Below, one piece after another: positions 1 through 64,000 of a DNA stretch of 64,000 nucleotides (position 1 is the stretch's first letter; the number at the start of each line of letters is the position of its first letter). The stretch comes from Chloroflexi bacterium ADurb.Bin180 (GTDB lineage Bacteria > Chloroflexota > Anaerolineae > UBA2200), in the NCBI GenBank assembly GCA_002070215.1, contig MWCV01000004.1:19407-83406 (forward strand), written 5' to 3'. Made by a program: the position numbers and the translations under genes. Below the pieces are notes generated by a model that was not told the origin of the DNA, did not search any database, and saw nothing but the letters and a program-made list of their open reading frames with translations.

Positions 1-1
1 T

Positions 2-406
2 GTGGTTGGCCGGCATGCCGACAAGCTGGCGATCCTCGAGCACCAGGGGATCGCCACGACTATGGAGTCTGGCGCCAGCGATCTCAGGAGCGATGTGGTT
101 ATTGACTGCACCGGGCAGCCGGATGGCTTTGCCACGGGCAGAGCCATGGTTCGCCCCAGAGGTACCTATGTCCTCAAGAGCACGTTCCACGGAGTGAATC
201 AGGTCAATCTCACTTCGCTGGTGGTCGATGAGGTGAGCCTGGTCGGGTCGCGCTGCGGCCCCTTTGAGCCGGCGTTGCGTCTTCTTGCTCTGAGGCTGAT
301 CGACGTCACGAGTCTGGTGGCCGGCATCTACCCACTGGACCAGGCTGTCACGGCATTCGCGCATGCGCGAACGCGCGGGGCGCTGAAAGTACTCATTCGT
401 CCGTGA
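2..406 (+). CDS. C-terminal fragment of a zinc-type alcohol dehydrogenase / MDR-family oxidoreductase (5' end upstream of window)
   Basis: ORF is open at the window edge, with stop at 404-406. ...VVIDCTGQPDGF...VDEVSLVGSRCG...ALKVLIRP resembles the C-terminal half of MDR dehydrogenases. Confidence 0.5.
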   Translation: MVGRHADKLAILEHQGIATTMESGASDLRSDVVIDCTGQPDGFATGRAMVRPRGTYVLKSTFHGVNQVNLTSLVVDEVSLVGSRCGPFEPALRLLALRLIDVTSLVAGIYPLDQAVTAFAHARTRGALKVLIRP

Positions 407-518
407 GCCACATTCGGGTTAGCCGGGCCCGGCTGCATTCGCCAGGCGGCTGCTGAGCGGGTGCCGCTAGCGCTGGCCCATAACTGGCTGCGCTCTGCCG
501 AGATTGGAGCCCCAAGTG

Positions 519-1085
519 ATGACATATGATCAGCGTGCGCGCCTGCGGGTGGCAGTGATTGGCCCGACAGACATCGCAGTGACATCGCGGGCAGCAGGGC
601 TTGACCCCGACCTCTGCCGGCAAGCAGCCGGCCTTGCCGGAACGGAGCTGGCCCGGCGCGGCTGCACGATGGTGCTCGTACCCGACCGTGGTGTGGCCCT
701 GGTGGCTGCCGAGGCCTACCGCAGGGCGGGGGGACCGCACCTGGTGGGCATTGTCCCCCGCGGCGGAACCTCGACGCAACAGGCGACCTCGTGCTGCGAG
801 GAACACCGGTCGTTGTGCGACGAGGTGATTGAGGACATGACCTGGTCTGAGCAGCATGAGCGGATTTGCCAGTTGGCCGATGTGATGCTCTGCATCGGGC
901 TGAGCTGCGGCACCATTGCGGAGGTGGCCTGGACCAAGTGGACCGGCCAGCATCCAGTTATTGTCGTCAGGTCGCTGGTTAGCGGAATACCGCCTGAGGT
1001 GCTGGCCGAAATCGACGTTCGCTGGGTAGAGGATCTGGATGAGGCCCTGAGCGAGATCGATGCTCTGGCCGACAGGCCCTGCTAG
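519..1085 (+). CDS. LOG/TIGR00725-like (SLOG-fold) Rossmann protein
   Basis: ORF track gives 504..1085; ATG 519 lies 9 nt after GGAG. RVAVIGPTD...MVLVPDRG...LVGIVPRGG...CIGLSCGTIAEV follows the LOG/lysine-decarboxylase-like layout, but the PGGxGTxxE motif is degenerate. Confidence 0.45.
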   Translation: MTYDQRARLRVAVIGPTDIAVTSRAAGLDPDLCRQAAGLAGTELARRGCTMVLVPDRGVALVAAEAYRRAGGPHLVGIVPRGGTSTQQATSCCEEHRSLCDEVIEDMTWSEQHERICQLADVMLCIGLSCGTIAEVAWTKWTGQHPVIVVRSLVSGIPPEVLAEIDVRWVEDLDEALSEIDALADRPC

Positions 1086-1086
1086 T

Positions 1087-1115
1087 TGGACAGGCTCCGG
1101 GCGGTCGGCTATAAT
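1087..1115 (+). promoter_or_regulatory. sigma70-type promoter of rsmI (near-leaderless transcript)
   Basis: TGGACA (1087-1092), 17 nt spacer, TATAAT (1110-1115). The rsmI ATG at 1125 is only 9 nt after the -10 box. Confidence 0.45.
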
Positions 1116-1124
1116 GGCAGCGTC

Positions 1125-1973
1125 ATGGGTGTGCTCTACCTGGTGGCGACGCCGATCGGCAATCTAGAAGACATCACGCTGCGCGCACTGCGGATTCTGC
1201 GCGAGTCGTCCCTCATCGCAGCAGAGGACACTCGGACCACAGCCAAGCTCCTCTCGCGCTATGACATCCACACGCCGATGATCAGCTACTTTGAGCACAA
1301 TGAGGTTGTGCGTCAGGGGGAGATACTGCGCGCCCTCGAATCGGGCGATGTGGCACTGGTTTCCGAGGCGGGGATGCCGGCCATCTCGGACCCAGGTTTC
1401 CGTCTGGTGCAGGCAGTGACTCAGGCCGGGCTTCCGGTGACTGTCGTTCCTGGAGCGTCAGCGCTGCTGTCAGCTCTGGCGGTTTCGGGGCTGCCGACGG
1501 ACAGTTTTGTGTTTCTGGGCTTTTTGCCACGCAAACGTGCAGCGCGGATCACACTGCTCTCCGAGGTTCGGTCGGAGAGGAGAACGCTCGTGGCCTATGA
1601 GGCACCCCATCGGCTGGTTGAGACACTCGAGGACGTCGTAGCCACGCTGGGCGACCGCCAGGTGGCTGTGGCGGCTGAACTGACCAAACTGTTCGAAGAG
1701 GTCCAGCGAGGTAGCGTGAGTGAGTGCCTGGCGCATTTGCGCGAGAAACCGCCACGCGGAGAGTACACGCTGGTGATCGAAGGTGCGGTTGATGCGCCGG
1801 TGACACTCTGGTCAGAGGAGGAGGTGTCTGAGGCGCTCGCCGCCCTGATTCAGGCTGGCTGGAGCCGACGTGACGCGGCGGCAGAAATCAGCGCGTCGAG
1901 TGGATGGGCGAGGCGAGCCGTCTATCGGCTGGCGGCCGGCCGTCTGGACTTGAATATCGGAGATACAAAGTAG
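1125..1973 (+). CDS. rsmI: 16S rRNA (cytidine1402-2'-O)-methyltransferase RsmI
   Basis: MGVLYLVATPIGNLEDITLRALRIL...IAAEDTR...GMPAISDPG are hallmark RsmI/tetrapyrrole-methylase-fold motifs. The ORF track start at 1086 (TTG) is probably an upstream extension. Confidence 0.9.
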   Translation: MGVLYLVATPIGNLEDITLRALRILRESSLIAAEDTRTTAKLLSRYDIHTPMISYFEHNEVVRQGEILRALESGDVALVSEAGMPAISDPGFRLVQAVTQAGLPVTVVPGASALLSALAVSGLPTDSFVFLGFLPRKRAARITLLSEVRSERRTLVAYEAPHRLVETLEDVVATLGDRQVAVAAELTKLFEEVQRGSVSECLAHLREKPPRGEYTLVIEGAVDAPVTLWSEEEVSEALAALIQAGWSRRDAAAEISASSGWARRAVYRLAAGRLDLNIGDTK

Positions 1974-2033
1974 TTACAATGGGATCTCCACTCAGTGGTG
2001 GCCTTGACCGTCGACCGTCCGTCGGAGGGTCAT

Positions 2034-3095
2034 ATGCCTGACCTCGATTCCCCTGCAACCTATGCGGCGCATGACCTCAGAGGGATGCTGGCGCACATCA
2101 CCGGATTGCCGGAGCAGTGCGAGCGGGCCTGGCTGGAATCCGCGGGGATCAGCTTTCCTGAGGCGTTCCGGAAGGTCACCGGCGTTCTGATTCTGGGGCT
2201 CGGGGGATCCGCGATCGGTGGTGACCTGTTGCGTTGCCTGATCGCGGATGAATGTCCGGTTCCGGTCGTGCTGCACCGGGATTATGGGTTGCCTGGCTGG
2301 GTGAGCGAACGGACTCTGGTACTCGCCTGCAGCTATTCGGGCAACACCGAGGAGACGCTGAGCGCCTTTGGCGCCGCGGCCAATGCTGGCGCCAGGCTAT
2401 TCGCTATGACGACCGGCGGGCGGCTGTTGCAGCGAGCCAGGGAACTGGGCGCGGTCTGCTACTGCTACCACTATGAGGCGCAGCCCAGGGCAGCCCTGGG
2501 CTATTCGCTGATGACCCTGCTGCGCGTGATGGACAGGCTGGGCTTGGTGCGGGACAAATCGGGCGAGGTGGCCGAGGCGGTGACCGTCATGCGTTCGTGG
2601 CTCACCGAGATCGGTCCTGAGGTGGCAGTGACCAATAATGCTGCCAAGGCACTGGCCACGCGTCTTTACCGACGGCTGCCGGTGATCTATGGCGCGGAGC
2701 ACTTGGCTGAGGTAGCCCGGCGATGGAAGGGGCAGTTCAACGAAAACAGCAAGTCGTGGGCGGTCTTTGATGTGGCTCCAGAGCTGGCGCACAACACGAT
2801 TGCGGGATATCAGAGCCCGGCGCGGCTGGCTCCTCTGGCTCACACGGTGGTGTTGACGGCGCCTTCGCTTCATCCACGGGTGCAAGCGCGGCTGCAGTTC
2901 GCCAGGGAATTGCTCTCGTCGCGGGGCTTTGCCAGCGAGGCCGTGGAGGGCAGAGGGCAGAGCAGGCTGGCTCAGGCTCTGTCACTGGTCCTGTTTGGCG
3001 ACCTGGTCAGCTACTATCTGAGTCTGTTGTATGGTGTGGATCCGTGGGAAATCGCCAACATCGATGCGATGAAGCGCCGCATGGGCGCGGCGTGA
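2034..3095 (+). CDS. bifunctional phosphoglucose/phosphomannose isomerase-like SIS-domain protein
   Basis: GLGGSAIGGDL...ACSYSGNTEET SIS motifs. Length of about 350 aa fits. ATG 2034 is preceded by GGAGGG (2024-2029). Confidence 0.7.
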   Translation: MPDLDSPATYAAHDLRGMLAHITGLPEQCERAWLESAGISFPEAFRKVTGVLILGLGGSAIGGDLLRCLIADECPVPVVLHRDYGLPGWVSERTLVLACSYSGNTEETLSAFGAAANAGARLFAMTTGGRLLQRARELGAVCYCYHYEAQPRAALGYSLMTLLRVMDRLGLVRDKSGEVAEAVTVMRSWLTEIGPEVAVTNNAAKALATRLYRRLPVIYGAEHLAEVARRWKGQFNENSKSWAVFDVAPELAHNTIAGYQSPARLAPLAHTVVLTAPSLHPRVQARLQFARELLSSRGFASEAVEGRGQSRLAQALSLVLFGDLVSYYLSLLYGVDPWEIANIDAMKRRMGAA

Positions 3096-3126
3096 ACGGT
3101 TGAAACCAACCACTGGCCAAGGAGGG

Positions 3127-3387
3127 ATGATGGATTCGGGAATGGTGAGCAAGATCGAGAAGGCGAGGCGCTACGCCGAAGAGAAGGATCGCGTCAAGTT
3201 CTGCACCTTTGAGGTCAAGTTCCGCGGTGGGCACAGCGACCACGTTGTCAAGTATGATAAGGGCGTCTGGCAGTGCGACTGCCACTTCTTTTCGCAGCGG
3301 CAGGTGTGCAGCCACACTATGGCTCTGGAGCGCATTCTGGATGGCATGCTTTTTGAAGAAGTGGCCGACAATCCGGATCCCGCGTGA
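3127..3387 (+). CDS. small SWIM-type zinc-finger protein
   Basis: WQCDCHFFSQRQVCSHTMA fits the C-x-C-x(n)-C-x-H SWIM signature. GGAGGG lies directly upstream, and the exact ATG (3127, 3130 or 3142) is uncertain. Confidence 0.55.
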   Translation: MMDSGMVSKIEKARRYAEEKDRVKFCTFEVKFRGGHSDHVVKYDKGVWQCDCHFFSQRQVCSHTMALERILDGMLFEEVADNPDPA

Positions 3388-3438
3388 GCAGCGGGCCGGG
3401 AAAGCGCTATCCGTTGTTGTTGGGAAGGTGAGCAGAGG

Positions 3439-4728
3439 ATGAGAATCGGCATCATCGGCGCAGGCATCACGGGCCTGACCGCCGCCTACGAACTGAGCAA
3501 AGCAGGGCACCAGGTGACGGTGCTGGAGAGCACGGAGCGAGCGGGAGGACTGGCGCGAACCTTCAGCGACGAACGCTGGGAGTGGCCGTTGGAGATCTTT
3601 TACCACCATGCCTTCACCTCGGACCAGGCGCTGCTGGACCTGAACCGCGAACTGGGCATCGCGGACAAAATGGTCTTTCCCCTGCCAGTGACGGCCATCT
3701 GGCAGAATGGCACAATGAACGCCTTTGACAGCCCGCTGGCAGTGCTGCAGTACCCCTACCTGTCCTTTGTGGACAAGATGCGAGTGGGGTTGACCACACT
3801 CTATTTGCGGCTCACTCGAAACTGGCACGCGCTGGAGGGCATCACCGCCGAGGAGTGGCTCTTGCGCTATATCGGCCCCCACGCCTACCATGCCCTGTGG
3901 GAACCACTGCTGGCCAACAAGATGACCCGCTACTACAAAGAGGTCAACATGGCCTGGTTCTGGGCACGCATTCACAAGCGCAGCCAGCGGCTGGGCTACT
4001 ATCAGGGCAGCTACCAGGTGCTGATCGATGCCCTGGTCTCACGCTCGCAGGCGCTGGGGGCGCAGATTCTGTACCGTCAGCCAGTGGCAGCTATCGCGGG
4101 GATCGACGGGGGAGTGTCGGTTAGCACGGCTTCTCAGTCAACGACCTTTGACGCGGTGGTGGCGACAGTCTCACCGAGAACCATGCTCCAGCTCACCCCG
4201 CGGCTGCCGCCTGACTATGCTCAGAGCCTGCACGGGTTGCGAAATCTCGGCGCACTCACCCTGATTCTGGCGGTGGAGCGCCAGGTGACCGACAAGTTGT
4301 ACTGGGTGAACCTGCCTCAAGGCCAGTTCCCTTTTCTGGCCTTTGTCGAGCACACCAACTATCAGTCGCCGGAACACTACGGCGGCGACCACATTTTCTA
4401 CCTGGGTGACTACCCGGCGCCGGACGAGCCCCATTGGAGTGCCAGCAAGGAGCAGTTGTTGGAGGAATTCCTGCCGCACCTGGTCAAGTTCAATCCGCGC
4501 TTTGACCCTTCGTGGATTCGCCGGAGCTGGCTGTTCCGCGAAGAGTATGCGCAGCCGGTGCCGCCAGTGAATCACAGTCAGCACATTCCCGCCGTGAAAA
4601 CACCCATCGCTGGCCTGTATCTGGCCAGCATGAGCCAGGTCTATCCGTGGGATCGCGGCACGAACTATTCCGTTGAAATGGGCCAGAAAGTGGCTCAAAT
4701 GCTAATGGCCAATCAGGTGAAAGCATGA
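3439..4728 (+). CDS. FAD/NAD(P)-binding oxidoreductase (amine-oxidase / phytoene-desaturase-like fold)
   Basis: N-terminal dinucleotide fold [19 protein letters not shown]...VTVLE...AGG. Its stop overlaps the ugd start (ATGA at 4725-4728). Confidence 0.6.
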
Positions 4729-6020
4729 ACGAAATCTGCGTTATTGGTGTGGGGTACGTAGGTCTGGTGACCGGTGCGTGTCTGGCCGACCTGGGCAATC
4801 GGGTGGTGTGCCTGGATGTGGCCCGTGATAAGATCGAGGGGCTGAAGAAGGGCCTGCTGCCCATCTACGAGCCGGGGCTGGAAGAGATCGTGCGCCGCAA
4901 CTATGAAGCCGAGCGCCTGATCTTTACCACGGATTATGACGAGGGGCTGCGGCATGCCGAGTTTGTGTTCGTGGCGGTAGGCACGCCATCCGGGCCTGAC
5001 GGCGAGGCGGATCTGTCCTACCTTCGTTCGGCGGTGGTGGATATCGCCAAGCGCCTCACGCGGCCTCTGATCATCGTCAACAAGAGCACGGTGCCAATCG
5101 GCACTGGCGACCTGGTTGCCGACATCATCCGCGAGGAACGAGCTGACGCTGCCCCGTTTGTGGTGGTATCGAATCCCGAGTTCCTGCGCGAAGGGTCCGC
5201 GGTGTACGATTTCATGAATCCGGACCGCATTGTGCTCGGTTCGACTGACCGCCCTGCAGCGTGGAAAGTGGCCGAGCTCTATGCGCCGCTTTCGGCGCCG
5301 ATTATTGTCACTGACTTGAGGACCGCGGAGATGATCAAGTACGCATCGAACGCTTTCCTAGCCACGAAGATCTCCTTTGTCAACGAAATGGCCAACATCT
5401 GCGAGGCGGTAGGTGCTGACGTCCAGGAAGTGACCCGGGGCATGGCCAGCGACCGCCGCATTGGTCCAGGGCACTTGGAGGCCGGGCTTGGCTGGGGCGG
5501 CTCGTGCTTTCCGAAAGATGTCAAGGCGTTGGTGCATATCGCCGCTATGCACGGCTGCCACCCGCAGATGCTGCGAGCGGTCACCGAGATCAACTATGAC
5601 CAGCGCAAGCGAGTCATCATCAAGCTGCGCGAGATGCTGGGCACCCTGCGCGGCAAGACGGTGGGACTGCTGGGTCTTTCGTTCAAGCCAAACACCGATG
5701 ACATGCGCGACGCTCCGGCGATAGAAGTAGTGCATTTCCTGCTGAACGAGGGCGCGAGCGTGCGAGCCTATGACCCGGTGGCGATGGACAATGCGCGAAA
5801 ACTGCTGCCGCAGGTCACTTTCTGCGACAATGCCTATGCCGTGGCCGAAGGGGCCGATGCGCTGGTTCTGGTGACAGCGTGGAACGAGTTCAAGCACCTC
5901 GATATGGGGCGGATCGCACGCTCGATGCACACAGCGGTCCTGGTGGATGCGCGGAACATCTACGACAGAGCCAAGCTGCGCGAGTTGGGCTTTGCCTACT
6001 ACGGAATCGGGCGAACCTGA
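4725..6020 (+). CDS. ugd: UDP-glucose 6-dehydrogenase
   Basis: [21 protein letters not shown] fold, catalytic GGSCFPKDV motif, and about 430 aa length. Confidence 0.9.
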
Positions 6021-6042
6021 GAACGAGCCTGCTGCCATTAGT

Positions 6043-6076
6043 AAACGAGCGGCGCGCGAACGCGCCGCTCGTTTTT
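6043..6076. terminator. bidirectional intrinsic terminator between ugd and the convergent membrane-protein gene
   Basis: 14-bp perfect stem AAACGAGCGGCGCG / CGCGCCGCTCGTTT with loop CGAA. T run follows on the + strand and A run (T on the - strand) precedes it. Confidence 0.7.
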
Positions 6077-6077
6077 G

Positions 6078-6761
6078 CTATGCGCTACCTTCGGAGTGAC
6101 TGAGTGCGAGGGCCCGCAGGGGCCAGTAGACCGAGGCAAAGAGCAGGGTGAACAGAGCGGCCACCGCCCAGCCTCGCCAGTGAAGGAGCGGATGCAGAGC
6201 ATAAGGCACCAGCTCCCGCACCACAGCGACAGGACGGAACACGATGTCCCAACTGTTCCAGCGCAGGAAGCGCCCGACGTAGACGCCAAAGCCGGCCATG
6301 CCCATTGCCCCCAGCGAAAAGGCCAGCCGAACCCAGCGGCCAAAGCGCGTCGCAACCGCTTGCTCCATCCAGAACACCGTGGTCAAACCGATCACCAGTC
6401 CGCTCAACCCCAGGCTGAACAGCAAGAGCCCATCATAGAGCAAGGGAATCTGACCACTCGGACGGAGGTGGATCAAGTCGGTGATCAAATAGGGCGAGTT
6501 GGGCAAAAAGACCAGCCAGCCCACCGCAGCCCAGGCTCGAACCCATAGCGGCGTGCTCGCGGGACGCGCGGCAACCCAGGCCAACAGGACCGGCACCCAG
6601 GCCAGGAACAGGTTCCATAGCACGTGCGCGTAGGTCAGATGACCGGTGTAGGCAATCCTGCCGAGCCACAGGAGACAGGGCAGCAGGCTCAGGGCTGCCA
6701 GGCTGGCGGCAGTCCTCGCGAAAGCGGTTGGATTCTGTCTCTGACCCGGGACATCAGCCAT
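6078..6761 (-). CDS. polytopic membrane protein, DUF1361-like
   Basis: NLFLAWVPVLLAW and FLPNSPYLITDLIHL resemble DUF1361 signature segments. ATG 6761 starts 1 nt after the upstream gene's stop, and the 6905 start in the ORF track overlaps that gene. Confidence 0.5.
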   Translation of the reverse strand: MADVPGQRQNPTAFARTAASLAALSLLPCLLWLGRIAYTGHLTYAHVLWNLFLAWVPVLLAWVAARPASTPLWVRAWAAVGWLVFLPNSPYLITDLIHLRPSGQIPLLYDGLLLFSLGLSGLVIGLTTVFWMEQAVATRFGRWVRLAFSLGAMGMAGFGVYVGRFLRWNSWDIVFRPVAVVRELVPYALHPLLHWRGWAVAALFTLLFASVYWPLRALALSHSEGSA

Positions 6762-6762
6762 G

Positions 6763-8274
6763 TTACTCTCCCACATACCTACTGAGCAGTGTGAAACCCG
6801 TCCAACGCGACAGGTGGTAGGACTGCCACCTGCGCCACTCCTCATCCTGTTTCCTCGTGCTGAGACGTGCTCTGAGGTCCTTGTCCAGCACTTCGTGCAC
6901 TTCACCCGTTGTTGAATTGGCCAGCTCGATCAGCGCCGGAACGGCGTCATCCGACAGGCGTGTCAGGTAGTTCACGTCGATCTTTTCCTCAACGTATTGG
7001 GAGGAGATGGAAGGGAGCAGCCCCTGGTAGCGCTGTGCGTTCTGCCTGACGATGAGCGCGTCGGGATTGAGCACATCGAGCGTTAGCACAAAGCCAAGCA
7101 CGACCACGATCAGGCCCGTGCCAAAGTTGGCGCCTGGCCGCCACAGAGTCAGTCCGAACCAGGTCAGAAGCAGGCCGAGCCACACCATAAAGACGTGTAC
7201 ATAGATCCTGAGTTCCGTAAAGCCATAGGCCATCTCGTAGAGCAACAGCCGCCGGAACGCAGAGACGAGCATGACGCAGGTCAGGCCCACCAGAATGGTC
7301 GCGGATACCTTGAAAGCGAGGCTCGTTTTCGGGCTGTCGAGGCGCGAGATGTCGCGCAGCACATAGACCAGGCCCAACGTGAGCAGGGCCACCAGCACCA
7401 GCTCGGCGAAACCGCGACGGGCGTACTCGGCATAGGTGAACCCCGAGGAGGTGATGTTGGCCAGGCCGCCGAACAGGTAGGTCAACTGCAAGCCGACAAA
7501 GATAGCGAACAAGATGTTGACCGAGTTGATGACCACGAGCCCTTCCGTTGCGCCGATGAACCTGGGCGGCGTCAACCAGGCGGGGCTGGTGGCCGAGCCC
7601 GCTTTGCGCGCGCGTGCGGTGTAGGCCAGAGCGCCGGCCACCGGCACACCGATCAGCAGGATGACCAGACCGTGCCTCACCCAGCTCCAGAGCATGGCCA
7701 GGATATCCAGGTCAAGCAGGGCTTGGACCCACTCGGCAAAGATCAGGTCGGCTGATGTCAGCAGGGCGATGAACACCACCAGCACCGGCAAGGCCAGCAG
7801 CAGGCCACGCAAGACCGGCAGCACTCTCCCACGCGACTCTCGTGGCACCGCGACCAGGTCGCTGCGCCGCGCCTGACCCATGACGCGGATGCTGTGGTAG
7901 AGGGCCAGCCCCAGCGCCTGCAGGGGGGCCAGGATTACCTCAGGCAGCAGGAGCCGAGTCGTTGTCCTCTGAGTGAGGTACACTGCAATGAGCGACAGCA
8001 GACCAAGACACACGCACATATTGAGCAAGATCAGAAAGCCGTTGGCCCGTATCGCGGTCATTGCTGCAAACAGCAGCAGGGCCGCGGGCAGCCAGAGGTT
8101 CGACCCGATGGCACTGGCCGCCTCCCAGCGCAGCGTCAGCGCGACGCCGAGCACCAGAAGCAGGGCGAACAGGGGCACAGAGACGCCGGGCATTTTGCCA
8201 TTGAACAGCAGGTCGAAAGCGAATCCCAGGAACAATCCCAGTAACAGCAGGCGTGTGGGCTGGCGCAACTGCAT
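6763..8274 (-). CDS. large polytopic membrane protein, DUF4153/DUF4173-like
   Basis: About 12 hydrophobic helices with a soluble C-terminal domain. The N-terminus LLLLGLFLGFAFDLLF is typical of this family. Family assignment is from memory only. Confidence 0.4.
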   Translation of the reverse strand: MQLRQPTRLLLLGLFLGFAFDLLFNGKMPGVSVPLFALLLVLGVALTLRWEAASAIGSNLWLPAALLLFAAMTAIRANGFLILLNMCVCLGLLSLIAVYLTQRTTTRLLLPEVILAPLQALGLALYHSIRVMGQARRSDLVAVPRESRGRVLPVLRGLLLALPVLVVFIALLTSADLIFAEWVQALLDLDILAMLWSWVRHGLVILLIGVPVAGALAYTARARKAGSATSPAWLTPPRFIGATEGLVVINSVNILFAIFVGLQLTYLFGGLANITSSGFTYAEYARRGFAELVLVALLTLGLVYVLRDISRLDSPKTSLAFKVSATILVGLTCVMLVSAFRRLLLYEMAYGFTELRIYVHVFMVWLGLLLTWFGLTLWRPGANFGTGLIVVVLGFVLTLDVLNPDALIVRQNAQRYQGLLPSISSQYVEEKIDVNYLTRLSDDAVPALIELANSTTGEVHEVLDKDLRARLSTRKQDEEWRRWQSYHLSRWTGFTLLSRYVGE

Positions 8275-8366
8275 AACGGCCTCCTCGAGCTCAGGATGGC
8301 TGTAGCATAGATCAATCGCTGGCCGGAATCAAGCACTCGGGACCGGCTGGCCGGGCACTTGAGTGC

Positions 8367-8395
8367 TTGACATAGCCCGGTAGATTGGGCACAAT
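8367..8395 (+). promoter_or_regulatory. sigma70-type promoter of the LuxR-family response regulator (leaderless)
   Basis: Perfect TTGACA (8367-8372), 17 nt spacer, CACAAT (8390-8395). ATG 8402 is 7 nt after the -10 box, where a transcription start is expected. Confidence 0.5.
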
Positions 8396-8401
8396 GAGTT
8401 G

Positions 8402-9148
8402 ATGGTCGAGCTCACACGCTTGTTGGTAGCCGAAGACAACGCCCGATTGCGTCCTGCTCTGTGCGAGGGGCTGGAAGCTACTGGCGCGGTACAGGTGGTC
8501 TTTTCCTGTGCCAGCGGCGAAGAGGCCCTCGAATACTCGCTGGCTCAGCCGGTTCAGGCGTTGCTGCTGGATGTGCAGTTGGCCGGCAAGCTCAATGGCA
8601 TCGAGACGGCCACGGCGATCCGGCGTGAACTCCCCCGTCTGCCAGTGGTCTTCTACTCCATTCAGGACGACGACAACTACTACCGCGACTTTCAGCGCTC
8701 GGGAATCCTGACCCATTTTGCCTACGTGCGCAAGTCCAACTTTCTTCTGCCGACCATGCTGGTGCCGCTGATTCGCGACGCAGTGGCGGGTCGCAGCTAC
8801 ATCGACCCGGACATCGCCTCGCGTGTCTCGGAGGTGCGCCGCAAGGACGCGCAGGACCCAATGGCTCTGTTGGAGCCGGTGGAGCAGGCGGTCGCGCGTA
8901 TGCTGGCGCAGGGCAAGACCAACGAGCAGATCGCAGCCGTGCTCGGATTTCGTGACAAACGTACTATCAGCAGGGTGAACGGCCAGATCTATGCCGCATG
9001 GGGCTTGAGCGAGAGCACCACCGACGAAAAGGTGGCGCGCACCAGAGCGTCGATCATTGCTCAGCGTGGCCGTATGCTGCGCTGGGACGAGGATGGCACA
9101 CCCCGCGTGCTGAACGAGCGCGAGGAGTGGGTGCCCTGGATGGAATAG
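8402..9148 (+). CDS. NarL/LuxR-family response regulator (REC + HTH) with C-terminal extension
   Basis: REC: LLVAEDN...LLLDVQL. LuxR HTH: LEPVEQAVARMLAQGKTNEQIAAVLGFRDKRTISRVNGQIY. About 45 extra residues follow the HTH. Confidence 0.8.
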   Translation: MVELTRLLVAEDNARLRPALCEGLEATGAVQVVFSCASGEEALEYSLAQPVQALLLDVQLAGKLNGIETATAIRRELPRLPVVFYSIQDDDNYYRDFQRSGILTHFAYVRKSNFLLPTMLVPLIRDAVAGRSYIDPDIASRVSEVRRKDAQDPMALLEPVEQAVARMLAQGKTNEQIAAVLGFRDKRTISRVNGQIYAAWGLSESTTDEKVARTRASIIAQRGRMLRWDEDGTPRVLNEREEWVPWME

Positions 9149-9149
9149 T

Positions 9150-11261
9150 GTGATTCAAGAGACGCTGCTTCTCTGGGCACTGGTAAGCGTGTCCCTGTTC
9201 AATACGATCCTGTTGCTGTGGCTGGGGCTCACGCTCTGGCTCACGGCGGACCGGCGCAGCCCGGGAGTAGTGATCACCAGTATTGGCTTTTTCCTCGGCA
9301 GCGCTTCTTTCATCAGCCACGCCGCCTTGCTGCTGAGCCCCGGCTTGCAGCTCACGCGCAGTACGACCCTCTGGCTCGCTGCAGGAATGACCCCGGTGGT
9401 GCTGTTGCCTTACGTCTGGTACATCGTTCTGCTCTGGTACAATGGATTCTGGACCGCGCCCGCCGGCGAGCTACGCCGAAGGCAGCTGCCCTGGCTATGG
9501 GTTGCTTCAGGGGTGATGATCGCCGGACTAGTCTGCCTGGGTCTGCTGGGCGTGCCGTTTGTACCTGTCCTCAGAGAGCTGACGCCTCTCCTCTGGCCCT
9601 TGCGTGAGTTCATAAAAACCCCGCTTCTTGGCGTTCCGCTGGTGGCGCTCGGGTTCTCGCTCTACGTGCTGCTCTGCGTGGTCCTGTCTCTCGATGCTAC
9701 CTGGCACCCCGGGGGCTCGGGGCGCGTTCTGGGCGAAGTGGGTCGGGAGCGTGCTCGGCCCTGGCTGATTGTGGCTACTCTTCTGCTGCTCGTCGTAGGA
9801 GTGCTGGTGGCGGTGGTAGTGCTCTGGACGGTGACTCACACCAAGGTGGGCGGATACTACATTCTGACGCCGAACAGGATGGACGTCATCGGCCGATTCG
9901 ACCTGGCCGTCTCCCTGCTTATCGGTGGTGTGACCGTGTTGCTCGGGCAGGCCATGACCGCCTACGAACTGTTCACCGGCAAGGCGCTGCCGCGTCAGGG
10001 TCTGTCCAGGCAGTGGCAGCGGGCTGCCGGGCTGGCAGCCAGCTATGGCTTGCTGATGGGCGGTGCCCTGGTCTGGGGACTGGATGAAGTCTACGCCATC
10101 CTGCTGACCGCTGTGCTGATGACGGCGTTCTTTGCCCTTCAGGCCTGGCGCTCGTTTGCCGAGTGGGAGCACGGCATGAGGCAGCTACGGCCGTTTGTGG
10201 TCAGCCAGCGCTGGTATGAGTCTCTGGTCAACCGCGATGCGGTGGCTCTCGACACCGCCGATCCATTTGAGGCCCTCTGCTCGAGCGTGCTCAATGCTTC
10301 GGTGGCCTATCTCATTCCCCAGGGAGCAACGGCGGCTCTCGTGGCGCCAATGGCCTTCCCAGGCGGTTCGACCGCAAACCTGCCCAGTCTGTCGGGACAC
10401 GCCGCGGCGGATAACCCTCTGGTCGTGGCAGTCGACCCCAACACGCACTCTGGAGCGTCCTGGGCAGTTCCGCTGTGGAGCGCCAGAGGGCTGATTGGTG
10501 TGTTGCTGCTGGGGCAGCGCAAGGATGGCAGTCTGTACACGCAGGAAGAGGTGGAGATCGCGCGCGCTACGGGCGAGCGGATCATCGATACGGCCTCCAG
10601 TCTGGCTGTGTCGCAAAAGCTGATGCAGTTGCAGCGCGAGCGTATGGCCAGTGCCCAGTTGCTGGACCAGCGCACCAGGCGCGCCCTTCATGACGACGTT
10701 TTGCCGTCAGTTCATGCGGCGATGCTCGCCCTCAATGCGGGACGAGATTCGAGCGGTATCGTTCAGCAGTTATCGGAGGTCCATCAGAAGCTGGCAGAGC
10801 TGCTTCACGAGCTGCCACCAACCGTGGCCCCGGAGATTACGCGCCTGGGCCTGATCGCGGCCCTGCGCCGGTCGGTGCAGGTCGAGTTCGGGCAGTTCTT
10901 CCAGGATGTGCAGTGGGATGTAGAGCCGGGTGCTGAAGAGCAGACCGGCGCCCTGTCGCCAGCGGCGGCGGAGGTGGTCTACTTTGCCGCACGCGAGCTG
11001 GTGCGCAATGCGGCCAAGCACTCTCGCCCAGAGGCCGGGCCGGAGAATCGACGGCTGAGAATCGCTGCTCGAGCGGCCGATGGTTCGCTGCGAATCATCG
11101 TGGAGGACAACGGCGCCACCTGGCCGGCCGAGCCGAGCGGCGTTGGTCAAGGACTGTCGCTCCATGGCACCATGATGGCTGTGGTGGGTGGGACGCTCTC
11201 TATCGAGCGCGACCTGTCGGCCACGCGGGGGATCCTCTCCATTCCCCTCCAGGTCTCGTGA
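9150..11261 (+). CDS. membrane sensor histidine kinase (multi-TM N-terminus, GAF-like, HisKA_3, HATPase_c)
   Basis: About 10 hydrophobic helices and a GAF-like end (GLIGVLLLGQRKDGSLYTQEEVEI). H-box RRALHDDVLPSV, N-box ELVRNAAKH, and DNG...GQGL. Starts 2 nt after the regulator's stop. Confidence 0.8.
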   Translation: MIQETLLLWALVSVSLFNTILLLWLGLTLWLTADRRSPGVVITSIGFFLGSASFISHAALLLSPGLQLTRSTTLWLAAGMTPVVLLPYVWYIVLLWYNGFWTAPAGELRRRQLPWLWVASGVMIAGLVCLGLLGVPFVPVLRELTPLLWPLREFIKTPLLGVPLVALGFSLYVLLCVVLSLDATWHPGGSGRVLGEVGRERARPWLIVATLLLLVVGVLVAVVVLWTVTHTKVGGYYILTPNRMDVIGRFDLAVSLLIGGVTVLLGQAMTAYELFTGKALPRQGLSRQWQRAAGLAASYGLLMGGALVWGLDEVYAILLTAVLMTAFFALQAWRSFAEWEHGMRQLRPFVVSQRWYESLVNRDAVALDTADPFEALCSSVLNASVAYLIPQGATAALVAPMAFPGGSTANLPSLSGHAAADNPLVVAVDPNTHSGASWAVPLWSARGLIGVLLLGQRKDGSLYTQEEVEIARATGERIIDTASSLAVSQKLMQLQRERMASAQLLDQRTRRALHDDVLPSVHAAMLALNAGRDSSGIVQQLSEVHQKLAELLHELPPTVAPEITRLGLIAALRRSVQVEFGQFFQDVQWDVEPGAEEQTGALSPAAAEVVYFAARELVRNAAKHSRPEAGPENRRLRIAARAADGSLRIIVEDNGATWPAEPSGVGQGLSLHGTMMAVVGGTLSIERDLSATRGILSIPLQVS

Positions 11262-11275
11262 CGCGCTGAGAAGCT

Positions 11276-11304
11276 TTGACTCCCCCTTGCCCCTCGGCTA
11301 TACT
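11276..11304 (+). promoter_or_regulatory. sigma70-type promoter of mutS
   Basis: TTGACT (11276-11281), 17 nt spacer, TATACT (11299-11304). AGAGGGG Shine-Dalgarno precedes ATG 11340. Confidence 0.55.
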
Positions 11305-11339
11305 GGCGTAGCCGATCTCCAGCGCACAAAGAGGGGCGC

Positions 11340-13931
11340 ATGACCACGCCAGTTCGCAGCCAGTATCTGCGCATCAAGAAACGTTTCCCCGATACCATCG
11401 TGTTTTTCCGCCTGGGCGACTTTTACGAGACCTTTGACGATGACGCCCGCCTGGTGTCAGAGGTCTGCGAAATCGTCCTGACCTCCCGGCCGGTCGGCAA
11501 GGGCGAGCGGGTGCCTCTGGCCGGTGTTCCCTATCATGCCGTCGACAGCTATCTGGCCAGGCTAATCTCAGCCGGGTACAAAGTGGCCATCGTCGAGCAG
11601 ACGGAGGAACAGGAAGAGAAGCGGCTCATGGCGCGCGAGGTGGTGCGAGTGGTCACACCGGGCACGGTGCTCGAGCCGGCGCTGCTGGAGGAAAAGCGCA
11701 ACAACTATCTCGCGGCGCTGGTGAACGAAGGAGGCCGAATCGGGCTGGCCTTTGTCGACATCACCACGGGCGAGTTCCGCACCACGCAGTTTGATGGCTC
11801 CGATGCCATTCAGGAATGCGAGCAGGAGCTGGCCAGGCTCGCCCCGGCGGAAGTGCTGGTTGACGAAAAGGCGGTTCTCCCTCCGCGGTGGGCTGAAGCA
11901 CACCACTGGACAGTCTACCCGCGATGGCATTTTGACCAGGACAACGCCGAACGTGCCCTGCTGAGCCACTTTGGCGTTAGTTCTCTTCGGGGCTATGGCT
12001 GTTCCTCGGCACCGTTCGCCGTGGCGGCTGCGGGCGCGATCGTGCAGTACCTGGAGGAAACGCAAAAGGCCGCCCTGCAGCAGCTCGTGACGCTTTCGAC
12101 CTATTCAACGCAATCCTTTATGACCCTTGATGCGGCGACCAGGCGCAACCTGGAACTCACCTCCACCATTCGTGGCGGGTCAGCCAGGGGCTCGCTGTTG
12201 GGCGTGCTGGACGATACGCGCACCGCGATGGGCGCACGCCTGCTGCGTCAGTGGGTCAGCCAGCCCTTGCTGGAGGTTTCGGCTCTCGTGGCCCGGCAGA
12301 CCGGCGTACAGGCTTTGGTGGACGATGTCGCCCGGCGCACTGCCCTGCGCAGCCAGCTCAAGGAAGTGGGCGACCTGGAAAGGCTCATCAGTCGCACCGT
12401 GCAGAAAGTGGCCGGCCCACGCGAGTTGATGGCTTTGCGCGATTCGCTGGCCGCGGTTGAGCACATCATCGCGGGTCTGCAGGGACTGGAGCCATCAGAG
12501 GCGCAAGCCTTGCCCATCCACAAGCTGGATGCCTGCCCCGAGGCGGCGAGCGTCATCACGCAGGCCATCGTGGCTGACCCGCCGGCGACTCTGGCCGCCG
12601 GCGGGGGGATCGCTCCCGGGTTCTCGGCCGAGCTGGATGCTGTGCTGGGTGCCTCGAACGGGGCCAAGAGCTGGGTAGCGGGACTGGAACGTCAGGAACG
12701 CGAGCGGACTGGAATCCGCACTCTCAAGGTGGGCTACAACAAGGTCTTTGGCTACTACATCGAGGTGACCAAACCGAACCTGGATGCAGTGCCCAAGGAC
12801 TATGTGCGCAAGCAGACGTTGGTCAACGCGGAGCGTTTCATCACGCCGGAGCTGAAGGAGCAAGAGTCGCTCATTCTGAACGCCGAGGAGCGTCGGGATG
12901 AACTGGAACGGCAGATCTATGGTCAGGTGCTGACGCAGGTTTCGTCATATGCCGGGCGTATCGCGGCCACAGCTCAAGCCATCGCTGCGATCGACGTCTC
13001 CGCCGCGCTGGCCGAGGTGGCCCAGCGCAATCGCTACGTCCGTCCGACGCTGAACGACAGCGGGACCGTGCGTATCGTCGGTGGCCGGCATCCGGTGGTG
13101 GAGCTCATGCTTCACGACGAGCCCTTTGTGCCCAATGACACCCTGCTGTCGCCGCAAGAGACCATCCTGGTCATCACCGGACCGAACATGTCCGGTAAGA
13201 GTACCTACTTGCGGCAGGTCGCCCTGATTGTGCTGATGGCGCAGATCGGCTCCTTCGTGCCCGCGACGTCAGCCGAGATTGGTCTGGTCGACCGCATCTT
13301 TACGCGGGTGGGTGCCCAGGACGAGATCAGTGCCGGCCAGAGCACCTTCATGGTCGAAATGGTCGAGACGGCCAACATCCTCAATCATGCCACCGGCAAG
13401 AGCCTGCTCATCCTGGACGAAATCGGCCGCGGGACGAGCACCTACGACGGGATTTCTATCGCCTGGGCGGTGGTGGAGTACATCCACAATCACCCTCGTC
13501 TCCAGGCCAAAACCCTCTTTGCGACGCACTACCACGAGCTGATCGAGCTGGCGCGCTTCCTGCCGCGTATCCGCAACTTTAACGTGGCTGTGGCTGAGGA
13601 AGGGGACAGGGTCGTCTTCCTGCGTCGGATTGTGCCCGGCGGGGCGGACCGCAGCTATGGTATCCATGTGGCGCAGATGGCCGGGCTGCCCAGGACGGTA
13701 GTGCATAGGGCCGAGGAGATCCTGCACAATCTGGAGCAGGAGCTGCAGCGGTCTCCGGCCGGGAGTCTACCCCGACGAGTGAGTGAGGCCCAGCAGTTGC
13801 CGCTGTTCGAAACGGGGAGCCCTGCGCTGGAGGAACTGCGCGAACTGGATGTGAGCGCAATGTCGCCGCTGGAGGCCATCAACAAGCTGTTTGAGCTGCA
13901 GGGCCTGGCCAAGCGCCAGCAATCTCGATAG
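11340..13931 (+). CDS. mutS: DNA mismatch repair protein MutS
   Basis: N-terminal TPVRSQYLRIKKRFPD...FFRLGDFYE, Walker A GPNMSGKST, and STFMVEM...DEIGRGTSTYDG. Confidence 0.95.
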   Translation: MTTPVRSQYLRIKKRFPDTIVFFRLGDFYETFDDDARLVSEVCEIVLTSRPVGKGERVPLAGVPYHAVDSYLARLISAGYKVAIVEQTEEQEEKRLMAREVVRVVTPGTVLEPALLEEKRNNYLAALVNEGGRIGLAFVDITTGEFRTTQFDGSDAIQECEQELARLAPAEVLVDEKAVLPPRWAEAHHWTVYPRWHFDQDNAERALLSHFGVSSLRGYGCSSAPFAVAAAGAIVQYLEETQKAALQQLVTLSTYSTQSFMTLDAATRRNLELTSTIRGGSARGSLLGVLDDTRTAMGARLLRQWVSQPLLEVSALVARQTGVQALVDDVARRTALRSQLKEVGDLERLISRTVQKVAGPRELMALRDSLAAVEHIIAGLQGLEPSEAQALPIHKLDACPEAASVITQAIVADPPATLAAGGGIAPGFSAELDAVLGASNGAKSWVAGLERQERERTGIRTLKVGYNKVFGYYIEVTKPNLDAVPKDYVRKQTLVNAERFITPELKEQESLILNAEERRDELERQIYGQVLTQVSSYAGRIAATAQAIAAIDVSAALAEVAQRNRYVRPTLNDSGTVRIVGGRHPVVELMLHDEPFVPNDTLLSPQETILVITGPNMSGKSTYLRQVALIVLMAQIGSFVPATSAEIGLVDRIFTRVGAQDEISAGQSTFMVEMVETANILNHATGKSLLILDEIGRGTSTYDGISIAWAVVEYIHNHPRLQAKTLFATHYHELIELARFLPRIRNFNVAVAEEGDRVVFLRRIVPGGADRSYGIHVAQMAGLPRTVVHRAEEILHNLEQELQRSPAGSLPRRVSEAQQLPLFETGSPALEELRELDVSAMSPLEAINKLFELQGLAKRQQSR

Positions 13932-13949
13932 GATGTAGAGGAGAGACAG

Positions 13950-14762
13950 GTGATCGATGCTCTGACGAGGTGCGGGCCGGTACTGGCCGCACTGCTGGCC
14001 ACGCTTTTCACTTGGGGGCTCACGGCGCTCGGTGCTGCGGCGGTGTTTGTCGCCCGTGATTTCTCCAAGCGCACCATGGACACAATGCTCGGCTTTGCGG
14101 CAGGGGTGATGATCGCCGCGTCCTACTGGTCCCTGCTGGCCCCGGCCATCGAGATGTCGCAGGGCGGCAGCGTCCCCGCCTGGTTTCCCGCACTGGTGGG
14201 TTTCATCGCGGGCGGCGTGTTTCTGCGAGGGATCGACCTGGTGCTGCCGCACCTTCACCCTGGTGCGCCGGAATGTGAGGCGGAGGGCCTGCCCAGTACG
14301 TTCAAGCGTATCACGCTGCTGGTGCTGGCCATTACAATGCACAACTTTCCCGAGGGGCTGGCGGTTGGCGTGGCGTTTGGCGCTACCGCAGCGGGACTGC
14401 CCTCAGCCAACATGGCGGGGGCCATAGCGTTGGCCCTCGGCATTGGCATCCAGAACTTTCCAGAGGGCATGGCGGTATCCATGCCGCTGCGGCGCGAAGG
14501 GATGTCACCGGTCAAGAGCTTTTGGTACGGCCAGCTCTCTGCGGTCGTGGAGCCAATCGCGGCGGTCATCGGGGCAGCGGCGGTGCTGGTGGCACAGCCC
14601 ATCCTGCCCTATGCTCTGGCCTTTGCCGCCGGAGCGATGATCTTTGTCGTGGTCGAAGAGCTGATACCCGAGTCGCAGCGCGGCGGAAACACGGACTGGG
14701 CTACGATGGGCGCCATGCTCGGTTTTGCGGCGATGATGGTGCTGGACGTGGGTCTGGGCTGA
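13950..14762 (+). CDS. ZIP-family divalent metal transporter (ZupT-like)
   Basis: Paired [10 protein letters not shown] / [10 protein letters not shown] metal-binding helices in an 8-TM layout. GTG start follows GAGGAGAG. Confidence 0.8.
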
Positions 14763-14778
14763 CCGGAGACGATGAAGG

Positions 14779-15753
14779 TTACTTGGCCAGAGCGTCGGCC
14801 AGCTTGAGAAGACTCAAGTCTAGGCACTTCTTGGTCGCCGCGACCTCAGCCAGCGGCGTGGCCTGGATCTCGCCGTGCAGCAAGCCCATCAGGATACCGT
14901 GTTCGCCAGCGGCGAGCCGTTGCACAGCCGCCGCGCCAAGGCGGGTGGCCAGCAGTCTATCGTAAGCGCCGGGCGCGCCGCCCCGTTGCACGTGCCCCAA
15001 CGTGGTGGCCCTCAGCTCAAACCCCAGTCTCTCCCGATGAACCTTAAAGTACTCCAGCAAGCCCTCGGCGTTGTATTTGGCTCCTTCGGCGACAACGATG
15101 ATGGCGTGTGACTTGCCCCGGCGATAGCTGTCGCGCAGCTCGGTGGCGATCGCCTCGGGATCGCTTTCCACCTCGGGGATGACCACGGCTTCGGCGCCGC
15201 CAGCGATGGCCGACATCAAGGCCAGATAGCCGCAGTCTCGGCCCATCACCTCGACGATGAACGCCCGCTGATGTGAAGAGGCGGTCACCTTGAGCCGGTC
15301 AATCGCCTCCAGAGCGATGTTGAGGGCGGTGTCCACGCCGATGGTGATCTCTGACCCGTACAAGTCGTTGTCGATGGTAGACGCCACTCCCACTACAGGA
15401 AAGCCCATCTCTGAAAGGGCGTTGGCGCCGGCCTGCGAGCCGTTGCCGCCGATCACTACCAGGGCGTCAATGTCGTGTTGAGCAAGCGCTCGCAGCGCCC
15501 GCTCGCGGCCTTCGATGGTGCGGAACTCGGGGCAGCGGGCGCTGCCCAGGATGGTGCCGCCCTGCTGGATGATGCCGCTGACACTGCGGGCGCTGAAGGG
15601 TTCGATGTCGCCCGCAATCAGCCCGGCATAGCCCTGGGACACCGCGGAGACACGCAGATTCAGGGCCAGACTGGTGCGAGTGACCGAGCGGATGGCGGCG
15701 TTCATGCCCGGAGCATCACCACCACTGGTCAAGACAGCAATATGGTTCATCAT
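14779..15753 (-). CDS. pfkA: ATP-dependent 6-phosphofructokinase
   Basis: IAVLTSGGDAPGMNAAIRSV, VIGGNGS, TIDNDL and MGRDCG motifs. ATG 15753 directly follows GGAGGG, and the 15945 start in the ORF track is an extension. Confidence 0.9.
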   Translation of the reverse strand: MMNHIAVLTSGGDAPGMNAAIRSVTRTSLALNLRVSAVSQGYAGLIAGDIEPFSARSVSGIIQQGGTILGSARCPEFRTIEGRERALRALAQHDIDALVVIGGNGSQAGANALSEMGFPVVGVASTIDNDLYGSEITIGVDTALNIALEAIDRLKVTASSHQRAFIVEVMGRDCGYLALMSAIAGGAEAVVIPEVESDPEAIATELRDSYRRGKSHAIIVVAEGAKYNAEGLLEYFKVHRERLGFELRATTLGHVQRGGAPGAYDRLLATRLGAAAVQRLAAGEHGILMGLLHGEIQATPLAEVAATKKCLDLSLLKLADALAK

Positions 15754-15845
15754 GCCCTCCGTACGGTCGCCAACGCTGAAGGCGAGTCGCAGCGACCGCT
15801 GCCAACGGCGAGTATAGCCGCGTGTGGCTGCGGGGTCAACCAGCC

Positions 15846-15875
15846 TTGGGTCTTGGGCCTGCGATGGGCTATAAT
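15846..15875 (+). promoter_or_regulatory. candidate sigma70-type promoter of gyrA
   Basis: TTGGGT (15846-15851), 18 nt spacer, TATAAT (15870-15875), 38 nt upstream of ATG 15914. Confidence 0.4.
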
Positions 15876-15913
15876 CGTCTATCTTCGCGGTGCTAGAGAG
15901 GCAGGTTCCAGCA

Positions 15914-18463
15914 ATGGAAGTAGGCATCGTCAGGCAAGTTGACATAGAACACGAGATGAGAACGGCGTACCTGGATTACGCTATGAGCGTAATCACCGCA
16001 CGTGCTCTCCCCGATGTTCGTGACGGTTTGAAACCCGTGCAGCGGCGAATCCTCTACGCCATGGAGGATATGGGCCTGCAGCACGACAAGCCCTACAAGA
16101 AAAGCGCCCGCATCGTGGGAGAAGTGCTGGGCAAGTACCATCCTCACGGCGATATGGCGGTCTATGATGCTATGACCCGGTTGGCGCAGGACTTTACGAT
16201 GCGTTATCCCCTGGTGGACGGCCAGGGCAACTTTGGCTCGGTCGACGGAGACAACCCGGCGGCCATGCGCTACACCGAGGCAAGGTTGTCGGCCGTTGCG
16301 GCCGAGTTGCTGGCGGATCTCGACAAGGACACGGTCGACTTTAGCGACAACTTTGACGGTACGCTGAAGGAACCGACGGTGCTTCCCGCCCGTCTGCCGA
16401 ACCTGCTGCTCAACGGGGCTTCGGGCATCGCGGTAGGGATGGCCACCAATGTGCCACCGCACAACCTGAGCGAGCTGGCGGACGCCATTGCCTACCTGGT
16501 TGACAACTGGCGTCGGGTAGAGTCGGTGGCGGTTGATGAGCTGCTTGACCTGGTGAAGGGCCCCGACTTTCCTACCGGCGGCACGATCCTCGGCCTGGAG
16601 GGTATCCGCGGCGCTTATGCCACCGGGGCAGGCAATGTCGTGGTGCGGGCCAAAGCGCACTTTGAGGACGCTGGCGGAGGCAAGTCGCTGATCATCGTCA
16701 CCGAGCTGCCCTATCAGGTAGGCAAGGCGGCCCTGATCGAAAAGATCGCCGAGCTGGTGCGCGAGAAAAAGATCGATACGATCTCGGACCTGCGCGACGA
16801 GTCGGACCGCCAGGGCATGCGAATGGTGGTCGAGTTAAAGCGGGGGGCAGAACCCAGACCGACGCTGATGGATCTCTACCGCTACACGCCGATGCAGAGC
16901 ACCTTCAATGCCAATATGCTGGCGCTGGTCGATGGCGAGCCGCGGGTCCTGTCGCTGCGCCGCGCTCTGCAGTTGTTCATCGAGCACCGTCAGGAGGTTA
17001 TCACCCGGCGCACGCGCTTTGAGCTGGAGCGGGCCAGGATGCACGCTCATATTCTGGAAGGCTTGACCAAGGCCCTCGACCACCTGGATGCCGTGATCAA
17101 GACCATCCGTGAGTCTCAGACGGCCGACACGGCGCGACAGAATTTGATGACCAGGTTCAAGTTTAGCGAGATTCAGGCCCAGGCCATTCTCGACCTGCAA
17201 CTGCGCCGGCTGGCAGCGCTCGAGCGGAAAAAGATCGAGCAAGAGTATGCCGACACACTAAAGCGAATCGAGTATCTGGAGAACCTGCTGGCCAACCCCA
17301 AGAAGATCCTGGGGCTGGTCAAGTCCGAGGCCCTGGAGCTAAAGGAGCGCTACGGCGATGCACGTCGCACGCGCATCTCGGCCAAAGAGGCAGAACAGAT
17401 CCAGGTACAGGACCTGATTCCCGAGCAAGACACCTACGTGGGGATCACCCAGAAGGGGCAGATTCGCCGCGCGGCGGAAGCTGGCGAGTTCTTCTCGGCG
17501 ACCGGACGCGATGCCACGGTCGGACTTGCTGCCACGAACACCCTGCACAGCGTGCTGCTCTGCACCGACAAGGGACGTTGCTTCACCCTGCAGGTGCATC
17601 AAGTACCCGAGTCGCAAACCGGCGGAGTACCGCTGGCGAACGTGCTGAACCTCGAGCCAGATGAGTCGGTGCGGGCGCTTGTCGCCGCGCCATCGTTTGC
17701 CGAGGGTGCTTTTCTGACCCTTTGTACCAGCCTCGGGCGCGTGAAGCGCATCGCCATCAGCGAGTTTGCCTCGGTCAGGGCCGGAGGGCTCATCGCGATT
17801 GGCCTTGAGCCGGGCGACGAGCTCAGATTCGCTCTCGTAACCTCCGGCGGCCAGGAATTGACCATCGTGACTGCGGGGGGCCAGGCGCTGCGCTTTGGCG
17901 AGGATGAGGTGCGCCCGATGGGCCGCGGAGCCGGCGGCGTGAACGGGATCAAACTCGACGAGGGCGATGAAGTGGTCGCCCTGAACTTGGTCAAGCCCGG
18001 AGCGGCCCTCGCTGTGGTGAGCGAAAAGGGCTGGGCGAAGCGGACGCCACTGGCCGAGTACCCACTGCAGGGCAGATATGGCAAGGGAGTGGTGGCGCTG
18101 CCAGCCAAGTACCTTGCGCAGACCGGCAAACTTGTAGCGGCCACGGTGGTGGCTGAGGGGGATGATCTCGGCGTGGCTACCTCCAGTGGAGCAACCATAC
18201 GAATGGCTGCCGGCACAGTCGGTGTGGCCGGGCGGGCTCTGCGCGGGTCGCCTCTGCGCGGCCTGCGCTCCTCAGAGCGAGTGATAGCGATGGTGGCGGT
18301 GCCAGGACGTGCCCAGACCGCTGGCGCTTCTCCAGCCACCAAGGCCAAACCCGAGCCGGCCACCAGGGTCAAGAAGGCCTCCACTACCAGTCGGCCCAGG
18401 CCCAAGGCGCCGGCGAAGACAGCGTCAACGGCCGCGTCGAAGAGGAAGCGGAAGAGCCGCTAG
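15914..18463 (+). CDS. gyrA: DNA gyrase subunit A with a Lys/Arg/Ala/Pro-rich C-terminal tail
   Basis: [30 protein letters not shown], and active-site [11 protein letters not shown]-terminal beta-pinwheel repeats are present, and the tail ends ...[19 protein letters not shown]. Confidence 0.95.
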
Positions 18464-18534
18464 CGGTTTGCTTGGCAAGTCGCGTCGACAGCGGGCAGCC
18501 GGGCGAGCGCAGGGGTGAGGTGACAGAGGCAGCC

Positions 18535-19896
18535 ATGAATGTTCGAGAACTGATCAGGAGAGGTCCCGGCCAACTGCTCGAGTTCTTTCTTGACCCGGAG
18601 GCTGAGACGCTGGCGGAAACGTTGGTGTCGCTGGCCAATGCTGACGGCGGGACAATCCTCGTCGGGCTTGATGCCAGCGGAGAACAACAGCGGGATCTGG
18701 CTCCGGAGCACCTGGAGGCAGTGCTCACTCACGCCCAGGGCCTCTGCCGGCCAATCGTGGCCTGCGACTGGCAACCATTGGAAGCTGACGGCAATCCGGT
18801 CACGGCGATCATCGTCCCTCGGAGCCCGGACCTGCACAGCCTCAGCGACGGAAGGGTTCTTCTGCGGTCAGGGAGCAGAAATCGCCCCCTCAGCGGAGAA
18901 GAAATCCGGCATCTGGCGTCAGCCAAGGGGACGGGCGATTTCGAGCAACAGCCAAGTTCGGCCTCACTGGCCGACCTCGATGAGCAGCTCATCGCCGACT
19001 TTGCCGGCCGGCGCAGGCAGCGTGGGGCCCGCGGAGAAAAGCTCGAGGGCTCGGCACTGCTCGAAGACAGCGGAGCCATCGGACCCGGCGCCACGCCCAC
19101 CATGGCCGGGCTGCTGCTCTTTGGCCGCGAGCCGCAGCGCTTTCTCCCACAGGCCGGGGCGGTGCTGGTGCACTTTGCCGGCACTTCAGCGGGCGGCCGA
19201 GATGGCCAGCCAGGATACTCCAGGCGAGAAGAGGTCGACGGCCCTATGGGGCGCGTCATTGAGCGCCTGTGGGAGCTCATTCAGGAAGAGATGAGGCACG
19301 CCTCGGTCATCAACGGGCTGCGCCGTGAAGAGCAGCCAGAGTATCCGCTGCCCGCAGTGCGCGAAGCAGTGGTGAACGCTGTGGCCCACCGCGACTATCG
19401 GCTGGCCGGCCGGCGCATTGAAGTGCGCATGTTTGACGACCGGCTGGAGATCATCAGCCCCGGCGGGCTGCCTGGCCACATCACCCTGGACAACATCGTC
19501 GAAGAGCATTTCTCCCGCAACCCTCGACTGGTGAAGGGGCTGTACTACTGGGGTTTTATCGAAGAGCTGGGGCTGGGTATCGACCGGATGATCGACGAGA
19601 TGTTGCAGGCCGGCCACCCCGCACCGCAGTTCGAGGCTACGCCGTTCACCTTCAAAGTGACCCTGTACAACGCCCGCGAGCGTGCGGCGAGCAAATGGGA
19701 GACACTGCTCTCGGAGCGACAGCTCAAGGCGCTCCACTACCTCCGCGACCACGACCGCATCACGAATCGTGAGTACCACGAGCTGTGCCCGGACGTCAGC
19801 GCCGAAACCTTGCGCCTTGACCTGGTCGATATGGTTGAGCGAGGCGTTCTCTTGCGAATCGGAGACAAGAAGGGCACCTACTACATCCTCAAGTAG
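18535..19896 (+). CDS. AlbA_2 (Schlafen-type) DNA-binding domain + HATPase_c_4-like + winged-helix protein ('RecG-like' putative regulator)
   Basis: N-terminal LLEFFLDPEAE...LANADGGTILVGLD (AlbA_2-like). REAVVNAVAHRDY...IEV...DRLEIISPGGL (HATPase_c_4-like). C-terminal LKALHYLRDHDRITNREYHEL wHTH. Confidence 0.6.
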   Translation: MNVRELIRRGPGQLLEFFLDPEAETLAETLVSLANADGGTILVGLDASGEQQRDLAPEHLEAVLTHAQGLCRPIVACDWQPLEADGNPVTAIIVPRSPDLHSLSDGRVLLRSGSRNRPLSGEEIRHLASAKGTGDFEQQPSSASLADLDEQLIADFAGRRRQRGARGEKLEGSALLEDSGAIGPGATPTMAGLLLFGREPQRFLPQAGAVLVHFAGTSAGGRDGQPGYSRREEVDGPMGRVIERLWELIQEEMRHASVINGLRREEQPEYPLPAVREAVVNAVAHRDYRLAGRRIEVRMFDDRLEIISPGGLPGHITLDNIVEEHFSRNPRLVKGLYYWGFIEELGLGIDRMIDEMLQAGHPAPQFEATPFTFKVTLYNARERAASKWETLLSERQLKALHYLRDHDRITNREYHELCPDVSAETLRLDLVDMVERGVLLRIGDKKGTYYILK

Positions 19897-19956
19897 GGAG
19901 CCATTTTTCCCAAACGATATCCCAAGTATCCCAAGAGAGGGCCCTCCCTCAGGATT

Positions 19957-19983
19957 TTGCACTGGTGACAAACGGCTTATAAT
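19957..19983 (+). promoter_or_regulatory. possible promoter of hppA
   Basis: TTGCAC (19957-19962) and perfect TATAAT (19978-19983), but the spacer is only 15 nt. Confidence 0.3.
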
Positions 19984-20065
19984 TGCCGTCCTGAACCGCT
20001 GCTGGCCACGGGAAGATGACCAGCATCAACTACCAGAACCACGCGAAAAGTGCGAGGAGGACTCG

Positions 20066-22030
20066 ATGTCGCTTCTTTCCATCCCAGTAGCAGGTGGCTT
20101 GGTTTCCATTGCCGCCGCTGTCTTGCTCTATTTGCGGCTCAAGAAGGCGAGCATCAGCTCCGCCAGGATGGCGGAGATCGCTAACGATATCTCCACCGGC
20201 GTGCAAGCCTATCTCACCAGGCAAACCAGGACGATCCTGACCGTAATGCCTTTCCTGGCCGTGCTGCTGGGGCTGTGGCTCGGGTGGGGGGTAGCGATCA
20301 CCTTTGTTCTGGGCGTTGTCGCCTCTTTGGCCACCAGTCTGCTGGGAATGAACGCGGCAGTGCGAGCCAACGTCAAGACGGCTCAGGACGCGTCTCAATC
20401 GGCCACCAAAGCCTTCCTGACGGCCGTCTATGGCGGTTCGATCATGGGCTTTTCCATCACCGGCCTCAGCCTGGTGGTGCTGTCCATCCTGTACCTCGTC
20501 TTCCGTGACCCTGAGCCGATGGTAGGCTTTGGGTTTGGGGCCAGCCTGGCTGCCCTCTTTGCCCAGATTGGCGGCGGCATCTTTACCAAGTCGGCTGATG
20601 TCGGCGCTGACCTCGTGGGCAAAATCGAAAAGAACATCCCCGAAGATGACCCGCGGAACCCGGCGGTGGTGGCCGACCTGGTGGGCGACAATGTCGGCGA
20701 CTGTGCCGGACGAGGCTCGGACCTCTTTCAGACGTTCAGCGATGACATCATTACCGGCATGATCGTGGCCCTCGTCTATGAACCCAAGTACGGGCCTCTG
20801 GTGGTGTTCCTCCCGTTCTTGCTGCAGTGTGCGGGGATCATCTCCTCCCTGATCGGCGTTCTGTCCATTCGCTGGTTCAAGCAGCGCAAGCCAGAATCGG
20901 CGTTCAACATGGGCATGGCCGTGACCACCGTGATTGCTATGGCGACGTCGCTAGCCGTATGCCAGTTCCTTCTGCACGACCTGCGCATCTGGGTGGCGGT
21001 GTTCCTTGGCATCGTGGTGACTCTGGTAGCCTCCATTTCGACGCGCTACTATGCGGGGTCTCACAGCCGACCAGTGCATGAGATTGCGGAGGCTTCCAAG
21101 CGCGGTGTGGCTCTGAACATCATCACTGGCCTGGCCTACGGGCTGCAGAGCCCGCTGGCCTCGATCGTGATGATTGTTGCTGCCGTTGCCGGTTCCTATG
21201 CGCTGTCGGGGAACCTGCTGTTGGCCGTTGTGGCGGTGAACATCGGTACGGATTTGCTTATCGGCTACATCATGACCGCGGATGCGTATGGCCCGATCAT
21301 GGACAATGCTTCGGGCATCGCCGAGATGTCGGGGGCAGAAGAAGGGGTGGTCCGTTCGCTTTCGTCGCTGGATGCTGTAGGCAACACGATGAAAGCCACG
21401 ACCAAGGCCTATGCCATGTCCTCGGGGACGGTGACCTCCTTCGTGTTGTTCGCTACTTTCTTCCGCCTGATCAAGCTGGACAGCATCAACGTGTCGGCGC
21501 CCTACGCCATCGCCTTCCTGTTCCTGGGCATCTCGATTCCCTACCTGATTTCGTCGCTGCTGATCGGGTCGGTGGCGCGGACGGCGATGCAGATGGTGGA
21601 TGAAGTCCGCCGCCAGTTCGCTACCATCAAAGGCATTATGGAGCGGGTGGCCAAGCCAGACTATGCTGCCTGCGTCGACATTGCCACCAGGAATGCCCTG
21701 CGCGAGATGACGCTGCCGGGTCTGATCAGCATCGTCGTTCCGGTAGCCGTAGGCCTGGCCTTTGGCGGCCCGGCCCTGGGAGCGCTGTTGATCGGTTCAG
21801 TGACCAGTGCGGCGCTGCTGGGCCCCTTCTTTAACAACGTCGGGACTGCGTGGGACAATGCAAAGAAGATCATCGAGGTACAAGGGGACAAGGGCAGCCC
21901 TGCCCACCAGGCGGCGGTCTCGGCTGACACCATCGGCGACCCGCTCAAGGACGTGGCCGGGCCTTCGCTGCTAATCTTCATGAAGCTGGTCGGTATGGCT
22001 GCATTGCTGATTGCCGAGGCAATGCACTAG
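20066..22030 (+). CDS. hppA: membrane-bound proton-translocating pyrophosphatase (K+-independent type suggested)
   Basis: GGGIFTKSADVGADLVGK, DNVGDCAGRG, DAVGNTMKATTKAY (Lys after GNT suggests K+-independence) and DTIGDPLKD. ATG 20066 follows GAGGAGG, and the ORF-track start at 19682 overlaps the upstream gene. Confidence 0.9.
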   Translation: MSLLSIPVAGGLVSIAAAVLLYLRLKKASISSARMAEIANDISTGVQAYLTRQTRTILTVMPFLAVLLGLWLGWGVAITFVLGVVASLATSLLGMNAAVRANVKTAQDASQSATKAFLTAVYGGSIMGFSITGLSLVVLSILYLVFRDPEPMVGFGFGASLAALFAQIGGGIFTKSADVGADLVGKIEKNIPEDDPRNPAVVADLVGDNVGDCAGRGSDLFQTFSDDIITGMIVALVYEPKYGPLVVFLPFLLQCAGIISSLIGVLSIRWFKQRKPESAFNMGMAVTTVIAMATSLAVCQFLLHDLRIWVAVFLGIVVTLVASISTRYYAGSHSRPVHEIAEASKRGVALNIITGLAYGLQSPLASIVMIVAAVAGSYALSGNLLLAVVAVNIGTDLLIGYIMTADAYGPIMDNASGIAEMSGAEEGVVRSLSSLDAVGNTMKATTKAYAMSSGTVTSFVLFATFFRLIKLDSINVSAPYAIAFLFLGISIPYLISSLLIGSVARTAMQMVDEVRRQFATIKGIMERVAKPDYAACVDIATRNALREMTLPGLISIVVPVAVGLAFGGPALGALLIGSVTSAALLGPFFNNVGTAWDNAKKIIEVQGDKGSPAHQAAVSADTIGDPLKDVAGPSLLIFMKLVGMAALLIAEAMH

Positions 22031-22044
22031 CTCCACAAATGTCA

Positions 22045-22078
22045 AGCCCCCGCTCAGGTTGAGCGGGGGCTTTTTCTT
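22045..22078 (+). terminator. intrinsic terminator after hppA (overlaps the 3' end of the convergent gene)
   Basis: 11-bp stem AGCCCCCGCTC / GAGCGGGGGCT, loop AGGTT, followed by TTTTCTT. Confidence 0.7.
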
Positions 22079-22788
22079 GCCTCGGCCACAAAGCGCTCGA
22101 GGATGCGCCTGTGTCTTGCGTCGCGGCCGGCCAGCTCTTCGGGGTGCCATTGCACGCCGAGCACAAAGCAACCGGGAGCCTCCGCTGCCTCGATGAGCCC
22201 GTCCGGCGAATAGGCACCGGGCCGCAACTCCGCTGCCAGGTCGTCGATGCACTGGTGATGCAGGCTGTTCACTTCCAGGGGGCCCCTGCCGACGATGCTG
22301 CTCAGCAGCGTGTCGGGGCAAACCTCGACCGTATGGGCGGGGTAGTCTCTGGGGTAACTGCGTCGCAGCTCGTGGCGGACTGGGGAGGGTCTCTGACGTG
22401 GAATGTCCTGAACCAGAGTGCCGCCCATGGCGACATTGAGGACCTGCAGCCCGCGGCAGATGGCAAGAATGGGCAGACCGATAGCGAGGGCCTTGCGGGT
22501 GAGAAAGAGCTCCACGGTATCTCTAGAGCGGTCGCTGCTGCCGGGGCTGTCGATTCGCTCCCGTCCGTAATGTCTGGGATCCACGTCGTCGCCGCCCGAG
22601 AGCAAAAGACCATCGAGGTGGGAGAGGATTGACTCGAGTGCCTCTTCCTGCTCGAGCAACGGGATCAGGACTGGTGCTGCTCCCGCCAGACCGAGGGCCC
22701 GGCAGTACTGCTGCCCCACGGCATATCGCTGGTACCCGCTGTGGGTGCGTGCGTTCCCGGAACAGGGCAGGCCAATCAGTGGTTGCAT
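22054..22788 (-). CDS. class-I glutamine amidotransferase-like, gamma-glutamyl-GABA hydrolase (peptidase C26/PuuD) family
   Basis: LPILAICRGLQVLNVAMGGTL nucleophile-elbow Cys, ...SLHHQ..., ...VQWHPE. Confidence 0.75.
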   Translation of the reverse strand: MQPLIGLPCSGNARTHSGYQRYAVGQQYCRALGLAGAAPVLIPLLEQEEALESILSHLDGLLLSGGDDVDPRHYGRERIDSPGSSDRSRDTVELFLTRKALAIGLPILAICRGLQVLNVAMGGTLVQDIPRQRPSPVRHELRRSYPRDYPAHTVEVCPDTLLSSIVGRGPLEVNSLHHQCIDDLAAELRPGAYSPDGLIEAAEAPGCFVLGVQWHPEELAGRDARHRRILERFVAEARKSPRST

Positions 22789-22851
22789 GAGCTCCCTCTT
22801 GGTCGGTTTACTGCGCGCGATGCGGCCAGGCAGGCAACTATGCCTCGGCGG

Positions 22852-24060
22852 CTACCGTTGATGAGCTCTGGACAGCAAGCTGGCCAGACCGACCAGACAT
22901 CCTGGCGGCGACGGATGAGGCGACGGCCCGGGCTGCGATGGGGTTCCCTGGTACGCAGAGACCGCATCAGCTCGCCCGCTGCCCTGGGCGTTCTCATCCT
23001 GTCCCAGTTTGACGGCGGTGGTCATCAGGCGTTGCTTGAGCTGGGCAGGGCTCAATTCGGGAAAGGCCTGCAGCAGAATTGCCGCCAGGCCGGCCGCGTG
23101 AGGGGTGGCCATACTGGTCCCCGATGCGCGAGTGTAGAGTGCGTCGACCGGCGTACCCATGGTTGTGCCCTGAGCCCGACAGGAGGCGATGTTGACGCCT
23201 GGCAGAAGGACGTCCGGTTTGACTCGGCCGTCCGCGGTCGGACCTCTGGCGGAGAAGCTGGCAATCGAATCGTCGTTCCCGCTGGCGCCGACGGTCAGCA
23301 CTCGCCTGGCGCAGCCGGGAGGGCCGACCGAGGATGCGGTGGGGCCGTAATTCCCAGCGGCAACGCAGACCATGAGGCCTGCGTCTATGGCAGCATCACA
23401 GGCTGTGGAAAGGGCGTCGGTGCCATCGCAGGGCCCGACACCACCCAGTGACAGATTCACTACCTTGACATGTTGCTGCATGGCCCATTCGAGGCCGGCG
23501 ATGACCTCACTCATATAGCCAGAGCCGTCACCATGCAGCACTTTGGCGATGTAGAGCAGCGCCCTGGGCGCGACACCGCGATAGCGACTGCCGGAACCGG
23601 CGAGGATCCCCGCAACGTGAGTCCCGTGGCCGTGGTTGTCATTTGGCCCCTCGCCAGTGAGGTCCTCCATCGCCGCGATGCGCCCGGCAAAGTCAGGATG
23701 GCTGGGGTCGATGCCCGTATCGATGACGGCGACGGGCACGTTCTCGCCAGCGTAGCCGGCCGCCCAGACCTGCGGCGCGCGGATGTGCGGGACGGAAACG
23801 TCGAGGCAGGTGTGCACGATCAGGTCCGGCCAGATCGTCTCCACCGCCGGATCAGCCGCCAGGAGGCGTGCCTGCTCTGAAGAGACGCACATCGCTGACG
23901 CAGACAGGAGCGAAAAGTGCCTGGCTCTGATGGAGCCCAGCAGGGGCCGGCTGGTTATGGCCAGGTCGGGTTTGTAGCGAACGATCACCCGGTGTTCTGG
24001 CGGAGATGCAGGGTTGGACATTGCGGCCAAGAGGGCACCATTGATCTTACCGTCCGTCAT
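22852..24060 (-). CDS. S8 (subtilisin-family) serine peptidase with its own I9-like propeptide and no recognisable signal peptide
   Basis: Triad motifs VAVIDTGID, HGHGTHVAG and GTSMATPHAAG. N-terminal HRVIVRYKPD...VETIWPD propeptide-like segment. ATG 24060 lies 5 nt after AAGGGAG. Confidence 0.85.
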   Translation of the reverse strand: MTDGKINGALLAAMSNPASPPEHRVIVRYKPDLAITSRPLLGSIRARHFSLLSASAMCVSSEQARLLAADPAVETIWPDLIVHTCLDVSVPHIRAPQVWAAGYAGENVPVAVIDTGIDPSHPDFAGRIAAMEDLTGEGPNDNHGHGTHVAGILAGSGSRYRGVAPRALLYIAKVLHGDGSGYMSEVIAGLEWAMQQHVKVVNLSLGGVGPCDGTDALSTACDAAIDAGLMVCVAAGNYGPTASSVGPPGCARRVLTVGASGNDDSIASFSARGPTADGRVKPDVLLPGVNIASCRAQGTTMGTPVDALYTRASGTSMATPHAAGLAAILLQAFPELSPAQLKQRLMTTAVKLGQDENAQGSGRADAVSAYQGTPSQPGPSPHPSPPGCLVGLASLLSRAHQR

Positions 24061-24274
24061 TGCGGCTCCCTTCCGATGGACGTCGCTGTGTCGAGACCTT
24101 GCGGTCCGGCTCCACCGATACCACCCACCCTTCCCTGCGGATTCGCTCGGCCGTTTCGGCCGATGCAGATACAACCAGCGCGTTGATCAACGCCAGGCGC
24201 CTGATTACCGTAGCCTTGAGAGAGGCAACGCGCTCGGCTGCACTGCCCAGGTCGCCTCGGACACGCACGATCAT
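24047..24274 (-). CDS. free-standing subtilase-propeptide (inhibitor I9)-like protein
   Basis: MIVRVRGD...ATVIRRLALINALVVSASAETAERIRREGWVVSVEPDRKV matches the I9 pattern ending in VEPD. It overlaps the protease start by 14 nt. An alternative start is ATG 24307. Confidence 0.5.
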   Translation of the reverse strand: MIVRVRGDLGSAAERVASLKATVIRRLALINALVVSASAETAERIRREGWVVSVEPDRKVSTQRRPSEGSRNDGR

Positions 24275-24284
24275 TCTGCCGGAC

Positions 24285-24722
24285 TCACCGGTCGATTTCG
24301 CTGGCATTCTCCGGGTCCCTTTCTCTGAGCGGCACGATTGACTCTGCAGCGTCAGGCACAGAAGTGGCAACCACCATGGCTACCGCGTTGTCTCGGGAGT
24401 GTGAGAGGCTGATGGCGAACTCGTGCAGGCCCAGGCAGGCCGCACGCCGGGCAGCGCGCCCGTGCAGGAGCACCAGGGGCTTGCCGAGTGGATCGGCGAG
24501 GATCTCCATCTCGCGCCAGGATACTCCGAACAGGCCGGTTCCGAGGGCCTTGGAGACGGCCTCCTTGCCGGCGAAGCGGGCGGCGAGCTCTGGTACGCGT
24601 CCCCGGCACAGCAAGAGCTCCGCGTCGGTATAGATATGAGCCAAGAAGCGCCCGTTCCAACGAGCGATGGCCCGAGCGATGCGTTCTATCTCGATCAGGT
24701 CTACTCCGGTGCTCACGTTCAC
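24285..24722 (-). CDS. acpS: holo-[acyl-carrier-protein] synthase
   Basis: GVDLIEIERI..., ARFAGKEAVSKALGTG, ...ISLSHS. About 20 aa C-terminal extension. Confidence 0.85.
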   Translation of the reverse strand: MNVSTGVDLIEIERIARAIARWNGRFLAHIYTDAELLLCRGRVPELAARFAGKEAVSKALGTGLFGVSWREMEILADPLGKPLVLLHGRAARRAACLGLHEFAISLSHSRDNAVAMVVATSVPDAAESIVPLRERDPENASEIDR

Positions 24723-24835
24723 CTGAGGTCACCCTGTCTGCAGAGTCTGGTGCCCGGAGTATACCAGCGGAGTGGCAGCTTGCCAAGAGGACTGGAGTGT
24801 GCTACCCTCTCACTAGTGGCTGGAAGGAGCTGGGG

Positions 24836-25732
24836 ATGGACAAAGAGAGGGTGGGCTTTATCGGGCTGGGCATTATGGGCGGGCCGATGGCGACACATCT
24901 CGCCACGGCTGGCTATCCGCTGACGGTCTATAACCGCACGGCAGCCAGGATGGAGCCATTGCTTGCTCTGGGGGCCAAGCCGGCGTGCTCCTGCCAGGAG
25001 TTGGCCGCTCAGTCGGACATTGTGGTGTCGATGGTCTCGGACTCGCCGGATGTCGAAGAGGTGTACCTGGGACCGAGAGGTGTGCTGAGAGGCGCCAGAC
25101 GGGGCAGCCTGCTCATTGACATGTCTACCATTTCGCCGCGGGTGGCAATCAAGATCTCAAAGAGCGCAGCAGAGGCCGGGTGCGCTATGCTCGACGCTCC
25201 AGTGTCAGGCGGAGATGTGGGTGCTCGCAACGCAACCCTGTCCATCATGGTGGGGGGAGAGAGCAGCGACCTGGAACGCGCCCGCCCCGTTCTCGAGTGT
25301 ATGGGCAAGCCCACGCTTTGCGGACCGGCCGGGGCGGGACAGACGGTCAAGGCCTGCAACCAGATCGCGACGGCGCTTCACCTGGTGGCTATGTCCGAGG
25401 CGCTGGTTCTGGCTCGAAAGGCGGGCGTCGATCCGGAAGTAGTGCTGAAGGTCCTCGGCGCCGGTTACGCACAGTCCCGGGTGATGGATGTGCGCGGCCC
25501 CAGGGTGATCAAGGGCGACTTTGCGCCAGGATTCAAGGCCAGGCTGCATGCCAAAGACCTCAACATCGTCCGCGAGACAGCGCGTGAGCTGGGGTGTGCA
25601 TTGCCGGCCACCGCCCTGGCGCACGAGCTGCTTACCGCTGTCGTCGCGAACGGCCTGGGTGAGCTAGACCATTCCGCGGTAATCCGGGTGCTGCAGTCTT
25701 TGGCCGGAGTGCAACCGGAAGCGAAAGCCTGA
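24836..25732 (+). CDS. NAD(P)-dependent 3-hydroxyisobutyrate / tartronate-semialdehyde reductase-family oxidoreductase
   Basis: VGFIGLGIMGGPMATHLATAGYPLTVYNRT, ...DAPVSGG..., and 298 aa length. The ORF-track start at 24488 is an antisense-overlapping extension. Confidence 0.8.
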   Translation: MDKERVGFIGLGIMGGPMATHLATAGYPLTVYNRTAARMEPLLALGAKPACSCQELAAQSDIVVSMVSDSPDVEEVYLGPRGVLRGARRGSLLIDMSTISPRVAIKISKSAAEAGCAMLDAPVSGGDVGARNATLSIMVGGESSDLERARPVLECMGKPTLCGPAGAGQTVKACNQIATALHLVAMSEALVLARKAGVDPEVVLKVLGAGYAQSRVMDVRGPRVIKGDFAPGFKARLHAKDLNIVRETARELGCALPATALAHELLTAVVANGLGELDHSAVIRVLQSLAGVQPEAKA

Positions 25733-25744
25733 GGGCGGCTCCTG

Positions 25745-25753
25745 TGGTATAAT
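25745..25753 (+). promoter_or_regulatory. extended -10 promoter element (TGgTATAAT)
   Basis: TG at 25745-25746, one base, then a perfect TATAAT at 25748-25753, 36 nt upstream of ATG 25789. GGGAGGG Shine-Dalgarno lies in between. Confidence 0.45.
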
Positions 25754-25788
25754 CGTGAGGAGTGGGGAGCACTGAGCCGGGAGGGCAT

Positions 25789-26343
25789 ATGCAGTTCGCT
25801 ACAGCGGCAGCCACGATTGAGCAAGAGGTCGCACGGACGCTTTCTACCGTTCAGGAGGCCGAGGTTCAGGCCTTTCTGCGGGCAATTCAGAATGCTCGCA
25901 GCATCTTTGTGTTCGGTGCGGGCAGGGTAAGCATGGTTGCGCAGACCTTTGCCATGAGGTTGTCGCAGCTTGGCCTCAGGTCGGTGTGGGTGGGTGACGC
26001 AACGATGCCGCCGATTGGTCCGGGTGATCTGCTGCTGGTCTGCTCAGGATCAGGCGAGACGGTTACAGTGCGGGTCGTGGCCGAGCTGGCCGTCAAGCGA
26101 GGAGCGGAGGTGGCCACGGTGACGCGCGAGCCCCAGGCGTCGATCGGGCGCTTGTGCAAGGTCGTGGTGACCCTGGGAGGAAAGACGCCCACGGGAGGAA
26201 ATCCGCCGCCCTCGCAGCAGCCTCTGGTGAGCCTGTGGGAGCAGAGCCTGCTGGTGCTCCTGGATGCAATCGTGATGATGCTGATGGAGCGGCTGAGTCA
26301 AACCTCAGCGACGATGAAGCAACGCAGTATGAATCTCGAGTAG
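25789..26343 (+). CDS. SIS-domain sugar-phosphate isomerase, 6-phospho-3-hexuloisomerase-like
   Basis: IFVFGAGRVSMVAQTFAMRL...LLLVCSGSGETVTV in the single-SIS layout, about 185 aa. Confidence 0.55.
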   Translation: MQFATAAATIEQEVARTLSTVQEAEVQAFLRAIQNARSIFVFGAGRVSMVAQTFAMRLSQLGLRSVWVGDATMPPIGPGDLLLVCSGSGETVTVRVVAELAVKRGAEVATVTREPQASIGRLCKVVVTLGGKTPTGGNPPPSQQPLVSLWEQSLLVLLDAIVMMLMERLSQTSATMKQRSMNLE

Positions 26344-26366
26344 CTTCAGACCTGGCACCGGAAGAG

Positions 26367-26404
26367 ACAAGACCCGACCTCTGGTAGAGGCCGGGTCTTG
26401 TTTT
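26367..26404 (+). terminator. intrinsic terminator
   Basis: Stem CAAGACCCG / CGGGTCTTG plus inner CCTC / GAGG, followed by TTTT (26401-26404). Confidence 0.65.
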
Positions 26405-26431
26405 GGTCACTGCGATTGCCCTGCGGCGGAG

Positions 26432-26821
26432 CTAGAAGGCGACTGCCTTGGAGCTCTCCCACAGTCCGTGAATGTTGCACATCGCGACGGCAAGCACGGT
26501 GCCCGGAGCGTTGACCTTCATCGAGAAGGCGGCCTCGGGGTGCGTGTACACGGGGCCCTGATTGGCGCCCTTGACCGCTTCGCCATGAGCGTTGAACTCG
26601 AAGCGGCCGACGTGGTACACGAACTTGTCTCCGTCGGGCTGGAAGTAGACGTCGATCCAGCTAATGTGGTGTTCGGTGGTGTTCGGGTGGGGGATTTCCT
26701 TGCCGACGGCCACCTTGACCAGGAACATCTTGTCCGCCTCGACCTTATCGGGGCAGTCGATCACGGGGACGTGCTTTTCGGCCTTCCAATCGGCAGTCTG
26801 GATGCGCTCACCAAGTCTCAT
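26432..26821 (-). CDS. 1Fe superoxide reductase (neelaredoxin-type desulfoferrodoxin family)
   Basis: EKHVPVI, PHPNTTEHHISWI and CNIHGLWES correspond to the His4-Cys iron ligand segments. 129 aa with no N-terminal desulforedoxin domain. Confidence 0.85.
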   Translation of the reverse strand: MRLGERIQTADWKAEKHVPVIDCPDKVEADKMFLVKVAVGKEIPHPNTTEHHISWIDVYFQPDGDKFVYHVGRFEFNAHGEAVKGANQGPVYTHPEAAFSMKVNAPGTVLAVAMCNIHGLWESSKAVAF

Positions 26822-26860
26822 TTCACCCTCCTTGTCATAACTGCAGTGAAAGGTAACGCG

Positions 26861-27022
26861 CTAGTCGACCGGCTCGAACATGTCCTTGCCAACACCGCAC
26901 TCGGGGCATACCCAGTCGGCTGGCAGGTCTTCGAAAGCGGTGCCGGGCTTGATACCGTGCTTCGGGTCTCCCTTGGCGGGGTCGTAGACATAGCCACAAA
27001 CGGTGCACTCGTACTTTTTCAT
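26861..27022 (-). CDS. rubredoxin (53 aa, absent from the ORF track)
   Basis: My own translation gives [53 protein letters not shown] with both CxxCG knuckles. GGAGGAG Shine-Dalgarno lies 7 nt upstream of the ATG. Confidence 0.9.
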
Positions 27023-27060
27023 CTCTTGTCTCCTCCTTGAATTCGGACATTCCCGCGGCT

Positions 27061-27089
27061 ATTATCACGGTACAGGGTCAAGTTGTCAA
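27061..27089 (-). promoter_or_regulatory. sigma70-type promoter of the rubredoxin-SOR operon
   Basis: On the minus strand: TTGACA (27089-27084), 17 nt spacer, GATAAT (27066-27061). The -35 box lies in the 3' end of the upstream ECF S-component gene. Confidence 0.5.
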
Positions 27090-27890
27090 GGCATCCGAAG
27101 AACTCGGTAGGGCGGCAAACCCGAGGACGTGCTTGAAACGTCGCAGGACGCGGAGCAGCGGTGCGCCGAGGAAGAGGACCAGTCCCGCATTGCCCGCGGC
27201 GCGCCAAAAGTCCCACCACAGGGATGTGGTTGCATAGAAGGCGCCATAGCGACGCAGGCCCTCGATGAATCTCAGCCCTGGCTCCCAGTTCTGTCCCGGA
27301 TTGGCCTGCATGGCCGAGACATAAGGCCAGAACCAGAGATTCATAATGGCGCCGAAGGCGAATCCCCACAGCGTCACCCACGCCGCGAGCATCACCAGTT
27401 CCATTCGGCGCCAACGCCGCAAACTCGGCAGCCATCCGGAGGACAACCCAATCCAGCCGGTGGCCAGCATCTGGTAGGGCAGCCAGGGCCCAACCCCGCC
27501 GCCGATCAGAGCAGAGACCAGCAGCGAAAGCACACCCATCAGGAAGCCAAAGGTGCTGCCATAGACATAGCCACACAGGGCCAGCAGGAAGAAGATGGCC
27601 GAGAAGCCAGCAGGTCCCGGAACGGCCCGCAGAACGGCATTCACTGCGCTGAGCACGCCCAGGACGGCGATGGTGCGAGCGCTCATCTGACGGCTGGTGA
27701 GGTTGGCCACGACGATGACCGTGCAGAGCAGCGTCAGAACGAGCGTCACCAGCGGTGCATCGTCGGCGTGAGCCGCGGCAGTAGGACCGGGCTGGATGCC
27801 AGAGCTGAAGAACGGGTAGGCAAAGGCAGCAATGCCAACCAGCGTGGCCAGAATTAAGACGAGGGCGTTGGCCCAACGCTCAATCCGCAT
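27078..27890 (-). CDS. ECF-transporter substrate-capture (S) component, unusually long (270 aa)
   Basis: All-helical membrane protein, last gene of the ECF T/A/S set. ATG 27890 overlaps the ATPase stop (27880-27882). Confidence 0.6.
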   Translation of the reverse strand: MRIERWANALVLILATLVGIAAFAYPFFSSGIQPGPTAAAHADDAPLVTLVLTLLCTVIVVANLTSRQMSARTIAVLGVLSAVNAVLRAVPGPAGFSAIFFLLALCGYVYGSTFGFLMGVLSLLVSALIGGGVGPWLPYQMLATGWIGLSSGWLPSLRRWRRMELVMLAAWVTLWGFAFGAIMNLWFWPYVSAMQANPGQNWEPGLRFIEGLRRYGAFYATTSLWWDFWRAAGNAGLVLFLGAPLLRVLRRFKHVLGFAALPSSSDALTT

Positions 27891-29529
27891 GGGCATAAGC
27901 CTCGAGTACATCGGACACGGTGAGCAGGCCCGAGTCAAACAGCCTGGCTACCTGAGTAGCGAACGCTGGCGCTTCAGCCATGGCCTCCGCCGGTGGCGCG
28001 TCGACCACAATGCGGCCCTCGCTCATGATGACAATGCGCCCGGCACACTCAGCGGCCAGCTCGGTGTCGTGGGTCACCAGGATGACCGTTCTGCCAGAAG
28101 CGGTTTGTGCTTTGAGAAAGCGAGCAAGGGTCTGTTTCTCGAGTGGATCCAATCCCCTGGTGGGTTCGTCGAGGAGCAGCGTGTCCGGTTCCGCCACCAG
28201 AATGGCCGCCAGAGCCGCTCTCTGGCGCTCGCCAACACTGAGAGAGCGCGGGTAGCGGTCGCCCAGCCGGGATAGGCCAAGCTGGTTCAGCCATTGGTTC
28301 GTATCGGCTGGAGGCAGCCGGTGCGCTTTGCGGGTGAACTCGAGTTCCTCTCTGACCGAGTCGGCAAAGAGCAGGCTGCCCGGGTCCTGCGGGACGTAGC
28401 CCACATGTCGAATCAGCTCATCCAGTTGGGTCCGCGACGTGTCCATGCCGTGCACGAGGACGGAGCCCATCTGGGGGGTGATCAGACCGACCAGATGTTT
28501 GAGTAGAGTGGTCTTGCCCGAACCGTTGCGACCCATCAGCGCGATCAGCTCGCCCTGACGTGCCTGAAAGTCGATGCCCTTGAGCGCGGCAGAGGTCATG
28601 TCTTTGAATGTCCCGTTCGAGTTGTAGCTGTGGTACAGCCCCTGGACCTGGAGGACCACCGGAGCCGGCGAGCCAACGAGGGTCTGGTGGGCCACGTAGG
28701 CTTTGGGCAGGGGACCCAGGCGTGAGCGGAATGGCTCGGCTTCTTCAACGGTAGTTGGAACCGGACGCCAATCGAAAGCCTTTGCCAGTTGGGTCAAAGG
28801 GGGAGAGTAGGGCATTCCCATCAACACCTGTTCTGGCGGACCCAACACTGGCCTGGCGCCCAGGTCAGACAGGTACAGGATACGGTCGGCGTAGGGAACA
28901 ACTCGCTCCAGGCGATGTTCCGAGCATATGACCGTCAGCCCAAGGTCGGCGTTCAGGCACCGAAGGGTTGACAGCACTTCATCGGCGGAGCGCGGATCGA
29001 GCTGCGAGGTGGGCTCATCGAGCACCAGCAGGCGCGGCCTCAGCGTGAGCACCGAGCCGATAGCCACGCGTTGCTTCTCACCTGCCGACAGAGCGCTGAT
29101 GCGGCGGTTTCTGAGGTGCACGATGCCCAACTGCTGCAGTACCTCTTCGACCCGGCCGCGCATCACTGCTGGAGCGATACCCTGGTTTTCCATGCCAAAG
29201 GCAAGCTCATCTTCGACCGTATCCACTACGAATTGCGATTCTGGGTCTTGCTGCACCAGGCCAACCAGTGTGCTCATCTCGTGGGGGCCAGCCGCCACCG
29301 GATCCTTGCCTGCCACTCGTACCTGTCCGGAGAACCGTCCGCCACTAAAGTGGGGTACAAGCCCGTTCAGGGTGCGCAGCAGCGTTGACTTGCCACAGCC
29401 GGAGGGCCCGACCACCAGGAGGAACTCGCCCTCACGAATGTCGATGGTGAGCCGATCCAGCGCGGGGCGCTGGCTGTCCGGGTAGGTGAAAGTAACAGAC
29501 TGCAGCTCGGCGATGGTCCGCTCGGTCAT
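27880..29529 (-). CDS. fused double ECF/ABC ATPase (EcfA1-EcfA2, YkoD-like)
   Basis: Two Walker A sites (GPSGCGKST, GRNGSGKTT), two LSxGxxQR signatures (LSAGEKQRV, LSVGERQRA) and two Walker B sites (LLVLDEPT, LLLDEPT). The ATG overlaps the EcfT stop (ATGA 29526-29529). Confidence 0.9.
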   Translation of the reverse strand: MTERTIAELQSVTFTYPDSQRPALDRLTIDIREGEFLLVVGPSGCGKSTLLRTLNGLVPHFSGGRFSGQVRVAGKDPVAAGPHEMSTLVGLVQQDPESQFVVDTVEDELAFGMENQGIAPAVMRGRVEEVLQQLGIVHLRNRRISALSAGEKQRVAIGSVLTLRPRLLVLDEPTSQLDPRSADEVLSTLRCLNADLGLTVICSEHRLERVVPYADRILYLSDLGARPVLGPPEQVLMGMPYSPPLTQLAKAFDWRPVPTTVEEAEPFRSRLGPLPKAYVAHQTLVGSPAPVVLQVQGLYHSYNSNGTFKDMTSAALKGIDFQARQGELIALMGRNGSGKTTLLKHLVGLITPQMGSVLVHGMDTSRTQLDELIRHVGYVPQDPGSLLFADSVREELEFTRKAHRLPPADTNQWLNQLGLSRLGDRYPRSLSVGERQRAALAAILVAEPDTLLLDEPTRGLDPLEKQTLARFLKAQTASGRTVILVTHDTELAAECAGRIVIMSEGRIVVDAPPAEAMAEAPAFATQVARLFDSGLLTVSDVLEAYAHAD

Positions 29530-30665
29530 GGCAGCCCTTGAGGCACTTGCTCCACGTGGTCGGGAGCAAGTCGGTTCGGCTGTCTGGTATCCCTTTGCCA
29601 CCACAGTATCGGGGCAGCGAGGAGACTGGTAGCCAGGCCTACCCATGGCGAGAACCCCGGCCAGGGATTGGAAGGTGGATAGGGGTAGTAGTACAGCAGT
29701 GATGGCGCGCGCCACTGAATCAGGCCCAGTGCGACCAGCGAGGCCAATGACAGCGCAGCCACGTAGGTGTCACCCGGGCACCATGCTTCAAAGCGGTAGT
29801 GAGAGCGCTGGAAGCCACGCCCCTGCACATAGAGCGCAGCCAGAAGTGCAATTGTGCCGCCAAAGAGCAGAATAGTAGTGACAGTGAGCGCCTGGCTAAC
29901 GATGGCCCGCATCAGGAGGCCGGTCAGCAGCGCAACAAGTCCCACGATGGTCAGGGGCGTGGCCAGAGAGCGGCTCGAGGCAGTCCTGCCGGCCTCTTTC
30001 GACTGCGGCGCGATCCCGCCAAAGCCACGTGCCTCCATCGACTCAGCCAGGGTGAGGGAGCGTTCGAGAGCCGTGGTGATCAAGGGAACGAACAGAGGGA
30101 TCCAATCGCGGAGGCCGCGGAACTGGTGTCCGCGCACCCGCTGAGCTTCGCGAATCTCCTGAAAGCTGGACATGAGTTGGGGGATGAAGGACAGCGCAAT
30201 GGAGACTACCAGGCCGGCCTGGAAGAGGCCCGACGGAAGCCACCGCAAGAGGCGATGCGAGTCCAGTGCCAGGTTGAACGTGGCAAACACCAGCAGCACA
30301 GCGAACAGGCTCGCACCATTGGACAACCCGTACAGCAGTGCCTCCAGTGTAATGGGCCCGCCGATAAGCGGCCAGTTGCGAGGCAGGGTGAAAAGGATCA
30401 CCCGGCCGGCGTGGGCAAAGAGCAGGTTGAAAATGGTGGCGACAGCCCATACCCACAGTCCCAAGCGCAGAAAAGTGCCCCAGCCAGCGGCAGTGTGTCT
30501 GCCGGCGCCGCTGCTTTCGCCGCCCGTGCTGGCCTTGCTGGCAATGGTAAAGACCGTTCCCACGGTGAGGATCAGCAGCACCGTCTGCAGCGGCTGACTG
30601 TTGACCAGTGCCGCAAAGGCCGCGGCACACAGCCATGCCAACCAGGTCAGCGTGTGGTAGGTCAT
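29526..30665 (-). CDS. ECF-transporter transmembrane (T) component, CbiQ/EcfT family, with N-terminal extension
   Basis: TALERSLTLAESMEARGF coupling-helix motif in a multi-TM protein. ATGA overlap with the upstream gene (30662-30665). Confidence 0.8.
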   Translation of the reverse strand: MTYHTLTWLAWLCAAAFAALVNSQPLQTVLLILTVGTVFTIASKASTGGESSGAGRHTAAGWGTFLRLGLWVWAVATIFNLLFAHAGRVILFTLPRNWPLIGGPITLEALLYGLSNGASLFAVLLVFATFNLALDSHRLLRWLPSGLFQAGLVVSIALSFIPQLMSSFQEIREAQRVRGHQFRGLRDWIPLFVPLITTALERSLTLAESMEARGFGGIAPQSKEAGRTASSRSLATPLTIVGLVALLTGLLMRAIVSQALTVTTILLFGGTIALLAALYVQGRGFQRSHYRFEAWCPGDTYVAALSLASLVALGLIQWRAPSLLYYYPYPPSNPWPGFSPWVGLATSLLAAPILWWQRDTRQPNRLAPDHVEQVPQGLP

Positions 30666-31303
30666 CGTGGTCCGCTTGTGGTTCGGCGCCTGGTCAGCCA
30701 GAAGCCACCCAACAGAGCGAGAGCCATACCGGCAAACAGCAGATACTGACCAATGGGCGGCGCATCCACCGTGTCAGTGGATGTTGAGGGTGCCGGTTCG
30801 GGGGTGGAATCGGGGGGACAGACCTCCGCAAAGCTGATTGTGTCCGGAGGCGTTTCGGCATTGCCCCACATCCAGGCCTCAACGGAGCCATCGACGACGC
30901 CATGATCCGCCGAGCCGATGGCCGAGTACATCCAGCGGTTGTCCTTCCAATACCAGTAGCTCCAATAGCTGCACGGGGGTCTCAGGCACTGGCAGAAGCA
31001 CGGTTCTGAGGGGTACTGACATCCGGTCTGCTCGATCCGACACACGGCGCCGCCCCATGTCACTACCTTGAGCCCGGAGCGCGCCAGTAGCTCGAGGCCG
31101 CTGATGCTGGTCTCGGAGAAGCTAATGCAGCGCGTGATCCTGGCTGCTGACGGGTCGACCTGGTCCCCAATGGGTGCAGTCTGGATCACCAGCGCTGCCC
31201 GGGAAGGACGCTGCGCGGAGAGGCTCGGGCCGGAGCCGGTGACAAGCAGCACCATCCCCGTCGCGAGTATCAACGCTATTGACAGGAAGCGGTAACGCAA
31301 CAT
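30662..31303 (-). CDS. DUF4430 (transcobalamin-like beta-domain) protein with signal peptide, Cys-rich insert and C-terminal TM anchor
   Basis: N-terminal hydrophobic signal. ...ISGLELLARSGLKV...WYWKDNRWMYSAIGSADHGVVDGSVEAWMWGN resembles the DUF4430 core. Six-Cys insert CRIEQTGCQYPSEPCFCQCLRPPC. C-terminal LLFAGMALALLGGFWLTRRR anchor. Confidence 0.6.
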   Translation of the reverse strand: MLRYRFLSIALILATGMVLLVTGSGPSLSAQRPSRAALVIQTAPIGDQVDPSAARITRCISFSETSISGLELLARSGLKVVTWGGAVCRIEQTGCQYPSEPCFCQCLRPPCSYWSYWYWKDNRWMYSAIGSADHGVVDGSVEAWMWGNAETPPDTISFAEVCPPDSTPEPAPSTSTDTVDAPPIGQYLLFAGMALALLGGFWLTRRRTTSGPR

Positions 31304-31358
31304 CGCAACACTCCGGCGCGGGGCCAGCGGCTGCGGTCGCTGGCCCCGGCGCAGTCAG

Positions 31359-32399
31359 CTACTTGGAACCCAGCGGCAGGAACTTGCCCTCAAGCGCTGG
31401 AATGGCCTGCACTGTGGCCATAACCGGGCTGCCAATTCCAGGCTGGAACTCGACCTTACCGTCGGCTGTCTGCAGCTTGAGCAGAGCAGTGAGCGGGTCG
31501 CCATCAGGCTTTTTCCACTTGCCGGCAGAGGGGTCTTCTCCCACAGCGTACAGGGCCATGAGCACATTAGCAGTGGAGTTGGCATTTGTGTCAGTGCCCC
31601 ACTCGGACGGTTTGATCGCTGGAAAGCCGCCATCGTCGTTCTGTTGGGTCTCAAAGAAGGCCAGAGCCTTCTGGATGGACGCTGCGTTCTTGGCTTCGCC
31701 GCCCGCTACGAGGGCCTGCAGCACGATGGCCACCGTATCGTTGTCTGGCCCAAAGGCAGAATCCCAGGCGCCAGAGTCCAGTTGGTAGCTCTCGAGAACG
31801 GCCACCGCCTCGGCCGGCACAGGTTCTCCCGCTGCCTTGAGCGCCAGGATGGCCCAGGCCTGACCGACCGCGCCTGCGTCGTACGTTCCCTTGGTCTGCG
31901 CCAAGGATTGGAGCACAGCCAGCCAATCCTTGCCGCCAAAGGTCCTGGGGTCCTGCTTGGCGGCGGCGATGGTCACGATCAGCTTGGCGGTGGTGGCGGC
32001 ATCCGTGGCGTACTCACCGGCGGACGTGGAGAGGTACTCGGTCAGAGAAGGCTGGCCTGCCTCCTTGCGCCACGATGAGGCGTCGCCGCCGCTGGCAACG
32101 ATGGCGAGGACTGCATCGCAGGTGACGCCGGCAGGGTGGCCAAAGCCGGTGTTCAGACTGCCATCGTCCTGTTGCTGTGAGCGCAGCCACTCCACTGCTT
32201 TGAGTGCTGGTGTCGCCGGCACCTCAGTAGGCGTGGGCGCCGGGGTGGGCGGAATCGCCGTCGGTGGCACCGCTGTTGGCGGTACCTTCGTGGGAGGCAC
32301 TGCGGTAGGGGTTGGCTTGGGTGCGCAGCCGGCGACCAGAGCGATCACCAGCAGAGCCAGGAGAAGCGGTGCTTGTTTGCGAATGAAGGTTCCGGACAT
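31359..32399 (-). CDS. lipoprotein with prenyltransferase/terpene-cyclase-type alpha/alpha-toroid repeats
   Basis: Signal peptide plus lipobox LVAGC and a Pro/Thr linker. Repeats WLRSQQQDDGSL, SYQLDSGAW, ETQQNDDGGF and LKLQTADGKV. First gene downstream of the cobalamin riboswitch. Confidence 0.6.
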   Translation of the reverse strand: MSGTFIRKQAPLLLALLVIALVAGCAPKPTPTAVPPTKVPPTAVPPTAIPPTPAPTPTEVPATPALKAVEWLRSQQQDDGSLNTGFGHPAGVTCDAVLAIVASGGDASSWRKEAGQPSLTEYLSTSAGEYATDAATTAKLIVTIAAAKQDPRTFGGKDWLAVLQSLAQTKGTYDAGAVGQAWAILALKAAGEPVPAEAVAVLESYQLDSGAWDSAFGPDNDTVAIVLQALVAGGEAKNAASIQKALAFFETQQNDDGGFPAIKPSEWGTDTNANSTANVLMALYAVGEDPSAGKWKKPDGDPLTALLKLQTADGKVEFQPGIGSPVMATVQAIPALEGKFLPLGSK

Positions 32400-32424
32400 T
32401 GCTCATCCTTTCGTTCGATGATGC

Positions 32425-32460
32425 GAAAATAAAAGACCCCGTGCCGGTTCGGCCGGGGTC
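32425..32460 (-). terminator. intrinsic terminator acting as the expression platform of the cobalamin riboswitch
   Basis: Minus-strand GACCCCGGCCGAACCGGCACGGGGTC followed by TTTTATTTTC. It lies between the aptamer and the ATG at 32399. Confidence 0.75.
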
Positions 32461-32521
32461 TATGCTGTGGAGCTTGAGTTCTCTCCCACCCCCTTTCTCG
32501 CGAAGGGTACTCTAGGAGCCG

Positions 32522-32641
32522 CGCAGAGGCGGGGTTTCTGGCTCCCTCGGCTGGGCCGAGGATACAGTTGCGGGACAGCGCCGGACTTGCCGGTCTTCCC
32601 CCTTTGATCGCCTGGCTTCCAAGCCTGCGGCGACCTCTGCG
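32522..32641 (-). promoter_or_regulatory. cobalamin (B12) riboswitch aptamer
   Basis: Minus-strand CGCAGAGG...AAAGGGGGAAGACCGGCAAGUCCGGCGCUGUCCCGCAACUGUA...GAGCCAGAAACCCCGCCUCUGCG. It contains the conserved AGGGAA and GCUGxxCCCGCAACUGUA core and a B12-box (AGCCAGxAxCCxxGCC). An 8-bp P1 closes the element (32634-32641 with 32522-32529). Confidence 0.85.
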
Positions 32642-32663
32642 ATGCCAATGTTCAGTTGGCTGA

Positions 32664-32691
32664 AGTATAGATACCGTGAGGAAATTGTCAA
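32664..32691 (-). promoter_or_regulatory. sigma70-type promoter of the riboswitch-controlled operon
   Basis: Minus strand: perfect TTGACA (32691-32686), 16 nt spacer, TATACT (32669-32664). Confidence 0.6.
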
Positions 32692-32706
32692 ATCGCGCCA
32701 GTCTGG

Positions 32707-32735
32707 TTGCGGCTGGAGGCGTTCTGCACTAGAAT
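32707..32735 (+). promoter_or_regulatory. sigma70-type promoter of the ferric-reductase-like membrane protein gene
   Basis: TTGCGG (32707-32712), 17 nt spacer, TAGAAT (32730-32735). GGAGGAG Shine-Dalgarno precedes ATG 32769. Confidence 0.45.
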
Positions 32736-32768
32736 CACTGGCATCGCGATGGGAGGTAGTGGAGGAGC

Positions 32769-33374
32769 ATGGACGAGAAAACGGTGCGTCTGGTTCGGTC
32801 GGCTCTGCAGTGGTTCGTCGAGCTGACGGTGATCATCATCATTCTCACTCTCTGGAATACGCCCTCTTCTGGAGCGCTCAACCTGGCTCGCGCGGCTGGT
32901 TTGATTGGCTATATCGCCCTCTTCCTGGCGATTCTGTCCTTCGAGTTCGTGACGGAGATGACCCAGCTCTACGGAAGACCGTACCTGGCGGTCCATCACT
33001 GGCTAGCCTTCGCCGGCCTGGGACTGGCGCTGCTGCACGCCCTGGCGATGGCCGGGATGGAGAGGGACAGTTCGGTTCTTGTCCCGCGTTTAGGTTCGCT
33101 GCGGACCTTCTTGACCTTTGGTGGGCCGCCGGCGCTGTACCTGCTTCTCATCGCAGCAGCGGCGGGGTTTCTGCGCGGACGTATCGGTTCATCCTGGAAG
33201 TACATCCACTGGCTGAACTATGCAGCCTTCTTTTTGATCCTGGCCCACTCCTGGCTGCGGGGAACCAACGTGCCCCAGGGGATACTGAGCGTTCTGTGGC
33301 CGGCGATGGCGCTCATTGTGCTCGTTGTGTTTGTGCACAAGCACCTGTTGCGTAAGGGGCGGCCAGCAAGCTGA
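32769..33374 (+). CDS. stand-alone ferric-reductase-like (FRD/MsrQ-type) transmembrane domain protein, putative di-haem cytochrome b
   Basis: Six hydrophobic helices. Two His pairs spaced 13-14 residues apart in separate helices: VHHWLAFAGLGLALLHAL and IHWLNYAAFFLILAHSW. Confidence 0.5.
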   Translation: MDEKTVRLVRSALQWFVELTVIIIILTLWNTPSSGALNLARAAGLIGYIALFLAILSFEFVTEMTQLYGRPYLAVHHWLAFAGLGLALLHALAMAGMERDSSVLVPRLGSLRTFLTFGGPPALYLLLIAAAAGFLRGRIGSSWKYIHWLNYAAFFLILAHSWLRGTNVPQGILSVLWPAMALIVLVVFVHKHLLRKGRPAS

Positions 33375-33453
33375 GTCGTGGCGCGCGAGCCACCGGCCCT
33401 GACGGCGGCAGAATGGGGCTTTGCGGCGGTGGAAAAAAGGTCGAAGAAACGAG

Positions 33454-33481
33454 ACAGGGAGGCCCTCAAGGGCCTCCCTGT
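33454..33481. terminator. bidirectional terminator hairpin between convergent genes
   Basis: 12-bp perfect stem ACAGGGAGGCCC / GGGCCTCCCTGT with loop TCAA. The minus-strand side is followed by a T-rich tract (TCTCGTTTCTTCGACCTTTTTT). Confidence 0.65.
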
Positions 33482-33490
33482 TCTGTGTAA

Positions 33491-34708
33491 TCAGGCCGCG
33501 TCGCGGATGGCGCGGGCAAAAGCGGCTGCCAGGTCCTCCGCTTTGGACAGATCCTCAGATGAGGGCGCACCACGGAACTCGAGCGACTCGGACAGCTCCC
33601 ACTTGAGCTCCTCAGCAACGGTTTCGAACTCCTTCTGGGCCCCTCCGGACCAACCGAAAGAGCCGAAATGGAAGGCTTTCCGGCCGGTCATTCTCTTGCG
33701 CGCGATGCTGTCGAGAACCTGAGCCATAGGTGGAAACATCTTGACCTCATAGGTTGGAGCACCGACGATGATCCCCTTGTTCTTGAATACGGAAGCAAGA
33801 ATGTAAGAGTGGTCCGCCAGTGGTACCTCGAAGACTTCCATCGGCACTCCTTCGCGGGCCACGCCGCGCATCACGGCATCGGTCACGGCCTTGGTATTGC
33901 CATACATGCTGCTCCACAGCAGGGTGATGCCCTTTTCGCACTGACCGCCAGAGTAACCGGCGAACCTGAGGTAGCGCTGGACGACCTCCCCCGGATCAGA
34001 TCGCCACACCAGCCCGTGCGACGGAGCGATCACCGACACGGGGATGCCCTTGAGCTTGTCGATGGCGCGCTGCACGGGTTTGGCAAAGTTGGCGACGATG
34101 TTGGCATAGTAGCGCAGCATTTCGCGGTAATAGAAATCCTGGTCTTCGGGCAGGACCTCATCGTCGTAGAGAATGCCCTTGAGGGCGCCAAATCCGCCAA
34201 AGGCATCGCACGAGAACAGAACCTGGCTGTTTGGTTCGTAGGTCACCATCGTGTCCGGCCAGTGAACGAACGGGATATGGGCAAACACCAGCTTTTTGCC
34301 TGCGCCCAGGTCCAGTTCCTCGCCGTCGGCCACGGCACGTGCTCCTTCGGTGACCCCGCAGAGGGCCTGCGCTAGCTCAATCCCCTTGGGCGAGGCCAGG
34401 ATCTCTGCCCTGGGGGCAAGCCGGCGAAAGTTGCGCAAGAACTCGGAGTGATCAGGTTCCAGGTGGTTGGCCACAATATAGTCGACGTCCGCAGGCGCTA
34501 TGCCGGCTGTCTCTAGCTGCTGCAGCAAGTTACTGGAGCTGCCGCTCCACTCCCTCACCAGGTCGATGATGGCGATCTTGTCACCTTTGACGATGTACGA
34601 GTTCAGCGACACGCCGTCGGGGATGGGCCATAGCCCCTCGAACAGGTCGTGGGAACGGACGTTGACACCGACCCACCAGATGCCGGGTTTCATTTCGATT
34701 GCGGGCAT
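33491..34708 (-). CDS. fprA: A-type flavodiiron protein (FprA; O2/NO reductase)
   Basis: Metallo-beta-lactamase-like di-iron motif NHLEPDHS plus a C-terminal flavodoxin-like domain (LLWSSMYGNTKAV). About 405 aa. Confidence 0.85.
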   Translation of the reverse strand: MPAIEMKPGIWWVGVNVRSHDLFEGLWPIPDGVSLNSYIVKGDKIAIIDLVREWSGSSSNLLQQLETAGIAPADVDYIVANHLEPDHSEFLRNFRRLAPRAEILASPKGIELAQALCGVTEGARAVADGEELDLGAGKKLVFAHIPFVHWPDTMVTYEPNSQVLFSCDAFGGFGALKGILYDDEVLPEDQDFYYREMLRYYANIVANFAKPVQRAIDKLKGIPVSVIAPSHGLVWRSDPGEVVQRYLRFAGYSGGQCEKGITLLWSSMYGNTKAVTDAVMRGVAREGVPMEVFEVPLADHSYILASVFKNKGIIVGAPTYEVKMFPPMAQVLDSIARKRMTGRKAFHFGSFGWSGGAQKEFETVAEELKWELSESLEFRGAPSSEDLSKAEDLAAAFARAIRDAA

Positions 34709-34767
34709 GAGAGTTGTGCTCCTTTCGCGATAGATGCGGGGTCCGGGGCGGTCGAGCAATACGGCCG

Positions 34768-34796
34768 ATTATAGCTGGAGCCTCGCGGAGGGTCAA
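34768..34796 (-). promoter_or_regulatory. sigma70-type promoter of fprA
   Basis: Minus strand: TTGACC (34796-34791), 17 nt spacer, perfect TATAAT (34773-34768). AAAGGAG Shine-Dalgarno precedes ATG 34708. Confidence 0.6.
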
Positions 34797-34802
34797 TCAG
34801 AG

Positions 34803-36080
34803 TCACGGTTGTGTGCCTTCATCTCCGCCAAGGCGCTCGGAGAGTAGGATGCGTCTCTCCCAGACCTTGAAGAAAGGCAGCCAGACAATGGCCGGGATTA
34901 CGAGCCAGGTCGCGATGGAGAGGGCCAGGGCCCTGACGTCGTAGCCGGTGGAGAGCCAGGCGGACAACGGCGCGGGCAGTGCCCGGGGCAAGTAGATGTA
35001 AGCCGGCGTAACCCAGCCCAGGGCGTGAGCCACATAAGCAGCGGTGGCATTCAGGCCGGTTACTACCACGAACGGCACAGCGAGCAGCGGGTTGAAAATG
35101 ATCGGCGTGTCAAAGATGAGGCTCTCGTTGCGGTTGAAGAACCCCGCGCGCAGGTTCTCACGCCCTGCCTGGCGAAGGCGTTGCGATCTCGAGCGCGAGA
35201 GGTAGATGGCCAATGGCAGCGTGGTGCCTGATCCGCCGGCGACGACGTAGACGCGGAAGAGGTCCGAATAGATCCACCGCGGAGCCTGGCCGGACCAGCG
35301 CGCGAGGCCGTTCGCCACTGCGTTGCCGGTCAGTAGCGGTTGCAGTGCCGACCCCAGGATCAGGTTGCCATCGATGCCCAGCACCCAGAGCAGGGAGTGG
35401 GCTACCTCCGTCAGAACACAGGCCGGGCCAGAGGAGAGCAGGGAGACGAGATGGTCCCCCAACCCTAGGAGCGTGTTGAAGGCGGTCAGACTGGGCAAGA
35501 GGCGTGCCAGACAGGCCAGGCCGATAATTGCCAACGAGAGTAGGGCTCTGGCTACGACCGGGTGCCATTCGCGAGGGGTTGACTTTGTCTCAGGCGAAAC
35601 CTGGGCATCGGCGACAGACAGCGCGCAAGCTTCAACGGTGAGCAAGGCTACCACCAGGGCCAACACCAGGTTCTCCGGGCCGAAACGAGCCGCCAGTGCC
35701 GGCCGCAGTCGCTCGATGGTGAGTAGGCCAAACACCAGGACGGCAAGCCCGGTGGGCCAGGCGGGCTGGATGGTCTTCCTTTGCGCCAGGCGGAGAGAGA
35801 CGGCGCAGACGACGTAGAGGGAGAAGCAACCAAAGGTGAGCTTGAACAGCGCCTGGAGCCAGCGGGCAATCCAGGCGTGCTCTGTGACCATCCTCTGCCA
35901 GGGCAAAAGGGGCAACTCGCGAAGCAACAACGCCAGGCTGCCCAGGATGAGCACCGGGGTGAGAGAGGTCAGTCCGTCACGCATTGACTCCAGGTGAGGC
36001 TCGTCCAGAAGGGGAGCTGCTCGCTCCATCAAGTCGGAGAGTAGTGCGGGCCAATCAAGAGAGGAAGGTTGCCGGGTCAT
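34803..36080 (-). CDS. orphan PTS EIIC type-3 (cellobiose/chitobiose ChbC-like) permease-fold protein
   Basis: HLESMRDGLTSLTPVLILGSLALLL, VLGIDGNLILGS (GIHG-like), VVAGGSGTTLPLAIYL and FFNRNESLIFDTPIIFNPLLAVPFVV (NEPxxFGxPxxxNP-like). No EIIA or EIIB gene is nearby. Confidence 0.55.
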   Translation of the reverse strand: MTRQPSSLDWPALLSDLMERAAPLLDEPHLESMRDGLTSLTPVLILGSLALLLRELPLLPWQRMVTEHAWIARWLQALFKLTFGCFSLYVVCAVSLRLAQRKTIQPAWPTGLAVLVFGLLTIERLRPALAARFGPENLVLALVVALLTVEACALSVADAQVSPETKSTPREWHPVVARALLSLAIIGLACLARLLPSLTAFNTLLGLGDHLVSLLSSGPACVLTEVAHSLLWVLGIDGNLILGSALQPLLTGNAVANGLARWSGQAPRWIYSDLFRVYVVAGGSGTTLPLAIYLSRSRSQRLRQAGRENLRAGFFNRNESLIFDTPIIFNPLLAVPFVVVTGLNATAAYVAHALGWVTPAYIYLPRALPAPLSAWLSTGYDVRALALSIATWLVIPAIVWLPFFKVWERRILLSERLGGDEGTQP

Positions 36081-36174
36081 CGCGGTCCGCTTCAGGACGG
36101 TGATGCACGTCGACGATTCGGCTCTGGTTCGAACTGCCAGGAGGCCCGGTGCGTGACCGGAGCAGCGAGAGCCA

Positions 36175-36546
36175 CTACGGCTCCACCTCGACCGTGTCTC
36201 CCACGCTCAGGCCGGTGCGCTTGATTTCTCCGGCCGGCAGCTCGACGACGTAGAGCGCACTGAACACCGGGCGGTCAATCCGGTTGGGCTTGAGGTTTTC
36301 AGTGACAGCAACGATGCGCCCAGACCGGCTGACATAGATGACGTCGATGGGGAAGGCCATGCCAAACATGTGGATCCAGCGGCAGGGTCGAATCATCAGC
36401 CCTTGACCGGGACGCAACGGAGCATGCCCAAGGAGGCCCCTGTTGCGCGACTCTCTGGTCTCGGCGAGTTCGAGCTCGCCCAGCACAACTCGCGTCGGCT
36501 CGGGCGGCCGGCCCGGCTCGTTACGGCGTCGCGAGAGCAGTCTCAT
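36175..36546 (-). CDS. DUF192-family protein
   Basis: RNRGLLGHAPLRPGQGLMIRPCRWIHMFGMAFPIDVIYV...YVVELPAG matches the DUF192 core. The start overlaps the cpaF stop (36543-36546). Confidence 0.7.
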   Translation of the reverse strand: MRLLSRRRNEPGRPPEPTRVVLGELELAETRESRNRGLLGHAPLRPGQGLMIRPCRWIHMFGMAFPIDVIYVSRSGRIVAVTENLKPNRIDRPVFSALYVVELPAGEIKRTGLSVGDTVEVEP

Positions 36547-37883
36547 TTGCGGAGCAGTGCCTCCAGGCCGACGCCAAAGATGTTGCCGGGCAGCTTGATT
36601 CCGGCGTGCTCGATCTTTTCGGCAAACTTGGGTCTGATGCCGGTGGGATTCAGCCGACCGAGGATCTTGCCGTCCTTTTGGCCGGTTTGTTCAAAGCGGA
36701 GGATGTCCTGCATCACGACCACTTCGCCTTCCATCCCCTGCACCTCGGCTACCTGAACGACGCGGCGGGAGCCATCGCTCATACGGTCGAGGTGAATGAT
36801 GCAGTCGATGGCCGAAGAGATCTGCTCACGGATGGCCCGCAGCGGCAGGTCCATACCGGACATCAGGACCATGGTCTCCAAACGGCGCAGCGCGTCGCGG
36901 GCGGTGTTGGCGTGGAGAGTGCTCAGGCTGCCATCGTGGCCGGTGTTCATAGCCTGCAGCATGTCGAGGGCCTCGCCGCCGCGGGCTTCGCCGACGACGA
37001 TGCGGTCGGGCCTCATACGGAGCGCGTTGATTACCAGGTCGCGGATCGTGATCTGCCCTTTGCCTTCGATGTTGGGTGGCCGTGCTTCAAGAGTGACCAC
37101 GTGTTCCTGCTTGAGCTGTAGTTCTGCCGCGTCTTCGATGGTGATGATGCGCTCCCGAGACGGAATGTACTGGGAGAGAACATTGAGCAGGGTGGTCTTG
37201 CCCGAACCAGTTCCGCCCGAGATGATCATGTTCAGCCGCGCTTCAACGGCGGCTCTAGTGAGCTGGATGAATTCGGGAGTGATGGTGCCAAAGGTCTGCA
37301 AGTCGTTGTCGGTGAAGGGAATGTGCGAGAACTTGCGGATGGTAACTACAGGTCCGACCAGCGAGATCGGTGGAATGGTTACGTTTACGCGAGAGCCATC
37401 CGGGAGGCGGGCATCAACCATCGGGGAAGACTCGTCGACGCGCCGACCCAGGGGAGCGACGATGCGGTCGATGATTCTCAGCAGGTGTTCCTCGTTCTCG
37501 AACACACAACTGGTCTTTTCAATCTTGCCGGCGCGTTCGATGTAAATCTTGCGCGGCCCATTGATCATGATCTCGGTGATGGTATTGTCCTGCAGGAGTG
37601 GTTCGATAGGACCAAACCCGAGGATTTCCGCCAGCACCTGCTCCAGGAGCAGCATCCGCTCCGTGCGGCTCATGGCCGCATTCTCTTCCTCGACGACTTT
37701 GGGGAACATCGCCTCAATGGTGCGGCGGACAATGGTTGGGTTGCTGATGTCGAGCTGCGGATCCAGCCGTGCCAGCACTTTTTCGCGGATGCGCGCACTC
37801 AGCCTGGCATCGTCTCGGGCTCCGGTACTGTCTGGTCGCGTGTGGCCGATGGCTTGCCCCGGGGGGCGGCTCGCAAGGGTCAT
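36543..37883 (-). CDS. cpaF: Tad/Flp pilus secretion ATPase CpaF/TadA
   Basis: ITEIMINGP, Walker A GGTGSGKTT, IITIEDAAEL, and RMRPDRIVVGEARGGEA. ATG 37883 overlaps the upstream stop (ATGA). Confidence 0.9.
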   Translation of the reverse strand: MTLASRPPGQAIGHTRPDSTGARDDARLSARIREKVLARLDPQLDISNPTIVRRTIEAMFPKVVEEENAAMSRTERMLLLEQVLAEILGFGPIEPLLQDNTITEIMINGPRKIYIERAGKIEKTSCVFENEEHLLRIIDRIVAPLGRRVDESSPMVDARLPDGSRVNVTIPPISLVGPVVTIRKFSHIPFTDNDLQTFGTITPEFIQLTRAAVEARLNMIISGGTGSGKTTLLNVLSQYIPSRERIITIEDAAELQLKQEHVVTLEARPPNIEGKGQITIRDLVINALRMRPDRIVVGEARGGEALDMLQAMNTGHDGSLSTLHANTARDALRRLETMVLMSGMDLPLRAIREQISSAIDCIIHLDRMSDGSRRVVQVAEVQGMEGEVVVMQDILRFEQTGQKDGKILGRLNPTGIRPKFAEKIEHAGIKLPGNIFGVGLEALLRK

Positions 37884-39535
37884 GGCACGACGCTCCAGTT
37901 CTCCAGGCCGCAATTGCACTTGCCAGCCAGGATAGTGACCGCCTGGTCATAGTGGCTGAGTGCGGACAGGTAATCACTTTGTGCTACCTTAAAGTCGCCC
38001 TGGCGGATGCTGTCCTCATACAGTTCCACGGGGATGGCCGTGGCGCTTCGGGTGATGATGTCCAATCCTGTCTTGATGAGCCCTGTGCCGGCGGCCAGAT
38101 TGCCTGCCTTGGCGGCGGCTGTTCCCTGCTTGACAAAGGCTGCAAACAGCAGTCGCGCCGTATCTTGGCCACCATGAACACCAACAAGGGCCGCCGAGCG
38201 GTAATGGGCCTCGGCTGTTGCCCAGTCCCCAACACTCGCGGCGTTGTCGCCATCGCGCATCAACTGGACGAACTGGCGCTGGAACTCGTTCTCTGGCTCG
38301 ACTGTTCCACCCGGGGTGATCTGCGTCGGGTGGGGCACGGGTTCAGATGGCTCCGGAGCCGGCGCAGGCGTGACGGCGGTAGGCAGCGGCGCAATGGAGG
38401 TTGGCAGCGGAGCAACCGGCGTCGGCGGGGGCGCAGGCGTGGACTCGGTCCCGTGCAGAAGGATGGCGGCACTTCCGCCGGCATAGTCGGGCTGCTTGTC
38501 CACCACATACTGCAGCAGCAGCACTGCCGCGGGTCTATTACCCAGGACAATCAGTCTCTGGGCCTCCAGGTACTTGTCAGCCAGAGATACCTGCAGCGAC
38601 ACCACCTCGTTCTGTGGCTGGAGCGAGAGAGCCTTCTGGAACAACGCCTTGGCTTCAACCAGGGCCTCCAGGCTGCCCTTGCTGCCCTCCACCAGCTCGA
38701 TGGCTTGCTTGTAGTAACCGTCGAACAGGTGCGCGCTGACCGTTGCCTTCTCATAATCGACGCTCAGGTCGATCAAGTCCTCGTAGGCGCGGCACGCCTC
38801 AGCCCACTTGCCTGTCTTGTAGGCTGCCTCAGCCCGCGCAAAGGCTGCACTCAGCGTCGCCTGCTGCTGGACATAGAGCAGTTTGACCTGCGCGTCGCCA
38901 TACCGCGGATCAACCGCAATCACTGATCGGAGAATCGTCTCAGCCCTGGCCCAGTCCTTAGCGATCACCGCTGCTTCGGCGCTGGCATAGTCGGCGTCGA
39001 GGGCCTTTCTTTGCTCGATCTGCTCGAGGGCCTGCGTCCAGGCCGTGTTGCCAGGATCGGCGGCGAGCAGTTCGTTAAAGGCCTCCTCAGCGTTGGCATA
39101 GTCGCGGTTGGCAAGGAGTTGGTAAGCACGTGTCACTTGCTGGGCCTTTTGTCGCTGCTCCTGTGTCTTGGTTTCGTCGGGACGAATCCACGTGTTGTAG
39201 GCGTAGCGGCCAGCGTAAGCAGCGCCCACCAGCAGTGCCAGGACGGCGAGCGCGAGGGCGATGTATTTCAGGCGCCCACCAAAGCGCACTCGCTTGGGTT
39301 TGGGCCGCGCCTCTTCCAGGGAGGCCTTGACGCGGGTTTCGTCCAGGAAGGCGCGGGCGGCAGCATGGTCAGGGCGCAGGCGCAGTACCTCTTCAAAGCT
39401 GGCCGCAGCCTGATCCCAGCGGCCATTCTGAAAATCGAGCAGACCTTGCTGGTACACCGTGTCGGCCTGCTGCTCCTGTGCTGTCGTATCGGGAACACTG
39501 TCAATGATTGGTTGTTCTTCCATGGCGGACCTCAT
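37880..39535 (-). CDS. single-pass membrane TPR-repeat protein of the Tad locus
   Basis: TPR-like helical repeats on both sides of a TM segment (YIALALAVLALLVGAAYA) and a Pro-rich linker. An alternative start is ATG 39523. Confidence 0.6.
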   Translation of the reverse strand: MRSAMEEQPIIDSVPDTTAQEQQADTVYQQGLLDFQNGRWDQAAASFEEVLRLRPDHAAARAFLDETRVKASLEEARPKPKRVRFGGRLKYIALALAVLALLVGAAYAGRYAYNTWIRPDETKTQEQRQKAQQVTRAYQLLANRDYANAEEAFNELLAADPGNTAWTQALEQIEQRKALDADYASAEAAVIAKDWARAETILRSVIAVDPRYGDAQVKLLYVQQQATLSAAFARAEAAYKTGKWAEACRAYEDLIDLSVDYEKATVSAHLFDGYYKQAIELVEGSKGSLEALVEAKALFQKALSLQPQNEVVSLQVSLADKYLEAQRLIVLGNRPAAVLLLQYVVDKQPDYAGGSAAILLHGTESTPAPPPTPVAPLPTSIAPLPTAVTPAPAPEPSEPVPHPTQITPGGTVEPENEFQRQFVQLMRDGDNAASVGDWATAEAHYRSAALVGVHGGQDTARLLFAAFVKQGTAAAKAGNLAAGTGLIKTGLDIITRSATAIPVELYEDSIRQGDFKVAQSDYLSALSHYDQAVTILAGKCNCGLENWSVVP

Positions 39536-39551
39536 TCTGTGCCGAGTCTGG

Positions 39552-40493
39552 CTACCTCAAGATGTCGGCAAAGCTACGAACCACGATGGGAATGGCCGGC
39601 CCGATGGAGACGGCCAAAAGTGCCGGAAAGATCATAAAGATGAGCGGAAACAGCATCTTGAGCGGTACCTTGCGGGCCTCTTCCTCTGCTCTCTGCCAGC
39701 GTTTGACGCGCATCTGCTCCGACTGGTTGTGAAGGACGCTGGCAATGCTCAGCCCGAACTGCTCGGCCTGCATCAGCACCGCGGTAAAGCTGCCCACTTC
39801 CTCGACATTGGTGCGCCAGGCCAGGTTCTGCAGGGCCTCGCGCCTGGTCAGCCCGATGCGCACCTCGGCCACGACTTTGCCGAACTCCATGGCGATGGCG
39901 TTCTTCCACTTCTCGCTGATTTTGAGCATGCCGGCGTCGAGGCCGGATCCGGCATCAACGCAGATGGTGAGCATGTCCAGGGCATCGGGCAGGCTGCGCC
40001 TGATTTCCCCCTTGCGTTTGCGGACGCGCGAGCCCAGCCAAAAGTCAGGCACAAGAAAGGCGATCCCGGCGCCAATGAGCGGGAAGGCGATCAAGCGGAG
40101 TGCGGCACCGCCGGCGATGGTCGCGAAATAGAATGTAGCCACTCCCACGACAAGCCCCAGCAGAAGCTTGACGCCGAGGAAATCCAACACGCCGAGGTTG
40201 AAGGGGTGCCCGGCCCTGACCAGGTCCGTTCGAATTCGCTCGATGTTGCGGGATGGAGCCAGACGGCCCGCGGCCTGCATCTGGTTGCGCAACCACGGCT
40301 TGAGCACGCGCTCGGCAAAGCTCTCTTCGAGTTCGGCGTCTTCGGTGGGATGAGGGCTTGCAGTGAGGCGTTCCAGTTGCTGTTTGGCAGTCTCGCTGTG
40401 GGTCAGCCGCCTCAAGCCAACCAGCAGCGAAACAACGCTCAGCATCGCCATAGTCGCAATGGACAGACCCAACGTCGTGGTGCTCATTGACAC
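39552..40493 (-). CDS. tadC: Flp pilus assembly platform protein TadC (T2SSF family)
   Basis: T2SSF-type layout: cytoplasmic helical domain (LPDALDMLTICVDAGSGLDAGM...) flanked by TM helices. Confidence 0.8.
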   Translation of the reverse strand: MSMSTTTLGLSIATMAMLSVVSLLVGLRRLTHSETAKQQLERLTASPHPTEDAELEESFAERVLKPWLRNQMQAAGRLAPSRNIERIRTDLVRAGHPFNLGVLDFLGVKLLLGLVVGVATFYFATIAGGAALRLIAFPLIGAGIAFLVPDFWLGSRVRKRKGEIRRSLPDALDMLTICVDAGSGLDAGMLKISEKWKNAIAMEFGKVVAEVRIGLTRREALQNLAWRTNVEEVGSFTAVLMQAEQFGLSIASVLHNQSEQMRVKRWQRAEEEARKVPLKMLFPLIFMIFPALLAVSIGPAIPIVVRSFADILR

Positions 40494-40500
40494 GCAGCTC

Positions 40501-41499
40501 CTAGAACTCGACCTTGCTTAGCTTGCCCATGACAAAGTAGCCGGCTATCTCCAGGATCACGGCGGTGATCGGAATCAGAAGCGTCCAGCCGGGCGTGAAA
40601 AGAGCGCTAAGGTAGTCGGGACTGATGATATGAATCATGACCGCAACAGCTGCCGGCAGAATGGTCAGGATGGTTCTTTGCAGGTTCTGTTGCGCCGTGA
40701 GCACGCGCAGCTGGCCCTTGAGCCGAATGCGTTCACGGATGGTGCCGCTGATCGTCTCCAGGATGATGGCCAGGTTGCCCCCGACTTCGTACTGGATGGC
40801 AATGGCGGTCACGACCAGGTCGAGGTCGTCGCTCTTGATGCGGCGGACCAGGTTCTGCAGCGCCTGAGTGGCCGACATGCCCAAACCGATCTCTCTCACC
40901 ACGCGCGCAAACTCCTCGCTGGCAGGCGGAGGCATCTGCTTGGCCACTGTGTCCATAGCGATAGTGATGCCATAGCCGCTGCGCAGCGAGCCGACCAGAA
41001 GCGTTAGAACGTCAGGCAACTGGTCCTGGAAAAGGAGGAGCCGTCTGGCTTCCCGATTGTGGAGATAGATGCGCGGCAGAAAGAGACCCAGAGCGCCGCC
41101 GAGCATGGCGAAAAGCAGTTGCCGCGTGAAGAGAAAGATCAAGAGGAATAGGCCAGCAGTGGTCGCCAGTTGGATAAGAACGAACTCGGGTACCGTGAGT
41201 GGCAGGTTGGCCCGGGCCAGGTCAGTGGCTATCGAGGCGGCAAAGCTGCGCCCCGAGACGAGCCGGGCCACGCCTTGCACCAGCGGTTCAAACCAACGGC
41301 CCTTGCGCTTGTCATCGGTAATCGCAAGAGGCTGTGCGTCCTGCAGGAGGTCCTCGAGGCGTGAGGCAACGGTGTCCTGTCGCTCGATGAGCCGGCCAAG
41401 GCCGACGAACATCAGGAGGACCGCCGCAACTATGCCAAGTGCGCTGAGGGCTACAAGCACACCCACCGTCAACCTCCCCAGACGGGCAGACGTGTCCAC
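40501..41499 (-). CDS. tadB: Flp pilus assembly platform protein TadB (T2SSF family)
   Basis: QLPDVLTLLVGSLRSGYGITIAMDTV... T2SSF domain. An alternative GTG start at 41466 lies 6 nt after GGGAGG. Confidence 0.8.
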   Translation of the reverse strand: MDTSARLGRLTVGVLVALSALGIVAAVLLMFVGLGRLIERQDTVASRLEDLLQDAQPLAITDDKRKGRWFEPLVQGVARLVSGRSFAASIATDLARANLPLTVPEFVLIQLATTAGLFLLIFLFTRQLLFAMLGGALGLFLPRIYLHNREARRLLLFQDQLPDVLTLLVGSLRSGYGITIAMDTVAKQMPPPASEEFARVVREIGLGMSATQALQNLVRRIKSDDLDLVVTAIAIQYEVGGNLAIILETISGTIRERIRLKGQLRVLTAQQNLQRTILTILPAAVAVMIHIISPDYLSALFTPGWTLLIPITAVILEIAGYFVMGKLSKVEF

Positions 41500-42143
41500 C
41501 CGGCGAGCTGCTGCCCAAAGAGCATCGTGCTCAGGCAGCCGGCCACCAGGTAAGGCGCATAGGGAATGTACTGCTTGGGTCCGCGGATGCGCGTGACGAG
41601 CAGCACTGCAGCAGCCAGACCGCCAAACAGGATTCCCAGCAGTAACGCCTGAAATACTGCCGGAAAGCCATTGATCGTCCCGATCAGAATCGCCAGCTTG
41701 ACATCACCGGGTCCGAGTGCGCCGCGCCCCGCGGCAGCGAGCAGTATGAACAGAGCCCCGGCCGAGAGAGCGCCAGTCAATGCCGAACGCGGGTCGGGCA
41801 GCACACGGAGAATGCTGAACAACAGAGACAGCACTATGCCGGTGGCTACCAGTACGTTGGGGACCAGGCGGTGTTCGAGGTCGATTGCGCCGATCAGTAG
41901 CAGCAGCTCGCTCAGCATGAACCGGGCCCAGAAAGTGGGGTCCCACGAGTGAACCCGGTACAGGTACACGGCAAAGGCAACTGAACCCGCGAGCAACAAC
42001 AGGGTTCGCCAGAACGGACGGGGGCGAGAAGAGACCACCGGGATACCGTCGCCATCTTCGTCGGCAATGCGGGCCGGCAGCCAGTCCGCGACCCAGTTGG
42101 TGAGCCAGGCACCGGCGAGGCCCAGGAGCAGCGCAGCCCACAT
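41469..42143 (-). CDS. A24-family prepilin peptidase (TadV/CpaA-like)
   Basis: Polytopic protein with GAIDLEHRLVPN and GPGDVKLAILIG aspartyl-protease motifs. ATG 42143 starts 4 nt after the cpaE stop. Confidence 0.8.
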   Translation of the reverse strand: MWAALLLGLAGAWLTNWVADWLPARIADEDGDGIPVVSSRPRPFWRTLLLLAGSVAFAVYLYRVHSWDPTFWARFMLSELLLLIGAIDLEHRLVPNVLVATGIVLSLLFSILRVLPDPRSALTGALSAGALFILLAAAGRGALGPGDVKLAILIGTINGFPAVFQALLLGILFGGLAAAVLLVTRIRGPKQYIPYAPYLVAGCLSTMLFGQQLAGWTRLPVWGG

Positions 42144-42147
42144 GTGG

Positions 42148-43368
42148 CTAGCTCCCAGCCTGACCACGCCCCAGGAGTGCGCTGGCCATGGCCGGGGCGG
42201 GGCGCTTTTTGGAGGCTCTGTTGAGAACCAGATCCGCAAGCTGAACGACACTCTGAGCAACGGCGCTCTTGGGATGGCTAATGACCACAGGAATGCCACG
42301 GTTGACGGAATAGGTCATCAGGGGCTCGTCATTGGGTATGGTCACATCGACACTCGTCTGGAGGGCCGCCTCGACATCGCGGAGCTGCAGTCCACCCTTG
42401 GTAGGGTAACGATTCAGCACGACCAGAGGCTTGGTGTCCCGCATCCAGGAGGCAGCCGACTGAAGGAACAGGTGGGCATTGCGCAGCGAGGTCATCTCCG
42501 GGGTAAGGATGAGAACGGTCTCGGACAGTTGTAGTATTGCCATCGTACTGGCATCCATGGAAGTGGCGGTGTCAAGGACGAGAAAGTCACACGCTTCCTG
42601 CAGCCAGCCGATGATGCGCTGCCATTGTTCTGGCGCTACATGTGAAACGTCCTGTGCCCACGGGTAGGAGGCTAGCACACGGATGTCGGATGAATGAGCA
42701 GTAAGCACCGACCCGAGAAGCTCCATATCGAGTTGGTCCAGCCGAGGCAGCAGGTCGCCCACGGTATGCTGCGGGGCCAGATTGAGCATTACGGCGAGAG
42801 TCCCGCCCAGCGTCGAAGAGTCGACAACGGTTACTCTCCTGGCGCTCTTGGAGCGAAGGGCAACCGCCAGGTTGACCGCCAGAGCAGTAGTCCCCACTCC
42901 GCCCTTGGCACCCCACAGGGCCACAATGTGCGCCAGAGTCTTTTCCTCGCTGCGCAACGCTGCCTTCACCCGGGCTACCAGCTCTGCCGGGGCCACGGGC
43001 TTGATGATAAAGTCGTCGGCTCCAGCCTTGAAGCCGGCTACCTTATCGGTCACGTCAGTGCGGCTGGAGTAGAGCAGGATCGGAGTCTTGGCCGTCGACG
43101 GCACTGCTCTGAGCGTGCGACAAACCTCATAGCCATCCACATCGGGCAGGTCAGTGTCCAACAGGACTAGTTTGGGGCGATTGAGTTCCGCCAGTACCAC
43201 TCCGGCCTGGCCGGTAATGGCGGTGAGGACCTCCAGGCCCTCGGCGCGGAGAACGCGCTGGATGTTCTCAGCGACGTCGACGTCGTGATCGATAACGAGA
43301 ATGGTCGTTGACACTGACTGCCCCTTATGGTTCGACTGGAATGCGGATGCGGTACCGGTCGATGACAT
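42148..43368 (-). CDS. cpaE: CpaE/TadZ-like pilus localisation ATPase (REC domain + MinD/ParA-type ATPase)
   Basis: ILVIDHDVDV...LVLLDTDLPDVDG receiver and deviant Walker A GAKGGVGTTALAVNLA. An alternative GTG start at 43314 lies 6 nt after AAGGGG. Confidence 0.8.
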   Translation of the reverse strand: MSSTGTASAFQSNHKGQSVSTTILVIDHDVDVAENIQRVLRAEGLEVLTAITGQAGVVLAELNRPKLVLLDTDLPDVDGYEVCRTLRAVPSTAKTPILLYSSRTDVTDKVAGFKAGADDFIIKPVAPAELVARVKAALRSEEKTLAHIVALWGAKGGVGTTALAVNLAVALRSKSARRVTVVDSSTLGGTLAVMLNLAPQHTVGDLLPRLDQLDMELLGSVLTAHSSDIRVLASYPWAQDVSHVAPEQWQRIIGWLQEACDFLVLDTATSMDASTMAILQLSETVLILTPEMTSLRNAHLFLQSAASWMRDTKPLVVLNRYPTKGGLQLRDVEAALQTSVDVTIPNDEPLMTYSVNRGIPVVISHPKSAVAQSVVQLADLVLNRASKKRPAPAMASALLGRGQAGS

Positions 43369-44104
43369 AGTTGATGTTCACCGACTGCGTCTCAGAGATC
43401 TCGGTGGCCTCCGGCGCCCGCAGCACGATGTCGACGCCGCCGCCGATGTCCTTGAGGTGCTTGAGGATCAGAGCATCCTGGGGATCGAGGGCAAAGACGA
43501 TGGCCAATGGCCCCACACCGTGACTTCCAACTCGAGCGGATGCCTCCACGCCCAGGTCAGAGGAGTGGATCACCGCCGCGATCTCGAGATTCTGCAAAGC
43601 GTTGAAGGTAACCGTTCCTCCCCGGCCCTCACCCTGCGTCTCCACGTTGATGGAGAACAGCAAGTCGACGTGGTCGCCTGGCTGGAGCATGTCGACCTGA
43701 CTCATCAAGTCGCCGGCGGGGAAAGCCATGGCGACCTTGGTCTTGTCCATCAAGAAGGCCACGTGCTCGCCTTTCATCGTCGGCGAGACGATGTTGGTAG
43801 TCAGGATCATCTCGTCGGGAGCCAGCGGCACCATGGTCAACAGCCCCACCACCTGATCCAGGCTGCGCGCGGCGCTTTCGGGAACGATGTCGGCCGGTGC
43901 CTTGCGCAGCTCTACATCAGCGGCCTGGATGAGGCCGCGGACACCCAGAGCGCGGGTCGAAACCACAACATCTACGGTCGGCGCCTCGGGTGCGACTGGC
44001 TTGGCCAGCAATGCCCTTTGGATCGCGACATAAGCCAGCAAGCCAGCCAGGAGCGCGATGACAGCTCCCGCTGCTATCCAGATGCATCCAGATCTTTTTC
44101 TCAT
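43325..44104 (-). CDS. cpaB: Flp pilus assembly protein CpaB/RcpC (SAF domain)
   Basis: N-terminal TM anchor, then VDVVVSTRALGVRGLIQAADVELRKAP (SAF-like). GGAGGAG Shine-Dalgarno is upstream. Confidence 0.75.
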   Translation of the reverse strand: MRKRSGCIWIAAGAVIALLAGLLAYVAIQRALLAKPVAPEAPTVDVVVSTRALGVRGLIQAADVELRKAPADIVPESAARSLDQVVGLLTMVPLAPDEMILTTNIVSPTMKGEHVAFLMDKTKVAMAFPAGDLMSQVDMLQPGDHVDLLFSINVETQGEGRGGTVTFNALQNLEIAAVIHSSDLGVEASARVGSHGVGPLAIVFALDPQDALILKHLKDIGGGVDIVLRAPEATEISETQSVNINYVIDRYRIRIPVEP

Positions 44105-44615
44105 CTAGGGCCATCTCCTCCGGCCTCGATGGCGCCCGACCGGACTGGTGGGCCCGGTCAGTTGCTCGGCAGCAGCCGTGCTCGGCGCCTGTTGGCCTGC
44201 CGGTTACGAGTCCTGCGCATCATACACGAATTTGTGGAATTGAGCCTATCTGTACTAGCTGGATCTCGACCGCTCCGCCGCTGTCACCACTCGGCCGCGG
44301 CTCCGGGCGGAGCAAATTAAGCCCGCATAGAGCCAGCCACTGGCCTTGGCCGTCATGCAGCCCCTGCGCGGGACACGTGCGCTGTCGTCATTCGAGATGA
44401 CGTGAGGGGTATTGAATAGATACGGGAAGTCAACAGTGGCACTTGCCGTGAGACTGGCTCGCCGGCCGGGCGAAAGCAGCAAGAGCGATGCCCTCAATGG
44501 CCGGAACCGGCAAGCTCAAGTGGAAGGCCAACCCACAGGCCATCAGCGAAGCTCCTGCCTGCCCCGAGTTTTCGGCGCACTTTGCGACACCAGGTTCGCT
44601 GGGTGGTTCGGTGGG

Positions 44616-46259
44616 TCAATTGCCCCCCAGCAGGTAGACCTGGCAGCCGTCCCAGGAAGCGACCAGCGGCAAGCGAATGGAGGCTAAATCGGCAGTGAAC
44701 TCGGCCGGCAGGCCCTGTGGGCGGTCGCCCCAGACAATGAGCAACTCGGCGCCAAAGCGTCGAGCTGCCGTTTGGGCGGTAGCCAGACCGCCAAAGGGGA
44801 TGGCCAACGTCCGGCGCTCGGCAAACAGCGAGATGCCCAGGCCGTTATTGGTCAAAATGATGGTCTGTGGGTCGGTGTTAGCCTTGACCCATTCCGCTAC
44901 CCTGGCGTTGCTCTGCGCAAGGCGTCGATTGCTGACGATCTCCGTTCTGGCCACGGTCACGCCTATCAAACAGGCCACCAACACCGCCCCCACCTGAAAG
45001 ACCCTCAAAGAACGGCGCGGATCCAATACCCCGGCTACCCTGGCCAATCGCTGCCAACTGCAGCGCAGGCCGACGGCGGCAAGTGCAGCCCCAAAGGGCA
45101 CCCAGGCCGAGAGAGAGTGACTGAACCCCCCTTGCAGACCAGGAAAAACGTAGACCAGAGACATCGCCAGGAAGAGCAGCAAGGGGTACAGGAGTACGGG
45201 GAACAGGCTGGGAGGCGCACCCCCCTCGGCAACGGGCCTATCGCGCGGTGAGCTGGCTCGAGGGCGGGTCATGGCAAGCGCACCGAGCGCGATGAACGGC
45301 GCCTGCCAGAACTGGAAGGTCCAGATCAGTCGCAGGCCGTTCATTCCCAGCGCGTTCAGGCGTGCCTGAAGCAGCGACGACCAACCCGCGGAGAGCAGAT
45401 GCTGCAGGGTGAATTGCGGCTCAAAGGCAAAGAACTCGCCGTACTCCCTGAGCAGTGCCGGGTACAGGGGCGGCACCGGGTTCACGCGGCCGAAAGTAAG
45501 CCAGTTGCGCAGCCACCAGGGGGCGCAGACGCCTACAAACAAGCCCAGAGTCAGCAGCACCACCCGGAAGGAGACACCCTGCCCACGGTGCCGCAGCCAG
45601 AGCACAAAGAGCCCGAAGACAGCCAGGAGGAGAATGGCATCATTTCGCGTGAGGGCGGCCAGGCCCATAAACAGGCCGGAGGCCGCGAGCCAATATGGGT
45701 TGCTCCAGTCGCGAGACATCGCGTAGATAGCCAGACCGGCGGTCAACGCGAAGGTGGCGTAGCAGTCAACATCCAACTGGGTTGCCATCACCGTTCCGCC
45801 ACCGAAAAGGACCAGCCCTGCAGCCACGAGTCCATCCGACACACGCCCCGTGAGCCGACGCGTGAACAGGTAGGCGAGCAAGACGAGAGCGGAGGAAAGC
45901 AGAATCTGCGGAATCTGCGCTGCCCGATAGCTCCGCGAGAGCAGCAGAAAGAGAGCCTGGAGCAGAGAAGGCAGTGGGAGCCAGACCCCGCCGGCCGGAT
46001 GAGGAAAGCCGACTGGCCGATCGAGGAACTGCCACAGCGCGTCGACCACCAGACCGCGGCCCGCGACGAGGTTCTTGGCGACCAGGTAGTAGTACTGGGC
46101 ATCGAAACTGGACGGCGCAGCCAACTGCAGTGCGGTCGCGGTGCGAACGCCCACCGCAATGAGGTAGAGCAGGGGGAGCAGCCAGTGATCCGCGTTCGAA
46201 CGGTTCCGTGCTGGTGGCGAGGTCATATCAGCAGCCGTTGCGCCTGGCTGGTCTGTCAC
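44616..46259 (-). CDS. GT-C fold glycosyltransferase, family 39 / ArnT-PMT-like
   Basis: About 12 TM helices, N-terminal loop ...FDAQYYYLVAKNLVAGRGL..., and a soluble C-terminal domain. This is the typical dolichyl/undecaprenyl-phosphate-sugar transferase layout. Confidence 0.65.
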   Translation of the reverse strand: MTDQPGATAADMTSPPARNRSNADHWLLPLLYLIAVGVRTATALQLAAPSSFDAQYYYLVAKNLVAGRGLVVDALWQFLDRPVGFPHPAGGVWLPLPSLLQALFLLLSRSYRAAQIPQILLSSALVLLAYLFTRRLTGRVSDGLVAAGLVLFGGGTVMATQLDVDCYATFALTAGLAIYAMSRDWSNPYWLAASGLFMGLAALTRNDAILLLAVFGLFVLWLRHRGQGVSFRVVLLTLGLFVGVCAPWWLRNWLTFGRVNPVPPLYPALLREYGEFFAFEPQFTLQHLLSAGWSSLLQARLNALGMNGLRLIWTFQFWQAPFIALGALAMTRPRASSPRDRPVAEGGAPPSLFPVLLYPLLLFLAMSLVYVFPGLQGGFSHSLSAWVPFGAALAAVGLRCSWQRLARVAGVLDPRRSLRVFQVGAVLVACLIGVTVARTEIVSNRRLAQSNARVAEWVKANTDPQTIILTNNGLGISLFAERRTLAIPFGGLATAQTAARRFGAELLIVWGDRPQGLPAEFTADLASIRLPLVASWDGCQVYLLGGN

Positions 46260-46656
46260 TGCGCGGTTGTTGTCGACGTGCAGGCTGGTTCATCGTTGTC
46301 AGCAATCAACAGTCTGGCTGCGGCACGGAGGTCGGCTGAGCGCTCGTGTGGCACCGTGCTGCGGGATTGCCTGGTCGCCCCGGATCCAGACGATATGGGC
46401 ACCATTCCGCCCCTGGCGGAGGCGAGCAGGTTGGTGACCCTGGCCAGGCAACTTCTGGAACATTGTAACAGGGGCCTCTGGCTCCGAGGCGCCCTGTCGC
46501 GCATTCTCGGTAATCGTATTGTTCAAGGGCAGCACGCGACCCGGAGCGACTGGAAGAAATGAGCAAAGGCCAGGCAGGCGAGGCGGCACGCGTGACAGGG
46601 TCTGGCTGCTCTCCGGGTCTGGCCCAGCAAGACCCGGGCGCGGATCGCGCTATCGG

Positions 46657-46705
46657 CAAGAGAAACGACGAGGGGCAGAGCACTCTTGACCGTGTGCCCT
46701 GCCCC
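46657..46705 (-). terminator. stem-loop / attenuator directly after the flp pilin gene
   Basis: Minus-strand GGGGCAGGGCAC...GTGCTCTGCCCC (7+4 bp with one mismatch) followed by TCGTCGTTTCTCTTG. Confidence 0.5.
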
Positions 46706-46732
46706 TGTGTCGTCTGTCCCTCCATCAAGGCT

Positions 46733-46906
46733 CTAGGTGACAGCCTTGCCCAGTGCGGTGGCGATTTTATCCAGGATCTGCTGAATGCTCGAGCCCATAG
46801 TCTGGAGGGCGACAATGGCGAGCAGCACAATCAGACCAATGATCAGAGCGTATTCGGTCAGGTCCTGACCTTTCTGCCGGCGTAACCACTGCATCAGCTT
46901 TTTCAT
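46733..46906 (-). CDS. flp: Flp-family type IVb pilin (57 aa precursor)
   Basis: MKKLMQWLRRQKG|QDLTEYALIIGLIVLLAIVAL... has G at -1 and E at +5/Y at +6, an exact fit to the Flp motif. AAGGAGG Shine-Dalgarno is upstream. The ORF-track entry 46733..47137 is an upstream extension. Confidence 0.85.
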   Translation of the reverse strand: MKKLMQWLRRQKGQDLTEYALIIGLIVLLAIVALQTMGSSIQQILDKIATALGKAVT

Positions 46907-47444
46907 TTCTTGTTCACCTCCTTTCCCGTACAGTGTGCCCAGGCCACCGACGAGTCGATGTGGTTGCGCTGGGGATACCGTTCTGGTGAGAGCGAGTGCT
47001 CTCCCGCGAGAGAACTCGTGTGCTCTGCCCACAACGGTGTGAAACCCGTCTGTCTGTAACGCTATTGCTACCTTTCGTCTACCCCGTGGACACAATCCTA
47101 GCATACAAAGATGAATAGAGTGTGAACAGATCGGCACCGCAACATAGCAATTCGTTCATATTCACACCGTGCCATCCACTGATTCGCGTTTGCCTCGGCA
47201 AAGGTAGGCCTGGATTGTTAACGACTATTCATGTACCGTCTGCCCGAATCGCGAAGGGGCAGGGGCCTGGCTGCACACAACAGCTCAGCACCATTAGCAC
47301 CAACCCTGATGACGGAGTTGGATGCGAATAGATACTGTCTCCTGTAGCGCAGGTAGCTTGCTCTTTCACGCGCGCTGTGATAGACTCTGACCAGGTAGTT
47401 GCCGGGCGCACATTGTACAGCAAACGACCGGAAGAGGGGGAACG

Positions 47445-48191
47445 ATGAATCCGGGTCTTGGGCACTGGACTGCTCGGATCAAGCTGATAGCCTTGGTGGC
47501 TTTGTTGACGCTGTCCGCTGGCTGTGACCGGCCACCGCCACGTCAGCCCACGGCCACACCGCCGCCTGTGCCGACACCGGTGCAAACGCCTGACTCTAGC
47601 CTTCCGTCTGAGATCCTCACTGCCAGAGACGCCGGTCTCGAGGCACTTCGCACGATCGCGCCCACCCTGGCCCCGCCAGCGGAGATGACCTGGACCGGGC
47701 GCGACACCACACCGGCCGGGGTGGTCGATGTGACCAGCTACGAGTTTGCGAGTTCCGGCTGGACCGTCTCCCTGGCATCTCTCTCGCTCTCACCGAGCGT
47801 GGTGGCGTACGAGCTCAGCCTGGATCACGCTCAGAGTGGCCTGCACTGGGCCGGCCGCCTGAACCAATCTCTGGACCTGACTGAATCGAACATCAACGTG
47901 AGCGCTGAGGCGCTCGTGGCCCGGCAGATCGCTCTGGACTACCTGGCTGAACACGATGCGGTCCATGCGCCGCCGGCAGACTTGGTATGGTTCGGCAGCA
48001 GGACAACGGCCACCGGGCTCCCGGGGCGGGAAAGCTATCAGTTCTCGGCTGGCGGATGGGAGATGCTGGTAGAGTACGACCTGGGCTCGCCGAATGACGT
48101 GGTCTACGAGATAGTGCTCTCCGGGCCAGGGAATGGCTTCCTATGGCGTGGTCAGGTCGATGCACAGGGCACGGTTCTGGAGCATCGCTAG
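47445..48191 (+). CDS. lipoprotein with two tandem PepSY-like repeats
   Basis: Signal peptide plus lipobox LSAGC and a Pro-rich linker. Internal duplication: ...APPAEMTWTGRDTTPAG...SYEFASSGWTV...VAYELSL...HWAGRL against ...APPADLVWFGSRTTATG...SYQFSAGGWEM...VVYEIVL...LWRGQVDAQGTVLE. Confidence 0.45.
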   Translation: MNPGLGHWTARIKLIALVALLTLSAGCDRPPPRQPTATPPPVPTPVQTPDSSLPSEILTARDAGLEALRTIAPTLAPPAEMTWTGRDTTPAGVVDVTSYEFASSGWTVSLASLSLSPSVVAYELSLDHAQSGLHWAGRLNQSLDLTESNINVSAEALVARQIALDYLAEHDAVHAPPADLVWFGSRTTATGLPGRESYQFSAGGWEMLVEYDLGSPNDVVYEIVLSGPGNGFLWRGQVDAQGTVLEHR

Positions 48192-48200
48192 AGACCGCGG

Positions 48201-49808
48201 CTAGGGGCCCTTCAGCACGCTCACGCCGAGGTTGTCGGCGTGGTCACCGATACGCTCCAGGTTGCGTAGCGTCTCGATGAACAGGATGTCGGCCTGAGGG
48301 CTGCAGACTCCCGCCTCGAGCCGCCTGCGGTGTGACTCGCGCAGTTCCTTCTCCATGATATCGATGTCACCTTCCACCTGGCGCACCCGCCTGGCGGCTG
48401 TTTTGTCGCCGCTTTCCAGAGCACTCACCGCCAGAGTCCAGTTCTGGCAGACCAGGTCATGGAAGCGAGCCACTTCTGACTCACCCTGCTTGCTGAACTT
48501 GACCTGCTCTTGAGCGCGTTCCTGGCCGGCCTGGGCCAGGTTGACCGCCATGTCTGCAACCCGCTCCATGTCGGTGATGGCGTGTTTGAGCTCAAAGCAC
48601 CTCTGGCGTTCCTCTTCGGTGACAGGGCCCCGGGTGAGCGTGTCGATGTATTGCTCGGTGATGCGGCACAGGGCGTCAATCTGGTCATCCTCGCGCTGGA
48701 GAATCCGCTCGATCTTGGTCTCATCGGACCTGAGCAGAGCATCCAGGCTCCAATCAACCATCTCGGCAGTCAGCCGCCCGATCCGCATGACCTCTTTGGT
48801 TGCCTGCGAAAGGGCGATCGACGGGACGACCAGCAAGTTGTCATCGAGGAACTGCGTCACCTTGGGAGGTTCCTTGTCCTCTCCGGGGACGAGCAACGTA
48901 GCCGCGCGGACAATGAGGGGAACAAAGGGGAAAAGGATCACGCTTACAGTGATGTTAAAGATACTGTGGGCATTCGCGATCTGCCGTCCGAGGTTTGTCG
49001 ACGTCCTGGACAGGAAATCAGCAAAAGGGTAGATGAAGGGCAAGAAGAGCGCCACGCCGAAGAGGTTGATCAGGATCTGCGCGACAGATGCCCTGCGGGA
49101 TGACAGCGAGGAGTGCAGCGCAGCAGCGAGGCCGGTGAAGCAGGTGCCGATATTGGCGCCAAGGATGAGAGCGATCGCGCCGGGCAGACTGATGGCACTG
49201 GAAAGGCCAAGAGCGATGGTCAGGCCGGTGGTCGCCGCACTGCTGTGGATCAGCGCGGTGAGGATGGCGCCGCCGATGACCCCCAGCAGAGGCGTCGCGC
49301 TCATCGTCGTGAGCCACGAACGCACCTGCGGCACTTCGGCCAGTGGCGTGACACCTGCCTTGACGGTCTCCAGGCCGAGAAAGATGATTCCAAGGCCCAG
49401 CACTGCTGTTCCGACCGCCTGCCACTGCTTTTCCGGACGCAGCGTACGAATGCCATAGCCAACGATGAGCAAGGCAAACAGGAACTTGCCGACGTCGAAG
49501 GCAATGAGCTGACCGGTGAGGGTGGTGCCAATCTCCTGCCCCATCATAACGCCCACGGCCTGTTCCAGCGTGAACAGACGGGCGTTGATCAGGCCGATCA
49601 TCGTCACCATAAGCAGGCTGCTGCTCTGCAGGATGGCCGTGGCCACAAACCCGAAACCGGCGGCCTTCAGGCGCCGATTGGTCAGGCGTTCGAGCCAGGT
49701 CTGAATCCGTCTTCCGGCGACCTGTTCCGTGCCTGTACTGAGCATGTCAATACCAAAGAGCAGAACAGCCAGGCCTCCCAACATTTGCAGCAGATACGCC
49801 AAGATCAC
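48201..49808 (-). CDS. Na+/phosphate cotransporter family protein with C-terminal PhoU-like repeats
   Basis: Duplicated NaPi-II membrane repeats (QSSSLLMVTMIGL / HSSAATTGLTIALG) plus a C-terminal PhoU-like helical domain. GTG start follows AGGAG. Confidence 0.8.
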   Translation of the reverse strand: MILAYLLQMLGGLAVLLFGIDMLSTGTEQVAGRRIQTWLERLTNRRLKAAGFGFVATAILQSSSLLMVTMIGLINARLFTLEQAVGVMMGQEIGTTLTGQLIAFDVGKFLFALLIVGYGIRTLRPEKQWQAVGTAVLGLGIIFLGLETVKAGVTPLAEVPQVRSWLTTMSATPLLGVIGGAILTALIHSSAATTGLTIALGLSSAISLPGAIALILGANIGTCFTGLAAALHSSLSSRRASVAQILINLFGVALFLPFIYPFADFLSRTSTNLGRQIANAHSIFNITVSVILFPFVPLIVRAATLLVPGEDKEPPKVTQFLDDNLLVVPSIALSQATKEVMRIGRLTAEMVDWSLDALLRSDETKIERILQREDDQIDALCRITEQYIDTLTRGPVTEEERQRCFELKHAITDMERVADMAVNLAQAGQERAQEQVKFSKQGESEVARFHDLVCQNWTLAVSALESGDKTAARRVRQVEGDIDIMEKELRESHRRRLEAGVCSPQADILFIETLRNLERIGDHADNLGVSVLKGP

Positions 49809-49892
49809 AGCTTCTCACTCCTGGTCAGAGGGTCCATGCCGGTCGCCAGAGAGACTGAGCAGGCGATCCGCAGGCGGTGGTGAACGAAGGTC

Positions 49893-49921
49893 ATTGTAGC
49901 ATGCCTCACCGTGATGCGCAA
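49893..49921 (-). promoter_or_regulatory. sigma70-type promoter of the Na/Pi cotransporter gene
   Basis: Minus strand: TTGCGC (49921-49916), 17 nt spacer, TACAAT (49898-49893). Confidence 0.5.
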
Positions 49922-49941
49922 CCGTGGGCGGTTTCGGGGGT

Positions 49942-49969
49942 TTGTGCTAGTGCCGACACCCCCTATAAT
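49942..49969 (+). promoter_or_regulatory. sigma70-type promoter of the GNAT-like gene / bcp unit
   Basis: TTGTGC (49942-49947), 16 nt spacer, perfect TATAAT (49964-49969). ATG is at 50001. Confidence 0.5.
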
Positions 49970-50000
49970 GGCGGTCACAGTCCGAAACAGAGGCAAGCAG

Positions 50001-51137
50001 ATGGCATATCTCAAGATCATCCAGGTGGCTGACGAGCGAGAGCGGAGGGACATGGTCCTCTTCCCATGGACCGTGTACCGTGGTGACAAGAACTGGGTGC
50101 CTCCGCTGCGCAAAGAGCGCGACAAGATGCTGGATCCCAAGCGTAACGGCTTCTTTCAGCGATCAGATGTGGTGCTGTTCTTAGCCAGACGCGGCGAGCA
50201 GACGGTAGGCACCATCGCCGCCTTTGTCGACCGGCGATTCAATGAGACCCTGGGAAAGAAAGTGGGCTTTTTCGGCTTCTTTGAGGTGCTGCAGGACTAT
50301 GAAGCAGCGGAAGGCCTGTTGAGCAGTGCGCGGGAGTGGTTGCGCGCACGAGGAATGACCGAGTTTCGCGGCCCGATCAACTTTCATCGCGACCGCGAGA
50401 GGGGGATTCTGGTCGAGGGCGCCGATTGTCCCCCGCCAATGCTGTGCGCCCATTCTCCACCATACTATCACGAGTTCGTGACTCGCTTTGGCCTGACCAA
50501 GCAGTCGGACGATTTCTGCCGTCGACTGCTCGTTTCCAGCGTTGTCGGCCCTCATGGTGAGCTGCCCGACAGGCTGGCCAGGCTGGAAAAAGTCGCCCAG
50601 CGCCGCTCCCACTTTGCTATTCGGCAGGCGCGCAAAGAGGATTGGGACGCCGAGCTCCAGAGAGTGCGCGAGCTCTACGACGCTACGATCGGCCAACTGC
50701 CAGACCACATACCGTGGACGGACGAGGAGATCAACGCCTTTGCCGAGGAGCTCAAGCCGATCGTGGATCCGTCTTTTGCCCTGTTCGGCGAGGTTGATGG
50801 CAAGACCGTAGGCTGCGTACTTGCTTTTCCGGATATGAATCAGGTGCTCATCCACCTGGATGGCCGCCTGGACGTGGCCCACAAGCTGCTGGCCTGGTGG
50901 TACATGAAGCGCATCAACATACTTAGCTTCAAGGTTGGCGGTGTGCTGGACGAGTACCAGGGCAGAGGCATCGAGGCGCTGATGCTGCTGGCTCTGGCCA
51001 AGGCGGCGGTGCCGCGCGGCTATCGCTGGGTGGACATGTCGCTGCAGGCGGAAGACAACGACAAGCTGACCACTCTGGTCACGCACTTTAACGCCGAAAC
51101 CTACAAGAGGTATCGGATCTACACTATGCCGGCCTAG
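50001..51137 (+). CDS. conserved two-lobed GNAT-like (N-acyltransferase superfamily) protein
   Basis: 378 aa. FPWTVYRGDKNWVPPL...FFGFFEV...GPINF... and the C-terminal VGGVLDEYQGRGIEALM acetyl-CoA-loop-like segment. Family recognised from memory only. Confidence 0.45.
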   Translation: MAYLKIIQVADERERRDMVLFPWTVYRGDKNWVPPLRKERDKMLDPKRNGFFQRSDVVLFLARRGEQTVGTIAAFVDRRFNETLGKKVGFFGFFEVLQDYEAAEGLLSSAREWLRARGMTEFRGPINFHRDRERGILVEGADCPPPMLCAHSPPYYHEFVTRFGLTKQSDDFCRRLLVSSVVGPHGELPDRLARLEKVAQRRSHFAIRQARKEDWDAELQRVRELYDATIGQLPDHIPWTDEEINAFAEELKPIVDPSFALFGEVDGKTVGCVLAFPDMNQVLIHLDGRLDVAHKLLAWWYMKRINILSFKVGGVLDEYQGRGIEALMLLALAKAAVPRGYRWVDMSLQAEDNDKLTTLVTHFNAETYKRYRIYTMPA

Positions 51138-51170
51138 CCGGGACGAATCAACAGGCCTCAGGAGGGTGCA

Positions 51171-51638
51171 ATGCTCAAGGCGGGCGACCGTGCGCCGGAT
51201 TTCGCTCTGGTCTCGGACAAGGGAGACAAAGTCAAGCTATCTGGCCTGAAGGGAAAGAAAGTGATCCTGTACTTCTTCCCCAAGGCGGGGACCTCAGGCT
51301 GAACGGTTCAGGCCAACGGATTCCGTGACGAATCCGAGAGAATTGCAGCGGCGAACGCGGTGGTTGTCGGCATCAGTCCCGACCCGAGCGAGGCTCTGGC
51401 CGATTTCCGTGCAAAAAACAACCTGCCCTTTGTGCTGCTTTCCGATCCCAAGCACGTTGTGGCCGAAAAGTACGGTGCCTGGGGCGAGAAGAAGATGTAC
51501 GGCAAGAGCCACATGGGAGTGATTCGCAGCCACTTTGTCATCGACGAGAACGGGCGCTTGCTCGACGTCCGCATCAAGGTGGGTCCTGACGAAAGCGTCA
51601 GACTCGCCGTGGAGAAAGTGACGGCTCCCGCGGGCTAG
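51171..51638 (+). CDS. bcp: Bcp/PrxQ-type peroxiredoxin with in-frame TGA (putative selenocysteine) at the peroxidatic position
   Basis: ATG 51171 lies 4 nt after GGAGGG. MLKAGDRAPDF...VILYFFPKAGTSG-[TGA 51300-51302]-TVQANGFRDE...GISPD...LLSDP...HFVIDENGRL. Both halves are in one frame and together span a full-length Bcp. Confidence 0.7.
51317..51336 (+). promoter_or_regulatory. SECIS-like hairpin downstream of the in-frame UGA
   Basis: Perfect 7-bp stem CGGAUUC / GAAUCCG with loop CGUGAC. The stem starts 14 nt after the UGA, and the loop contains GU. Confidence 0.45.
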
Positions 51639-52777
51639 TACTTGGCCTGGTTCTGCAGGTGCTCTTCAAACGTCTCGGCAAAGACGTGCGAGCCGTCGCC
51701 TTTGGCCAGGAAGAAGAGATAGTTGGTTTCTGCCGGCTGCAGGACGGCCTGGATTGACGCCAGCCCCGGGCTGCAGATCGGGCCAGGCGGCAAGCCGGGG
51801 TGAATGTAGGTGTTGTAGGGTGAATCCACCGTGCGCAGCTCGCCCATGCTGATGTGCGGCCACCAGCGACCCGTGGCCGCGTCATAGCCCTTTCCATATT
51901 GCACTGTCGGGTCAGATTCGAGGTAAATGCCCTTGCGCAAGCGGTTCAGGTAGACACTGGCGATAATGGGCCGTTCCTCGGCCAGAACCGCCTCCCGCTC
52001 CACGATCGAGGCCAGCGTCAGTGCCTGGTAGAGAGTGAGACCCTCGTCGAGGGCTTGTTGACGCATCTCGATCGTCACGCGTCGGTCAAAGTTCTGCAGC
52101 ATGGCATCGATGATCTGCGTCGCAGAGGCGGTGACGGCGAACTGGTACGTATCTGGAAAGAGAAATCCCTCCAGACTGTGAGGTGCAGTCGCCGGGCGAT
52201 CGCGCAGAAAATCGTACTGGAAGGCGTCGCCGCGAACCAGGCCAATGAACTCTTCCTGGCCCGCCAGCCCTTCACTGGCCAGAAGGTAGGCTACCTCTTC
52301 GGCGCGCAAGCCTTCGCGAATGGTGACGGTCTTGGCCTGAAGCCGGCCGTGTCTGAGTTGAGTGACGACTTCTGACATGGGCATGTTGCCGGTCAGAGCA
52401 TAGTCGCCCGCCTCGAGTTGCTGGTCCAGCCCCCAGTACCGCAAGAGAAGCCGAAAAAGCTCTGCATCGCGAATGATCCCCAGCCGCTCCAGCCGCGAAG
52501 CGATGGCCGCGGCGCTCTCGCCTGGCTGAATGGTGAATTCGACTTGCTGGGTGCTTCCCGAGGGGGGTGTCTCGATGTCGTTTCGCCGGAGGTTCAGGTA
52601 GAACCCCAGCAGAGTGCGCTCGAGAGACGAAAGGTCTACCTCCGCACCCGGTTGCAGGGCGGCCGCCCTCATCTGGCGCACAAAGAACCAGACTATGCCT
52701 CCCGCAACTCCAACCATCACGCCGACTGCCACCAAGAAGAGCACAATGCGACCTATGGTGCGTCTGGTTCCCTTCAC
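51635..52777 (-). CDS. mltG: endolytic murein transglycosylase MltG (YceG-like)
   Basis: N-terminal TM, then FTIQPGESAAAIASRLERLGII...EGFLFPDTY...ASIVEREA...YNTYIHPGLPPGPICSPG. GTG 52777 lies 6 nt after GGGAGG and overlaps the ruvX stop (GTGA). The ORF-track start at 53245 is an extension. Confidence 0.85.
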   Translation of the reverse strand: MKGTRRTIGRIVLFLVAVGVMVGVAGGIVWFFVRQMRAAALQPGAEVDLSSLERTLLGFYLNLRRNDIETPPSGSTQQVEFTIQPGESAAAIASRLERLGIIRDAELFRLLLRYWGLDQQLEAGDYALTGNMPMSEVVTQLRHGRLQAKTVTIREGLRAEEVAYLLASEGLAGQEEFIGLVRGDAFQYDFLRDRPATAPHSLEGFLFPDTYQFAVTASATQIIDAMLQNFDRRVTIEMRQQALDEGLTLYQALTLASIVEREAVLAEERPIIASVYLNRLRKGIYLESDPTVQYGKGYDAATGRWWPHISMGELRTVDSPYNTYIHPGLPPGPICSPGLASIQAVLQPAETNYLFFLAKGDGSHVFAETFEEHLQNQAKY

Positions 52778-53232
52778 AGAGAGCCTCCCTCGTGTTCTGG
52801 AGTCGATGGGCCGTGTGGGTCTGGCTGTCGGTGCGCATCGAGATAGCTCTGCAGAACGAGCGTCGCCGCCGCGGCATCGATCACGTCCCGGGCGTTTCGC
52901 CTGTTGCTCTCGCGCAGCAGCCGCTGCGCGTGCAGCGTGGAGAGCCTTTCGTCCCACTGGACTACCGCCACCGGGGCGAGCTTCGCTGTGAGCTGAGCTA
53001 CGTACTGGCTGACCCTCTGTGACTGCGGTCCGGCCGACCCATCGAGTGAGCGTGGGTCGCCGACGACCACCAGCCCGACCTTGTGTTTCTGCACCAGGTC
53101 GACTATGGCGTCCTGCTCGGCAGCCAGTCCGGCGCATTTCAATACGGTCAGTGGACTGGCCATCCATCCCATCACATCGGAGATAGCCACCCCGGTTCTC
53201 CTGTCGCCCACATCCAGGCCAAGGACGCGCAT
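52774..53232 (-). CDS. ruvX: Holliday-junction resolvase-like / pre-16S rRNA nuclease RuvX (YqgF)
   Basis: MRVLGLDVGDRRTGVAISD...VVVGDP...DERLST. Confidence 0.9.
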   Translation of the reverse strand: MRVLGLDVGDRRTGVAISDVMGWMASPLTVLKCAGLAAEQDAIVDLVQKHKVGLVVVGDPRSLDGSAGPQSQRVSQYVAQLTAKLAPVAVVQWDERLSTLHAQRLLRESNRRNARDVIDAAAATLVLQSYLDAHRQPDPHGPSTPEHEGGSL

Positions 53233-53234
53233 GG

Positions 53235-54761
53235 TTATCTGGCACTTACCAGGATACGAATGCGCCTGGACCACAGGGGCAATCGGCCGCCAGGGCTATT
53301 GACCAGCTTGATGCTGGGGGCGGTCCTGAGCTTGAGGTTCTGCGAGAGATACCCTTCAGCCGCGACTGTCGTCTTGCCAGCGATAGAGCGTGCTATTCGT
53401 TCCGGGTCGATAGCGGGAGCGATCAGGCCCCGCACTGTCATGCTATAGCTGGCCTGCTCACGAGTGGCAGAGACCAGCTCGGCAGGGCTGTAGCTGGCTG
53501 ATCCGCCTACCAGCTCATACCCTGGCTTGATGCGTTGGCGGAGCAGGCTCAGGAGCAGTTCATGTCCGTTGGCCGTGTCAACCGCCAGGCCGGTGACCTT
53601 GACGCGCATGGTCAGGCTGAGCTCGTCGGTCAGGTCGCCAACCTTGTGGTTGAACTGCTCGTCGAGCACGCTGATGTCCAGCGAGTCTGGCGCTACAAAG
53701 TCGGTTTGCGCCAGTCCGGCAGTAATGTCCCCGTATGCCTCCTGCTGCAATTGCTTCATCAGCTTGGCCCTAAGCGCTGCTACGTCATTGCCGTCGACGA
53801 CGCCCATGCGGCGCACTGAACCGCCAGTAGTGCGGGCATCGTTCAGCACGTCGACCTGCGCGGCGAGCTCGCCCTCCACGACATTGATGCTGAGAGGCGA
53901 CACGTTGCCCCTCGGCCCTGGCTCGGCGGCCAGAATGCCCACCCTGACTGTCGCATAGAGATCGCCAGGGAGCCAGGCATCGGCCACTGTAAAAAAGCGC
54001 ACGTTGTCGCCTGTGCTGGTGCGCATGGCAGTACCCCTGGTGATCGTCACGCCAACGGTAGTCTTGTTGGCAAAGACGACCATCCCTGTGGCGTGACTGT
54101 CTGGAACTTCGGTGCGGCCGGTGGTAGGCATGCTCGCCGCCCCGCCTTGTTCGACGCTGATGGTTCGAGCCGGTATCTGCCCTGTCTCATATCTGGTCTG
54201 CGATAGTCCCGCCACGGCTTCGATGTGCATTGCCGCCTCGACCGGCTCGCTCACTGGCGCGAGTTCTATGGTAGCACTGGGGATCATCAACAGCATTACC
54301 CCAAAGAGGATGCCCGCCAGGAAAAGCGCAGCGGCAATAGAAACTGCCACACGGCGCGAGGAACGGCCTGCCGGCGTTCCTCCGGGACGGGGCGGGGGAG
54401 AGCGCAGGATGCTGGGAAATGGGCGCGGGGGCAGTCCCTCGTGCCTGCGCCTTCTGCGATCAAGGTAACGCAGACTGCTCTGCCGGGCCTGGTCGACCGA
54501 GTGCACGACCAGCAAGCCTACCTCGCGGGCGAGCCCTCTGGTGTCGCGGTGCTCGATTACCAATGCTAGGCGCAATGACAGATTGTCGGACCAGCGCCGC
54601 AGCAGAGCCAGATTGACGCGATTGTCCTCCAGTGCCTCGGTGCCCCTGGGCACATAGAGGAGGACTTCGCTCGGAGTGTCTTCTCCCGGCTTGATGCACT
54701 GGGACAACAACTGATGGATGGTGGTGATCGTTTCGCTACCGTTAAGCTCGATGACTCTCAT
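53235..54761 (-). CDS. single-pass membrane protein of unknown function (cytoplasmic N-domain, basic Pro-rich linker, large extracytoplasmic domain)
   Basis: 508-aa ORF with TM VAVSIAAALFLAGILFGVMLLMIP. Tightly packed between alaS (13-nt gap) and ruvX (2-nt gap). No family could be assigned confidently. Confidence 0.5.
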   Translation of the reverse strand: MRVIELNGSETITTIHQLLSQCIKPGEDTPSEVLLYVPRGTEALEDNRVNLALLRRWSDNLSLRLALVIEHRDTRGLAREVGLLVVHSVDQARQSSLRYLDRRRRRHEGLPPRPFPSILRSPPPRPGGTPAGRSSRRVAVSIAAALFLAGILFGVMLLMIPSATIELAPVSEPVEAAMHIEAVAGLSQTRYETGQIPARTISVEQGGAASMPTTGRTEVPDSHATGMVVFANKTTVGVTITRGTAMRTSTGDNVRFFTVADAWLPGDLYATVRVGILAAEPGPRGNVSPLSINVVEGELAAQVDVLNDARTTGGSVRRMGVVDGNDVAALRAKLMKQLQQEAYGDITAGLAQTDFVAPDSLDISVLDEQFNHKVGDLTDELSLTMRVKVTGLAVDTANGHELLLSLLRQRIKPGYELVGGSASYSPAELVSATREQASYSMTVRGLIAPAIDPERIARSIAGKTTVAAEGYLSQNLKLRTAPSIKLVNSPGGRLPLWSRRIRILVSAR

Positions 54762-54774
54762 CTACAGGATGCCC

Positions 54775-57471
54775 CTAACCTTGACCCTGGCCCTGGTCGC
54801 CGCCAAGAAGTTCATGCGCACGTTGCCGGGCTAGAGCGACGGCAGATGACAGCCTGTCCGGATCGCCGCCACCAGCCTGCCCCATCTCCGGGCGTCCCCC
54901 GCCGCTGCCGCCAATTGAGCGGGCGACCTCACCAACAAGCTTGCCGGCATGCACGCCGCGCTTGACCAACCCTGCTGATGCGGCTGCGATCAAGGCGACT
55001 CGATCGGCAAAGACCGAGCCGAGCACAATCAACGACTCGGTAGGCGGCGCTCCAGCGGAGTGCTGAGCGAGCCCTTCTCGGATCAAGTCGACCAGTTCGC
55101 GCAGTCGGTCGGCGCTGTCTACCTGCACGGGTGCGCTCACTACACGGGTGTCTCCGATTGCGGCTGCAGACTGAATGAGTTCCCTGGCCTTCTCACGCAG
55201 AGTCTGGCTGCGCAGGGCAGTGATCTCTCTCTGCTGCGCCTTGAGCTGCTCGGTGAGGTCGGCTGCTTTCTGTAACAGGTCGGCTGGCCGAGCCTCGAGG
55301 GTATCGGCAACGCGCGAGATGAGCTCCAGTTGCTCATGGAAGAACGCCTCGGCGCCACGCCCGGTGATCGCCTCGATGCGACGCAATCCGGCGCCGACGC
55401 TGGACTCGCTCAGGATGTGAAACAATCCTATCTGACCGGTGCTGCGCAGATGGGTTCCGCCGCACAGCTCGCGGCTATATGCATCGCCCACAGTGATCAT
55501 CCGCACGGTGTCGCCGTACTTTTCGCCAAAGAGCGCGATTGCTCCTGCTGACCGGGCCTGGTCAAAGGAGGTGACAGCCGAAGCAACAGGCAGGTCGGCG
55601 CGAATGGCGGCGTTCACCTCGCGCTCGATCTGTCGCAGCTCGTCTGTCGTGACTGCCTGCAGATGAGTAAAGTCAAAGCGCAGCCGGTCCGGGGCGACCA
55701 ACGACCCGGCCTGCCGGGCATGATCGCCCAGTGTCTTTTGGAGGGCGTGGTGCAGCAGGTGAGTTGCTGTGTGATTGCGGGCCACGTCCAGACGGTTGTC
55801 CTCATCGACTCTAGCCTGGACGCGGTCGCCAACTCGCAAGATGCCCTGGCTGACCTGACCGATGTGCGCGGTGATCTCGGGCATCGGGTGGCGCGTGTCC
55901 TGAATGACGATGCGGCCGCGTGGACCGACGATCTCACCTTTGTCGCCAACCTGCCCTCCGCCCTCGCCGTAGAAAGGAGTGCGGTCAAGCACGACCTGCA
56001 CCTCTTGCCCCGGACCGACCTCGTCTTGAGGGGTGCCGTCACGGACCAGGGCTACGACGGTGGCTTCGGCGGTCAGGCTATCATAGCCAACGAAGGGTTC
56101 AGCGGCCAGATGCAGGCTCTGGTAGAGTTCTTGCTCCTGAGCGACACCAAAGCGCTGTGCTGACCGCGCTCGTTCTCGCTGCGCTTCCATGGCCTGATGG
56201 TAGCCAGCCTCGTCAATGGTGAGCTGGTGCTCCTTGGCCAGGTCACGGGTCAGGTCGAGTGGAAAGCCGTAGGTATCGTACAGACGAAAGGCCTTGTCTC
56301 CGGGAATCACGGTCTGGCCCGATTGCCTCAAAGACTCGACGATGCCATCTAGCAGGTTGAGGCCTACGTCGAGTGTCTGCAGGAAGCGCTCTTCTTCCTG
56401 CGTGGTGGCCTGGAGAATAAAGTCCCTGCGCGCTTGGAGCTCCTGGTAGTGGCTGCCCATCGTGTCGACCACTACCTTGATGGCTTCGGCCATAAAAGGC
56501 GTCCTGAATCCCAGCATACGCCCGTGGCGCGCTGCTCGGCGCAGGATCAAGCGCAACACATAGCTTCGCCCCTCATTGCCCGGGAGCATTCCGTCTGCCA
56601 CGAGGAAGGCGATGGCTCTGGCGTGGTCGGCGATCACTCGGTACGAAACCATGCCCTGGTCGCGTTGCTTGTCGGTGTGTCGAAGCAGCTCCTGGATTCG
56701 CTGGATGATCGGCCAGAACAGGTCGGTCTCATAGTTGCTGGGTTTCCCCTGAAGCACCGCGGTGATGCGCTCCATGCCCATGCCCGTGTCAATGCTGGGC
56801 CTGGGCAGCGGGCGGGTGACTCCATCGGCAGTCGTTTCGAACTGCATGAACACCAGGTTCCAGAGCTCCCACCAGCGTTCGCACTCGTTGGCGAGGTTGC
56901 AGTCCGAGCGATGGCAGGTACAGTGTTCGGGGCCCCGGTCGTAGTGGATCTCTGAGCAGGGGCCATTGGGCCCTGTGTCTCCCATCGACCAAAAGTTGTC
57001 CTTCTTGCCCAGTCTGGTGATCCGCGTGGCCGGTACTCCGGCAATCTCCTGCCAGAGCTGGAAAGCCTCATCATCGTCGAGGTAGACGGTGGGGTACAGG
57101 CGGTTCTTGTCCAGCCCGAGGACCTGGGTCAGGAACTCCCACGCAAAAGCAATCGCGTCGCGCTTGAAATAGTCCCCGAAGGAAAAGTTGCCCAGCATCT
57201 CAAAGAAGGTGTGATGGCGTGGCGAGGGGCCGACGTTCTCGAGATCGTTGTGCTTCCCGCTGACGCGCATACACTTCTGGGCCGTTGTGGCGCGGGTGTA
57301 AGGACGCTTCTCAGCACCGATGAACACATCCTTGAATTGAACCATCCCAGCATTGGCAAAGAGCAGGGTTGGGTCATTGGCCGGAATGAGCGAAGAACTG
57401 GGCACAACGGTATGCCCTTTGGAGCGGAAAAAAGCCAGGAACGATGAGCGAATCTCAGAACTGGATATCAT
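54775..57471 (-). CDS. alaS: alanine--tRNA ligase
   Basis: MISSSEIRSSFLAFFRSKGH..., FANAGM, HHTFFEMLGNFSFGDYFK and the editing-domain HTATHLLH. The ORF-track start at 57687 is an extension. Confidence 0.95.
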   Translation of the reverse strand: MISSSEIRSSFLAFFRSKGHTVVPSSSLIPANDPTLLFANAGMVQFKDVFIGAEKRPYTRATTAQKCMRVSGKHNDLENVGPSPRHHTFFEMLGNFSFGDYFKRDAIAFAWEFLTQVLGLDKNRLYPTVYLDDDEAFQLWQEIAGVPATRITRLGKKDNFWSMGDTGPNGPCSEIHYDRGPEHCTCHRSDCNLANECERWWELWNLVFMQFETTADGVTRPLPRPSIDTGMGMERITAVLQGKPSNYETDLFWPIIQRIQELLRHTDKQRDQGMVSYRVIADHARAIAFLVADGMLPGNEGRSYVLRLILRRAARHGRMLGFRTPFMAEAIKVVVDTMGSHYQELQARRDFILQATTQEEERFLQTLDVGLNLLDGIVESLRQSGQTVIPGDKAFRLYDTYGFPLDLTRDLAKEHQLTIDEAGYHQAMEAQRERARSAQRFGVAQEQELYQSLHLAAEPFVGYDSLTAEATVVALVRDGTPQDEVGPGQEVQVVLDRTPFYGEGGGQVGDKGEIVGPRGRIVIQDTRHPMPEITAHIGQVSQGILRVGDRVQARVDEDNRLDVARNHTATHLLHHALQKTLGDHARQAGSLVAPDRLRFDFTHLQAVTTDELRQIEREVNAAIRADLPVASAVTSFDQARSAGAIALFGEKYGDTVRMITVGDAYSRELCGGTHLRSTGQIGLFHILSESSVGAGLRRIEAITGRGAEAFFHEQLELISRVADTLEARPADLLQKAADLTEQLKAQQREITALRSQTLREKARELIQSAAAIGDTRVVSAPVQVDSADRLRELVDLIREGLAQHSAGAPPTESLIVLGSVFADRVALIAAASAGLVKRGVHAGKLVGEVARSIGGSGGGRPEMGQAGGGDPDRLSSAVALARQRAHELLGGDQGQGQG

Positions 57472-57536
57472 CGTAGACTCCCCAGGAACCGCGATGGCTG
57501 ACCTGCCTCGGTGCGAGGTGGCTGGCTCAGCCAGAA

Positions 57537-58769
57537 TCAAGCTGCCTGTACAGAGCGCTTGCGGTTGCGAACCGCCTCTGAATCGATATGGACTTTGCCT
57601 TGACGTTGACCGGTCGGTAACTCGTACATGATATCGAGCAGCGTCTCCTCCAGGATGGACCGCAGACCACGAGCGCCCATGCGGCACTGAAATGCCTCCT
57701 GAGCCGTCGCTCGCAGCGCGTCCTGGCCAAACTCGAGCTCAACGCCATCGAGGGCAAACAGCTTGCAGAACTGTCTGGTGAGGGCGTTCTTTGGCCGGGT
57801 CAATATGTCATACAGCATCTGTTCGTCGAGCGGGTCGACGCTGACCACAACCGGCAGCCGGCCGACCAGCTCGGGAATCAAGCCAAATTCGAGCAAGTCG
57901 TCAGCGCTGACACGCTGCAGCAGCTCGCTTGGGGTCAGAGGCTCGCGACGCACAGAGCCGCCGGTGAAACCCATGGTGCGGTTGGCCCCCAGGCGAGCTT
58001 CAATGATTTGCTCCAGGCCTTCGAATGAGCCGCCACAGATGAACAGGATGTCCGTTGTATCGAGCTGGATCAACTCCTGGTAGGGGTGCTTGCGCCCGCC
58101 CTGCGGCGGCACATGGGCGATGGTGCCCTCGAGAATCTTGAGCAGACCTTGCTGCACGCCCTCTCCCGACACGTCCCTGGTGACCGAAGGATTGTCGCCG
58201 CTCTTGCGGGCGATCTTGTCGATCTCATCCAGGTACACGATACCATACCGGGCGCGCTCGACGTTGTTGTCGGCCGCGTGAATCAGTCGAAGCAGGATAC
58301 TCTCAACGTCCTCGCCGACGTAACCTGCCTCGGTGAGCGTCGTGGCATCGGCCATAGCAAAGGGGGCGGAGAGAATCCGGGCCAGCGTCTGGGCCAGGAG
58401 CGTCTTTCCGCACCCGGTTGGCCCAACCAGCAGGATGTTGCTCTTGTGCAGTTCGACTTCGTTGTCGCCCTGGCGCCGGGCCCTGGTGCGCTTGAAGTGA
58501 TTGTACACTGCCACGGCCAGGACTTTTTTGGCCCGGTCCTGACCGACGACATAGTCATTCAGGCGCTGGTAGATCTCCGCAGGAGGTGGGAGCCGTTTCG
58601 TCTCGCCCTGCGTTCCCTGCGCTGGAGCCTGCTGCTCGAGGATCTCCTGGCAGATCTGCACACACTCGTCGCAGATGTAGACGTTGTCCGGTCCAGCGAT
58701 GAGGTGGCGTACCTCATACTGCGGTCGGTGGCAGAATGAGCATTGCTGAAAGGTGGGTTCCCTGCGCAT
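57537..58769 (-). CDS. clpX: ATP-dependent Clp protease ATP-binding subunit ClpX
   Basis: Zinc-binding CSFCHRPQ...CDEC, Walker A GPTGCGKT, and IVYLDEIDK. Confidence 0.95.
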
Positions 58770-58795
58770 GGCCTCAAATGCCTTGTCCTGACGGG

Positions 58796-59455
58796 CTATT
58801 TGCCGGCCGAGCCCTCCGGCGCGGGGCCCGAACTGGTCTTGTCCTGGCTCTTGGCGGCCTTGCTGAGCACCTGGTCAACGATGCCGTACTTGACGGCTTC
58901 CTCGGCGTTCATCCAGTAGTTGCGGTCCGTGTCGACCACGATGCGCTCGAGAGGCTGGCCGGTGTGATGAGCGAGGATCTGGTTCAGGCGCTCTCGTTCG
59001 CGCAGAATCCGTCGTGCCTCGATCTCGATGTCGACGGCCTGACCCTGCACTCCGCCCCAGGGCTGGTGGATGTGTACGGTAGAGTTGGGCAGGGCATAGC
59101 GCCTGCCGCGCGTTCCGCAGCACAGCAGGATGGTGCCCATGCTCGCCGTCATTCCCACCGCGATGGTGGACACTGGCGCGCTTACGAGCTGGATGGTGTC
59201 GTAGATCGCCAGGCCGGCACTGATCGAACCGCCCGGCGAGTTGATGTACATCGATATTTCCTTGTCCGGATCTTCGCGCTGCAGGAAGAGCAGTTGGGCG
59301 ACGATCACATTCGCCACCGCATCGTCAATCGGGGTCCCCAGGAAGACGATGCGCTCTTTCAGCAGCAGCGAGTAGATGTCATAGCCGCGCTCGCCGCGCC
59401 CGGTGGTTTCGACGACCATCGGAACAAGAGTAGCCAAACTGGGCTGGTTGCTCAT
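58796..59455 (-). CDS. clpP: ATP-dependent Clp protease proteolytic subunit ClpP
   Basis: [23 protein letters not shown] (catalytic Ser), and HQP. About 25 aa Ser/Lys-rich C-terminal extension. Confidence 0.95.
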
Positions 59456-59469
59456 TCTCGCCTCTTTCT

Positions 59470-60789
59470 CTACGCCTTGGCGGCGCCGGGGGTCTCCTCA
59501 ATCTGCGTTTCTGGCTTTTTGGAGGTTCCGCCTGCCAGTTCTAGCAGACGATCGAGGGCCTTGCGTCGGAACAGGTCGCTGGCGACACCGCGCAGCGAGC
59601 CGTCGGTGGTGAGCGCCTGGCGAACCGACTCGGCGTTCTCGCCAAAGCTCTCGGCAACCCGAGTGATCTCCTGCTCCGTCTCTTCCTTGCTGACCTGAAT
59701 GCCTTCGGCTTTGGCGAACTCGACGAGCACCAGGCCGCGCTTGAGACGCTCTTCGGCCGGGCCCCGTCTTTCCTCGCGGAGCTGTGCCGGGGTCTTTTTG
59801 GTGAGCTGCAGGTAACCCTCCATGGTGAACCCCTGCGAGGCCAGGCGCTCGGCAAAACTGCGCAGCAGGTCATCTACTTCCTGCTCGACAGCTACGGCTG
59901 GATACTCCAGCGTCGCGCCGGTCACGAGGGCGTCCAGCGCCTGATCGAGGGCCTGGTCGTGGCTCTCCTGCTCGCGCTGCTTCTGGAGTTGCTCCCGTAC
60001 CTTGGCCTTGTAATCGGCCAGATCCTCGGCTCCGGCACCCTTGGCCAGCTCGTCGCTCAGTTGAGGCAGTTCCTTTTCCTTCACTGCCTTGACCGTGACG
60101 GCAAAATGGACGTGTTTGCCGGCAAGGCTCTGGTCGCGGAAATCGGCCGGGTAGTCCACGTCGAACTCTTTGGTCTCACCGGGCTTGATGCCGGTCAGGT
60201 TCTGTGCAAAGCCGTCCGGCGTCAATTGCTCGGTGACCTCGAGCGTTACGTCCCTCTGCTCTACGGGTTTGCCGTCGTCAGACGTGCCAGTGGCGTCAAT
60301 CACCACTTGATTGCCCAGCATCACCTCGTGCTCCACCGGCTGCCAGAGCGCATTGGCTTCTTGCAGACGGGTGAGGCTCTCGTCAATATCAGCCTGCGTC
60401 ACCTCGACCGTCTTTGGTGTGACCTTGATGCTCTTGTAATCACCCAGGGTCACAATCGGCTCTGTGGGCACAACCACCTTGAGCGTCAGAGGCTCGAGTT
60501 GCACAATGTCCAGTTCGCCTTGAGCATAGGGTTCCAGCTTGTTGTGCTCGAGAGCCTCCTTGTACCAGTCGTTGCCGACCTTGTCGAGCATCTCACGGTA
60601 GAGTATGTCCTTGCCGACCTGTCGCTCGATCATGGCAAAGGGAGCTTTGCCTGGCCGAAAGCCGGGGAGAGGACGATAGCGGTTGATGCGCTCTGCTGCC
60701 TGGCGGAGAGGAGTCTCAACTCGTTCCTGCTCCACCTCGATGGTCAGCGTGTACTGGCATGGTCCGGTTTTCTCACTAGTGATGTTCAA
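59470..60789 (-). CDS. tig: trigger factor
   Basis: ...[16 protein letters not shown]... ribosome-binding signature, FKBP-like middle domain, and tig-clpP-clpX gene order. TTG start follows AAGGAG. Confidence 0.9.
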
Positions 60790-60854
60790 CGAATTCTCCT
60801 TGCTACCACGACGATTTCCTGCTCGGCCGCAATTCGGTCGGGCGCTTACACAGA

Positions 60855-60882
60855 GAATGCTGGTTCACGTGAACCAGCATTC
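60855..60882. repeat. 28-nt perfect palindrome (GAATGCTGGTTCAC|GTGAACCAGCATTC)
   Basis: Read directly from the sequence. It lies 10 nt downstream of the tRNA-Gly 3' end and 66 nt upstream of the tig start codon. No U-tract follows. Confidence 0.8.
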
Positions 60883-60892
60883 GGGGATTCAG

Positions 60893-60964
60893 AGCGGAAG
60901 ACGGGATTCGAACCCGCGACCCTCTCCTTGGCAAGGAGATGCTCTACCGCTGAGCCACTTCCGC
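60893..60964 (-). tRNA. tRNA-Gly (anticodon GCC), CCA not encoded
   Basis: Hand-folded: acceptor GCGGAAG/CTTCCGC, D arm GCTC-AGCGGTA-GAGC, anticodon arm TCTCC-TTGCCAA-GGAGA, and T arm GCGGG-TTCGAAT-CCCGT. Confidence 0.9.
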
Positions 60965-61072
60965 TTGCACCGTCACCGCTTTGGCGGGGAAAGCACTGTC
61001 CCGCCCCGGCGGAGCGACCTCCCACGCCGGCGCCCGTGCCAGTCGCGCCCTGCGGGGCATTGCCAGAGGCCA

Positions 61073-61153
61073 TGGGGAAGGAGAGACTCGAACTCTCACG
61101 GATTTCTCCACATGATCCTAAATCATGCTCGTCTACCATTCCGACACTTCCCC
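61073..61153 (-). tRNA. tRNA-Leu (anticodon TAG) with long variable arm, CCA not encoded
   Basis: Hand-folded: acceptor GGGGAAG/CTTCCCC, anticodon arm CATGA-TTTAGGA-TCATG, variable arm GGA-GAAA-TCC, and T arm GAGAG-TTCGAGT-CTCTC. Confidence 0.9.
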
Positions 61154-61170
61154 GTGCCGGTAGATTCTCA

Positions 61171-61198
61171 ATTCTAGATGATTCCGGGCAAAAGTCAA
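61171..61198 (-). promoter_or_regulatory. sigma70-type promoter of the tRNA-Leu/tRNA-Gly unit
   Basis: Minus strand: TTGACT (61198-61193), 16 nt spacer, TAGAAT (61176-61171), about 18 nt upstream of the tRNA-Leu 5' end. Confidence 0.55.
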
Positions 61199-61327
61199 GT
61201 ATATCGGACCTTTGACGGCAGCCGGGACCTCCTGTAAGCTATCGCGGCAAGGTTGCGCTTCTGGCCTGGCCACTGGCACAACCTTCAGCGGGGATTTGCG
61301 TACTATACGTGAAGGAGGATAGAAACC

Positions 61328-62023
61328 ATGCGCATTGAAACAAAGTACGGTCCTGCCTACACGCTGGCCACAGCCACGCTTGATCCGAATGAAGAGATTC
61401 GGGTTGAGGCCGGCTCGATGGTGGCCATGTCCGCCGGTGTGACCCTGGAAACCAAAGCGGCCGGCGGGCTGTTGGCGTCGCTGAAGCGAGCTGTTCTGGG
61501 GGGCGAGAGCTTTTTCATGAACACCTACCATGCTCCTGCCGGCGGCGGGGAGCTCCTGCTCGCTCCGCCATTGCCCGGCGACCTGAAGGCACTGGAGCTC
61601 GCCGACGAGACGCTCCTGGTGCAGTCGGGCAGTTATGTGGCCTCATCCGGGACCATCGCCGTGGACACCAAGTTCGGCGGAGCCAAGACCTTTTTCGCCA
61701 GCGAAGGGCTCTTTCTGCTCAAGTGCACCGGCCGGGGCAGCCTGCTGCTCTCCAGCTATGGTGCAATCCATGAGCGGGTGTTGGCGGCCGGCGAAAAGTT
61801 CACCGTCGACACGGGCCACCTGGTGGCCTTTCCGGAGAACATCGGCTTTGTCGTTCGCGCCGTCGGAGGCATCAAATCCACCCTGTTCAGCGGCGAAGGG
61901 TTGGTGGTGGACCTCACCGGTCCGGGACGCATCCTGATGCAGACCCGCAGCACCGACGCCTTCCTGAGCTGGCTGGTGCCTCAAGTGCAGCGGAGAATGC
62001 CCCAGCAGCAGTCGTCCCATTAG
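61328..62023 (+). CDS. AIM24/TIGR00266 (DUF124) family protein
   Basis: ...EEIRVEAGSMVAMS...LGGESFFMNTY...LLVQSGSYVASS...GEGLFLLKCTGRGSLLLSSYGAI...VDTGHLVAF. Confidence 0.75.
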   Translation: MRIETKYGPAYTLATATLDPNEEIRVEAGSMVAMSAGVTLETKAAGGLLASLKRAVLGGESFFMNTYHAPAGGGELLLAPPLPGDLKALELADETLLVQSGSYVASSGTIAVDTKFGGAKTFFASEGLFLLKCTGRGSLLLSSYGAIHERVLAAGEKFTVDTGHLVAFPENIGFVVRAVGGIKSTLFSGEGLVVDLTGPGRILMQTRSTDAFLSWLVPQVQRRMPQQQSSH

Positions 62024-62036
62024 TCAGGGCCGACTG

Positions 62037-62069
62037 ACGTGGCAGTCAGGCCAAGCCTGATTGCCACGT
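62037..62069 (+). terminator. terminator-like hairpin after the AIM24-family gene
   Basis: ACGTGGCA-G-TCAGGC / GCCTGA-T-TGCCACGT with loop CAA, followed by TCTCTCCC (weak U-tract). Confidence 0.45.
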
Positions 62070-62098
62070 TCTCTCCCGTGTGGCAACGACTGGTCGTA

Positions 62099-62845
62099 CT
62101 AGGTGGAGGAGGCCGGCGGGGGTAGCGAAGGGCGCCCAGGCCTGCCCTTGATTTCGGCGAAACGATAGCCGACGCCACGCTCGTTAAAGATGTAGCGCGG
62201 GTTGCTTGGATCGGGCTCGATCTTTTGACGCAGGTAGGTCACATAGAGCCGCAGGAGCTGGGTGTCGTCCCGGTATTCATAGCCCCACACCTTGGACAAG
62301 AGCGTCTCGTGGGTCATTACCCAGCCGGCGTTGTTCACCAGATGGTAGAGCAGCCGATACTCGGTGGGCCGGAGCTTGACTCGATTCCCGGCGACCAGAA
62401 CCTCGCGCCGCTGAAAGTCGACGGTCAGGCGATCGTCGATCACCAGGGTCGATTTCTGCCCCGGGCTGGGCATTTCGGCGCGCCGCAGCGCGGCCTTCAC
62501 GCGGCTGGCGAGCTCCCGCGGGGAGAATGGCTTGGTTACATAATCGTCGGCACCCAGCTCGAGCCCGCGGACCTTGTCGGCCTCCTCGGCTTTGACGGTC
62601 AGCATGATCACCGGCACGCTCGAGACCTGCCGAATTCGCTCTAGCACTTCGTAGCCGTCCATTTCTGGCATCATGACGTCCAGCAGTACCAGGTCAGGAA
62701 GTTCATCGCGGACCTTGGCCAAGGCTTCGGTGCCGTTGGCGGCCGTGCTGATGACGTAGCCTTCGAGCTCTAGATTCATGCGCACAAAACGGACCATGCG
62801 CGGCTCGTCATCGACGACCAGAATGTGTTTTCGCTCTTCCGTCAC
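62099..62845 (-). CDS. OmpR/PhoB-family response regulator
   Basis: [13 protein letters not shown]...[13 protein letters not shown] receiver, and winged helix ...[12 protein letters not shown]...VGYRF. Pro-rich C-terminal tail. Confidence 0.9.
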
Positions 62846-62869
62846 GGCAGTGCTCCTTCGTCGTTGAGC

Positions 62870-64000
62870 CTAGCGAATCGGCAGGGTAAAACGAAAGGTC
62901 GATCCGGAGCGAGGGCTGCTCTCCACCCAGATTCGCCCGCCATGGGCCTCGATGATGGCCCGACACAGGTAGAGGCCAAGGCCTACGCCCTGCGTCCTGC
63001 GTCCCAATCTCGAATCGACGCGGTAGAAGGGCTGGAATAGATGCTGCTGCTCCTCGGGGGAGATGCCGATGCCCTGGTCGGTGACCCAGACCTGCGCCAC
63101 GTCGCCCCTCACCCTGCCGCCCACTGTGACCGGGCCGCCCTCGGGCGAGTACTTGATGGCGTTGCTCAGCAGGTTCGACAGGACCTGTTGCAGGCGCTCC
63201 TCATCGGCCAGCAGCGGCGGGAAATCGGCCGGGAAATCGAGCCCGATCTCGTGCCTGGCAGCCTGCACTCGAAAGCGCTCGACCGTCTTGGCGGCCAGCC
63301 TGGGGAGAGAAACGTCACCCAGCTCCAGCTTGAGGGTACCGGCCTGAATGCGCGAAGCCTGAAGCAGGTCGTTGATCAGCCGGTCAAGGCGGTCGCTCTC
63401 CTCCTCGATAATGGTCAGACTTTCGCGGACGGTATCGGCGTCCCATCTGGCATCCTCACGGCGCAGCGTGTTGGCATAGCCCTTGATCAGCGCGACAGGG
63501 GTCTTGAGCTCGTGCGAGATGACCGAGATGAACATCTCTTTCATTTCCTGAGCTTCCCGGAAGCGCGAAACATCGTGCACGCTGCCGACAATGTGCGCCA
63601 GCTGCCCCTCTTGGTCGTAGAGCGGAGAATAGGTAATAGACACACTGGTCCTGTGGCCATCAGCGCGCACGATATCGCCTTCGGCAAGCAGCGGTTCCTC
63701 ACGACTCAGCGACTGCAGGGGACACCCCTCCTTGCAGATATTGGCGCCCTGCGCATTGTGCAGGGCAATCACCTTGTGACAGGGCTGCCCTGCTGCGGCC
63801 TCGGGAGTCCAGCCGGTCATCTCGGAGAGCTTGCGGTTGATCGTCTCTATGCGGCAGTCGGCGCTGAGAATGAGCACGCCGTCAGCGCTGTGTTCAATGA
63901 TGGCATTGAGGCGCTCTTTCTCTTCCGCCAGCCGCTGGTAGAGCGTGGCATTGCGCACGGCGATGGCTGCCTGGTCGGCGAAACTCGATAGCACCAGGCG
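62870..64000 (-). CDS. sensor histidine kinase (GAF end, PAS, HisKA, HATPase_c); N-terminus beyond the window
   Basis: H-box ISHELKTPV, N-box LSNAIKY, and G-boxes DQGIGI and GVGLGL. There is no stop upstream of 63994 in frame, so the gene continues past 64000. Confidence 0.85.
   Translation of the reverse strand, partial: RLVLSSFADQAAIAVRNATLYQRLAEEKERLNAIIEHSADGVLILSADCRIETINRKLSEMTGWTPEAAAGQPCHKVIALHNAQGANICKEGCPLQSLSREEPLLAEGDIVRADGHRTSVSITYSPLYDQEGQLAHIVGSVHDVSRFREAQEMKEMFISVISHELKTPVALIKGYANTLRREDARWDADTVRESLTIIEEESDRLDRLINDLLQASRIQAGTLKLELGDVSLPRLAAKTVERFRVQAARHEIGLDFPADFPPLLADEERLQQVLSNLLSNAIKYSPEGGPVTVGGRVRGDVAQVWVTDQGIGISPEEQQHLFQPFYRVDSRLGRRTQGVGLGLYLCRAIIEAHGGRIWVESSPRSGSTFRFTLPIR

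Follow-up and report, generated by a model that had tools for sequence, protein, structure and literature searches.

An Anaerolineae bacterium (Chloroflexi bacterium ADurb.Bin180) encodes, behind a cobalamin riboswitch, two membrane-tethered surface proteins that resemble the two halves of animal transcobalamin (TC) and probably catch corrinoids for the adjacent ECF importer. The genes lie on contig MWCV01000004.1, in a window of 64,000 nt which is the whole stretch of DNA analysed here. They belong to a translationally coupled operon of five genes on the minus strand, for a toroid lipoprotein (gene A), a Cys-rich beta protein (gene B), an ECF T component, a fused A/A' ATPase and an S component, preceded by the riboswitch and an intrinsic terminator. 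The new element is the recognition of the function-unknown families SCO2321 and SCO2322 as the TC-like pair of Chloroflexota and related lineages. The idea of such a pair is not new: it was predicted in 2007 (PMC1796856), and a split pair was described in 2019 (bioRxiv 10.1101/864751). These earlier proposals temper the value of the hypothesis.

The cobalamin riboswitch annotated ahead of the genes was recovered at 32511..32653 (-). It matched the full length of the Rfam model RF00174 with 49.1 bits (E 3.2e-9; gathering score 31.5). A promoter-like site was placed just upstream of it, a candidate sigma-70-like promoter with the sequence TTGACA-16-TATACT (32664..32691, -), which is a consensus match only, at 11 of 12 positions. 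For the expression platform, sequence and folding gave a terminator hairpin at about 32426..32460 (-), GACCCCG(12-nt loop)CGGGGUC followed by UUUUAUUUU, present in the MFE and centroid folds alike. Going by the known behaviour of the cobalamin riboswitch class, the terminator would imply B12-dependent transcription termination, i.e., an OFF switch. Genes A and B are two separate genes with a 55-nt spacer between them. The coupling of gene B to the ECF genes was found as annotated, its stop overlapping the T start in an ATGA at 30665-30662. A second ATGA overlap (29529-29526) joins the T and A/A' genes, and the A/A' and S genes overlap by 11–17 nt.

Gene A (31359..32399, -) encodes an SCO2321-related lipoprotein of 346 aa, as judged from its ORF, profile matches and structural model. 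It had been described as a lipoprotein with a Pro/Thr linker and an alpha/alpha toroid, and this description held. The lipobox LVAGC, with Cys25, is followed by a Pro/Thr stalk of ~40 residues and the toroid ectodomain; all four QxxDG-type motifs quoted earlier are present, and the AlphaFold model is an alpha/alpha toroid (pLDDT 90.8). The lipobox and stalk place the ectodomain outside the membrane. NCBIfam NF053823 (SCO2321 family membrane protein) matched residues 172-312 only, with 74.9 bits (E 5.6e-21), far below its equivalog cut-off of 300 bits, and Pfam SQHop_cyclase_C matched with 3e-8. The best matches by both sequence and structure were squalene-hopene cyclase and drimenyl diphosphate synthase. 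In the Foldseek search, TC (2v3n, E 7e-4) came at rank 31 and intrinsic factor (IF; 3kq4, E 1.7e-3) at rank 47, with terpene cyclases above them. Pfam PF01122 (Cobalamin_bind) gave no match in gene A even at E<=10; seven of 36 gene A relatives matched it, the best with 2.3e-6. As a toroid, the alpha half is of a generic, terpenoid-cyclase-like kind with no special closeness to TC, and we counted its greater nearness to class II terpene cyclases, by structure and by profile, against the clamp model set out below. It has a single toroid domain, as opposed to the two-domain (beta-gamma) class II terpene cyclases, and the DxDD catalytic motif of these enzymes is absent from the 346-aa sequence. 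We propose gene A as the analogue of the TC alpha half.

Gene B (30662..31303, -) encodes, as judged from its ORF, profiles and model, a secreted beta-grasp protein of 213 aa, which belongs by sequence to Pfam PF28005 (SCO2322). An SPI-type (Sec) signal peptide, cleaved after ..SLSA and before Q, precedes an ectodomain at about residues 31-165; then come a Ser/Thr/Pro spacer and, at the C-terminus, a TM helix that carries an RRR tail. Six of the eight conserved Cys lie within residues 88-111, forming a disulfide-rich insert, and the other two are C59 and C162. Secretion, six-Cys insert and C-terminal anchor were thus all as annotated. Among 183 domains the Cys were lost in pairs, C106 with C111 in 11 and C59 with C162 in seven, pointing to disulfides and not to a metal site.

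Judging from the model (pLDDT 80; core 84-96), the gene B ectodomain is a beta-grasp of the TC-beta type, the resemblance being at fold level only. Foldseek ranks 1-14 against the PDB were all TC, haptocorrin (HC) or IF, with a probability of 0.93-1.00, and the matches after rank 14 were generic ubiquitin-like beta-grasps with E>0.2. The TM-score with the isolated TC beta domain 5np4 was 0.61. After its helix the model has a beta-hairpin (E80-83, E86-90), a feature which is the signature of the TC-like SLBB clade (PMC1796856). The Foldseek E-values of gene B were modest (4e-3 to 5e-2, none <=1e-3); these, and the missing sequence link to DUF4430 or TC beta, we counted against the clamp model. 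The “DUF4430-type” label of gene B had to be dropped: Pfam DUF4430 (PF14478) gave no match at E<=10 in gene B or any of 25 relatives, and the family profile of gene B found no TC chain among the PDB sequences. Most relatives carry PF28005; precomputed matches are on record for 22 of them and for P0001, the cluster representative with 99% identity. NCBIfam NF040672 (SCO2322_fam) matched gene B weakly, with 3.4e-5 and 24 bits, far below its cut-off of 85 bits. Because their scores are far under the cut-offs, genes A and B are relatives, not equivalogs, of NF053823 and NF040672. The gene B family comprises 4186 50%-identity clusters at E<=1e-3. Of the two TC-like halves claimed initially, gene B matched TC, HC and IF specifically in the Foldseek comparison, while for gene A these carriers were among the matches and terpene cyclases scored better.

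The ECF T component (CbiQ family; 29526..30665, -) was recognized by PF02361 (8.7e-11) and by similarity to EcfT structures (2e-9). The fused A/A' ATPase (27880..29529, -) matched TIGR04520 (1e-105) with 353 bits, above the cut-off of 315, and TIGR04521 (5e-98) with 327.7 bits, just under the cut-off of 330. Its true start is likely the ATG at 29529, which overlaps the T stop, and the listed start, GTG 29715, probably makes the ORF too long; the TIGR04520 match begins at residue 70 of the listed 611-aa ORF. The S (substrate-specific) component (27078..27896, -; start ATG 27896 or 27890) matched PF12822 with 2.1e-12. With T, two ECF ATPase domains and S encoded together, this is a dedicated, group I-like ECF module. 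No sequence similarity to S was detected in CbrT, which is to our knowledge the sole S component proven for B12, or in any other solved S component, and we counted the missing similarity to CbrT against the clamp model. The riboswitch and the neighbouring genes are what suggests that S is specific for cobalamin.

Among the relatives, the gene order toroid, beta, ECF T/AA'/S recurs, and in nearly all cases the toroid and beta genes are neighbours. We scored riboswitch linkage with Rfam RF00174/RF01482, on the same strand and upstream. In the Chloroflexota genome scan, 13 of 16 loci with a gene B relative had a Cbl/AdoCbl riboswitch in this position and the remaining three were cut off upstream, so that all 13 loci with readable upstream DNA carried one. 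Same-strand cobalamin riboswitches were also found in the further loci L025 (50.6 bits), L026 and L027. In L024, which likewise has an SCO2321/SCO2322 pair with an ECF transporter, the riboswitch match was sub-threshold (29 bits). The more distant toroid/SCO2322 loci L018 and L019 had no riboswitch, which we counted against the clamp model. The predicted conservation of the riboswitch linkage was borne out by these loci, and so was the co-occurrence of toroid, beta and ECF genes with it, except that the beta family is PF28005 and not DUF4430.

A PduO adenosyltransferase gene directly follows the beta gene in L008 and L011, genes for CobS, CobU and a CobC-like protein adjoin the pair in L017 and L018, and a MeaB gene does so in L027. 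Both folds also occur in single beta-beta-toroid chains, P0150 (found on three contigs) and P0290, with 36% and 39% identity to genes A and B. Their domain order is beta-beta-alpha, with the beta domains in tandem.

The animal carriers TC, IF and HC (PF01122 alpha plus PF14478 beta) have the same two folds as the bacterial pair, a toroid and a beta-grasp with a hairpin insert; both systems are extracellular and both concern B12. They differ in that TC is one soluble alpha-linker-beta chain, whereas here there are two genes with membrane-tethered products and the bacterial fusions have the order beta-beta-alpha. Further, genes A and B have no sequence-level match to PF01122 or PF14478 of the TC family, gene B has the disulfide-rich insert, and the delivery target is an ECF importer instead of an endocytic receptor.

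Burroughs, Balaji, Iyer and Aravind (2007) described secreted or surface-anchored TC-like beta-grasp domains, fused to or beside alpha/alpha toroids, in operons that also code for CbiO-like ATPase and CbiQ-like membrane proteins; they predicted these domains to be B12 scavengers (PMC1796856). This concept is essentially the same as that of the present pair. Their set was built around the later DUF4430, mainly from Firmicutes and archaea, and the word riboswitch does not occur in the text (PMC1796856). In contrast, the Cys-rich, SCO2322-type family of Chloroflexota is not detectably DUF4430 by sequence. In Lactobacillus sakei, Verplaetse et al. (2019) reported Lsa1839 and Lsa1840, separate secreted proteins matching TC beta and alpha by HHpred, with the ECF transporter Lsa1836-1838 (bioRxiv 10.1101/864751). 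This system likewise has S, A/A' and T genes and a proposed extracellular scavenging front end; its beta protein is DUF4430/TC-beta-like at the sequence-profile level, unlike gene B. Heme was the ligand assigned to it, the support for binding by the pair being docking only, and riboswitch control was not reported (bioRxiv 10.1101/864751). The heme assignment of this related pair we also counted against the clamp model. For the SCO2321/SCO2322 families (NF053823, NF040672, PF28005) we found neither a functional annotation nor a relevant paper, and our literature search retrieved no biochemical test of a toroid and beta pair with an ECF arrangement.

ECF-CbrT of Lactobacillus delbrueckii is a characterised ECF-type importer of cobalamin and cobinamide (PMC5997447). 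It shares the T plus A/A' plus S architecture with the present operon, but works without an extracytoplasmic partner, unlike what we propose here, and the present module differs in having fused ATPases and in being dedicated (group I-like). Bacteroides BtuG is a riboswitch-controlled, lipid-anchored surface protein, a high-affinity captor of B12 that supplies a transporter (PMC6143338). It is a functional analogue of the present pair, but its host is a diderm, where it is located on the outer membrane and delivers to the TonB-dependent BtuB. Its fold, a beta-propeller, is unrelated to those of genes A and B.

We read the operon as one for B12-repressed corrinoid uptake, in which A and B would clamp a corrinoid in the manner of TC and hand it over to S for ECF import, and we consider this reading fairly probable. 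In the host, seen as a monoderm Anaerolineae bacterium, low cellular cobalamin would allow read-through of the terminator and expression of the five genes. Both proteins are tethered to the cytoplasmic membrane on its outer side, gene A by its N-terminal lipid anchor and Pro/Thr stalk and gene B by its C-terminal TM helix and Ser/Thr/Pro spacer. Gene A provides an alpha/alpha-toroid face and gene B a TC-type beta-grasp with about four disulfides, and together they may clamp the corrinoid, be it cobalamin, another cobamide or cobinamide, like the alpha and beta domains of TC. The clamp would concentrate the scarce ligand at the membrane and pass it to the dedicated S component, energised for import by the T and A/A' module. 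The functional B12-capture reading passed every computational check run; we infer that A and B form a heterodimer, bind corrinoids and transfer them to S as its substrate. By their classical definition, ECF transporters work with no extracytoplasmic binding protein, a point counted against the clamp model.

Corrinoids might also be imported with A and B forming no TC-like clamp. Each could bind the ligand alone, or gene B could dock on ECF T/S to funnel or gate the substrate, with gene A in a separate role, e.g., corrinoid retention in the wall zone. This would suit the single beta-to-ECF-T fusion protein P0151 in L026, the beta genes that follow the riboswitch immediately, without an intervening toroid gene, in L006 and L011, the unequal paralogue numbers in L007 (three toroid vs two beta genes) and the tandem beta-beta domains of the fusion proteins. 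However, P0151 comes from a single contig and may reflect a frameshift where the two genes meet in the ATGA, the toroid and beta genes are almost always adjacent, and the occurrence of beta-beta-toroid fusions on independent contigs suggests that both folds cooperate physically. We regard uptake without a clamp as unlikely. A heme or other tetrapyrrole ligand, as proposed for Lsa1839/Lsa1840 and the ECF transporter of L. sakei, is highly improbable. Among split TC-like pairs with an ECF transporter, only this one has been studied by experiment, and the study did link the pair to heme uptake, but its heme binding rested on docking (bioRxiv 10.1101/864751); the present operon and at least 16 related loci have cobalamin riboswitches, and the neighbouring genes are B12-specific.

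Very unlikely, too, is the capture of cobalt ions for B12 synthesis, with the thiolates of the gene B Cys loop as a metal site feeding a CbiQ/CbiO-type importer. Cobalamin riboswitches also control cobalt importers (PMC3766115), the T component matches Pfam “CbiQ, cobalt transport protein”, and gene B has its eight conserved Cys. Against this, S belongs to PF12822, the vitamin-type S family and not CbiM/CbiN, the pairwise Cys loss across the 183 domains is a disulfide signature, and gene B has a Sec-type signal peptide and an extracytoplasmic domain. CbiQ itself is simply the generic ECF-T family. Moreover, the neighbours elsewhere are salvage and nucleotide-loop genes (PduO, CobS, CobU, CobC) and not genes for corrin-ring synthesis, and in their folds the proteins match a corrinoid carrier. 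The top matches of gene A, squalene-hopene cyclase and drimenyl diphosphate synthase, would fit an extracytoplasmic terpenoid or envelope protein (a cyclase-like enzyme or lipid binder) that has only the fold in common with TC. We find this scarcely plausible for a single lipid-anchored toroid that lacks DxDD, lies outside the membrane, away from isoprenoid diphosphate substrates, and is encoded in tight linkage with riboswitches and genes of the B12 system.

If the TC-like clamp does operate, a conserved, riboswitch-controlled tethered pair before an ECF module would be an exception to the textbook rule that ECF systems need no extracytoplasmic binding protein, and would explain picomolar corrinoid scavenging by monoderm environmental bacteria, including Chloroflexota. 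Members of this phylum frequently depend on B12 and abound in sediments, subsurface habitats and anaerobic digesters. The clamp would also provide SCO2321 and SCO2322/PF28005 (the second with >4000 50%-identity clusters), two large families labelled “function unknown”, with a function that can be tested, and would offer a bacterial context for the origin of animal B12 carriers. A wider proposal, which we put forward tentatively as possible and rather doubtful, is that ECF importers of Chloroflexota and of distant SCO2321/SCO2322-type lineages use a two-protein tethered receptor, as the first substrate-binding-protein-dependent ECF system, and that the pair or the beta-beta-toroid fusion was the bacterial stock of animal TC, via gene fusion. 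In a bolder sub-reading, the Cys-rich loop at the predicted ligand face might provide a thiolate cobalt ligand, leading to base-off binding or decyanation at the cell surface, by analogy with BtuM, a Cys of which supplies such a ligand.

The 55-nt spacer between genes A and B also holds a perfect 10-bp GC-rich hairpin, GGGGCCAGCG/CGCTGGCCCC with an 8-nt loop and no U-run (31320..31347, -). Read from the sequence, it might act on mRNA stability or on stoichiometry.

The operon occupies the minus strand. Its promoter-like site of the sigma-70 type (TTGACA-16-TATACT, 32691-32664) was recognized by sequence match and is followed by a cobalamin riboswitch aptamer (32511-32653; Rfam, full-length, 49.1 bits, E 3e-9) and a terminator hairpin at about 32426-32460 (GACCCCG-loop-CGGGGUC plus UUUUAUUUU), present in both the MFE and the centroid folds. 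Downstream were a toroid lipoprotein (gene A, 31359-32399), a cysteine-rich beta-grasp protein (gene B, 30662-31303) and the components of an ECF importer: ECF-T (29526-30665), a fused ECF A/A' ATPase (27880-29529) and the ECF S component (27078-27896). The initial annotation had described an ATGA stop-start overlap between gene B and ECF-T; we found it there and again between ECF-T and ECF A/A'. The ECF A/A' and ECF S genes overlapped by 11-17 nt. The last four genes of the operon are therefore translationally coupled. The only junction without overlap was the 55-nt spacer between genes A and B, carrying a perfect 10-bp GC-rich hairpin (GGGGCCAGCG / CGCTGGCCCC; 31320-31347, minus strand) with an 8-nt loop and no U-run. 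Possible roles of this hairpin are to fix the expression ratio of A to B or to stabilize the upstream mRNA segment.

When called mechanically, the ATPase ORF begins at GTG 29715 (27880-29715, minus strand) and overlaps ECF-T by 190 nt. Its match to the ECF_ATPase_1 model begins only at residue 70, and ATG 29529 makes the ATGA overlap with the ECF-T stop. The real start thus probably lies downstream of GTG 29715, which would give an ATPase of 549 aa. The database protein 99% identical to gene B derives from an Anaerolineae MAG; Chloroflexota were the source of the relatives.

Gene B started with a cleavable Sec signal peptide; at its C-terminal end, a low-complexity spacer led into a transmembrane helix with a basic tail, in agreement with the secreted and membrane-anchored protein described initially. 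Its predicted structure had a pLDDT of 80 (84-96 in the core blocks); confidence was lower for the leader and linker, for a clade-specific loop (41-50) and in the middle of the Cys loop. The model runs from beta1 and beta2 through a helix, a hairpin and the Cys loop to beta3-5. The post-helix hairpin, a hallmark of the transcobalamin-like SLBB clade (Burroughs et al., PMC1796856), was present in the model. In a search of the model against the PDB, the first 14 matches were all to transcobalamin, haptocorrin or intrinsic factor (E 4e-3 to 5e-2, probability 0.93-1.00), and the TM-score was 0.61 when normalized to the isolated transcobalamin beta domain 5np4. Beyond rank 14 there were generic ubiquitin-like beta-grasps (E>0.2).

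The assignment of gene B to DUF4430 had to be given up; the other features described initially were confirmed. Pfam PF14478 (DUF4430) matched neither gene B nor 25 relatives, even at E<=10, and neither phmmer nor the family profile, both against the PDB, recovered a sequence link to the transcobalamin beta domain. The family is instead Pfam PF28005 "SCO2322", comprising 4186 clusters at 50% identity in an exhaustive profile search (E<=1e-3). NCBIfam gave weak matches of gene B to the SCO2322 model and of gene A to the SCO2321 model.

Gene A carried the lipobox LVAGC, a Pro/Thr stalk of ~40 residues and the four QxxDG-type motifs quoted in the initial annotation. Its structure was predicted as a 12-helix alpha/alpha toroid (pLDDT 90.8), as had been proposed from the repeats. 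Its best fold matches were class II terpene cyclases (E about 1e-6), with transcobalamin (2v3n, E 7e-4) and intrinsic factor (3kq4, E 1.7e-3) lower down. Pfam SQHop_cyclase_C matched gene A (3e-8), and searches of the PDB by single sequence and by profile gave terpene cyclases, prenyltransferases and alpha-2-macroglobulin TED domains, and no transcobalamin. The connection to transcobalamin comes only from the fold search and from relatives matching Pfam Cobalamin_bind (PF01122; 7 of 36 gene A family members). We also considered gene A as a terpene-cyclase enzyme and rejected this; a cyclase role appears unlikely because the protein lacks a DxDD motif and consists of a single extracytoplasmic domain. 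The lipobox Cys was retained in nearly all close homologues; more distant ones instead have a standard signal peptide and are anchored through their C-terminus, so surface tethering is the conserved property.

Gene B has eight conserved cysteines, six of them within residues 88-111, matching the six-Cys insert noted before. All eight were kept in 156 of 183 aligned domains; 11 domains lacked both C106 and C111, and seven lacked both C59 and C162. The paired loss, the even Cys count, Sec export and the extracytoplasmic location point to about four structural disulfides, and not to a metal or Fe-S site; such a site was considered unlikely given the pairwise loss and the Sec-type signal peptide. 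The Cys loop is located between the transcobalamin-type hairpin and beta3. Since the hairpin-beta3 face contacts B12 in transcobalamin (PMC1796856), the loop might, by analogy, take a direct part in ligand binding.

A scan of a genome collection, using an alignment of 13 closer sequences, found gene B relatives at 16 Chloroflexota loci. The linkage to cobalamin riboswitches proved to be conserved: in 13 of the 16, a same-strand riboswitch of the cobalamin or AdoCbl class lay upstream, and the other three were cut off upstream. The gene order toroid, beta, ECF T/AA'/S was recurrent, and the variant S-T-A was also present. In two Anaerolineae loci (L007, 3278-7316; L015, 3674-7618), a single riboswitch precedes two or three toroid paralogues in tandem together with two beta paralogues. 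Such sets could be a specialization for different corrinoids and recall the several BtuG/BtuB sets found in Bacteroides. In two loci (L008, 7111-7662; L011, 2170-2733), the gene directly after the beta gene encoded a PduO-type ATP:cob(I)alamin adenosyltransferase in place of ECF genes, again behind the riboswitch. The beta ORF of L008 was long (395 aa), its C-terminal part having no Pfam match.

Distant toroid genes adjoined CobS and CobU, or a SCO2322 gene, a CobC-like gene and CobS; no riboswitch was detected at these loci. Other distant SCO2321/SCO2322-like pairs also adjoined ECF genes, with a riboswitch of 50.6 bits in L025 and a sub-threshold match of 29 bits in L024. Single-chain beta-beta-toroid proteins were found as well: P0150 on three contigs, and P0290 behind a riboswitch and adjoining MeaB. 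Sequence identity to genes A and B was 36% and 39%. In P0151 (L026, 4328-6055; 575 aa), a complete ECF-T (CbiQ) component is linked to a SCO2322-type beta domain that retains its TM anchor. This link may be real or may reflect a frameshift at the ATGA junction seen elsewhere; coming from a single contig, the protein is weak evidence for a beta-ECF-T fusion. Small proteins were encoded between the toroid gene or riboswitch and the SCO2322-type gene in the distant loci L018 (2593-3273, 226 aa, no Pfam match) and L027 (1875-2300, 141 aa, no precomputed Pfam match), and may be extra parts of the module.

The concept of toroid/beta capture is not new. Burroughs et al. (2007, PMC1796856) described secreted beta-grasp domains of transcobalamin type in bacteria, occurring in CbiO/CbiQ operons and either fused to alpha/alpha toroids or encoded alongside them; they predicted B12 scavenging and a bacterial origin of animal transcobalamin. 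Literature searches brought up only two prediction papers: none of the work found had tested a bacterial toroid/beta pair biochemically with corrinoids, and for SCO2321/SCO2322 there was no relevant paper. PMC8914203 and PMC3766115 had no bearing on the question. We add that, in Chloroflexota and related lineages, the SCO2321/SCO2322 families of unknown function (SCO2322 being PF28005) constitute the transcobalamin-like pair; they are consistently linked to riboswitches and B12 genes, and the predicted ligand face carries a disulfide-rich insert.

The function as a capture module is a prediction that gene context and fold support well. The best explanation, which we favor with moderate confidence, is that low B12 lets the riboswitch permit read-through, and that the two tethered proteins would pair to form a transcobalamin-like clamp, with a corrinoid sandwiched by the toroid face and the beta-grasp. 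The corrinoid would then be passed to the S component of the co-encoded importer as its substrate. BtuG is a functional analogue from the diderm Bacteroides (PMC6143338). An arrangement with the same substrate and no clamp, gene B serving as an ECF accessory, seems rather unlikely to us. ECF-CbrT, the proven ECF B12 importer, has no toroid/beta partners (PMC5997447). The S component of the operon here matched none of the solved S components, including CbrT.

Other ligands were also weighed. Verplaetse et al. (2019, bioRxiv 10.1101/864751) reported a split beta/alpha pair in L. sakei (Lsa1839/Lsa1840), whose genes accompany those for ECF S, AA' and T. In their proposal the pair acts as a front end outside the cell, with heme as the assigned ligand. 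Behind the cobalamin riboswitch described here, we regard heme capture as very improbable. Capture of cobalt is improbable too, and an unrelated envelope or terpenoid role would be most surprising.

Genes for oxygen detoxification, of kinds typical of anaerobes, lie on both sides of the operon. A desulfoferrodoxin/superoxide reductase (26432-26821) and a rubredoxin (26861-27022), the latter with its own promoter-like site (TTGACA-17-GATAAT, 27089-27061), were found on one side, and a flavodiiron-type protein (ODP metallo-beta-lactamase plus flavodoxin, 33491-34759) on the other, all on the minus strand. Divergent from the riboswitch promoter was a ferric-reductase-like membrane protein (32769-33374, plus strand). 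A stand-alone PTS EIIC-like membrane protein (34803-36080, minus strand; PF02378, 9e-21) had no further PTS components nearby within the region examined. The Tad/type IV pilus-like cluster (36543-43368, minus strand) included a T2SSE-family ATPase (36543-37919), a TPR protein (37880-39535), a T2SSF-family membrane protein (40501-41499) and a response-regulator-receiver plus ParA/CpaE-like ATPase (42148-43368). Two neighbouring tRNA genes were located at 60893-60964 and 61073-61153 on the minus strand (Rfam tRNA, 72.5 and 56.6 bits).

Follow-up and report, generated by a model that had tools for sequence, protein, structure and literature searches.

Peroxiredoxins of the Bcp/PrxQ type that carry selenocysteine (Sec) have been known since about 2004, and gene callers still split the genes that encode them. 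The Sec-peroxiredoxin (Sec-Prx) family with a TxxU motif (PF00578, COG1225) was already listed among the previously known families by Zhang et al. 2005, whose Sargasso Sea survey counted 43 such genes and ranked the family second in abundance among selenoproteins (PMC1088965); the GOS data contain 253 (PMC2398784), and a survey of 5,200 genomes reported 91 in 78 organisms (PMC5029168). For the peroxiredoxins, five independent conversions of Cys to Sec were inferred in 2006 (PMC1794560), and the family is also covered in a review (PMC13188914). Among Sec-peroxiredoxins, PrxU of Eubacterium acidaminophilum has been characterised biochemically (Sohling et al. 2001, as quoted in PMC13188914).

The gene described here lies in a stretch of 64,000 nucleotides (the window) from a metagenome-assembled genome (MAG) of the Anaerolineae (Chloroflexota), of a kind found in wastewater-type metagenomes, and it is a new, unannotated member of the known Sec-Prx family, not a new kind of selenoprotein. 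As in the TxxU family, an AhpC-TSA domain is combined with a predicted Sec at the peroxidatic position of PxxxTxxU and with a putative SECIS hairpin directly downstream within the ORF, and Cys homologues are widespread. Nothing essential sets the window copy apart; the clade to which it belongs is, however, devoid of the resolving Cys and of any Cys overall. The first-pass annotation of the window, made from the letters alone, had proposed a Sec-containing peroxiredoxin here and had noted that such proteins occur in other bacteria, in agreement with the three surveys cited above. The features of the locus are as follows:

49911–51137, plus strand: upstream ORF with no assigned function, separated by a 33-nt gap from the predicted Sec-Bcp gene
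51161–51166, plus strand: Shine-Dalgarno-like GGAGGG, read directly from the sequence, 4 nt 5' of ATG 51171
51171–51638, plus strand: predicted Sec-Bcp/PrxQ coding sequence, 155 codons (43 aa, Sec44 and 111 aa), then TAG
51300–51302, plus strand: UGA codon, predicted Sec, the peroxidatic residue in the motif P37-K-A-G-T41-S-G-U44
51317–51336, plus strand: candidate SECIS hairpin, with 5' arm CGGAUUC (51317–51323), loop CGUGAC (51324–51329) and 3' arm GAAUCCG (51330–51336)

The interrupted frame and its protein family

The frame reads MLKAGDRAPDFALVSDKGDKVKLSGLKGKKVILYFFPKAGTSG up to the TGA at 51300–51302 and then runs through 111 sense codons to the TAG at 51636–51638; all these coordinates, together with the GGAGGG and the ATG at 51171, had been given in the first-pass annotation and were verified on the sequence. 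It had also been anticipated that standard gene callers would miss the gene. In fact, they split the locus into pieces of 43 and 92 aa, and the ORF lister reported only the same two pieces, 51171–51302 (43 aa) and 51360–51638 (92 aa). As detailed below, the comparative evidence strongly supports the reading of 51171–51638 as a real selenoprotein gene of an Anaerolineae bacterium, in which the catalytic Cys would be replaced by a UGA-encoded Sec; the annotation should join the locus into a single 155-residue selenoprotein, neither two fragments nor a pseudogene.

When the TGA was read as Cys, the protein matched the Pfam AhpC-TSA domain (PF00578) at 2.3e-35, with 121.7 bits against a cutoff of 26, as well as the Pfam Redoxin domain. 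The NCBIfam Bcp equivalog NF006960 was passed with 151.3 bits against a cutoff of 140 (U read as C), which bears out the earlier assignment to Bcp/PrxQ and agrees with COG1225, the Bcp-type peroxiredoxin group. The scores remained far below the cutoffs of the PrxU model NF040737 (34.0 bits vs. 270) and of the Prx-SUH model NF045827 (25.4 bits vs. 298). PrxU is likewise a peroxiredoxin with an active-site Sec, but it belongs to another Prx subfamily, being about 230 residues long and AhpC-like, not Bcp-like.

In a multiple alignment with 17 homologues, Cys-type forms included, the TGA falls on the Cys of PKxxTxGC, and P37, K38, T41, G43, T45 and R52 are invariant. The HMMER alignment to the solved Bcp/PrxQ structures 5enu and 2ywn also places the TGA on the peroxidatic Cys, as had been claimed at first sight of the sequence, with the window motif facing PKDNTPGCT of PDB 5enu. 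The PxxxTxxU residues P37, T41 and U44 and the conserved catalytic Arg (R52) are all present. Many Cys-type Bcp proteins are 57–64% identical to the window protein, which has the same length as the E. coli-type Bcp and the plant PrxQ (NF006960) and shares with them the PKxxTxG-C/U-T motif and the conserved Arg. It differs from them in the predicted Sec at the peroxidatic position and in the resolving Cys of QAC, which is Asn in the window protein; therefore, the intramolecular disulfide cycle of the atypical 2-Cys Bcp would be impossible. In this atypical 2-Cys subgroup the resolving Cys lies five residues past the peroxidatic residue, where we found Asn49, and the whole protein contains zero Cys residues. 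Judged by its sequence, the protein belongs to the 1-Cys-type, here presumably 1-Sec, subgroup of Bcp/PrxQ, as had been deduced from QAN in place of QAC. Membership in the Prx-like thiol:disulfide oxidoreductase selenoproteins with a UxxC or UxxU motif was considered and rejected, the stretch T-S-G-U-T-V-Q-A having no Cys or Sec three residues past the U.

The product of the ORF at 51171–51638 is very probably a Bcp/PrxQ-type, thioredoxin-dependent thiol peroxidase with a peroxidatic Sec, with the hairpin as its SECIS element and a 1-Sec mode of action. By analogy with the known route of Sec insertion in bacteria, a ribosome reaching UGA44 would find a bacterial SECIS in the hairpin 14 nt further on; this would recruit SelB-GTP-Sec-tRNA(Sec), and Sec would be inserted with no termination. 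Peroxiredoxin chemistry predicts that the selenolate would then reduce the peroxide and become a selenenic acid. Since the protein has neither a resolving Cys nor any other Cys, an external reductant would be needed, and in the 1-Sec mechanism the selenenic acid would be recycled directly by an external thiol, most likely thioredoxin.

The hairpin downstream of the UGA

In the published model, the bacterial SECIS has a loop of 3–9 nt on a stem of 4–16 bp, lies 16–37 nt from the UGA, folds with an MFE of −7.5 kcal/mol or lower, and carries near the start of the loop a G with a G or U directly after it (PMC13188914). The hairpin of the window, pointed out in the first-pass annotation for its SECIS-like geometry, is a perfect 7-bp stem with a 6-nt loop, the stem starting 14 nt and the loop 21 nt past the UGA; isolated, it folds at −8.2 kcal/mol. 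It thus falls within all four published constraints, and a G and then a U occupy loop positions 2–3. There is no primary-sequence similarity to the SECIS of E. coli fdhF, and a search of Rfam with permissive thresholds over 51200–51450 gave no family match. The local fold of the window, compared with shuffled sequences, gave z = −1.55, which is unremarkable by itself, and the significance of the hairpin comes from the comparative data, not from the local folding energy.

For the comparison, the 63 nt from the UGA were folded in all the Sec loci listed (112 unique sequences), and 120 Cys-type loci with the same protein pattern and TGY in place of TGA (108 unique sequences) served as control. 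A hairpin recurs at one register in the listed Sec loci, with the loop on the Arg-Asp codons CG[U/G]GA[C/U]; in the window, the loop consists of the codons of Arg52 and Asp53, and the 3' arm of those of Glu54 and Ser55. The arms vary from clade to clade and yet remain complementary (GGAUUC/GAAUCC, GGGAAUC/GAUUUCC, GGGAGUC/GACUUCC, GCGGUGC/GCACUGC, GCGAUG/CAUCGC). Of the 112 Sec forms listed, 20–21 have a helix of 5 bp or more in register around the R-D codons, against 0 of the 108 Cys forms; helices of at least 6 bp in the adjacent register, shifted by one, added a further 18 listed Sec forms, against 0 Cys forms. A simple ungapped bSECIS filter was passed by 36/112 listed Sec forms and by 7/108 Cys forms (Fisher p = 1e-6). 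The mean folding z over all loci was −0.75 for the listed Sec forms and 0.00 for the Cys forms, and the in-register helix counts are a far better discriminator than this generic folding energy.

In the 24 sequences sharing the register of the window, 97% of the cells pair and compensatory double changes occur in 3 of the 7 pairs, the column pair 22/33 being U-A, G-C, A-U or C-G; when the partner was slid by 1–3 columns, pairing fell to 27–58%. These sequences had been selected for in-register pairing, and their numbers lean towards structure, so that the unselected contrast between Sec and Cys forms is the fairer test. RNAalifold independently predicts the same helix.

The arrangement also touches the protein. 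Compared with the general bacterial SECIS model, the loop in this family is fixed on conserved Arg-Asp codons. The Arg codon of the loop is CGU or CGG in 89 of the 112 Sec forms listed, CGC being the commonest in the Cys forms, and this bias fits the demand of the model for a G followed by G or U (PMC13188914). Where the 5' arm varies from one Sec clade to another, the residues at the 3'-arm positions (54–55) vary with it; therefore, RNA pairing appears to shape the protein at these positions. The putative SECIS loop covers the Arg-Asp codons, and the two codons that follow make up the 3' arm, so that the pairing would constrain both the Arg codon (CGU/CGG) and Glu54-Ser55.

The Sec forms of Verrucomicrobiales and Marinimicrobia (e.g., L026, L042, L015 and L024) are without an R-D-centred helix, and their only obvious hairpin has a GUU loop, 13–29 nt past the UGA. 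The GUU-loop hairpin, which lies on G-F or S-L codons, was examined as a SECIS candidate and rejected, being about equally common in Cys and Sec forms.

The same sets of loci were compared for the resolving Cys. A Cys at +5 is present in 41 of the 112 Sec forms listed vs. 99 of the 108 Cys forms, and 41 of 110 listed Sec forms (37%) have no Cys at all vs. 3 of 100 Cys forms lacking a second Cys; the Sec set (L003–L122) and the Cys set (L123–L242) come from different collections and the counts ignore phylogeny, and therefore the loss of the resolving Cys is to be taken as a lead, not as a finding. It is possible, though we would not put it at even chances, that the exchange of Cys for Sec in Bcp is systematically coupled to the loss of the resolving Cys; the outcome would be peroxiredoxins that are obligate 1-Sec enzymes and in many cases free of Cys, like those of the Anaerolineae clade of the window, with the SECIS loop pinned to the Arg-Asp codons and the pairing dictating the two residues past RD. 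In the Sec-Prx literature examined, we found no statement of such a coupling or of the pinned loop.

Conservation of the TGA and competing explanations

Among 5.8 billion database proteins, the homologue search brought up Cys-type Bcp proteins in their thousands, 57–64% identical to the window protein, and the two best matches (69% and 67% identity) showed a W at the catalytic position. In the DNA of these two nearest homologues (L001 and L002), the same catalytic codon is a TGA. In the JGI calls in question (P0001 and P0002, at L001:398-862 and L002:348-800), which lie on short contigs, this codon is rendered as W, as genetic code 4 would have it; the W is a gene-calling artefact of such contigs, and it makes selenoproteins look like full-length proteins with a W. 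We also scanned DNA from one genome per bacterial species for the pattern [FY]-P-K-x-x-T-x-G-TGA-T-x-[QH]-A, for which about 2 chance matches are expected, as estimated by hand from the information content of the pattern. At least 120 loci were found in these species-representative genomes. Among the matches listed, nearly all give a Bcp-like frame some 150 aa long; seven frames are cut by the contig end, and two end early. The listed loci belong to Acidimicrobiia, Chloroflexota, Verrucomicrobiales, Desulfobacterota, Marinimicrobia, Poribacteria, Planctomycetota and others, and include the isolates Desulfacinum infernum and Clostridium malenominatum. The two early-ending frames (L075 and L116, both deltaproteobacterial) stop 89 and 51 residues past the UGA and may be decayed copies or assembly frameshifts.

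Closer to the window, the contig JAKJAH010000003.1 (MAG GCA_022707605.1) is 100% identical to it over 16.5 kb. A sister strain, 98.7–98.9% identical overall, shows 14–15 substitutions (~3%) in the predicted Sec-Bcp gene, with no indel and no new stop; in five independent ENA assemblies of it, the TGA is retained and the hairpin is unchanged. Compared with its six closest Sec forms (60–70% identity), the window gene shows an identity of 0.56–0.74 before the UGA vs. 0.59–0.72 after it, and all six are Cys-free.

These data bear directly on the possibility that a Cys-type bcp was inactivated by a nonsense mutation. Such a pseudogene would require a single base change, from TGC or TGT to TGA, the locus is called as two fragments, and the two early-ending frames show that copies among the at least 120 related loci can end early past the TGA; we nevertheless judge this reading very improbable. 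Downstream decay in close relatives sharing the stop, which had been named as the sign to look for, was sought, and the downstream sequence proved intact and as well conserved as the upstream part in relatives at only 60–70% identity. More than 100 species, from many phyla, have the same TGA, the sister strain shows substitutions only, and the codon is followed by a covarying hairpin that is specific to the TGA forms. More improbable still, to a degree that makes it negligible, is an error of sequencing or assembly, or a sense TGA under code 4 or 25. The W printed in the JGI calls speaks for code 4, but a W at the peroxidatic position would mean a dead enzyme. TGA terminates 25 of the 55 rough gene calls in the window, whose G+C is 62%; it is therefore an ordinary stop here, and codes 4 and 25 are excluded. 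As for an error in the TGA itself, raised in the first-pass annotation, the codon is seen in six assemblies beyond the window itself, and the independent assemblies all show TGA. Sequencing error and recent pseudogenisation are thus both excluded by the same TGA in the relatives, the conserved part past the UGA and the assemblies of the sister strain.

The only rival fitting all the sequence evidence is SelB-dependent Cys recoding of the selC* type. In this case, UGA44 would be recoded to Cys by a SelC*-type tRNA-Cys(UCA) with a SelB-like factor; near-cognate read-through to Cys or to another standard amino acid is a related possibility, and we regard recoding of either sort as improbable, though less so than a pseudogene. 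SelB-dependent recoding of Sec codons to Cys by selC* tRNA-Cys has already been described (PMC5389517); it uses the identical signals, a UGA and a SECIS, and the evidence from sequence fits a Cys at this position as well as a Sec. Moreover, no selA, selB, selC or selD was found in the 64-kb window or in about 14 kb of flanks. Against this rival, the reports of selC* concern Firmicutes, Thermodesulfobacteria, Nitrospirae and Proteobacteria but no Chloroflexi, and a full Sec apparatus accompanied it in every case (PMC5389517). In addition, the resolving Cys is largely gone in the Sec forms, which would not obviously be expected if the residue were simply Cys. Insertion of Sec at UGA44 is hence the reading that we retain.

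Genomic context and predicted Sec decoding in the host

The ORF at 49911–51137, for which no Pfam or NCBIfam match was obtained, is probably co-transcribed with the predicted Sec-Bcp gene; no promoter-like site was found in the 33-nt gap between them. The order of a NaPi transporter, this ORF and the Sec-Bcp gene is kept in L113, the nearest genome locus (Anaerolineales), where the counterpart of the ORF (L113:5954-7081) is 68% identical; because of this identity and synteny, the ORF may be a functional partner of the Sec-Bcp protein. On the 3' side, in convergent orientation, lie mltG/yceG, ruvX, an unassigned gene, alaS, clpX, clpP and tig. Across the 253 loci of the whole comparison, ARAGORN detected no tRNA-Sec, and motif scans for SelD, SelA and SelB signatures gave no match.

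Elsewhere in the window, a cobalamin riboswitch at 32511–32653 (49 bits) heads a minus-strand operon (27000–32653) encoding a 346-aa protein with a weak terpene-cyclase-like match, a 213-aa unassigned protein, CbiQ, a duplicated ABC ATPase and an ECF S-component. This operon probably encodes a B12-regulated ECF transporter for cobalt or corrinoids. A Tad/Flp-type pilus locus occupies 36500–47140 on the minus strand, with a T2SSE ATPase, a TPR protein, at least one T2SSF protein and an RcpC/CpaB-like protein; the ORF at 46733–47137 ends, on the C-terminal side, in a short Flp-like pilin. Other TGA-interrupted frames in the window were sought by their GC3, but the scan was too noisy at 62% G+C and missed the true case; a candidate frame at 46523 on the minus strand was rejected as Arg-rich non-coding sequence.

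NuoE/NuoF-like pairs often accompany an NAD-linked formate dehydrogenase or hydrogenase. NuoE-like and NuoF-like genes (2Fe-2S_thioredx and Complex1_51K) are present on JAKJAH010000003.1 (L251:1-1611), some 9 kb before the window begins, and the region beyond them could hold a second selenoprotein gene (FdhA).

For the family, the window gene adds little to the field, because Sec-Prx already ranks with the most abundant selenoprotein families of bacteria; modest refinements come from the R-D register of the SECIS, from the bias of the Arg codon and from the resolving Cys, which is frequently lost. For the organism, Sec decoding is suggested by the gene itself, and Chloroflexi are known to include Sec users (PMC1794560; PMC5389517), with a tRNA-Sec of the 8/4 acceptor/T-arm form reported from this phylum (PMC5389517). 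If UGA44 is indeed read as Sec, this wastewater-type Anaerolineae lineage would decode Sec, and selA, selB, selC and selD, probably with more selenoproteins such as FdhA or SelD, would be predicted elsewhere in its genome.
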